A stretch of DNA of 45,082 nt from an uncultured Alphaproteobacteria bacterium. Lineage in GTDB: Bacteria; Electryoneota; RPQS01. The notes beneath the pieces were generated by a model, which did no database searches, was not told where the DNA came from, and worked only from the letters and a program-made list of their open reading frames with translations. The position numbers and the translations under genes were made by a program. The stretch covers positions 1 through 45,082 of the forward strand of contig CAYJKM010000004.1 of NCBI GenBank assembly GCA_964370805.1, read 5' to 3'. Each line of letters starts with the position of its first letter. Position 1 is the first letter of the stretch. This document shows, in pieces, positions 1 through 45,082 of this stretch.

Positions 1-1
1 G

Positions 2-3000
2 AGCGGTACAGTCTCAACCAGCAGCGACGGCATCCGCCTGCGTGGCCCCGGCTGCAATCACAACCGCTTTGAGAATCTCGCCGTTCGTGGTTTTGGCGAT
101 GCCTTTGATTTGGACGGGCTGACAGTCGCAAACAGCGTCAATCTGATTCGCGGCTGCAGGGTTGACAGTGTCCGCCGCGGCATCGTCGCCTACCGGCAGG
201 ATCGCCTCCTGATTGACAGAAACGATATCTCTGTCAATGCCGGCAGCGTGGAAGAAGTTGACGGCATCTATATCGGAACAATCTGGCCGCAAGATTCCGT
301 CACCATCAGCGCGAACATGATTCACGCCATCGCGGTGAACGGAGCCTATGCCGCTGGGCTTCGCATTAAGCCGGATTCCGCACAGGCAGTCGTTCGGGTT
401 TGCAACAACTTCATCTATGACTTCCAGAATTCCGGCAACTCGCAGATTCGCGCCCTGTACGTCTCTTCCGGAGATGTCGCGTGTTTCGCCAATAATCTGA
501 ATCTCAACAACACCGCTGCGACCGGCAGCTCGTACGGTCTATATCTCGCCACCTTTGCCGCTAATGGACGGGTCGCGCTTTACAACAATATTCTTGTGAA
601 TCGCGAGGCGGCGGACGCCGCCTACAATATTTTCTGCGTTTCTACCGGAATCAATCTCGCGTCCGACTACAACATTGTGAACGGGACTGGCAACAATTAT
701 CATGTCGGCCGTTTCGGTACGGACTGCGACGCGCTCGCGGACTGGCAACTGGCGAGCGGCGCAGACACTCACTCCCTCAGCGGCGATCCGGGTTATCTCA
801 GTGAGACGGACTTGCATCTCTCCCCGCTCAACGGGCTCGCCCACCTGAACGGCGCTGTCATTCCGGAGTTGATCTCCGATATTGACGGCCAGATCCGGCA
901 AGTTCCACCCGACCGCGGCGCGGATGAGTACGAGTTTCTTGCTCCCGATAACGATGTGGCGGTGCTTGGCTTTCACAATGTTGCTGCCGCTTATCCGGAA
1001 TTCTCAACGGTTGACGTTGCCGTGATCCTGCAGAACCGCGGCACCTTGGATCAGCGCGAGACGTTTGTTCAACTCTACTTCAATGAAGAAGCGTGCGCGG
1101 AAGCCGTCGTACGAATTGACGCATCCCGTACGGACACGGTCATGGTTCCGTGGCCGACTCCTTCTGCCGGCAACGCCGGAATGCTTCGGGCCAGATGTTC
1201 TGTTTCGGAGGATGCCGTGCCTCAGAATGACACGGCTGCCGTGTTTGTCACGATTGTACCGGCTCCGTTGAGCGGAAACTACTCCATTGACTCTGAGGGC
1301 GGCGGGTACACGTCGTTCACTGAAGCCGTCAACGATCTCGTCCTGCGGGGAGTTTCCGGACCGGTTACATTCTATGTAGTGCCCGGCACGTACGGCGAAG
1401 CTCTGTCGATTGGGACGATTGCGGGGGCATCCGGTACAAATCGCATCACGTTTGCTCGCGATCCCCTCGCCCGCACAGAGGTCATCCTGACATCCGATGT
1501 TGCTCCTGCCGTATTGTGGCTCGCTGGCGCGCACTTCGTCACGTTTGATAACATCCATATCACTGCCGTCGCACCCTGCCCCACTGCCGTGCTGCTGTCG
1601 AACGATGCCGATAGCAATCGCTTAGTCAACGCCGCCATCAACGGCTCCTCTTTGTTCAGCATTACGTCGCACGGGATTCACCTTCTTGGCGGCGGCAACG
1701 ACGACAACGTGTTCGAGCATCTTACGTTCAATGGAGCAACCGAAGGGATTCATTTGGAAGGCAACCCGCAATGGCCGGATCTTGGCACGATTGTCCGTCA
1801 GTGTCTCGTTTCGTCATCGCGATTCGCGGTGCACACCGCTTACCAGGACAACCTGTTGCTCACGCAGAATACTTTTCAAACGGGCTATGACGGTGCGCTT
1901 CAGCCATGTGTTGGCGTCCTAATCAGCGCGCAGAACCCGGCTGATTCGTTGCGCATCGAACGAAACTACTTCATTGGCGGCCGCGCCGATGCCAGTTGCT
2001 ATGGGATCCGCTGCGAGAGCGAATCAGGCCTCAATCTCATCAACAACAATTTCTTTTCCGCCTGGAACGTCAGTGCCGGCGAAGCCTGCGCCATTGCCGC
2101 CGTCAGTGGTACGATCGATGCCAGCTTCAACAGCATCTGGATGAACGACGTTTCCGCGTCATCCGTTGCGGCCGTGACTGACTCGGGCGCGGAGCTTTCG
2201 CTTCGCAACAACATTGTCTATGTGAGCGAATCCGACTCGCCTGCAACTTGCCTCAATTGGCATGCCGGTCCACTCCTTTCGGATTACAACTGTTTTTACG
2301 GCGACACGACGAACAACCGATTCAGCCTTGCCGCGGGCCCGGACGCGGATTATGCATCCTGGTTCGCCTGGAATTCCGCCACCGGATTGGACTCCCACAG
2401 CGTGGTCGGTGATCCCCAGTTCGTCAGCCCCACGGACTTGCATATTGTCAGTGATGCCGGTCTCGTCTCCGGCGCCGGAGTGACGGTTGCCGGCATCGCC
2501 GCCGACATTGACAATGATCTGCGCAATGCTCCACCCGATATTGGCGCCGATGAATACGACCTGATGAGCATCACCAATGACGTCCGGCTATTGTGGATCG
2601 CGCAGCCGGACACTCTGTTTAACGCCGACACATCCTACGCATTCAGCATCTGCGTCATCAATTCCGGCGACTCCGCTCAGCCAAGCGTTCCTGTAAGCCT
2701 GTTGTTCGATAATGTCCTTCAGGATGAGCATTGGGTGTCATTGCCTGCCGGGGATACGGCAACAGTCAACCTGACATGGACCACTCCAAACGTCGGCCTG
2801 ATGTTCTCCGGACTTGAAATCATCTGCGATCTGCCCGGAGATCAGCTTCCTCTCAATAACTCATTGGAGCTGTCCGTTACGGTTGTCGGACCACCCATGA
2901 GCGGTGAATACGTCGTCGGCGGCGCAGACGAGCTGCCGTCATTGGCCGTTGTCGCACAGCATTTGTTGTATCGCGGCGTGTCAGCTCCGGTTACGTTCAG

Positions 3001-4441
3001 CCTTTTGCCCGGTCAATATGTAGAGCGCGTACGATTCTTCCCCGTTCCGGGAGCATCCGCGGCTGCACCCATCGTCATCGAGTCCCTGAACGACGCCGTG
3101 CTGCTGAGGTGCGATTCCGGCAGCGCCGTGGTCGAATTCAATGGCGCCGATCACTTCACGTTGCGTGGCCTGGCAATTCAAGCTGTAGAACAATGCCCGG
3201 GAGCAGTGTTGCTGCATTCCGGCGCCGACAGCAATCTCATTGAGAATTGCGCGCTGCGCTCGTCCGACTCATTGCACGGCGCCACGTACGGAGTGCGCAT
3301 TGAACTCGACGGCAACGACCACAACACACTGCACAACCTGACCATTGACGGCGCATTTATAGGCGTTGCCCTGCAGAACGGCCCCTCGGCGGCGCAGAGC
3401 ATTGGAAACGAGATTCGCGCTTGCATGATTCGGCATGCGCGTTTCGGCATCTACGTTGACAATCAAATCGCGTGCGCGATTCACGAATGCGATCTGCAGC
3501 CCGGTTCACCCAGTCCCGTGGCGGCAGCGTGCTACGGAATCTATGTTGCCGCCCTGGGAACGGGGGGCTCCGTTGCCGTCTTCAATAACCGCATTCATGG
3601 TTTTGCGGATGCTTCACTCTCGACGTCAAACCGGGCGGTCGGCATCTACAGTTCCCCGGCTGCCGGCGCCGCGGCGCTGATCTACAACAATTTCATCTAC
3701 GACTTTGCCGCCGTCGCAGGTCTCAAGCTCAACGGTCTCTATCTGTCGCAAGGCAGCAATACCGTCCTCCATAACAGCATCCGGATCAACAACTCAGCCA
3801 CGAACAACGAGATCGCCGGCGTCTACATTTCCTCGGGAAATGAACAGTGGATCCGGAACAACATCGTCGTCTGTGACGAAGCAGATGTGCCGAGTGTTGG
3901 AATTCTCTCCAACTCTTCCGCGTTCGCGAGTGATTACAACGACATCTATGGCGCCGGCCCCTTCTTTGCCGTTGCTCAGGTAGCCGGGACAACCTATGCG
4001 TCACTCGTTGATTGGCAATCCACGGGGTCAGACTCGCATAGCATTTCCGCAGATCCCGGATTCATCAGCGATCAAGACCTGCACATTTCTCCGACTGACT
4101 CGACGGCGGGCAATCGCGGCCTCTATTCATCGCTTGTTCAAACCGACATTGATCTTGACTTGCGGCTGGATCCGCCCGATCTTGGGGCTGATGAATATAC
4201 GGTCGGGACTCCACCTCCGGCCGTGACTGACGTAACCATCATCCGGCGGTCGTCCACGGTCCTGCTTCGCTGGCCGGCTGTTGTCGGCGCCACAGCGTAT
4301 CGTGTCTATGCCTCGTCAACCCCGGATGTGCAGCCCATCCTCGCGAATTTAGTGGCGACGGTAGCAACCACGCACTATGTTGATGCCAATCTCAACTTGA
4401 CAAGCAGATTCTACATCATCACGGCAGTTTCGTCTCCCTGA
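2..4441 (+). CDS. Giant secreted/surface right-handed beta-helix repeat protein. It has three ~540-aa modules (Ig/CARDB-like plus parallel beta-helix) and a C-terminal FN3-like domain. The 5' end runs off the window.
   Basis: The frame is open from base 2; the ORF track starts at a TTG at 110. Asn/Gly-rich beta-helix rungs are visible (NNxIY, NNRIHG). The motif DSHS-x-GDPxF-x3-DLH ... PPDxGADEY occurs three times, and the tail reads LLRWPAVVGATAYRVYASS. Confidence 0.8.
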   Translation, partial: SGTVSTSSDGIRLRGPGCNHNRFENLAVRGFGDAFDLDGLTVANSVNLIRGCRVDSVRRGIVAYRQDRLLIDRNDISVNAGSVEEVDGIYIGTIWPQDSVTISANMIHAIAVNGAYAAGLRIKPDSAQAVVRVCNNFIYDFQNSGNSQIRALYVSSGDVACFANNLNLNNTAATGSSYGLYLATFAANGRVALYNNILVNREAADAAYNIFCVSTGINLASDYNIVNGTGNNYHVGRFGTDCDALADWQLASGADTHSLSGDPGYLSETDLHLSPLNGLAHLNGAVIPELISDIDGQIRQVPPDRGADEYEFLAPDNDVAVLGFHNVAAAYPEFSTVDVAVILQNRGTLDQRETFVQLYFNEEACAEAVVRIDASRTDTVMVPWPTPSAGNAGMLRARCSVSEDAVPQNDTAAVFVTIVPAPLSGNYSIDSEGGGYTSFTEAVNDLVLRGVSGPVTFYVVPGTYGEALSIGTIAGASGTNRITFARDPLARTEVILTSDVAPAVLWLAGAHFVTFDNIHITAVAPCPTAVLLSNDADSNRLVNAAINGSSLFSITSHGIHLLGGGNDDNVFEHLTFNGATEGIHLEGNPQWPDLGTIVRQCLVSSSRFAVHTAYQDNLLLTQNTFQTGYDGALQPCVGVLISAQNPADSLRIERNYFIGGRADASCYGIRCESESGLNLINNNFFSAWNVSAGEACAIAAVSGTIDASFNSIWMNDVSASSVAAVTDSGAELSLRNNIVYVSESDSPATCLNWHAGPLLSDYNCFYGDTTNNRFSLAAGPDADYASWFAWNSATGLDSHSVVGDPQFVSPTDLHIVSDAGLVSGAGVTVAGIAADIDNDLRNAPPDIGADEYDLMSITNDVRLLWIAQPDTLFNADTSYAFSICVINSGDSAQPSVPVSLLFDNVLQDEHWVSLPAGDTATVNLTWTTPNVGLMFSGLEIICDLPGDQLPLNNSLELSVTVVGPPMSGEYVVGGADELPSLAVVAQHLLYRGVSAPVTFSLLPGQYVERVRFFPVPGASAAAPIVIESLNDAVLLRCDSGSAVVEFNGADHFTLRGLAIQAVEQCPGAVLLHSGADSNLIENCALRSSDSLHGATYGVRIELDGNDHNTLHNLTIDGAFIGVALQNGPSAAQSIGNEIRACMIRHARFGIYVDNQIACAIHECDLQPGSPSPVAAACYGIYVAALGTGGSVAVFNNRIHGFADASLSTSNRAVGIYSSPAAGAAALIYNNFIYDFAAVAGLKLNGLYLSQGSNTVLHNSIRINNSATNNEIAGVYISSGNEQWIRNNIVVCDEADVPSVGILSNSSAFASDYNDIYGAGPFFAVAQVAGTTYASLVDWQSTGSDSHSISADPGFISDQDLHISPTDSTAGNRGLYSSLVQTDIDLDLRLDPPDLGADEYTVGTPPPAVTDVTIIRRSSTVLLRWPAVVGATAYRVYASSTPDVQPILANLVATVATTHYVDANLNLTSRFYIITAVSSP

Positions 4442-4640
4442 ATGGCCCACCTTTCAAATCCTAACCTACCCAATCGCGCCTCCCCGAGTACGAAATTCTT
4501 ACTGGAGTATCCAGAATCGGCTAAGTGCTGATCTTACTGAATGTCTCCGATTACGCTTTTTTGCCTCTCAGATTTGCCATAATCTAACGTAAAACATTAA
4601 ATACATTTGCTTTATAACTTCTATCGACCTCCGAATCCAC

Positions 4641-4669
4641 TTGACTTCGTGTAAAATTTAACATAAATT
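4641..4669 (+). promoter_or_regulatory. Sigma70-like promoter candidate for the Rrf2 gene (TTGACT-N17-TAAATT)
   Basis: TTGACT at 4641-4646, a 17-nt spacer, then TAAATT at 4664-4669, about 30 nt upstream of the ATG at 4699. Confidence 0.35.
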
Positions 4670-4698
4670 GAGACGTAAAGATCAGGAAGTAACCAAAA

Positions 4699-5211
4699 AT
4701 GTTATCCGCAACCTGGCAGTACTCCGTTCGTGCTCTGGTGCACCTTGCGGTCGCCCGGGGCAAGACTCCGATTCTCGCAAGCCATATCTCCGAAGCCGAG
4801 GGCATTCCGCTTCCGTTCCTGTCCAAGATTCTACATTCCCTCAAGATTGCCGGGATCGTCACAGCGACTCGTGGCCAGAAGGGCGGCTACGTCATGTCAC
4901 GCGATCCGGCCACACTGTCGCTTTTGGAAGTCGCGCGCCTAACCGACCATGTTGACTTCGGCGAGCAGTGCCTGTTGGGCTACAAGTTCTGCAGCACGCA
5001 CACGAACTGCGTCATGCACCGTGAATGGGAAGGGATCAAAAAGGACATCTATCGCTTCCTTGAAACCATGACCATCGAGAAGCTGGCGGTGGATTTTGCG
5101 CGCGGCAATCTGGACATTGACGGCATGCTGCATTTCCGTCAGCCGCCGCTGCGGCCGCCCTACGAAGTTTCCGAGTCCGATACCGAAGATTTTCCCTCCT
5201 ATCGCCGATAG
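4699..5211 (+). CDS. Rrf2-family (IscR/NsrR-like) transcriptional regulator with a 3-Cys cluster
   Basis: The N-terminal winged helix is typical of Rrf2 (YSVRALVHLA, ISEAEGIPLPFLSKILHSLKIAGIV, RGQKGGY). A C-x7-C-x5-C stretch follows (CLLGYKFCSTHTNC). The stop is TAG. Confidence 0.9.
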   Translation: MLSATWQYSVRALVHLAVARGKTPILASHISEAEGIPLPFLSKILHSLKIAGIVTATRGQKGGYVMSRDPATLSLLEVARLTDHVDFGEQCLLGYKFCSTHTNCVMHREWEGIKKDIYRFLETMTIEKLAVDFARGNLDIDGMLHFRQPPLRPPYEVSESDTEDFPSYRR

Positions 5212-5230
5212 TTCAACCATAGGCGAAAGC

Positions 5231-5262
5231 AAAAGCGCGGGCCCCTCTCCCGCGCTTTTTGT
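5231..5262. terminator. Bidirectional rho-independent terminator
   Basis: Stem GCGCGGG / CCCGCGC, flanked by AAAA upstream and TTTTT downstream. Confidence 0.7.
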
Positions 5263-5296
5263 TTGGTCACCAGTCTTGCCCTCAAACCTATTTGAC

Positions 5297-5327
5297 AAAA
5301 AAGACGAGGCTTGCGCCTCGCCTTTTT
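5297..5327. terminator. Second bidirectional terminator, serving the minus-strand gene that ends at 5348
   Basis: Hairpin CGAGGC-TTGC-GCCTCG, flanked by AAAAAA and TTTTT. Confidence 0.6.
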
Positions 5328-5347
5328 CATGTCGAGTTTCCTGAGAA

Positions 5348-6499
5348 TCAGCGACGGCTCCGCCTTTGGTCTCCTCTGAGTCTTGGAGCCGATTCGCCTC
5401 TGTCACTTTTTGGAGCACGGTACTGTTCGACGCGCCGCGATTCGCTGTTCTTGCTTTGCGGTGCGCGGTATTGCTGCTTATCCTGTGGCTTAATCTTCTC
5501 GCGCGGCGGCTCGCGACGTATTGTATTCGAAGCGCGAACATCCGGTTTGCTTCGTTCTTTTGAACGGTCCTGAATCTGCCGCTTGGGCGGCTCAGATTTT
5601 GGCACGTACAACTTGCGTTCCGCCGGCGGGCGCGAAGCGACATTCCGCTTGTAAGTTTCGCTCCGCAGAGTCACCGACTTGCGATCATAGGCTCGCTCCG
5701 GTTTGGCGGGCGCCTTGCGATAGTCATCCTTGCGCGGCTGCGGCTTCACAGCAGGCGGCGGTGTTGATGGACTTGAACGCCGGTAAGCGTCGTTAGCCTT
5801 TTGCGGACGGTCGCTTCCGCCAGTCCCATCCCCCCAGCGATCATAGCTTCTGGCACGTCGCCCCGAGCGGTGGCTGGGACGCTCGTATCCCTGCCCATCT
5901 CTCCAGTAGGAGCCTCCTTGGCAGTAGCGAGGACCGTGATGCCAGTCGTGATGATGATGATGCCAGCGCGGGCCGTAATAGCAGATGTAAATCGGGGGCG
6001 GCGGGGGCGGAAGTATCAGGTACACGAAGTAGATCGGCGGGCAGTCGTACCAAACCATGTACGACACACAGCTCGCGCGGTAGCCAAGTGAATAGTAGTA
6101 GTCATCGGCGAAAATCACCCAATAGGGTACCCCCTCATTGTTCGTCAGAACAAAGTGAAAATCGGGCCCCCAGATTTCGCCGGCGAAATACCAATCGGTG
6201 TAACGATCTGTCGGGTCGTACCAGACTTCCATTTCGACGTACTCGCCTTGCGGCAAGTAATAACCCTGCTCGCTCCAATAAGATTCAGGACCGAGCACAA
6301 CGGAAACATCGTATCCGTCGTCGGTCTGGATGTAAGCAATCTGATCATCGACGACGACGACGAAGCCACTGATGTAGGTGCGCTCCAGCTTGTACGTATC
6401 GGTCTCATAGTAAGCAGGGGCCGGTATCGCGATTCCCAGAATGCCGACGACCAGTGCGCTGATAAGTGATAACATGCAGTGTCGCATGGCAAGCCTCAT
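5348..6499 (-). CDS. Exported hypothetical protein: Tyr/Trp-rich globular domain, PPPPPP tract, His-rich tract and a ~190-aa Arg/Lys/Pro/Ser-rich disordered tail
   Basis: 398-codon ORF. The probable start is Met16 (MRLAMRHCMLSLISALVVGILGIAIPAPA, signal-like). Visible tracts are RWHHHHHDWHHG and the tail repeats QYRAPQS / QYRAPKS. No family was recognised. Confidence 0.55.
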   Translation of the reverse strand: MRLAMRHCMLSLISALVVGILGIAIPAPAYYETDTYKLERTYISGFVVVVDDQIAYIQTDDGYDVSVVLGPESYWSEQGYYLPQGEYVEMEVWYDPTDRYTDWYFAGEIWGPDFHFVLTNNEGVPYWVIFADDYYYSLGYRASCVSYMVWYDCPPIYFVYLILPPPPPPIYICYYGPRWHHHHHDWHHGPRYCQGGSYWRDGQGYERPSHRSGRRARSYDRWGDGTGGSDRPQKANDAYRRSSPSTPPPAVKPQPRKDDYRKAPAKPERAYDRKSVTLRSETYKRNVASRPPAERKLYVPKSEPPKRQIQDRSKERSKPDVRASNTIRREPPREKIKPQDKQQYRAPQSKNSESRRVEQYRAPKSDRGESAPRLRGDQRRSRR

Positions 6500-6867
6500 T
6501 GCAGTTGAATGCTGTGCTGTAGGTGGCACACACCAACCCGTCACTTTTTTAAGCGGTCGATAGGGTCGGACTATGCCCGTCGGGCCCGGCGCAGACGGGC
6601 CAATTCGGCACCCAGACCGACCCCAACCAATTCCCCGTATTGGTTGAGGCCAGCACGCCTCTCTTTCCCCTATCTTTCCATTTCCGATCTCTAAGTAACT
6701 CCAGTGCCAATCCGACCCAACCTCAACTCTGTCTTGAAATTGAACAAACTGACAATTAACAACTGCTTTTTAGGAACATTAATGCTTATCATATCGTCGA
6801 ATAGACGGACATATGCCGTCTACAACGGAGTTGTGCACTTCACAAACCCAAGATGAGAAAGTTATTG

Positions 6868-7725
6868 TTAATATTCGTAGTTGTGTCTGCTGTCAGTGTA
6901 CTCCCATGCAGTGAGATCGTTGTTAAAAAAGCCGCAGGCGGCGAGAGCATGGGGATTCCCCGCAAAGTCGTAGTAGGTCTCAATAATCCGAAAGTACAGG
7001 CGAGCCTGCTTGTTGATAAGAGAATCAATCAACCCCTGACTCAAAACCCTGTCGGAGCTACCAATGGGATATGGAATATTTACTCCGATAGAGGCTCCGC
7101 TTTTTTCTGGGATTATACTCCTTCTGTCGGGGAAAATGTCATCCGTCAAACCTACGGCCGTTTGTGTGAAGTTATTCCAATCGTAAGCAGGGCTGTTTCC
7201 AGTGTTGATAATTTCAGCACTACACCGGACAACTTCGCCAGCCTTCATGAGCCTGAAGTTTTTCAACGGAATCAGAGCCTTGACCGAAAGATAAGCGCGG
7301 TTCGCGACAACGGCAGACTCTCGCATGATGTCGGTCTGTTGTTCCATGAAGGCACTCTGCCCAGAGATGATCGTATTCTGTTTTTCCATGAGCGTAGTTT
7401 GCCGAGACATACTGACGGTCTGGGAGCCCATGAGGTCAGCTTGCTTGCTCATAATCCCAGTTTGCCTACTCAGAACGCAAAGTTGAAAAATGGTAGTCCC
7501 AGCCATAACAACAGTAGCAAGCATTATTGTAAAGTTGATACCTCGTCCACTTTTTTCTTCGTGGACGTATTTACATCTATCGGACTCGTTAGTTGTGGAG
7601 CCTTTCTCGCCCTTTACCCCGTTATCTTTCGAAGTTGGTTCTGGTGGGATGCCACCTTGGCTCCTTGTGGAGTCTTCATTATTCTCTTTACCATTCTTGG
7701 GGCTTGACTCTGTGCCATTAGTCAT
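6868..7725 (-). CDS. Single-pass membrane protein of unknown function: disordered N-terminus, TM helix, seven tandem heptads, C-terminal beta-rich domain
   Basis: AAGGAG sits 7 nt upstream of the ATG at 7725; the track ORF begins at a GTG at 7746. The TM segment is INFTIMLATVVMAGTTIFQLCVL. The heptads are SRQTGIM SKQADLM GSQTVSM SRQTTLM EKQNTII SGQSAFM EQQTDIM. The surrounding DNA is AT-rich. Confidence 0.6.
   Translation of the reverse strand: MTNGTESSPKNGKENNEDSTRSQGGIPPEPTSKDNGVKGEKGSTTNESDRCKYVHEEKSGRGINFTIMLATVVMAGTTIFQLCVLSRQTGIMSKQADLMGSQTVSMSRQTTLMEKQNTIISGQSAFMEQQTDIMRESAVVANRAYLSVKALIPLKNFRLMKAGEVVRCSAEIINTGNSPAYDWNNFTQTAVGLTDDIFPDRRSIIPEKSGASIGVNIPYPIGSSDRVLSQGLIDSLINKQARLYFRIIETYYDFAGNPHALAACGFFNNDLTAWEYTDSRHNYEY
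7324..7470 (-). repeat. Seven degenerate 21-nt tandem repeats encoding the heptad array (consensus S-x-Q-T-x-L/I-M)
   Basis: Within aa 93-141 of the track ORF, Gln recurs every 7 residues in all seven repeats. Met recurs every 7 residues in six of seven repeats, with Ile in the fifth. Confidence 0.7.
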
Positions 7726-8564
7726 GGAGATCTCCTTCTTAAACACAAGATAAAAGCTCGTCCCCTGTGAGACGAGCTACGAAAAATCGGGCTGGGGCAG
7801 CCCCTACTACAACACACTGCGACCAGCCGTAAATCGCCATGAGTGGAGAGCCTCAAAGAGGTCGCCCCGGCTTTACTTATGGTGTGCAGCTCTGACAACC
7901 GCCCCAGAGCAATATCTTGATCTCATGGCATCGCGCCATAAAAAAGACCTGCATTGTCCGTGAAAACTCCACAGGCGGTTATTTCCGCAAGGCCTCGCTG
8001 TGGGGGTTCCCCACAGTGCCCTTGCATAGTAACGTCTTATGCCTTGCCTTTTTTGTAGATCGTTATGTCAGACGGTTCGACGTTCACGCGTCGGAGTAAG
8101 GTACGATCCTGTCAATAGCTTCGCCAACACAGCGAAAACCTGTGTGGTCACGAGTCCTCCTTTGGTTTAGACCCTATGGGAGTCCTCTTCTATTGAGAGG
8201 TTAGTGCAAAAATATAAAGCAATTTCCAGAGAGTCAAGCGGTTTCGGTTGATTCTCTGCGAGCAGGTCTTTGACATTGAAAAGGAGGACGATCGGGGCAA
8301 ACAGGCAATCCCGACCGGAAGATATTGACTTTCCGTCCGTTAGGTTCCGGCCGGTTTGCAGTAGCCGTACCCGGCTCGGCGAGACACGGGATCCGCTTCA
8401 TCTGTCATCGCGCTTCTGACATCTCTCCATACCAAAGAGTAGTTACGAGGCTTCGTTCCGTCACTTTTCCCGCTCACACGCAACCCTTAACTCCTGACAT
8501 CCTTGCACATGGTCTTCGCCCCTCACCAAATCGACCAAACCGTAATTGTCATCCTGAAGCCATT

Positions 8565-11500
8565 CTACTGTGCCGCGAAGTACTGCCCGTTTGGATGGTG
8601 GAATACCAACGCGGACACGCTTGATTCCGGCACCATCATCATCTCGTCCGTGAGTGAAACACCGATCGTCTCATACGGCCTGAGCAGTTCGAAGAGTGGA
8701 ATCTGATCTTCCAGATTTGGGCACGCAGGATAGCCGAACGACAGCCGGATCCCGCGATAGGTCGTGCGAATCAAGTCTTGCCATGTGAACTCCGGCGGAT
8801 CGGCGAAGCCCCAGTCCGCGCGAATCTTGCGATGCAGCCACTCCGCCGTCGCTTCTGCCATTTCGATTGCCAGCGCAGAAAGGATGTGCGACGATAACAG
8901 CTCGCCCTTGTCCTGCAACTCCTTCGCCTTTGCCTGCACGCTGTCCCCCGCTGTCGTCACAAACACCGCGAGATAGTCTTCCCCATTCAATGATTTGGGC
9001 CTGACCCAATCCGCCGCACAACGGAACGGAGCCGAGCGCTCGCGCGGGAACGTCCACTGCGCGCGAATCGCTTTGGTCTCGGGATCGAGCACCGTCACGC
9101 GCTCATTCTCGCTGTAGACCGGAAACCAGCGCCACGTTGCCCGCGGCTGAATCAATCGCTCGCCCACGGCCATTTCGAGCACGCGCTGGACGTGCGCTTT
9201 CAGGTCCTGCGCCTGCTTGTCTTTCGGATCGTCGAGCCGCGACGACGCAAGTCTCAAGCCCAAATGCTTGCCGTAGAGCATGGCGCGTGACACGAGCGGA
9301 AAGACTTCATGCGGCGAAATGTCTTTCAGTATATGCAGGTCAAAGTCCGGCGGCAACGGGACACCGACCTCTTCATACAGAGATTGCGAGGGGGGTTCGG
9401 GAAGCTGCGCAAACGATTTCCGCACCTCGCCCTGCGCCTTGACTTTCTTCCCTTCCCATTCCTGTTCAAGTTGAGGCCGCTCGCGTTCATTCGTCAGCCG
9501 GTTCGCGAGCTGCAGCCCCTGCATGGCCTCATTGGCATAAAAAACCGGACCTTGATAAGCAGGGGCAATCTTCGTCAGTGTGAAATTCTGCGTCAACGCC
9601 GCACCGCCGACCATCAACGGCAAGTCAATGCCGGATGCGGTCAAGTCCTGGGCCGTCACCACCATCTGCTGCGCCGACCGCACGAGCAATCCCGACAAGC
9701 CAATGAAATCCGGATGATGCTCGCGCACGGCTTCGATCAGAGTCTCAGGCGGGATCTTGATGCCGAGATTCACAACCTCGTAGCCGTTGTTGGAGAGAAT
9801 CATATCCACCAGATTCTTGCCGATGTCGTGCACGTCGCCCTTCACTGTGGCCAGCAGCATGCGTCCCCGCGTGGCTGTGGTCGCGCCCGGTTCGAGGAAC
9901 TTCTTCAGATAATCCACCGCGGCCTTCATGACTTCCGCCGACTCGAGCACTTCGGCCACGATCAATTTGTTGGCGCCAAACAGATCGCCGACGACTTTCA
10001 TTCCCGCCATCAGCGGACCGTTGATGATTTCGAGCGGCTCCATGTCTGCGAGCAATTGATCGAGCGTCTTTTCAATCCCTGCACGAGTGCCGTCCACCAC
10101 GCATTTCGAGAGTCGCTCGCCCGGCGGCAAGTGGGCGAGTTCATCCGCGCGCACCTCCGGCTTGGCCTCGCGATAGTACGCGGCAAAGGCGGCGATTGAA
10201 GCGGAATCTCCATTGTAGAGCACCTCTTCGCAGAGCGTGACCTCTTGAGGAGCAAGCGTGCCGTAGCGCTTGATGCCGGCAGTATTCACAATCGCCATGT
10301 CGAGACCGGCCTGCGTGCAGTCGTAGAGAAAGACGGAATTCAGCGCTTCGCGCCCCGCCGTCGGCAGGCCGAAGCTCACATTCGAGATGCCAAGAATCGT
10401 TAGACAGTCCGGATACCGCTGGTGCAGTACGCGAATCGCATCCCGCGTGGCGCGCGCCGCGCCCACGTAGTTCGGGTCACCCGTGCCGCACGGGAAGACG
10501 AGCGGATCGAAAATAATCTCGCCCGGATCAAAACCCCATTTCTCCGTGAGAGTCTTGAAGGCGCGGTCAGCGATGGCGAGCTTGCGCTCCAACGTCACAG
10601 CCATTCCGGCCTGCTTATCTTCATCGATTAAACCGAAGACGACTGACGCACCGAAACGGCGTGCGACCGGACAGACCTTCTCGAGCCGTTGGTCGCCGTC
10701 CTCAAAGTTGATGGAGTTGATGGCGGCTTTGCCGCCGATGCTCTGCAGCGCAATCTCCACGACTCGTTCATCGGTCGTGTCAATCATGACCGGCACGCGC
10801 ACCTTGCGCAACAGCGGCTTCAACACGGCCAGAAAATCGGACAATTCCTCGCGATCCGGGTTGGCAGTGCATAAATCCACGACGTGCGCGCCGCGCTGTA
10901 CCTGCTCCCTGCCGATCTCCGCAGCCAATTCGAACTTCTCTTCCTCAATCAGCCGTTTGAACTTGCGCGAGCCGATGACGTTGGTGCGTTCGCCGACGAA
11001 GGCGGGTTGAATGAATTCATCGAGCTTGAGCGGCTCACTCCCCGCGAGCGCGCGGCGAATCGCCTTCGTTTGCGGCTTGCGTGGGCGGTGATGATCGGCC
11101 ACTTTCCGCAGCGCGCTGACATGCTCGTGCGAGGTGCCGCAGCAGCCGCCGATCACATTGACAAAACTCTCTTGGCAGAAGCGCTCAAACACTTCATGAA
11201 AGACGTCCGGCCCCTCGTTGTATCGGCCGTCCGTGTCGGGCAACCCGGCATTCGGAACGCACGAGCAGGGAAAATGTGAAATGCCGGCAAGCGTGCGCAG
11301 ATGATCCGTCATCTTGTCCGGGCCCGTGGCGCAGTTCATCCCGAGATACAAGAGGTCACGTGACGCCACCGTGTAATAGAGCGCTTCGATGTTTTGCCCG
11401 GCCAGCATCGTGCCGTTTGGTTCAATCGTGACGGAGAGCGCAACCGGTACCGAGCGGTTCACCTTGCGCATCGCCTCGTCCAAGCCGATTAGCGCGGCCT

Positions 11501-12029
11501 TGACCGTGATCGTGTCCTGCTGCGTTTCGAGTAACAGATAATCCACACCGCCCGACAACAATCCTTCGGCTTGAATGCGAAAACTGCGCACGAGCTCGTC
11601 AAACGTGATGCCGCCCGTGACGGAGATGGACTTGTTGGTCGGTCCCATGGACCCGGCCACAATCACGCGGCGGTTGGAGGCGAATTTCTCCGCAGCCTCG
11701 CGCGCCAACTCGGCGGCACGACGGTTGATCTCGTGCGTCCGGTCTTGGAGACCGTATTCGCTTAGCACGATGGACGATCCCTGAAATGTATTTGTCTCGA
11801 TGATGTCCGAACCGGCATCGAGATAGAACTTGTGCAGATAAAGCACGAACTGCGGGGCATAGAGATTCAGCGCTTCGTTGCAGCCGAACAGCGGCTCGCC
11901 GCCGAACTCAGCCGCGGACGGGCGGAGCGCTTCCAGTCCGGTGCCGGTTGCACCATCCATCACCAGAATGCGCTGATTCATCAAATCGCGCAATTCGCGC
12001 CTAAGTATGTCCCCGGATGGGTAGGTCAT
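8565..12029 (-). CDS. metH: Cobalamin-dependent methionine synthase (5-methyltetrahydrofolate-homocysteine methyltransferase)
   Basis: 1154 aa. It has an Hcy-binding domain with GGCCGT, a pterin-binding domain, the B12-binding motif DVHDIGKN, and a C-terminal AdoMet reactivation domain. The stop is TAG. Confidence 0.97.
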   Translation of the reverse strand: MTYPSGDILRRELRDLMNQRILVMDGATGTGLEALRPSAAEFGGEPLFGCNEALNLYAPQFVLYLHKFYLDAGSDIIETNTFQGSSIVLSEYGLQDRTHEINRRAAELAREAAEKFASNRRVIVAGSMGPTNKSISVTGGITFDELVRSFRIQAEGLLSGGVDYLLLETQQDTITVKAALIGLDEAMRKVNRSVPVALSVTIEPNGTMLAGQNIEALYYTVASRDLLYLGMNCATGPDKMTDHLRTLAGISHFPCSCVPNAGLPDTDGRYNEGPDVFHEVFERFCQESFVNVIGGCCGTSHEHVSALRKVADHHRPRKPQTKAIRRALAGSEPLKLDEFIQPAFVGERTNVIGSRKFKRLIEEEKFELAAEIGREQVQRGAHVVDLCTANPDREELSDFLAVLKPLLRKVRVPVMIDTTDERVVEIALQSIGGKAAINSINFEDGDQRLEKVCPVARRFGASVVFGLIDEDKQAGMAVTLERKLAIADRAFKTLTEKWGFDPGEIIFDPLVFPCGTGDPNYVGAARATRDAIRVLHQRYPDCLTILGISNVSFGLPTAGREALNSVFLYDCTQAGLDMAIVNTAGIKRYGTLAPQEVTLCEEVLYNGDSASIAAFAAYYREAKPEVRADELAHLPPGERLSKCVVDGTRAGIEKTLDQLLADMEPLEIINGPLMAGMKVVGDLFGANKLIVAEVLESAEVMKAAVDYLKKFLEPGATTATRGRMLLATVKGDVHDIGKNLVDMILSNNGYEVVNLGIKIPPETLIEAVREHHPDFIGLSGLLVRSAQQMVVTAQDLTASGIDLPLMVGGAALTQNFTLTKIAPAYQGPVFYANEAMQGLQLANRLTNERERPQLEQEWEGKKVKAQGEVRKSFAQLPEPPSQSLYEEVGVPLPPDFDLHILKDISPHEVFPLVSRAMLYGKHLGLRLASSRLDDPKDKQAQDLKAHVQRVLEMAVGERLIQPRATWRWFPVYSENERVTVLDPETKAIRAQWTFPRERSAPFRCAADWVRPKSLNGEDYLAVFVTTAGDSVQAKAKELQDKGELLSSHILSALAIEMAEATAEWLHRKIRADWGFADPPEFTWQDLIRTTYRGIRLSFGYPACPNLEDQIPLFELLRPYETIGVSLTDEMMMVPESSVSALVFHHPNGQYFAAQ

Positions 12030-12179
12030 TTCGCTGCTTGAAGTTAGAATTAACCTTTTAATTTACAAACATTCCCAACAAAAATCAAGCCTCTTCAGAC
12101 AACGTAGGGCGGCCCTGACCGGTTTGACTTTGGCTAAGAGGCTGCTAAATTGTCCTAAACATTCAAACTGACGCCCTCT

Positions 12180-13952
12180 GTGCGAACATTTATCTTTCTT
12201 ATCCCCCTGGTTGGCGTTGCACTTTCAGCCCTTGCCAAGGACGCGAACGAGTGGCTCACCCGGTACGAGCAGTCTCAGTTCGTGGAGACGTCGCGGTATG
12301 AAGAGACTGTGACGTTTTGCCAGAAGCTGGCCGATGCATCGCGTTTTACTGAGTACCGCACGTTCGGAGCATCTGCCGAAGGCCGTGACTTACCGCTGCT
12401 TTGGATTGATCAGGCCGACGACGCCGATGCACCGCTCGTTTTGATTATTGCAGGAATCCATTCCGGCGAAATCGACGGCAAGGATGCCGGTCTGACCTTG
12501 TTCCGCGATGCACTTGTCCTTGACAAACATCCCGGCTTGCTTGATAACATACGCGTTGCCTTCGTACCAATCTTCAATGTCGATGGGCACGAGCGGTTCT
12601 CCGCCTACTCGCGTTCCAATCAGCGAGGCCCAAAGGAGATGGGCTGGCGTACAACGGCTCAAAACATCAATCTCAACCGTGATTGGCTGAAGGCGGATAC
12701 CCCGGAAATGCACGCCATGCTCGACCTGATCAACAAGTTGCAGCCGGATTTTCTGATGGATATTCACGTTACCGATGGCGTTGATTGCCAATATGTAATT
12801 TCGTATGCACTTGGAGTCTTCGCAAATGAACTCGCACCGATCCGACGATTTAACCGAGACCTCTTCTTACCGGATGTAACGGCAAAGATGCGTGAGGCTG
12901 GATATGAGTTCGTCCCGTACATTCTCCCTCGATCCAGTCATGACATTCGGAGCGGTCTGGAACGCGACATCTACCCGCCGCGATTTTCAAATGGATATGG
13001 ATCCGTTATCAACAGACCCTTTATCCTGATCGAAACGCATAGCCTTAAGGATTACAGGTCGCGCGTAACGGCGGTTTATGAATACTTGAGATTCTCGTTG
13101 ATGTCCATCGGCGAGCACAGAAAAGAATTGCTCGCCGCGAATCGCTCCGCCGATTCGCTGGCGTCATCCTTGCCGGGTCGCGCTTATGTACTGAACTGGT
13201 CTTTGTCTCCTGATACAAGTTGGGCGGACTTCGCCGGAGTGAGTTTCGAGTTCATGAAAAGCGCTATCAGCGGCGGCGATGTAGTCCAGTGGGGAACTAC
13301 ACCGGAATTCTTCCGCATCCCGGTCTTCGATCAGCATTTCGCGGCGGACAGTGTGGACGTGCCGTGTGGTTATGTAATTCCCGCGCCATGGCTGCCCTAC
13401 TTGGATGAAGCACTGCAAGCTCACAATCTGCCTGTGTTGAAAACCGGCCGACCGACAGTTGTCGATGTAGAAACTTACCGCTTCGACAAGGTGACCTTTT
13501 CGGACAGGCCTTACGAAGGCCGTTTTCGTGTCAATTTCGAGACCTCCCCAATATTGCAGGTAATGTCACTGCCTGCCGGATCGGCGCTAATTCCTCTTGA
13601 CCATCCTCGAGCACAAGTTGCGATTCATCTGCTGGAGCCGAAAGCGCCGGACTCGTTTGTTCGCTGGGGATTCATGACGCAGATCTTCGAGCAGAAGGAA
13701 TATATGGAATCGTATGTTGCTGACACATTGGCAAGGAGGATGCTTGCGGAATCCCCAGGGGTCGCCGCCGAGTTTAACGCTCGTCTGGCCACGGACTCCA
13801 CCTTTGCTGGCAGCCCGGAAGCAAGGTGGGACTTTTTTTATCAGCGCTCTTCGTACTGGGATGACCGTAAAGACCTTTACCCGGTTGGCCGCATACTCTC
13901 AGCATCAGAATATGAACGAATCAAGAGTTTAACTCCAGAATCCTCAAGGTAA
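12180..13952 (+). CDS. Secreted M14-family zinc carboxypeptidase-like protein
   Basis: GTG start and signal peptide MRTFIFLIPLVGVALSALA. The HxxE zinc motif appears in IIAGIHSGEIDGKDAG, and NLNRDW is typical of M14. Confidence 0.8.
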   Translation: MRTFIFLIPLVGVALSALAKDANEWLTRYEQSQFVETSRYEETVTFCQKLADASRFTEYRTFGASAEGRDLPLLWIDQADDADAPLVLIIAGIHSGEIDGKDAGLTLFRDALVLDKHPGLLDNIRVAFVPIFNVDGHERFSAYSRSNQRGPKEMGWRTTAQNINLNRDWLKADTPEMHAMLDLINKLQPDFLMDIHVTDGVDCQYVISYALGVFANELAPIRRFNRDLFLPDVTAKMREAGYEFVPYILPRSSHDIRSGLERDIYPPRFSNGYGSVINRPFILIETHSLKDYRSRVTAVYEYLRFSLMSIGEHRKELLAANRSADSLASSLPGRAYVLNWSLSPDTSWADFAGVSFEFMKSAISGGDVVQWGTTPEFFRIPVFDQHFAADSVDVPCGYVIPAPWLPYLDEALQAHNLPVLKTGRPTVVDVETYRFDKVTFSDRPYEGRFRVNFETSPILQVMSLPAGSALIPLDHPRAQVAIHLLEPKAPDSFVRWGFMTQIFEQKEYMESYVADTLARRMLAESPGVAAEFNARLATDSTFAGSPEARWDFFYQRSSYWDDRKDLYPVGRILSASEYERIKSLTPESSR

Positions 13953-14023
13953 TAGTCCAATGCCTTGAGGATCGTGAGGAATAATCGTATATTCCCAATA
14001 GACCACATCAATCTCCTTGTCCA

Positions 14024-15574
14024 ATGAGTCAGAACGGCTATCACGTAAACTCGAACCGCCTCGTCGACGTCCATGCCGGATCGGCACGGGGTTCGGTTGC
14101 CACTCGCACGGCAGCGGAGGAGCAGCAGTTCCTCGACCACGTGCGGAGTCGCGTGGTCGGGGCCAACCTGCAGATCGAGACGGTGTTTGGCGTGAAGCCG
14201 CTGCGGTATTTCGATTTCATCGCTTCGGGACGATTCCACCGGGACGTGGAGGACGAGCTGGCTGAAAACGTGCTTCCGTACATGGCCAACACACATACGG
14301 AGACCACGTTTACCGGCAAGCTGATGACAGAGCTGTACGAGCAGGCCTTCAAGCGGATCGCGGGCTACATCAATGCCTCCAAAGAGGATGCGCTGATTCC
14401 CGTCGGCTCCGGTTCGACGGGAGCAATCAACCGCCTGATCAGCGTGCTCGGGCTGCGCATCCCCGACCAGCTTGAAGAAGTGCGGCACTGCAAGACCTGT
14501 ATTCCGGAAAGTCAGCGGCCGGTCATCTTCCGCTCGATGATGGAACATCACTCCAACGATATCGCCTGGCGGGAGACAATCGGCGACGTGGAATACGTCG
14601 AGTTTGACGTCGACGGCCGGATTTCGCCGGATGACCTGGAGATCAAACTTGAGCAATACAAGGATCGCCCGTACAAGATCGGCACGTTTAGCGCGGCGTC
14701 AAATGTAACCGGTATTCTGAATGATTGTCACCGGCTCGCACGGGTCTTGCACAAGCACGGCGCGCTGGCGTTTTTCGATTTTGCCGCGGCGGGGCCGTAT
14801 GTGGACATTGACATGCACCCGGAGCATGACGCCGACGGCTTCTTCGACGCGATCTTCTTCTCCGTACATAAATTCTTAGGCGGGCCGCGCGCACCGGGGT
14901 TGTTGGTTGCGAATCGCAAGCTCTTTACGAATCGCGTCCCGGCCGAGCCGGGCGGCGGCACGGTGCTCTATACATCACCGTGGGATCATCGCTATCTTTC
15001 ATCCATCGAGCATCGTGAAACCGGCGGAACACCGCCGATTGTGCAATCGATTCAAGCCGGGTTGGCATTCGATCTCAAAGCTGCCATTGGTGCGGAACGA
15101 ATCGAACGCATCGAACAGGATTACCTCGCACGTGCCTTGAAAGAGTGGTTGGATCACCCCAATCTCTGGGTGCTGGGAAACCCGCAGACGCGGCGGCTGG
15201 GTGTAATCTCGCTGATCTTCCGCGATCTGCATCACAACCTTGCGGCGGCGCTACTTAATGACCTCTATGGAATACAAGTGCGCGGCGGCTGTATGTGCGC
15301 CGGCCCCTATGGTCATCTGTTGCTGCATATTAATCAGAACTACTCAGCAGAAATCCGTCACCGACTGGACGAAGGACACATCGGTGACAAGCCCGGCTGG
15401 GTGCGCGTCAGCCTCTCCCCTACCGTGACCGAAGATGAGTTTCAGGTGATGCTGGAAGCGGTTGACCACATCGCTCGACATGGGCAAGATTACGAAAGTC
15501 GCTACCAGCTCAGTGACGAAACCGGAGAATGGTGCTGGCGAGGAGATCGCGCCTCCGTTATGTTCAGCGGATAG
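14024..15574 (+). CDS. Class-V aminotransferase fold PLP-dependent enzyme (cysteine desulfurase / selenocysteine lyase-like superfamily)
   Basis: A PLP-lysine context is present (FFSVHKFLGGPRAPGLL), along with SGSTGAIN and HHSNDIAW motifs. Length is 516 aa. Confidence 0.8.
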   Translation: MSQNGYHVNSNRLVDVHAGSARGSVATRTAAEEQQFLDHVRSRVVGANLQIETVFGVKPLRYFDFIASGRFHRDVEDELAENVLPYMANTHTETTFTGKLMTELYEQAFKRIAGYINASKEDALIPVGSGSTGAINRLISVLGLRIPDQLEEVRHCKTCIPESQRPVIFRSMMEHHSNDIAWRETIGDVEYVEFDVDGRISPDDLEIKLEQYKDRPYKIGTFSAASNVTGILNDCHRLARVLHKHGALAFFDFAAAGPYVDIDMHPEHDADGFFDAIFFSVHKFLGGPRAPGLLVANRKLFTNRVPAEPGGGTVLYTSPWDHRYLSSIEHRETGGTPPIVQSIQAGLAFDLKAAIGAERIERIEQDYLARALKEWLDHPNLWVLGNPQTRRLGVISLIFRDLHHNLAAALLNDLYGIQVRGGCMCAGPYGHLLLHINQNYSAEIRHRLDEGHIGDKPGWVRVSLSPTVTEDEFQVMLEAVDHIARHGQDYESRYQLSDETGEWCWRGDRASVMFSG

Positions 15575-15607
15575 CATGAATCGGCAAACGAGATGATCAT
15601 ATTCATT

Positions 15608-15639
15608 GGGTCGGCCTCTGCGGTTGACCCGTTCTTTTT
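15608..15639 (+). terminator. Rho-independent terminator, a degenerate member of the GGGTCAGCC/GGCTGACCC hairpin family
   Basis: GGGTCGGCC-tctgc-GGTTGACCC followed by GTTCTTTTT. Confidence 0.6.
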
Positions 15640-15653
15640 GAGAAACCAATCAC

Positions 15654-16910
15654 ATGTCTGAGCTTGTGACGCAACAGATACGCGAAACTATCGAGAGCAT
15701 TTACCGTGCGGAATCCCGTCAAATCCTGGCTACGCTGATCCGGCTGATCGGGGATTTCGATCGTGCCGAAGATGCGCTGCAGGATGCCTTTCGCGCCGCC
15801 ATGGAGCAATGGCCGGCCAAAGGCGTGCCCGCCAATCCGCGTGCCTGGCTTATCTCAGTCGGGCGATTCAAGGCGATTGACAACCTGCGACGACGTGCCC
15901 GTGTTGATTCCATGGAGCCGGAGCAGTTTGATCGTTTGGAATCCGAATCCACTGACCCGGCAGACCTCGCCGACGACGTCGTCAAAGACGACCAACTGAG
16001 ACTCATTTTTACTTGCTGTCACCCGGCGCTCGCAGCCGATGCTCGCGCCGCGTTGACTCTCCGCGAGGTCTGCGGCTTGACGACCGAAGAAATCGCTCAT
16101 GCCTACCTCACGACTCCGTCCACGCTTGCTCAGCGAATCGTGCGCGCAAAAGCAAAAATCCGGGACGCTCGCATTCCTTATGATGTGCCATCCGCGACGG
16201 AGCTTCCCGTACGACTGGACACTGTGCTTCAAGTGATTTACCTTGTCTTCAACGAAGGCTATTCGGCATCCTCAGGAGCATCGCTGACGCGACCGGATCT
16301 TTCCGGCGAGGCGATTCGCCTGGGAAGACTGCTCCTGGGGCTTCTGCCCGAACCGGAAGTCGTGGGTCTTTTAGCGCTCATGCTGTTGCACGAATCACGA
16401 CGTCCGGCTCGCACGTCACCGTCAGGCGAGATTATCTTATTGGAGAGTCAAGACCGCTCACTTTGGAATCGAACGTTGATTGCAGAGGGCACGGTCTTAG
16501 TGGAACGTGCGCTGATTTCACGCCGCTTCGGAGCGTACACGATCCAAGCGGCCATCGCGGCCGTTCATGCGGAGGCATCGAGTACGGCGGCGACCGACTG
16601 GGCTCAGATCGTGGGGTTATATGATGTCTTGTATCGAGCTGAGCCGTCGCCGGTCATTGAACTGAATCGTGCCGTGGCAGTGGCCATGCGCGACGGACCG
16701 GCAGCGGGCTTGCAGTTGATTGATGCGATACTACGTCGTGGTGAGCTGACGGATTATCACTGGGCCTATTCCGCTCGCGCGGAATTGTACCGTCGTCTTG
16801 GACGAACCGAGGAGGCACGGGCAGCTTATGAGCAAGCCCTTTCCCTGACGAAGCAGGAACCTGAACGGCAGTTTCTTGAGCAGAAGCTGGAGGCCTTGGA
16901 AAAGGGCTGA
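15654..16910 (+). CDS. ECF sigma factor with a long C-terminal TPR-like extension (ECF42-type)
   Basis: Sigma region 2 (AEDALQDAFRAAMEQW) and region 4 (LTLREVCGLTTEEIAHAYLTTPSTLAQRIVRAKAKI) are followed by a ~200-aa extension. The gene sits immediately upstream of DGPF/YCII genes. Confidence 0.85.
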   Translation: MSELVTQQIRETIESIYRAESRQILATLIRLIGDFDRAEDALQDAFRAAMEQWPAKGVPANPRAWLISVGRFKAIDNLRRRARVDSMEPEQFDRLESESTDPADLADDVVKDDQLRLIFTCCHPALAADARAALTLREVCGLTTEEIAHAYLTTPSTLAQRIVRAKAKIRDARIPYDVPSATELPVRLDTVLQVIYLVFNEGYSASSGASLTRPDLSGEAIRLGRLLLGLLPEPEVVGLLALMLLHESRRPARTSPSGEIILLESQDRSLWNRTLIAEGTVLVERALISRRFGAYTIQAAIAAVHAEASSTAATDWAQIVGLYDVLYRAEPSPVIELNRAVAVAMRDGPAAGLQLIDAILRRGELTDYHWAYSARAELYRRLGRTEEARAAYEQALSLTKQEPERQFLEQKLEALEKG

Positions 16911-16916
16911 AAATCG

Positions 16917-16945
16917 AATGTCGAAATTGCGTATGGTCGAACGAC
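16917..16945 (+). promoter_or_regulatory. ECF-type promoter candidate upstream of the first DGPF gene (GAATGTCGAA-N16-CGAC)
   Basis: TGTCGA at 16919-16924, a 17-nt spacer, then CGAC at 16942-16945, about 85 nt before the ATG at 17030. The same 10-mer GAATGTCGAA recurs at 35425. Confidence 0.45.
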
Positions 16946-17029
16946 TAATGGGTGAAAGCGTTTAAAAGAGGGCGCGGCACCCACGCACAAAGATCAGAGT
17001 TTTCGCGTAAATCTAAAGGAGACAAGACA

Positions 17030-17449
17030 ATGCGGTTTTTGGTTTTGGTCAAGGCCACCAAGCAGTCCGAAACGGGAGTGATGCCGACAGAAGGAATGCT
17101 CGCCGCGATGGGCAAGTTCAATGAAGAACTTCAAAACGCCGGTATGCTGATTGACGGTGCGGGACTCAAGCCGAGTTCGGCCGGAGCTCGCATCAAGTAT
17201 GCGAACGGCAAGCGAACGGTCACTGACGGACCGTTTGCAGAATCCAAGGAGCTGGTCGCCGGATACTGGCTGTTGGAAGCCAAATCTCTGGACGAGGCCA
17301 TCGAATGGCTGCGGCGCGCTCCGATGGATTCCGATCCGCAAATCAGTCCGGAAGCGGAAATTGAGATTCGCCCGCTGTTTCAGTTCGAAGATTTCGGCGA
17401 GAGCGAGGCCGTGGAGAAGATGCGCCAGCTGAATCTGAGTGGAACGTGA
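17030..17449 (+). CDS. YCII-related DGPF-domain protein (type I paralog)
   Basis: MRFLVLVKAT...[22 protein letters not shown], with AAGGAG upstream of the ATG at 17030. The track ORF begins earlier, at a GTG at 16952. Confidence 0.85.
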   Translation: MRFLVLVKATKQSETGVMPTEGMLAAMGKFNEELQNAGMLIDGAGLKPSSAGARIKYANGKRTVTDGPFAESKELVAGYWLLEAKSLDEAIEWLRRAPMDSDPQISPEAEIEIRPLFQFEDFGESEAVEKMRQLNLSGT

Positions 17450-17457
17450 GTCACGCC

Positions 17458-17820
17458 ATGAAGTACGTGTGTCTATGTTACGACGCGGAAGAGAAGCTCA
17501 AGGCAATGCCGCAGAGCGAGTGGAGCGAAGTCGTACGCGAAACCTACGCCTATAACGAAGAACTCACGAAGAAAGGTTACCTACTCGCGGCGCAGTCGCT
17601 TCAATCCGTGCGAAACGCTGTGACGGTCAGAGTGCGGAATGGCAAAGTTTCCACGGTTGACGGTCCCTTCGCTGAGACCAAAGAGCAATTGGGAGGGTTC
17701 TTCCTAATTGAAGCGAGGGATCTGAACGAAGCCATTCAGGTTGCGTCGAAGCTCACCGGAGCGCGCTTGGGATGCATCGAAGTCCGCCAAACCGCGGAGT
17801 TGAGCGAAAAAGACCTTTGA
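17458..17820 (+). CDS. YCII-related DGPF-domain protein (type II paralog)
   Basis: MKYVCLCY...[30 protein letters not shown]. Confidence 0.85.
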   Translation: MKYVCLCYDAEEKLKAMPQSEWSEVVRETYAYNEELTKKGYLLAAQSLQSVRNAVTVRVRNGKVSTVDGPFAETKEQLGGFFLIEARDLNEAIQVASKLTGARLGCIEVRQTAELSEKDL

Positions 17821-17882
17821 AGCCGCGTCATCAGGCAGATCAACTAAGCAACGAAAAACTCGAACCCCCAAGTCCAATACTC

Positions 17883-18497
17883 ATGCGAAACATTATTACT
17901 ACAACATTTGTCACTCTGGATGGTGTGATGCAGGCGCCTGGTGGCCCGAAAGAAGACCGGGCAGGCGACTTTGCCTGGGGCGGATGGTCCTTCCATTATT
18001 GGGACAAGATGATGGGCGATGTCATGGACTCGTTCATGGCACAGTCATTTGATCTGCTTCTGGGCAGACGCACATACGAGATCTTCGCCGGCTACTGGCC
18101 AAAGGAGAAAGGCAACCCAGTGGCCGATAATTTCAACAGGACGGCGAAGTACGTCGTTTCGCACCATCCCGTCGAACTCACGTGGAAGAATTCCATTTTG
18201 ATCACGGGTGACGCGGTTGCCGAACTCAAGAAGTTCAAACAACAAGCCGGCAATGATCTATGGGTGCACGGCAGCGGAAACCTCATTCAGACATTGTTAG
18301 CCAACAACCTCGTAGACCGGATGCATGTCTGGACATTTCCCGTGACGGTCGGCAAGGGCAAGCGCTTGTTTGCCGAAGGGACGAAACCGCAGAGTCTGAA
18401 ACTCGCGGACTCCAAGGTTGCCACGACGGGTGTCACGATTGGCACCTATGAACCGGCAGGAGATTTAGTGACTGGTTCGTTTTCGGGCGAGCTTTAG
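17883..18497 (+). CDS. Dihydrofolate reductase-like (RibD C-terminal domain) family protein
   Basis: MRNIITTTFVTLDGVMQAPGGP...LLLGRRTYEIFAGYW...LWVHGSGNLIQTLL. The start was chosen at the internal ATG at 17883. Confidence 0.8.
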   Translation: MRNIITTTFVTLDGVMQAPGGPKEDRAGDFAWGGWSFHYWDKMMGDVMDSFMAQSFDLLLGRRTYEIFAGYWPKEKGNPVADNFNRTAKYVVSHHPVELTWKNSILITGDAVAELKKFKQQAGNDLWVHGSGNLIQTLLANNLVDRMHVWTFPVTVGKGKRLFAEGTKPQSLKLADSKVATTGVTIGTYEPAGDLVTGSFSGEL

Positions 18498-18537
18498 ATA
18501 TGCAGACGACACCGTATTGATTGAAAAGGAGTTGCAG

Positions 18538-19443
18538 ATGAGCAGATTGAAAAGCTCAATTTGGATTTTTCTGATCGTTGTTCTCACTGCTGGATTAGCA
18601 CATGCGGACGTTCACGGTGGCTATGTCATGGCCAATGGCATAAATTACTACTACGAGATTCACGGCAAAGGCGAGCCGTTATTGCTGCTGCACGGCGGGA
18701 TGGGCTCGATTGAAATGTTCGAGCCCGATTTGAATGCGCTGGCCAGTTACCGAACGGTGATTGCCGTGGACCTCCACGGACACGGTCGCACTGCACTCGG
18801 GGAACGGCCGATTCGCTACACTGATATGGGCGATGATATGGCCGTCATCCTGAAACAGCTCAAATATGATCAGGTGGACGCGACGGGTTATTCGATGGGC
18901 GGCGCTGTGGCGTTTCGGTTGGCCGTGCAACATCCGGAGATGGTGCGGCGACTTGTCCTGGTCTCGGCGGGCTATGCGCAGGATGGATTCCATCCCGAGC
19001 TGCTACCGATGCAAGCAGCGGTTGGAGCGGCAATGGCGGATCAGATGAAGGAGTCCCCGATGTACAAGAGCTATGCTGCCATTGCCCCGCATCCTGAGGA
19101 TTTTCCCAAGTTGCTGGATCGCATGGGTGAACTCATGCGCACGCCTTTTGACTGGACGGAAGACGTCAAGAAACTCACCATGCCGGTCATGCTTATTTAT
19201 GGTGACAGTGACATGTTCCGCCTCGAGCACATCATGCAATTCTACCATCTGCTCGGCGGGGGGTTGCAGGATGCCGGCTGGCAGCGCGAGCACATGTCAC
19301 AGAATCGCTTGGCGATCTTGCCTGACGTGACGCACTACGAAATGTCCATGTCGCCCAGATTGGTCGAAACAGCGTTACCGTTTTTGAACGGCGAGACCGG
19401 TGTGAAAAGTGGTACCAAACAAGTGGAGGGGAAAGAGAAGTGA
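18538..19443 (+). CDS. Secreted alpha/beta-fold hydrolase
   Basis: AAGGAG lies upstream of the ATG at 18538. There is a signal peptide, an oxyanion-hole HGG (LLLLHGGMGS) and the nucleophile elbow GYSMGG. Confidence 0.85.
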   Translation: MSRLKSSIWIFLIVVLTAGLAHADVHGGYVMANGINYYYEIHGKGEPLLLLHGGMGSIEMFEPDLNALASYRTVIAVDLHGHGRTALGERPIRYTDMGDDMAVILKQLKYDQVDATGYSMGGAVAFRLAVQHPEMVRRLVLVSAGYAQDGFHPELLPMQAAVGAAMADQMKESPMYKSYAAIAPHPEDFPKLLDRMGELMRTPFDWTEDVKKLTMPVMLIYGDSDMFRLEHIMQFYHLLGGGLQDAGWQREHMSQNRLAILPDVTHYEMSMSPRLVETALPFLNGETGVKSGTKQVEGKEK

Positions 19444-19518
19444 GCAATCAAACCGTAACCATGCCACAAGAATCAACTGAAGAACATTCTAAGTAACACT
19501 CTTGCGGAGCAGACATAT

Positions 19519-19776
19519 ATGTACAGGCAGAAACTGTCAGGCGTGATTCTCCTGGTGATGGTCTTCACTATCGGAATCGCTGAGGCTAACGTTCGCAGCG
19601 GCTACGTCGCCGCCAACGGCATGCAGATGTACCACGAGAGGTCCGGCGAAGGCTATCCGCTGGTTATGCTGCACGGGGCCTATATGAACATCCCTCAGTG
19701 GGCTCGATCGTTCCCCCACATACAAAAGGAGACTGCAGATGCGCAAAGTCATTTTCGGTATCAACATCACCCTTAA
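19519..19776 (+). pseudogene. N-terminal remnant of a second alpha/beta hydrolase paralog
   Basis: Signal peptide plus NVRSGYVAANGMQMYHERSGEGYPLVMLHGAYMNI parallels DVHGGYVMANGINYYYEIHGKGEPLLLLHGGMGSI of the intact neighbour. Homology is lost after about 19700, and the next gene's RBS and ATG overlap the fragment. Confidence 0.6.
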
Positions 19777-20293
19777 TGGTATTTGCGATCATACGGAGGT
19801 GATTGCGGATGACGAATTGCACGAGTACTTCACCCAGCTCCTGCAGAGCGTTGACCTGGTCGTGTTCGGCCGCCACACCTACCACCTGATGTATCCTTAC
19901 TGGGCTGACGTTGCAAAGCATCAATCGGAGACAACGGCGACGAACGAGTTCGCCCGGACGTTTGATTCACTCGACCGCATTGTCTATTCCAAAACAATGA
20001 CCGGCGCAGAATGGAACAACACCATCATCTCTCGCGCCGACCCACGCGAAGAAATTTCGAAATTGAAGCAGCAGAACGGCAAACATATTTCCATCAGCAG
20101 CATTAGCATCGCCTCCCGCCTTATGCAGGCTGGATTGATTGACGAGTACCATTTTGTTGTTCAACCGATTCTTGCAGTAAGTGGGAAGCGTCTGTTTGAC
20201 ACCGATGAACTCCGGGAAAGGCTTCAGCTAAGACTTGTGGAGTCAATAACACTGCGTTCTGGCGTGGTTGCACTTCATTATCAAAAACCCTGA
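19739..20293 (+). CDS. Dihydrofolate reductase-like (RibD C-terminal domain) family protein
   Basis: MRKVIFGINITLNGI...VVFGRHTY, with AAGGAG upstream. Confidence 0.8.
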   Translation: MRKVIFGINITLNGICDHTEVIADDELHEYFTQLLQSVDLVVFGRHTYHLMYPYWADVAKHQSETTATNEFARTFDSLDRIVYSKTMTGAEWNNTIISRADPREEISKLKQQNGKHISISSISIASRLMQAGLIDEYHFVVQPILAVSGKRLFDTDELRERLQLRLVESITLRSGVVALHYQKP

Positions 20294-20396
20294 TCATCGA
20301 GGAATTGGATATCTGAGCATACGATTCGTTTTGATAGTTGACACAACCGGCATCTCTAATTGGATATTCATTCGATAAAGCAGTGAGGAATGCATT

Positions 20397-20948
20397 ATGA
20401 GAAAATTGATCATGTGGAACATGGTAACCCTTGACGGCTACTTTGAAGGTAATCAAAATTGGGACTTATCTTTTCATGACGCTGTCTGGGGCAAAGAACT
20501 TGAAGACGCAAGCATTGAGCAGTTGAAATCAGCCGATATGCTTGTATTCGGAGAGAAGACCTACAAGGGCATGGCAGATTATTGGTCCAAGGCCAGGGGA
20601 GAGATCGCCGAGTACATGAACAAACTCTCGAAAGTTGTGTGTTCGAATAAGCTTGAGACGGCCGCTTGGGAGAACACAACGATCATGCGCGACGCGGTTT
20701 CCGAGCTGCCGAAATTAAAACGGGAAGGTGATGGGAGCATGTTTGTATTCGGGAGCGGTATTCTTTCGGAGTCTCTTATGAAAGCAGACCTCTTCGATGA
20801 ATACCGTCTGTGCGTCGTCCCCGTTTTCTTGGGCAAGGGCAGGCGCCTGTTCGACGAAGGGCTGCCGTATCAAAACCTAAAGCTTCTCGAAGCGCGTCCG
20901 CTGCAAACCGGCGGGGTTATCTTGAGCTATGCTCCGGACTCAAAGTAG
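20397..20948 (+). CDS. Dihydrofolate reductase-like (RibD C-terminal domain) family protein
   Basis: MRKLIMWNMVTLDGYFEG...LVFGEKTYKGMADYW...FVFGSGIL. Confidence 0.8.
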   Translation: MRKLIMWNMVTLDGYFEGNQNWDLSFHDAVWGKELEDASIEQLKSADMLVFGEKTYKGMADYWSKARGEIAEYMNKLSKVVCSNKLETAAWENTTIMRDAVSELPKLKREGDGSMFVFGSGILSESLMKADLFDEYRLCVVPVFLGKGRRLFDEGLPYQNLKLLEARPLQTGGVILSYAPDSK

Positions 20949-20951
20949 GAA

Positions 20952-21449
20952 GTGCTGCCAGAGAAATCTATGGCGAAAAATGAATTACTGCGGATGGACA
21001 ACGTTGGCATCGTCGTCGACGACCTCCAGGCTGCGATCGCGTTCTTCACCGAGCTGGGCCTCAATCTGGAAGGGCGAGCGACGGTTGAAGGAGATTGGGC
21101 AGATGACGTCACCGGCTTGCGCGACATGCGCTGTGAGATCGCCATGATGGTCACCCCCGACGGCCACGGTCGGCTTGAGATCTCGCGTTTTCTGAAGCCG
21201 GCCATCGTCGCCGATCACCGGAACGCTCCAGTGAACGCTCTGGGCTATCTTCGCGTCATGTTCGCCGTTGAGGACATCGATGACGTCGTTGCTCGTCTGC
21301 AAAAGCGTGGTGCCGAACTCGTTGGCAAGGTGGTGCAATATGAGCACATGTACCGACTCTGTTACCTCCGTGGCCCCGAGGGCATCATCATTGCGCTGGC
21401 CGAGCAACTCGGTAACAAATCGATAACGGATGTTATAGGAAATCCCTGA
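20952..21449 (+). CDS. VOC (glyoxalase/bleomycin-resistance/dioxygenase) family protein
   Basis: LRMDNVGIVVDDLQAAIAFFTELGL...GHGRLEI...FAVEDIDDVVARLQKRGAE. The start is ambiguous (GTG at 20952 or ATG at 20970). Confidence 0.8.
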   Translation: MLPEKSMAKNELLRMDNVGIVVDDLQAAIAFFTELGLNLEGRATVEGDWADDVTGLRDMRCEIAMMVTPDGHGRLEISRFLKPAIVADHRNAPVNALGYLRVMFAVEDIDDVVARLQKRGAELVGKVVQYEHMYRLCYLRGPEGIIIALAEQLGNKSITDVIGNP

Positions 21450-21539
21450 CGAAGGAATTTGCCGCCGAAGAAACACTTGAAATTGTCCTGTCCACTCCGG
21501 CTCCTGCCTGTTCATCGGGCAGGCGACTTTGCATTACGA

Positions 21540-21644
21540 AATATGTCGCCCCAATTGGTCGAAACAGCGTTACCCTTCTTGAACGGCGAGAGCAGCGCTC
21601 CGGGCCGGTCGGAGCAGTATAATGGAGCCGAAACGAAACAATAG
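21540..21644 (+). pseudogene. C-terminal remnant of the disrupted alpha/beta hydrolase paralog
   Basis: MSPQLVETALPFLNGE matches MSPRLVETALPFLNGE at the C-terminus of the intact hydrolase. The 20-nt string ttggtcgaaacagcgttacc is identical at 19360-19379 and 21556-21575. Confidence 0.55.
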
Positions 21645-21663
21645 TCGAAAGGATGTTTGAATC

Positions 21664-22071
21664 ATGCGATTCATGATCATCGTCAAGGCCACGAAGGAAT
21701 CGGAAGCGGGGATCTTGCCCGCTGATGAAACGCTCATCGCCGAAATGGCCAATTATCACGAAGAACTCGCAAAAGCCGGTGCGCTGGTTGACGGCTCCGG
21801 TTTGATGCCGACGTCAAAAGGCTGGCGAATCAAGTATGCGGGTGCAATGCGGACCGTGACAGATGGCCCGTTTCCCGAGACCAAAGAACTCATCGCGGGT
21901 TATACGGTGATTCGTGTGGACTCCCGGGCCGAAGCTCTCGAATGGTCCAAGCGTTTTCCAAATCCAACCATTGATGGCAGCGACTGCGAAATTGAAGTGC
22001 GCCAGTTGTACGAGCTGGAGGACTTCGGTGAGACGGAAAGCGTTGATCGCTTGCGTCAGATAGGACTTTAA
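21664..22071 (+). CDS. YCII-related DGPF-domain protein (type I paralog)
   Basis: MRFMIIVKATKESEAG...TVTDGPFPETKELIAGYTVIRV, clearly paralogous to 17030-17449. Confidence 0.85.
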   Translation: MRFMIIVKATKESEAGILPADETLIAEMANYHEELAKAGALVDGSGLMPTSKGWRIKYAGAMRTVTDGPFPETKELIAGYTVIRVDSRAEALEWSKRFPNPTIDGSDCEIEVRQLYELEDFGETESVDRLRQIGL

Positions 22072-22125
22072 CAGTAGTGCCGGGCACACTCGTGCATTAA
22101 ACATCGCCATCCAGGAGAAAATCAC

Positions 22126-23031
22126 ATGAAAGGCATCACACCGCACCTCTGGTTCGACAAAGAAGCGAAAGAGGCCGCCGACTTCTATAGCTCGATCATT
22201 CCCAATTCCAGGGTCACGAACGTAACAACGATTACGGACACGCCGTCCGGCGATTGCGATGTGGTCTCATTCGAGCTTTCCGGTCAGCCGTTCATGGCCA
22301 TCAGCGCGGGGCCGTTCTTCAAGCTCAATCCGTCAATATCGTTCATTGTGAACTTTGATCCGTCGAGGGACAAAGCGGCAAGAGCACATCTGGATGAATT
22401 GTGGGAGAACCTCGCTCGCGGCGGGACCGCGCTAATGCCGCTCGATAAGTACCCGTTCAGCGAACGATACGGTTGGATGCAGGACCGGTACGGCCTCTCA
22501 TGGCAGCTGATCCTCTCCGATCCTGCCGGGGAAGAGCGACCGTTTATTGTGCCGTCGCTCTTGTTTACCGGCGTTGTCGCCGGCCGCGCCGAAGCGGCCA
22601 TTGATTTCTATTGCTCGGTATTCAAGGATGGCAAACGCGGGGTGACCGCTCGCTACCCGAAAGGCATGGAACCGGACAAAGAAGGGACGCTCATGTTCGC
22701 GGATTTTCGCGTACTTAACACGTGGATGGCCGCGATGGACAGTGCTCAGGAGCACAAATTCGCGTTCAACGAAGCCATTTCATTCATGGTCAACTGTGAT
22801 ACCCAAGCAGAAATTGATTACTTTTGGGAGAAACTCTCCGCGCTTCCCGAAGCCGAGCAATGCGGTTGGCTGAAGGATAAGTTCGGCCTTTCCTGGCAGA
22901 TTGTGCCCACTGCCATGAACGAGATGATGGGAAAAGGCACGAAAGAACAGGTCGCCCGCGTGACGCAGGCGTTTCTTCAGATGAAGAAATTCGATCTCGC
23001 GAAGCTGAAGCGAGCGTACGAAGGGAAGTAA
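22126..23031 (+). CDS. Two-domain VOC-superfamily protein (PhnB-like / 3-demethylubiquinone-9 3-methyltransferase-domain type)
   Basis: ITPHLWFDKEAKEAADFYSSIIPNS and the duplicated motif D(R/K)(Y/F)GLSWQ(L/I) indicate a tandem-domain architecture. Confidence 0.75.
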   Translation: MKGITPHLWFDKEAKEAADFYSSIIPNSRVTNVTTITDTPSGDCDVVSFELSGQPFMAISAGPFFKLNPSISFIVNFDPSRDKAARAHLDELWENLARGGTALMPLDKYPFSERYGWMQDRYGLSWQLILSDPAGEERPFIVPSLLFTGVVAGRAEAAIDFYCSVFKDGKRGVTARYPKGMEPDKEGTLMFADFRVLNTWMAAMDSAQEHKFAFNEAISFMVNCDTQAEIDYFWEKLSALPEAEQCGWLKDKFGLSWQIVPTAMNEMMGKGTKEQVARVTQAFLQMKKFDLAKLKRAYEGK

Positions 23032-23071
23032 ACACTAACCGGTTCAAATCGCAAATCCGAGGACACAGACC

Positions 23072-23491
23072 ATGAAGTATATTTGTCTGGGATATCATGA
23101 CGACCAACGATGGGAAACCATGACCGATGCCGAACGCAATGAGTTTATGGACCGGTGTTTCACCTACGATGATGAGTTGCGGGAACGCGGGCACTTTGCC
23201 GGCGGAGAGGCACTGCAGAGTTCACAGAACGCGACCATGTTGCGGTATCGAAATGGCAAGGTCTCTGTGACGGACGGCCCTTTCGCTGAGACCAAAGAAC
23301 AAATCGGAGGAATCCTGATTCTGGAGGCACGAGACCTGAACCATGCCATACAATTGATGTCAAAGCATCCGAGCATGGCGATGGGCGGGAGTTGGGAGAT
23401 CCGTCCCGCGGCAGACTTGTCAGCGCTCGTCGCGGAGAGCAAGGAGCGCCGCGACGCCACACGAGAAGCCCAAAGCATTTCAAGCACTTAG
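23072..23491 (+). CDS. YCII-related DGPF-domain protein (type II paralog)
   Basis: MKYICLGY...[30 protein letters not shown], paralogous to 17458-17820. Confidence 0.85.
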
Positions 23492-23538
23492 AACACACGG
23501 AGAGGCATGCTGGGACGCGCCTCTGAGGCTGCAAAGGC

Positions 23539-23567
23539 TTGACTTATAGCGAGTAAAATCTTATCTT
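23539..23567 (+). promoter_or_regulatory. Sigma70-like promoter candidate for tRNA-Glu (TTGACT-N17-TATCTT)
   Basis: The -35 and -10 hexamers have 17-nt spacing and end 16 nt before the tRNA 5' end. Confidence 0.4.
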
Positions 23568-23582
23568 TGCAGTTCCCAATCA

Positions 23583-23655
23583 GGCGCGTTCGTCTAGGGG
23601 TCTAGGACGCTGGCCTCTCACGCCGGTAACAGGGGTTCGAATCCCCTACGCGCTA
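23583..23655 (+). tRNA. tRNA-Glu (anticodon CUC); no encoded CCA
   Basis: Hand-folded cloverleaf: acceptor GGCGCGT/ACGCGCT, D arm GTCT-AGGGGTCTA-GGAC, anticodon arm CTGGC-CTCTCAC-GCCGG, variable loop TAAC, T arm AGGGG-TTCGAAT-CCCCT. The layout closely resembles E. coli tRNA-Glu. Confidence 0.92.
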
Positions 23656-23665
23656 CATAAAAAAC

Positions 23666-23693
23666 AACGGGTTAGCTTAACAGCTGACCCGTT
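23666..23693 (+). terminator. Hairpin terminator after tRNA-Glu (GGGTYAGC/GCTGACCC family)
   Basis: AACGGGTTAGC-ttaaca-GCTGACCCGTT, an 11-bp stem that includes one G-U pair. Confidence 0.6.
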
Positions 23694-24041
23694 GTTCTGT
23701 GCTTAGGCAGAGACGCCACGACTGCCGTCAATTGACTGGGCATATGATTGAAATGAACCGGTGCCGTGATCGTGAAGGCCGCATTCGATCATTGAGTGAG
23801 CTGTCGGGCCGACCGCGTGATTACAGAAGCCGGATGAACTCTCAGGAATTCCGGTTGGGGATGGCAGGTAAGACAGGCACCCTCGTTCTATTTTGCCTTA
23901 TGCATGAAGATAGCTTGGCAATCTATCTTCTTGAATATGGGTGGAAGCACGTGTATATTGAGCTTGTCTACGAGTGGCATGCGGCCGGGACATGTCGCGC
24001 ACAGGTCGCGACTTCATTATTTCGCACACCTTTCGATTTCC

Positions 24042-25886
24042 ATGAGCCATTTCTCCCTAATTACCCTGAGCAACAGGGCGGTCGAGACGTTTCGGCGCTT
24101 TCCGCTGCCGCTCTTCTCCGCCTTGGCCGCAACGTCGTCGATGATATGCGTCGTACACGTGGCACCGGCCGGGCATGAACTCCCGCTCGTGCTTCGTCTG
24201 TCCATGGCGTTCTATCTCTCGATGCTCCTGACCATTTCTGTTTCGCTGTTTACGGAACGCTTCGCCATCAAGCATGGGAAGAAGTGGTTGGTATGGTCGG
24301 CATCGATCGGCTTGATTGCACTCTATTTTCTTGCGCTGCCTTCCGTAATGGACGGCGTCACGATGGCCCACTTTGCGCTGCTCACTGTTGCGCTGCATTT
24401 GCTGGTCGCCTTTGCTCCCTTTGTCGTTCTGAACGAGATGAATGGACTCTGGCAGTATAACAAAACGTTGTTCATTCGCATTTTGATATCGGGAGTGTAC
24501 TCCGGAGTCCTCTATGCGGGGCTTGCGCTCGCCGTCCTGGCCGTTGAGAAGCTGTTTGAAGTTCGGATTGACGAGAAGTTCTATGTTGATCTGTGGTTGA
24601 TCATCGCCGGGATATTCAATACATGGTTCTTTTTGTCAGGAGTTCCGGAGCACATACCCGATCTTGAACACACGACGGATTATCCCAAAGGATTAAAGAT
24701 CTTCACGCTGTACGTTCTGCTCCCGCTCATCACGGTCTATTTGGTCATTCTCTATGCGTACGCCGGAAAGATCTTGATCACAGCAGATTGGCCCGTAGGT
24801 TGGGTCGCGAATTTGGTCATCGCGTTTTCGATTTTCGGAATCCTCTCGTTCCTGCTTATTTATCCGCTGCGCAACGACGAAGCGACTCCGTGGGTGAAAT
24901 TTTACTCGCGGCTGTTCTATTTTCTGCTTGTGCCATTGATCGCGCTGTTGTATGTGAGTATTTTCAAGCGGATTGGCATGTACGGTGTTACGGTAGAACG
25001 GTACTATGTCGTTTTGCTCGCGGCGTGGCTCTCGTTCATCGCGGGATATTTCATTCTGACCAGCGGAAAACGGATCCGCGTCATCCCCTTGTCGCTTTGC
25101 GTCATCGTGCTGTTCTCTTTGTTCGGCCCGTGGGGAGCGTTCGCGATTTCGCGCGAGAGTCAAATTGCTGAACTTGCGGCACTGCTTGACAGCAATCACA
25201 TCTTGGTGAACGGCAAGGTCGATTCGACAAAAACGCACGAGGTGAGGGCAGAAGATTATGACCGGATCGAGTCCATTGTGAACTACCTTGGCCAGATGCA
25301 CGGGCGCAAGAGTCTGCAATTGTTTTTTGATCAGAATATTGATTCAGTCATGGCTCAACACCATGTCGACGAGTACTTAACTCAACCAAGGGGCCTTGAT
25401 ATTCTCAGAGCAATGAAGGTGGAGCGAATTGACTCGGGAAATGGCAGTCCTACCCTCTTGAGTTACGGGACGAAGGACAGGGTGATGCTGAGTTCCGAGG
25501 GGTATGATCTTGTCACGGAGTTCCCGCGGGCTGATTATAGCGGAAACGGTGACACAACGACTGCTTTCTTGGTTGAAGCCGACACGGTTCATATGGCGTT
25601 TTCTGCAGCACAGGAGAGCTTCGAATTGACCTATCGGGATTATGAACCACTTGTGTTAGACTTGAAGGAGCTACTTGCCTCACTTCCCAATCATAGGGAT
25701 TTGGAAAGAACAGCGGATCGAATGACGATCCTTGCCGACCATCCGAAGTGGAAAGCGAAGCTAATCCTCTCCTCACTGGAAATCTCCCGAGAAAAGGGCA
25801 CTCCCAACCTTATCGCCGCGAAAGGCGTCCTGATGCTCAGGTTCACTCAGGAGACAGACCATGCAGCGACCCAAGTGTCGGAGTAG
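24042..25886 (+). CDS. Polytopic inner-membrane protein with a C-terminal soluble domain. Function unknown; possibly DUF4153-like, unverified.
   Basis: About 10-12 hydrophobic helices span the first ~400 aa, followed by a ~210-aa hydrophilic domain. The start was chosen at the internal ATG at 24042 (MSHFSLITLSNRAVETFRRFP); the track ORF starts at 23904. Confidence 0.7.
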   Translation: MSHFSLITLSNRAVETFRRFPLPLFSALAATSSMICVVHVAPAGHELPLVLRLSMAFYLSMLLTISVSLFTERFAIKHGKKWLVWSASIGLIALYFLALPSVMDGVTMAHFALLTVALHLLVAFAPFVVLNEMNGLWQYNKTLFIRILISGVYSGVLYAGLALAVLAVEKLFEVRIDEKFYVDLWLIIAGIFNTWFFLSGVPEHIPDLEHTTDYPKGLKIFTLYVLLPLITVYLVILYAYAGKILITADWPVGWVANLVIAFSIFGILSFLLIYPLRNDEATPWVKFYSRLFYFLLVPLIALLYVSIFKRIGMYGVTVERYYVVLLAAWLSFIAGYFILTSGKRIRVIPLSLCVIVLFSLFGPWGAFAISRESQIAELAALLDSNHILVNGKVDSTKTHEVRAEDYDRIESIVNYLGQMHGRKSLQLFFDQNIDSVMAQHHVDEYLTQPRGLDILRAMKVERIDSGNGSPTLLSYGTKDRVMLSSEGYDLVTEFPRADYSGNGDTTTAFLVEADTVHMAFSAAQESFELTYRDYEPLVLDLKELLASLPNHRDLERTADRMTILADHPKWKAKLILSSLEISREKGTPNLIAAKGVLMLRFTQETDHAATQVSE

Positions 25887-26166
25887 ATTTCTTCGAGAGC
25901 GAGCGCGTTAAAGCGCGTTCATGAAGACAACTTGTTTGCGTTTAATGCAGCGGCTGCACTCTGTCTGTCAGTCAAGAATCTGCCATCAGAATAACAACCA
26001 CATATCCGAAGCGGCATTTTCCCACCTCGCATCGAGACTTGGTGACATCACCGGTCGTCTCTTGATCCTACTTGGAGGCACTTTCACGCGTTTGACATGC
26101 TCAGCCTAGAGGCTTTTGATTCCGGCAATCGTTGAAACAAGCATTTAGATGACTTTGACTGCACTG

Positions 26167-26206
26167 CTCTCGCGCCGGTAACGGGAGGTACGAGTCCCTT
26201 GCACGC
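26167..26206 (+). pseudogene. Decayed copy of the 3' half of tRNA-Glu (pseudo-tRNA or att-like repeat)
   Basis: ctctcGcgccggtaac matches 15 of 16 positions of the anticodon-loop/stem region at 23615-23630. It is followed by a degenerate T-arm and acceptor (gggaggtacgagtcccttgcacgct). No intact 5' half is present. Confidence 0.6.
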
Positions 26207-26217
26207 TCAAGAGGAAG

Positions 26218-26251
26218 AACGGGTTAGCCCAAGAGGCTGACCCGTTTTTTT
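26218..26251 (+). terminator. Rho-independent terminator (same hairpin family), duplicated together with the tRNA remnant
   Basis: AACGGGTTAGCC-caaga-GGCTGACCCGTT followed by TTTTT. Confidence 0.75.
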
Positions 26252-26538
26252 GCGACTGGAAATGGCGCCAAACGACTGCCTTGCATTATTATCTGTTTAA
26301 TATACAGCTGGTTAAGGTATCGTCTGGGAAAACTTCAGAGTCTCTGCAGATGACCGGTATGATGTGACAGTTCGACTCAATTACTCGAAAGTAGCAGGTC
26401 AACCTGACGAGAGAAGCTGAAGAGCGGGGATTGCTGCGGCAATTGATAATCACAAACAGGTGTTGTTAGTCAACGGTGTACTTGGTGTAAGCGGCAGATT
26501 AACCTGCCGGACGCACCGCATCAGAAAAGGAGAAGACT

Positions 26539-35537: not shown

Positions 35538-36077
35538 ATGAGTATGAACGCATCCGAAAATCCTCGAGGGACCCGTCTGGACGCGCGCCAGATTGCCGAC
35601 TACTGCGAACGTTACTACGGCGCGATCTTTCGTTACGTCGCGTACCGGGTAAATCATCGAACAGATGCCGAGGATCTTGCGTCGGAGGTTTTCGTGCGCG
35701 CCCTCGAGTCACAAACTCCAGTGCAGGTCTCTGCGCTTGGCTTTCTCTATCGCATCGCCGAAAACCTCATCATTGATTATTATCGCCGTTCGGCCAATCG
35801 CAAAAAGGTCTTCGAAGACGGCACTGCCGAAGAACTCCTCCTGATTGCCGATCCCGGCCCCGGTGATCTCACCGGCCGAATCGATCTTGCAAACAGCCTC
35901 AAGTCATTATCCGGCGAACAATATCTGGTGGTCGTCATGCGCTTCTTAGAGGGCTATTCGATTCAGGATGTGGCTGCTGCGCTGGGCAAAACGCCGGGAG
36001 CCGTCAAGGCTCTGCAGTTCCGTGCTTTGGTGAATCTGCGCAATGCGCTCGGAGTCAGATTGCATGAAACGACATAG
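35538..36077 (+). CDS. ECF (sigma-24 type) RNA polymerase sigma factor
   Basis: Region 2 (AEDLASEVFVRAL, IIDYYRR) and region 4 (VVVMRFLEGYSIQDVAAALGKTPGAVKALQFRALVNLR). Confidence 0.9.
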   Translation: MSMNASENPRGTRLDARQIADYCERYYGAIFRYVAYRVNHRTDAEDLASEVFVRALESQTPVQVSALGFLYRIAENLIIDYYRRSANRKKVFEDGTAEELLLIADPGPGDLTGRIDLANSLKSLSGEQYLVVVMRFLEGYSIQDVAAALGKTPGAVKALQFRALVNLRNALGVRLHETT

Positions 36078-36801
36078 CTCAAGATTAGCAGACCTGCTCC
36101 AATCAGCGCTCGAAGGTCGTACTCCCACAGATCTTACGGAACAGGAGCGCAAGGATGTCGCGCCGCTGATTAACGTGGCTGAGCAGCTTCGCGAGTTGCC
36201 GTGCCTTGAACCGGATCCGTCCGCCATTGTCCGTTGTCTTGCCCGCCTTGAGCGTGAAGAAGCGCCGGCTTCAAGACGGGTCGTTCGGCATGCTCGTCGG
36301 AGTCTCGTTTTGGCCTATGCTGCTTCGTTTGTCGTTATGATGTTGATCGTCGGCGGGGTTGCGGTAGCGACGGCGCATTCAAGTCTGCCCGGGGAGCTTC
36401 TTTATCCGGTCAAACGCGCCAGCGAAGACGTGCGCCTCTTCTTCACGACAAATTCCGCAGGGCGCGTTGAGTGGTGCGCTTGTTTGTCCCAGCGGCGACT
36501 CGACGAATTTGTTGCCATCGCCAAGTCAGGCACAATTCGCGGCAAGACTCTGCTGGCCATGCAAAAGGCCAATCACTGCGCGCAAGTGGCGGCAGAACGC
36601 GCATCGGATCCCAAACGTGACATGCTGATCGCGCAAGTAGGGCAACTGTGTCAGGCTCAGGGGGTCGTGCTGCAAGACATGAAAGGCTGGATCCCTGTGA
36701 AGGATACGGCCTTGGTGAATGCCGCCATCGCCGCGTGTGCACGACAATGTAAGGCCTGCTGCATCTGTCCCTCCGGCACGGAATGTGAATATGATCGATA
36801 A
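36064..36801 (+). CDS. Anti-sigma-factor-like single-pass membrane protein (DUF5667-like ectodomain, unverified) with a Cys-rich C-terminus
   Basis: It overlaps the sigma stop by 14 nt. The TM segment is LVLAYAASFVVMMLIVGGVAVATA, followed by LPGELLYPVKRASEDVRLFF. The C-terminus is CARQCKACCICPSGTECEYDR. Confidence 0.65.
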   Translation: MKRHSSRLADLLQSALEGRTPTDLTEQERKDVAPLINVAEQLRELPCLEPDPSAIVRCLARLEREEAPASRRVVRHARRSLVLAYAASFVVMMLIVGGVAVATAHSSLPGELLYPVKRASEDVRLFFTTNSAGRVEWCACLSQRRLDEFVAIAKSGTIRGKTLLAMQKANHCAQVAAERASDPKRDMLIAQVGQLCQAQGVVLQDMKGWIPVKDTALVNAAIAACARQCKACCICPSGTECEYDR

Positions 36802-36852
36802 TTCGCAAATCCCGCATTACAGAAACGACTGATAACAACAAAAGGAGAACAC

Positions 36853-37308
36853 ATGAAGAGCATCCGTCCACGCACTCTGCTCGCCTTGTCCGCACTGTTG
36901 CTCACTGCCGTGATCGTCATGAGTCCGGTCTTCGCCGGAGGCGGCGCCAGCTGCGGCAGCAAGGCCACATCATCCAATTCCGCGTTCTGCCCGCCCGGCT
37001 GCTGCATTTGCCCGGAAGACGAGTGCGGCGACGTCTGCAGCGGAGCGGCGTGCTCGTGGGATCAGTCCCATTGGAAAGGGTTGAAATACAGTTCGGACGG
37101 TCAATTGAAAAAGAGCCTCACCGAGAAGCAGGCCCGCAGCGTTGCCCTCCAGTACTGCAAGAAAGTCGCCGCAGCGAAGGGCCGAGTCGTCAACGTGACC
37201 GAGAACCCCGATTGCTACAATATCACGGTCGAGCAGCGCGACACAAAGCATGTACAGAAGTTCGACATCTCCAAGCACACTGCCTGGATTCGCGTGCTTG
37301 ACGCGTAA
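36853..37308 (+). CDS. Small secreted protein: Cys-rich N-terminal region sharing a CCICP motif with the anti-sigma tail, plus a PepSY-like C-terminal domain (tentative)
   Basis: AAAGGAGAA RBS and signal peptide LLALSALLLTAVIVMSPVFA. Eight Cys residues fall within CGSKATSSNSAFCPPGCCICPEDECGDVCSGAAC. Confidence 0.65.
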   Translation: MKSIRPRTLLALSALLLTAVIVMSPVFAGGGASCGSKATSSNSAFCPPGCCICPEDECGDVCSGAACSWDQSHWKGLKYSSDGQLKKSLTEKQARSVALQYCKKVAAAKGRVVNVTENPDCYNITVEQRDTKHVQKFDISKHTAWIRVLDA

Positions 37309-37342
37309 TCTCTGAAGCGGTTTCGCACTTTCTTCGAAATGC

Positions 37343-37373
37343 GACCGGGTCAGCCGTTAAGGCTGACCCGGTC
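37343..37373. terminator. Perfect 13-bp palindromic hairpin between convergent genes (GGGTCAGCC family)
   Basis: GACCGGGTCAGCC-gttaa-GGCTGACCCGGTC. Confidence 0.7.
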
Positions 37374-37402
37374 TCTCGTGTTGCTTCTCTAATTCCGGCG
37401 AG

Positions 37403-38038
37403 TTAACTCACCAAACTTCCTTCCTTGCTGTACACGTTGCCGACGAGCTTTGCGCTTGGCTCCAATGTGACGTCGCCCTCATCCTTCCACTTGGAAGGGC
37501 AGGCCTTGACGGGATGCTTGGACACATGCAGATATGCTTTGAACTTCCGCATGAGCTCGTCAATGTTGCGTCCCACGTTGAAGTAGTTGACATCCTGCGA
37601 CAGCAGTTTCCCATCCGGATTGATGATAAACGTGCCGCGCAGCGCCAGTCCGGATTCTTCATCGTAGACTCCGAACAGCTCCGAGAGTTCATGCGTCGCG
37701 TCCGAACCCATTGGATACTTCACCATGCGCAGTCCGTTTTCGTGGCGTTGCCACGCCAGATGCACGTATTCCGTGTCAGTGCTGACAGTGATCAGCTCCG
37801 CGCCGAGACGGTTAAATCGTTCATGCTGCTCTGCCAGAGCAGCAAATTCCGTCGCTCAAACAAACGTGAAATCGGCCGGATAGAAAAAGAGAATCGTCCA
37901 ATGCTTGGCCGCCTTCGCCGCGGCCAGAGAAAACTCGCCGAATTCGCTTTTGACCGGATCGTACGTCTTGAGAGTGAAGTCGGGAACTTCATGGCCGACT
38001 CTCAATACGTCGTAGCCTTCTTCGCATTCGCAAGCCAT
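37403..38038 (-). CDS. Typical 2-Cys peroxiredoxin (AhpC/Prx1 type) with an in-frame TGA at the peroxidatic Cys position; candidate selenocysteine peroxiredoxin
   Basis: Two track ORFs (37856-38038 and 37403-37765) are in the same frame. Joined, they read FFYPADFTFV-[TGA]-ATEFAAL...HLAW, against the canonical FTFVCPTE. The resolving Cys sits in KACPSKW, and a hairpin lies 12 nt after the TGA. Confidence 0.8.
37825..37843 (-). promoter_or_regulatory. SECIS-like stem-loop downstream of the in-frame UGA
   Basis: GCUGCUC-UGGCA-GAGCAGC, a perfect 7-bp stem with a G-containing apical loop. It begins 12 nt 3' of the UGA at 37858-37856. Confidence 0.55.
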
Positions 38039-38188
38039 CTATGTGCTCCTTTCAGAGGAACGTTGAATCGAATATTCTTTTGGATAAAGAGGTTTGCTTA
38101 GGTAATATACTAAGAGCGGTTTCGAATCGCAAGTATGCATTTTTAATACGATAGTCTGCGTCCGATTTGCAATTCAAATGATAACAAG

Positions 38189-38215
38189 AAAGGTCAGCTC
38201 TCAAAGCTGACCTTT
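38189..38215 (-). terminator. Terminator of the efflux operon (GGTCAGC/GCTGACC family)
   Basis: AAAGGTCAGCT-ctcaa-AGCTGACCTTT, an 11-bp stem that is T-rich on both sides. Confidence 0.6.
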
Positions 38216-38240
38216 TCCATGTTACGGTAGAGTACGATGA

Positions 38241-41200
38241 TTAAGTTCCGCTCGTTTCGCGTTCAGGTTCGGGCGCAGGACGATAGGTGCGAAGGCGCAG
38301 CTTCTTGAATTTGCCCAGCCAAGATTCCATCTCAACGTAAAACGACGGAACGACAAGCAGACTCAACGCGGTGGAGACAATCAAGCCGCCGATCACCGCA
38401 ATCGCCATCGGTGAACGAATCTCCGAACCCGCGCCAAGTCCCAGTGCCGGCGGAATGGCCGCCATGAACGTCGCCATGCTGGTCATGAGGATTGGCCGCA
38501 ACCGGATCGGACCGGCACGCAGCATGGCATCGCGCGCGTTCAAGCCTGTGCTGCGGCCTTGATTCGCGTAGTCCACAAGGATGATCGAGTTCTTCTTTAC
38601 GATTCCTAAGAGTAGCAAAAGACCAATCATGCTGAAGATATTCAGCGACTTTCCGGCCAGCCACAGCGCGGCAGCCGCGCCGACTACGCTCAACGGGAGA
38701 ATCGTGAGGATCGTAAGCGGATGTGAAAGTGAATTGAACTGAGAGGCTAGCACCATGTAGGCGAAGATGATGCCGAGCACGAGCGCGAAGATCAAACTCT
38801 GCATGGACTCTTGAAACGCAACGCTGGCGCCGCCCAACACGATGCGATAACCGGTCGGAAGTCCGGTGGTCAGGCTCTGCACATACTCAATCGCTTCGTC
38901 CTGCGAGTGCCCCGGCGCCACGTTGGCGAAGAAGGAGATCGCGCGCTCCCGTTCGCGGCGCGAGATCGACTGCAAGGCGGGCAGTTCTTCATAGGTAATC
39001 AAAGCCGAAAGCGGAATCAACTCCCCGTCACGATTTCGCACACGCAGACGTTCCACGTCCTCGGGCCGTGTGCGCTGTTCGGCCAGCAGCCGGACCCGCA
39101 CGTCCACTCGCCGCCCGCCGGAGTTGTACTTTCCCGCACGCACACCGCCCACCAGTGCGTTAATTGCAGTTGCCACGTCTTCCACCGAAACTCCCAGGTC
39201 GGCGGCGCGGGCGCGATCCGGAATCACTCGCAGTTCAGGGACACCGATCCGGTAGTCAGTGTCCGTGTCCACGACCATACCGCTCTGCTGCAGCTCAACC
39301 ATGAGTCCTTCGCTGAGTTCCTCCAGATGCTTCCAATCCGGTCCGCGCAAGGAGAATTCGACCGGGAAACCGCGTTGCGCCGTGAAGCCTTGTTGGGAGA
39401 GGTCTTGCACCACGGCACGTACTCCGGGAATCGAGTTCAACATCCCCCGCAGCCGGCCGGCAAATTCCGCTTGAGTATCCTCACGTTCGCGCGGCGGACA
39501 AAGCGTCACAAACACAATGCCGCCGCTGAGGCTGCCGCCGCCAAAGCCGCCCACAATCGCCAGCGAGCGGCGGACTTCCCGCTGATTATTGATCACGGCC
39601 TCCACCTTCTTGAAGAGATTGTCAAGCTCGCCGAGGTCGGAACTCACGGCCGTTTGAATCCGAACCATAAGTCGGCTCTGATCTTGTGACGGAACGAATT
39701 CTCCCGGCAACGCTTTGAAAATGACGATCGCCAGCAGGAACAAGAAGAGGGCGCCGGCCAACACCGTGCCGGGGCGTTTAATCACTCGCCCAAGATTGCG
39801 TGAGTAATTCGTGCTCAGGCGGTGAAACATCGTGTCCACCGCGCGCCCGATCCGGCTGCGATACTGCCGCGAAACATCAAGAATTTGTGCGCAGCGCGCC
39901 GGTGCCAGCGTGACCGCCTCGACATAGGACAAGAGCACCGCCACGCACAGCGTCACTCCGAACTGTAGGAAGAACTTCCCGATGATCCCCTGCATGAAGA
40001 CCACCGGAATGAAAATTGCCACGACGGCAAGCGTTGCCGACATGGCAGAGAACGTGATTTCCCGCGTTCCCTCCAGCGCGGCCGTTACCTTGTCCTTCCC
40101 CATTTCGGCATGGCGCACAATGTTTTCGAGCACCATGATCGCGTCGTCCACGACAATTCCCACAGCCAGCGCCAGGCCCAGCAGCGTAAACGTATTCAGC
40201 GTAAAGCCGAGAAAGTAAATCACCGCAATCGTGCCGAAGAGCGACATCGGAATCGCAAAGAGCACATTCAGCGTGGTTGAAAAGGACCCGAGAAACAGCC
40301 AACAGATCAGTCCGGTCAGGATAATCGAGAGAATCAACTCCAATTCGATCTCGTGCACCGATTCCTCGATGAATACGGTCGAATCGAAATTGATGCCCAG
40401 CTCCATGCCTTCCGGCAAAGTCTTGCGGATCTTGTCCATCTCTTCGCGCACGGCTTGCGCGACCGCAACCGCGTTAGCGCCGCGCTGCTTGCGAATGCCC
40501 ATGCCCTGCGCCGGCTGGCCGTTCACGCGCGACAGGCGGCGAATGTCCTCGAATCCGTCTTCGACAATGGCCACATCTTCCAGATAAACCGGGCCGGCCG
40601 CCGTCTCGCGAACGACAATGTGGCGCAGCGTTTCCAGATCCAACGCCTCACCCATCACGCGCACACTTACTTCGCGACCCGTGCTTTCGAGTCGCCCGGC
40701 CGGCTGCTCGATGTGCTCGGTGCGCAGCGCATCGGTTACATCCGTAACGGTCAGACCCATTTCATCGAGCCGCGACACGTCCATCCAAATCCGGATATTG
40801 CGTTCAATCGAGCCCCCGACCGTGATCTCACCAACGCCGGGAACGGTTTGCAGTCGTTCTTTGACCTGATAGCGCGCAATGTCGCTCAGCAGCTGCTGCG
40901 AATAGGGCCCGGAAAGGCCGACCCACATGATCGGATTGTCTTCGGGATTGGATTTCGAAATGGTCGGCGCGTCAATGTCCCGGGGCAGCCGCCGCATGGC
41001 CGCCGAGACTTTCGATTGCACGTTCTGCATGGCCACGTCAACGTCGCGTGCGAGATCCAGTTCAACCGTGATCGAAGCGCTCCCCTGCCGTGAGACTGAC
41101 GTGAGACTCTTGATGCCTTCCACCTGTGAGAGCGCTTCCTCAAGCACTTCCACCACGTCATTCTCGACGACTTCCGGCGCGGCGCCTTCCCATGCTACGG

Positions 41201-41342
41201 AGACATTGATGGTTGGGAAGTCAACATCCGGAAATTGGCTGATGCCGATGCGCGAGACTGCCACCAATCCGAAGACAATGGTGGCAGCCATGATCATCCA
41301 GGCAAAGACCGGACGGCGGACGCAGACTTCCGTGATGTTCAT
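38241..41342 (-). CDS. RND-family efflux transporter permease (AcrB/HAE1-like)
   Basis: 1033 aa with a 12-TM, two-large-loop architecture. The N-terminus is the typical RRPVFAWMIMAATIVFGLVA, and VVDDAIMVLENI is present. Confidence 0.95.
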   Translation of the reverse strand: MNITEVCVRRPVFAWMIMAATIVFGLVAVSRIGISQFPDVDFPTINVSVAWEGAAPEVVENDVVEVLEEALSQVEGIKSLTSVSRQGSASITVELDLARDVDVAMQNVQSKVSAAMRRLPRDIDAPTISKSNPEDNPIMWVGLSGPYSQQLLSDIARYQVKERLQTVPGVGEITVGGSIERNIRIWMDVSRLDEMGLTVTDVTDALRTEHIEQPAGRLESTGREVSVRVMGEALDLETLRHIVVRETAAGPVYLEDVAIVEDGFEDIRRLSRVNGQPAQGMGIRKQRGANAVAVAQAVREEMDKIRKTLPEGMELGINFDSTVFIEESVHEIELELILSIILTGLICWLFLGSFSTTLNVLFAIPMSLFGTIAVIYFLGFTLNTFTLLGLALAVGIVVDDAIMVLENIVRHAEMGKDKVTAALEGTREITFSAMSATLAVVAIFIPVVFMQGIIGKFFLQFGVTLCVAVLLSYVEAVTLAPARCAQILDVSRQYRSRIGRAVDTMFHRLSTNYSRNLGRVIKRPGTVLAGALFLFLLAIVIFKALPGEFVPSQDQSRLMVRIQTAVSSDLGELDNLFKKVEAVINNQREVRRSLAIVGGFGGGSLSGGIVFVTLCPPREREDTQAEFAGRLRGMLNSIPGVRAVVQDLSQQGFTAQRGFPVEFSLRGPDWKHLEELSEGLMVELQQSGMVVDTDTDYRIGVPELRVIPDRARAADLGVSVEDVATAINALVGGVRAGKYNSGGRRVDVRVRLLAEQRTRPEDVERLRVRNRDGELIPLSALITYEELPALQSISRRERERAISFFANVAPGHSQDEAIEYVQSLTTGLPTGYRIVLGGASVAFQESMQSLIFALVLGIIFAYMVLASQFNSLSHPLTILTILPLSVVGAAAALWLAGKSLNIFSMIGLLLLLGIVKKNSIILVDYANQGRSTGLNARDAMLRAGPIRLRPILMTSMATFMAAIPPALGLGAGSEIRSPMAIAVIGGLIVSTALSLLVVPSFYVEMESWLGKFKKLRLRTYRPAPEPERETSGT

Positions 41343-42496
41343 CCGCGTGCTCTCCCGCTCAAGCTGTCGCCGCCGGGCTGTGGTTTCACAATCCGCACGG
41401 TGGCGCCGTTGCGCAACGCTTCCGCTCCGCGAATCACAATCGTTTCACCGTCTTCCAGTCCGGATTTTACTTCCACAAGACCGTCCGCCGTTCGAGCGCC
41501 AAGCGTCAGGGTGCGCTCTTCGGCCGTGCTGTCAGGGCGAATCACAAAACCCACGAAGCCGCGCTCGGTAGGGCGAATCGCCGTCTGCGGGATGACCGGC
41601 AGATCGGCGCTTTCGCCGAGCTCAACGGTCACCTCGGCAAATGAACCCGGACGCAGCGACGCACGATTCTCATCCGGCACTTCGGCGGTAACGGCGACCA
41701 TTCGCGTCGTTTCGTCCGCCGACTCGGCGACCGCCGTGATGCGCGCCCGAAACTGCTGCTCTATCCCGCGCACGACGAAAAACACATCCATGCCTTTGCG
41801 AACTCGCATCGCATCGAGCTCGGGAATCGAAAACTTAAGCAGCAACGGATCGCGTCGCACCAGCGTGGCAATCACGGTTCCCGGCTGCACATATTGCCCG
41901 GTCTGCACGTCGCGGGTTTGAATCACGCCGGAGAGCGGCGCCGCCGCGCGCGCATACTCGAGATTCAGTTGTGCCGTTCGCAGTGACGTTTCCGCTTGCG
42001 CGAGATTGGCTTTCGCCGCCGAAACACGGGTGCGCCAGGCGTCGATATCCTCTCGCTTGACGAGATCGGGGTTGCGCTGATTCAACTCTTCGCGCCGCGT
42101 CAATCCGGCCTGCGCTTCCTCTGTTTCTGCTCGAGACTTTTCAAGCTGCGCCTGTGCCGATTGTACGTCCAGTTCATATCGTTCCGGGTCAATCTCCACC
42201 AGCGGCTGCCCCGCCGAGACCACCTTCCCTTCCTGAAACAGGAGCCGTTCGATGACGCCCGGCACGCGCGCGGTCACTTGCACAATCTCGAATGCCTGAA
42301 TCGAACCGACCGCCGAAATGGAGAATTGCACGTGTTTGGATGCCACTTCCGAAACTTCGACGGGAAACTTGAGGGCGGGGCGACGGCCTTGTGCCGCGGC
42401 GCCTTCCTTTTTTGAGCAACCGCCCGTAACGCCAATCAGCAATGCAGTGGCGGCAATTGTGATGATGACGAATCGCAGAGAGTTATATGAATTCAT
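41339..42496 (-). CDS. Efflux RND periplasmic adaptor (membrane fusion protein, HlyD/AcrA family), probable lipoprotein
   Basis: Relaxed lipobox LIGVTGGC, a coiled-coil hairpin, and beta-barrel/MP domains. There is a 4-nt ATGA overlap with the RND gene. Confidence 0.9.
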   Translation of the reverse strand: MNSYNSLRFVIITIAATALLIGVTGGCSKKEGAAAQGRRPALKFPVEVSEVASKHVQFSISAVGSIQAFEIVQVTARVPGVIERLLFQEGKVVSAGQPLVEIDPERYELDVQSAQAQLEKSRAETEEAQAGLTRREELNQRNPDLVKREDIDAWRTRVSAAKANLAQAETSLRTAQLNLEYARAAAPLSGVIQTRDVQTGQYVQPGTVIATLVRRDPLLLKFSIPELDAMRVRKGMDVFFVVRGIEQQFRARITAVAESADETTRMVAVTAEVPDENRASLRPGSFAEVTVELGESADLPVIPQTAIRPTERGFVGFVIRPDSTAEERTLTLGARTADGLVEVKSGLEDGETIVIRGAEALRNGATVRIVKPQPGGDSLSGRARG

Positions 42497-42505
42497 AAGC
42501 AGATG

Positions 42506-43792
42506 TTATTCGGATTCGGTAAAGATCGCTTGCGGCCCGAGGCCCTGAGCACGGACCCGTTCGAGCAGCGCCTGTTGCAGCCCAAACCTCCGCCGGGCGA
42601 ATTCAGCGCGCGCTTCAAATTCAGAGACATTGGCGTCGGCTTGTTCGAGGGCCGTCGCTAACCCGAGTCGAAAGCGCTCGCGGACTTCGTCGGCATTTTG
42701 CTCGGCCACACGGACGCGAACTTCCGCCTGACTGAGCGCGGCCTGCGCCGATTGGAGATTGGATTGTGCGGTTTGGCGATCTAGTCTGACTTGCCGCCGC
42801 ACGGCCTGCGCCAGCGCGCGAAATTCACTGTGCTGGGCGGCGCGCAGTCCGGTATTCGCAATCAGCCCGGGATCAAATAAGTCCCACGTGAACGTCGCGC
42901 CGAACTGCCAGTCATTGGCGCTCGTGATACCCCAGTCATCCGGAGCATAGTACGTCATGCGCAGACCCAGATCCGGAAACCAGTCCAGCCACGGTTCACG
43001 CGCCCGGGCACGCGCCGCATCCGCGCGAAGCTGCGCGGAACGAAAATCCGGCCGAAGCGAGACGTCCACGTTCTCGTCGCGCGTGGTGTCAATCGCCGCG
43101 GTCGCTGCCGGTTCTTCAAGCGGCTCGTCAACATCGCGGCCCATCAGGTAACCAAGCAAGAGGCGCGCGTTCGTCAACGCGTTGTCGGCCTGAGTGCGCA
43201 CCAATTCGGCCGACGCCAATTCCAGTTCGAGGCGCGTCAACTCATTGCGGTTGGCCAGGCCCGCTTCGACTTTGTCGCGAGTATCCGTGACGAACTGCTG
43301 CGCAACTGACTGACGATGCCGTGCCGCTTCCGCCTGGCGCTCCCCGGAAAGCACTTCAAAAAAAGCGGCGGCAACCTCAAACGCCAGCGAGCGATGGGCT
43401 TCAACTGAGTCGTAGCGTTCCGCTTGAAGATCTTTCAGTGCGCCTTGCACGCGCGGAATATTGGCGAAGTCGAACAGTTCCAGATCGAGCGTCAGGTCCG
43501 CGTTGCGGGAGTCCTTCGGTACAACCACTTCGCGTTCGCCATCGACCGTGCGTACAATCTCCTTGTCGACCATCGTATATGCATAGGTCGCGGTCGCCGA
43601 GGGCAGCAACGCGGCCAGTGCGCCGCGCTTGAGGGCGCGCGCTTGTGCCACTCGTGCCGCCGCAATGCGAACCGTCTCATTATTCTCCGCCGCGCCGCGC
43701 AAAGCTTCGCTCAGTGTCAGCGCTTCCGAGACTCTGCAAGAGGCTAAGCTTAGAGCAAACAAAAACAGCCATCGAGACCGGAGGAGTTGCAT
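42506..43792 (-). CDS. Outer-membrane efflux protein (TolC/OMF family)
   Basis: Signal peptide and two tandem OEP repeats rich in Ala/Arg/Leu coiled coils (TLSEALRGAAENNETVRIAAARVAQA). Confidence 0.9.
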   Translation of the reverse strand: MQLLRSRWLFLFALSLASCRVSEALTLSEALRGAAENNETVRIAAARVAQARALKRGALAALLPSATATYAYTMVDKEIVRTVDGEREVVVPKDSRNADLTLDLELFDFANIPRVQGALKDLQAERYDSVEAHRSLAFEVAAAFFEVLSGERQAEAARHRQSVAQQFVTDTRDKVEAGLANRNELTRLELELASAELVRTQADNALTNARLLLGYLMGRDVDEPLEEPAATAAIDTTRDENVDVSLRPDFRSAQLRADAARARAREPWLDWFPDLGLRMTYYAPDDWGITSANDWQFGATFTWDLFDPGLIANTGLRAAQHSEFRALAQAVRRQVRLDRQTAQSNLQSAQAALSQAEVRVRVAEQNADEVRERFRLGLATALEQADANVSEFEARAEFARRRFGLQQALLERVRAQGLGPQAIFTESE

Positions 43793-44169
43793 GCGTGAGA
43801 GGCTTGTCAGATCGAGCCTGTGGTTGTCAGATTAATCGACGGGCGCGGCAGGGATTCAAACATGAGAAGCTCGGGGGAAGAGGGCTACTTGCTTGCCCCG
43901 AATCCGCATAAGTTAAGCATTTTTAGTAATAAGTCCACGATTCTGGTGGTCAGAGTCATATCTGTACCGGCGACGTGCGCACGCAAGAATCATAAATTAA
44001 TAGAAATAATGCGGTTAATACATGGATCACGCCTGATTCTGGAGGGTCAAGATTTCTGTTCCAGACCATCGTGCATTATCTTCGTTTTCCAACTCCTCTT
44101 CATACGCCTTGACTTTCTAAAGGTTGCATCGGATATTACCGGCATACTTGAACTGAAGGAGATGGATCT

Positions 44170-45082
44170 GTGGCACGATGGTTACAGTTGTTCACGATGC
44201 TATGGCTCGCCGCGAGCGCAAATAATGTCGACGCCTTTGAAGCCCGCGAGGCGATGACGGCGGATTTGTGCACGTTTCTTAGGAATGAGTACGGCTCGGT
44301 AGAAGCCAGCCCGATCCCTACCGGGATTCTCTATGATCTCGTACTTCCGCTCGCAAACCTGGCGGAAATCAACGAGACTGATGAGCTCTCTTTGAATCGC
44401 TGGATTCAAGCCGCGCATGAATTGAAGCGTGCGTCATTTGATGGATCTGGTTTGCCGAGCCATGATCAATTTCGTCTGATCGGTCAATCAGCGGCGCGCG
44501 AGCATGAGCACCCCCTCGGGATTCTTTTCTACCAATACAATCGCATTCGGCCCGAGATGCAGCGCGATAATGCGCTTTTGTTTGACGGCCAGAGTATTAC
44601 CGGTATTCGCGCAGATGCCCTTGAGCAACAGGAGCTCTTCGCCATTGCCTCCCTGCATAACTATACATATCGAGGTGCAGAAGCGCGTTTCCGGGTTGAT
44701 CTCGAATCACTCTACTTTTCCAACGACCCGCGTGCCGTGCAAAGCCTGGAGTTAGATTTCGACGACGGAAACGGGTTTCAGACTGTTCGTTCTCAGGAAG
44801 ACGTTCTGGTCAGCTACGCAGAAACGGGACACAGGACAATTCGAGCGAGATTGACTCTCGCGGACGGAACGGTGCGCGAATCCGCCGGCCGCTTTGAAGT
44901 GCGGTCGCTGCGGACTCCGGCTCCGGCCGCCACGTGGTCTCTACAGGCAACGACCCCCTACAACGGAGCGTACAGCACGGGAGAAGCGTATCTCTATCTT
45001 GCCCCTTGGCACACAACGCTCACCCGGCCGGTGATTGTGATCGAAGGCTTTGACATCGACAATAGCCTGAACTGGGATGAAC
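44170..45082 (+). CDS. Exported hypothetical protein; the 3' end runs off the window (absent from the ORF track because it has no stop)
   Basis: Hand translation shows the frame open from 44152 to the window end. AAGGAG at 44156-44161 precedes a GTG at 44170. The signal-like N-terminus is (M)ARWLQLFTMLWLAASA. A possible promoter is TTGACT-N17-GATATT at 44109-44137. Confidence 0.55.
   Translation, partial: MARWLQLFTMLWLAASANNVDAFEAREAMTADLCTFLRNEYGSVEASPIPTGILYDLVLPLANLAEINETDELSLNRWIQAAHELKRASFDGSGLPSHDQFRLIGQSAAREHEHPLGILFYQYNRIRPEMQRDNALLFDGQSITGIRADALEQQELFAIASLHNYTYRGAEARFRVDLESLYFSNDPRAVQSLELDFDDGNGFQTVRSQEDVLVSYAETGHRTIRARLTLADGTVRESAGRFEVRSLRTPAPAATWSLQATTPYNGAYSTGEAYLYLAPWHTTLTRPVIVIEGFDIDNSLNWDE

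Follow-up and report, generated by a model that had tools for sequence, protein, structure and literature searches.

The stretch of DNA analysed here, 45,082 nucleotides long and referred to below as the window, carries on its minus strand (38038..37403) a single 211-codon reading frame with one internal TGA. The frame encodes a peroxiredoxin, here called prx, and the locus comprises the following features:

37403..38038, minus strand: prx coding sequence, 211 codons including the predicted selenocysteine (Sec) codon (translation, Pfam and PDB alignments)
37856..37858, minus strand: in-frame UGA, predicted to be read as Sec, residue 61, at the peroxidatic position (translation; same TGA in relatives)
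37825..37843, minus strand: core of a predicted bacterial SECIS element inside the coding sequence, 7-bp stem (fold, bSECIS model, covariation)
38046..38049, minus strand: Shine-Dalgarno-like GGAG, 7 nt 5' of the prx ATG (direct sequence reading)
38104..38132, minus strand: weak sigma-70-like promoter match, TTGCGA-17-TATATT, 5' of prx (consensus match only)
38189..38215, minus strand: terminator-like hairpin with T tail at the end of an upstream RND efflux operon (sequence pattern)
37343..37373, no strand assigned: 13-bp inverted repeat between prx and a convergent 151-aa gene (fold)

The prx frame runs from an ATG at 38038-38036 through the internal TGA at 37858..37856 to a TAA at 37405-37403. 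The joined protein opens with MACECEEGYD, reads FFYPADFTFV-UGA-ATEFAALAEQ across the interruption and continues through KACPSKW to a terminal SLVS. An earlier, sequence-only reading of this DNA had described two ORFs in the same frame parted by a single TGA, and both the translation and the ORF list (fragments at 37856..38038, 60 aa, and at 37403..37765) bear this out. Its expectation that gene callers would split such a gene also describes the public annotation: in two ENA assemblies the identical locus is called as two AhpC-TSA fragments of 60 and 107 aa. Between UGA-61 and the next ATG (Met105, codon 37726-37724) lie 43 codons, which encode conserved peroxiredoxin sequence.

From its sequence context, prx appears to be monocistronic, served by a ribosome-binding site of its own and by a promoter-like site. 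The terminator-like hairpin closes the upstream RND operon, implying that prx is transcribed alone. The sigma-70-like match upstream of prx is weak, with one found versus 0.7 expected in shuffled sequences. On the opposite side of the gene, the inverted repeat at 37343-37373 folds at -33 kcal/mol (z -5.7), lacks a T run on the prx strand and is probably a transcription terminator shared by prx and the convergent gene.

To place the protein, we replaced the internal stop with Cys before profile and homologue searches. Residues 14-145 matched Pfam AhpC-TSA (PF00578) at 7.4e-36, and HMMER alignments to AhpC/Prx proteins in the PDB gave E values of 1e-42 to 1e-31, with E. coli and Salmonella AhpC (5b8a and 1yf1, E about 1e-42) as the top solved relatives. 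In these structures the UGA column is that of the peroxidatic Cys (Cp) in FTFVCPTE, and Cys180 of the window protein (KACPSKW) falls on the column of the resolving Cys (Cr; EVCPAKW in AhpC). The rest of the active site aligns as well, with the motif P54-A-D-F-T58-F-V-U61 and R134 (LRGTF) placing the predicted Sec at the peroxidatic position. The best 120 full-length database homologues, all of them Cys proteins encoded as single chains of 200-215 aa, share 59-71% identity with the window protein and read FTFVCATEF or FTFVCTTEF. The solved structures and these closest homologues thus agree with the sequence-only reading, which had put the TGA exactly on the catalytic Cys of FTFVCPTE, in the frame FFYPADFTFV-U-ATEF, and had named this Cys/Sec column as the point to check. 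The window protein further carries an N-terminal extension with a CxC motif. It scored 178.8 bits on the AhpC equivalog TIGR03137 (cut-off 272) and 180 bits on the PrxU equivalog NF040737 (cut-off 270), below the threshold in both cases. Judged by its sequence, the prx product is a typical 2-Cys peroxiredoxin of the AhpC/Prx1 class with a predicted Sec at Cp.

The second distinctive feature of the locus lies within the coding sequence. Beginning 12 nt past the UGA, the RNA can form a perfect 7-bp hairpin, GCUGCUC-UGGCA-GAGCAGC (37843..37825, minus strand), whose apical loop is UGGCA, or GGC if closed by a U-A pair; the same stretch codes for Ala-Ala-Leu-Ala-Glu-Gln (GCU GCU CUG GCA GAG CAG). 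Its fold, closing U-A pair included, has an energy of -14.1 kcal/mol (z -2.9). We compared the hairpin with the bacterial SECIS consensus, in the form in which PMC13188914 gives Zhang and Gladyshev's bSECISearch model, using our own implementation. The model allows 3-9 nt in the loop and 4-16 bp in the stem, asks for a G among the first two loop nucleotides, sets the distance from UGA to loop at 16-37 nt and caps the minimum free energy at -7.5 kcal/mol. The window hairpin passes: its loop has 3-5 nt and its stem 7-9 bp, the G is in place, the spacing is 19-20 nt and the energy is -11.7 to -14.1 kcal/mol. The stem, loop and position given in the sequence-only reading were therefore exact, and the distance that it had judged compatible with a SECIS, along with the bSECISearch-type check that it had suggested, falls within the model. 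An eighth pair (U-A, 37844/37824) was considered as part of the element and rejected, as it is present in only 37 of the 105 distinct Sec-form sequences listed and is not conserved.

A hairpin of this kind is not rare by itself: a perfect hairpin that fits the model comes after 54 of the 1,679 TGA triplets in the window (3.2%), and the case therefore rests on conservation among orthologues and on covariation. Searches of Rfam, at gathering thresholds over the whole window and at permissive E values over 37700-37950, gave tRNA-Glu and two chance hits but no curated bacterial SECIS; as Rfam has no matching model, this does not count against the element.

We therefore turned to relatives of the gene. 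A scan of GTDB, with one genome per species and the pattern DFTFV-TGA-xTE, returned at least 120 matches, compared with about 1 expected by chance (a 40-bit pattern over 1.2e12 positions). In all 120 of the matches listed, the TGA stands in frame within a peroxiredoxin gene, flanked on either side by a long conserved reading frame. These genes span many phyla, with Bacillaceae, Desulfothermobacter and Anoxynatronum among the cultured sources; 11 of them belong to the clade of the window gene, at 62-67% identity (50% in one, L115). A metagenome scan with the pattern DFTFV-[TGA|TGC|TGT]-ATEF, which is a sample and no census, gave TGA in 102 and TGY in 18 of the 120 matches listed. Altogether, among the matches listed from genomes and metagenomes, the same TGA is found in more than 200 orthologous genes.

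The hairpin accompanies the TGA in these relatives. All seven stem pairs are kept in 106 of the 110 Sec-form clade relatives listed, compared with two to five of the seven in the 18 Cys forms listed, and the bSECIS model is passed by 109 of the 110 Sec forms and by none of the 18 Cys forms. Codon usage follows the same division. Among the Sec forms listed, synonymous entropy is 0-0.5 bit over codons +5 to +10 and about zero at +7, +9 and +10, whereas in the Cys forms listed it is 0.5-1.7 bits over codons +5 to +10. In the flanking codons (-6 to +4 and +11 to +13) it is 0.7-2.1 bits in the Sec forms and 0.6-1.7 bits in the Cys forms listed. Synonymous variation is thus lost only inside the hairpin and only in Sec forms, which indicates a constraint acting on the RNA; neither the protein sequence nor codon bias accounts for it.

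Covariation supports the stem itself. Across the 105 distinct Sec-form sequences listed, five of the seven pairs show double-sided changes, in 21 cells, a level reached by none of 500 shuffles, and sliding the 3' arm by one to three columns reduces pairing from the observed 91% to 16-54%. Some of the compensations alter the peptide, among them GCCGCUC/GAGCGG (AALAER), GCUGAUC/GAUCAGC (ADLADQ), GCGGCCC/GGGCUGC (AALAGL) and GCUGACC/GGUCAGU (ADLAGQ). The loop among the Sec forms listed is UGGCA, rarely UGUCA, UGGGA or UGGCG, and its second position is always G. In the nearest Cys relative (P0001, 67% identity, with its DNA in L244), the corresponding AALAEL is written GCC GCG TTA GCA GAA CTG and folds at only -1.9 kcal/mol. 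Comparative sequence evidence thus strongly supports the hairpin as a SECIS element under strong selection, with predicted binding of SelB.

Together, the Cys column, the conserved and covarying hairpin and the recurrence of the same TGA in relatives support the selenoprotein candidate put forward in the sequence-only reading. We consider it highly probable (roughly 0.9) that a single intact gene at this locus encodes a Sec-containing typical 2-Cys peroxiredoxin, with its UGA decoded through the SECIS. By the known bacterial mechanism, the hairpin 12 nt past UGA-61 would act during translation, bringing SelB·GTP·Sec-tRNA(Sec) to the ribosome so that UGA-61 is read as Sec and not as a stop. The Sec61 selenolate, held in a pocket formed by Pro54, Thr58 and Arg134, would then reduce H2O2 or organic hydroperoxides and become a selenenic acid, which Cys180 of the partner subunit would resolve to a selenenylsulfide. 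No AhpF or other pyridine-nucleotide-disulfide oxidoreductase was found among the scanned window genes, and for lack of an adjacent AhpF we infer that a thioredoxin-type reductant would regenerate the enzyme. The peroxidase chemistry, the intersubunit Cp-Cr bond and the thioredoxin-type reduction are all assigned by analogy, from family membership.

The alternative that survives best, although we regard it as very unlikely, is that the gene is a relic: Sec decoding would be lost or absent in the lineage, and UGA-61 would terminate translation to leave only a 60-residue fragment. In its favour, no sel genes or tRNA-Sec turned up in the window or its flanks. ARAGORN detected no tRNA-Sec in the 45-kb window, in which tRNA-Glu was the sole tRNA recognized by Rfam; selA, selB and selD are not among the window genes; and no sel genes lie in the 6 kb past the right end of the window, as seen in two related contigs (L001 and L002). 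Against a relic, the 211-codon frame is intact with all catalytic residues present, and the SECIS retains the consensus sequence and all seven pairs. The variant L002 differs within prx by only two substitutions, one synonymous and one His-to-Asp in the N-terminal region, neither of which disturbs the frame. In addition, selA, selB and selD are generally present in metagenome-assembled genomes of KSB1, having been reported in all clades but one (PMC9012183). The source organism is probably a member of this candidate division, judging by a single marker protein, MetH, whose best named relatives are from KSB1, at 79-80% identity; the support that KSB1 gives is thus indirect.

Further searches concerned selenium metabolism. 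Over 1.57 Mb of fetched loci, ARAGORN found no tRNA-Sec and a search for the SelD N-terminal motif came back empty. A class-V aminotransferase of the window (14024-15574) was considered as a selenocysteine lyase and set aside, being distantly SufS-like and scoring far below every cut-off (33 bits on the SclA model, which requires 525), so that it offers no link to selenium. A scan of TGA-joined ORF pairs for a second selenoprotein in the window yielded only shadow ORFs overlapping real genes.

Very unlikely, in our view, is decoding of the UGA as something other than Sec, whether by a reassigned code (Trp or Gly), by near-cognate read-through or by insertion of Cys through the Sec pathway. Cys misincorporation at Sec codons does occur in other systems under limiting selenium, which lends the last of these some plausibility; nothing speaks for reassignment. 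With TGA as the stop of 12 of the 30 window genes, the genetic code in use is the standard one. Activity would be lost with Trp or Gly at the peroxidatic position, where homologues have only Cys or Sec, and a SECIS under such strong selection argues for SelB-dependent decoding.

A sequencing or assembly error, by which the true codon would be TGC or TGT and the protein an ordinary Cys peroxiredoxin, can be given almost no weight. TGA is one base away from either codon, and the related contigs have low coverage (about 6x according to their names). Nonetheless, contigs from three further ENA assemblies match the window at 99.9% identity where they overlap it, and the two that cover the codon (L001 and L002) both have TGA, so that the window and two samples assembled separately agree on this codon. 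The assembly error that the sequence-only reading had raised against itself is made unlikely by this agreement. The locus also has the hairpin and codon choices specific to Sec forms, which are absent from all 18 Cys forms listed.

The last alternative, two small genes (a 60-aa N-terminal and a 107-120-aa C-terminal one) with the hairpin as an attenuator or other regulatory element, matches the automatic gene calls but is effectively refuted already by the sequence alignments, since neither half makes a complete thioredoxin fold, the 43 codons after the TGA encode conserved peroxiredoxin sequence (ATEFAALAEQ...STDTEYVHLAWQ) without a start codon or ribosome-binding site of their own, and the Cys homologues (best 120) are all single proteins.

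The Sec-containing peroxiredoxin proposed here has well-known counterparts. As a selenoprotein family, Sec-peroxiredoxins are well established and abundant (PMC1088965, PMC13188914). PMC13188914 names a TxxU-motif peroxiredoxin, PrxU of Eubacterium acidaminophilum (Sohling et al. 2001), among the experimentally verified prokaryotic selenoproteins, and in Desulfococcus multivorans a Sec-peroxiredoxin is split over two locus tags (PMC5109826). The window protein resembles PrxU in its AhpC-TSA fold, in having a predicted Sec at the peroxidatic position within a DFTFVU[A/P]TE motif, in a SECIS hairpin inside the reading frame just past the UGA and in having no adjacent AhpF. The two nevertheless differ in several respects. 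The PrxU-type protein L034 (Anoxynatronum) scores 383 bits on the PrxU model, compared with 180 for the window protein and 176 and 185 for its Sec clade mates L004 and L218, whose scores over the PrxU and AhpC models together range from 176 to 199. Identity between PrxU-type proteins and the window protein is about 44-47%. At the resolving-Cys column, 66 of 92 PrxU-type sequences have Thr, whereas about 95% of the Sec members of the window clade have Cys. The PrxU-type SECIS has a GGUC or AGUU loop 17 nt after the UGA, and that of the window has UGGCA/GGC at 19-20 nt. We therefore rejected the window gene as a PrxU orthologue, given its score of 180 bits against a cut-off of 270 and a resolving Cys that most PrxU-type proteins lack; because this Cys is kept, the window gene is in a clade distinct from PrxU.

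With AhpC the window protein shares a typical 2-Cys architecture, FTFV[C/U]xTE and xCP(A/S)KW aligning residue for residue, and it differs in the predicted Sec at Cp, the CxC-bearing N-terminal extension and the lack of an adjacent ahpF. Its Cys orthologues (P0001-P0120, annotated as peroxiredoxin, from Nitrospirota, Planctomycetota, Thermoanaerobaculia and others; 59-71% identity over the full length) have the same FTFV-x-ATEF motif and resolving Cys, in many cases with the N-terminal CC motif as well, but carry TGC or TGT in place of TGA, lack the hairpin and are free to vary at codons +5 to +10. The hairpin is like other bacterial SECIS elements in forming a stem-loop in the reading frame just past the UGA, with a small apical loop containing G followed by G. 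In sequence it presumably does not resemble the E. coli fdh elements (fdhF SECIS). Within the clade, Sec and Cys forms interleave on a rough neighbour-joining tree, with at least 24 state changes by parsimony, a count that is indicative only. This pattern agrees with the dynamic Sec/Cys exchange described in PMC1794560.

Neighbourhood clustering of 112 Sec-prx loci revealed no conserved reductase or operon partner. The only recurrent neighbours, with names read by eye, are Fur/PerR-like regulators at about 10 loci and Rrf2-like regulators at about 12, which fits a role in oxidative stress.

A bolder reading is possible, though we hold it only tentatively and think it more apt to fail than to stand. 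The genes would form a distinct, uncurated clade of 2-Cys AhpC-like proteins in which Sec is the majority state in environmental DNA (at least 102 TGA versus 18 TGY among the matches listed), with a resolving Cys, a near-invariant SECIS of its own that shapes AALAEQ and, in about half of the members, an N-terminal CC or CxC motif; the window gene would be the first documented case from KSB1. If so, catalysis would run through a selenenylsulfide, as the resolving Cys is kept, and the SECIS would dictate AALAEQ and co-evolve with the protein sequence.

On the more sober view, this is a genuine selenoprotein gene of an ordinary kind, as Sec-peroxiredoxins are already known and common in environmental bacteria, and it does not overturn current knowledge. 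Its chief value is a correction of annotation, turning two AhpC-TSA fragments into one predicted antioxidant selenoenzyme, and the same splitting error touches hundreds of related environmental genes. The clade also offers a clean natural data set, with more than 100 Sec/Cys orthologue pairs and a short, well-defined SECIS, which could be used to ask what limits an RNA element within a coding sequence sets on protein evolution and why Sec is preferred to Cys at the peroxidatic site. For the source organism, probably a KSB1 member, the gene suggests that selenium is used in peroxide defence.

Sec and Cys forms of this peroxiredoxin clade may be represented very differently in environmental DNA and in protein databases. 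Among the matches listed from the metagenome scan (L124-L243), the exact motif DFTFV[C/U]ATEF was encoded with TGA in 102 cases and with TGC or TGT in 18, so the Sec form may be the commoner of the two in environmental DNA. Clade entries in protein databases are almost exclusively Cys forms, and Sec forms are nearly absent there because their genes are split. Around half of the clade, including both Sec and Cys forms (the 120 best database homologues, P0001-P0120, and the metagenomic loci), carries an N-terminal CC or CxC motif before the first strand, a feature that classical AhpC does not have. The window protein begins MACECEEG, and CC variants in other members include MTEICCG, MSNDCC and MEEVCCC.

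These elements and the other annotated features are as follows (window coordinates unless stated).

110-4441, plus strand: coding region for large secreted or surface protein(s)
6853-7707, plus strand: ORF of 284 aa
6868-7746, minus strand: ORF of 292 aa, nearly coextensive with the 284-aa ORF on the opposite strand
14024-15574, plus strand: class-V aminotransferase, 516 aa, with a distant resemblance to SufS (137 bits; cut-off 475)
15654-23491, plus strand: sigma-70/ECF-type factor carrying DUF6596 and a TPR tail, then a run of small paralogous genes
23583-23656: tRNA-Glu(CUC), directly after this run
30680-35347, minus strand: coding region for large secreted or surface protein(s)
35538-36077, plus strand: ECF sigma factor gene
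36043-36801, plus strand: DUF5667 anti-sigma-like protein gene, overlapping the ECF sigma factor gene
36853-37308, plus strand: gene for a Cys-rich, signal-peptide-like protein of 151 aa
37343-37373: 13-bp perfect inverted repeat, GACCGGGTCAGCC/GGCTGACCCGGTC, between prx and the convergent 151-aa gene
38038-37990, minus strand: stretch coding for the N-terminal part of the prx product, with the CxC motif
L002 (a contig from another assembly of the same organism, reaching beyond the window's right end), 1-4880: coding region for large secreted or surface protein(s)

The DUF5667 protein, which ends in ...CKACCICPSGTECEYDR, and the 151-aa protein, which contains CPPGCCICPEDECGDVCSGAAC, have a CCICP motif in common (BLASTP E value of only 0.009); the latter matched no family in Pfam or NCBIfam. 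The inverted repeat, whose surroundings have a folding energy of -33 kcal/mol (z -5.7), probably serves as a terminator for both prx and the 151-aa gene, although the prx strand has no T run there.

The large secreted or surface proteins include a gingipain-like peptidase C25 with propeptide, an InhA-like MAM-domain protein, a CARDB/NosD protein of 1443 aa and a further protein, encoded outside the window, of ~2450 aa with Por_Secre_tail (type IX secretion), a set that fits an FCB-group or KSB1 origin. The small-gene run encodes four YCII proteins, three RibD_C proteins, a glyoxalase, an alpha/beta hydrolase and a duplicated 3-demethylubiquinone-9 3-methyltransferase-domain protein. Neither of the opposite-strand ORFs at 6853-7746 had a Pfam match. 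The class-V aminotransferase scored too low for a selenocysteine lyase (SclA, 33 bits against 525).

PrxU-type proteins (LCFYPGDFTFVU) make up the majority of Sec-peroxiredoxins among the matches listed from GTDB genomes (L004-L123). Only 79 of 117 passed a strict form of the bSECIS model that demands a perfect stem. The PrxU-type hairpin differs in register from that of the window clade, with a GGUC or AGUU loop 17 nt past the UGA, and in most of these proteins Thr occupies the resolving-Cys column.

At 11 loci (L115, L134, L152, L153, L169, L170, L175, L178, L189, L205 and L213), the SECIS stem is maintained by compensatory substitutions that also change the peptide: AALAEQ becomes AALAER, ADLADQ, AALAGL, ADLAGQ or ADLANQ. 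Protein sequence in this clade is visibly steered by SECIS RNA structure.
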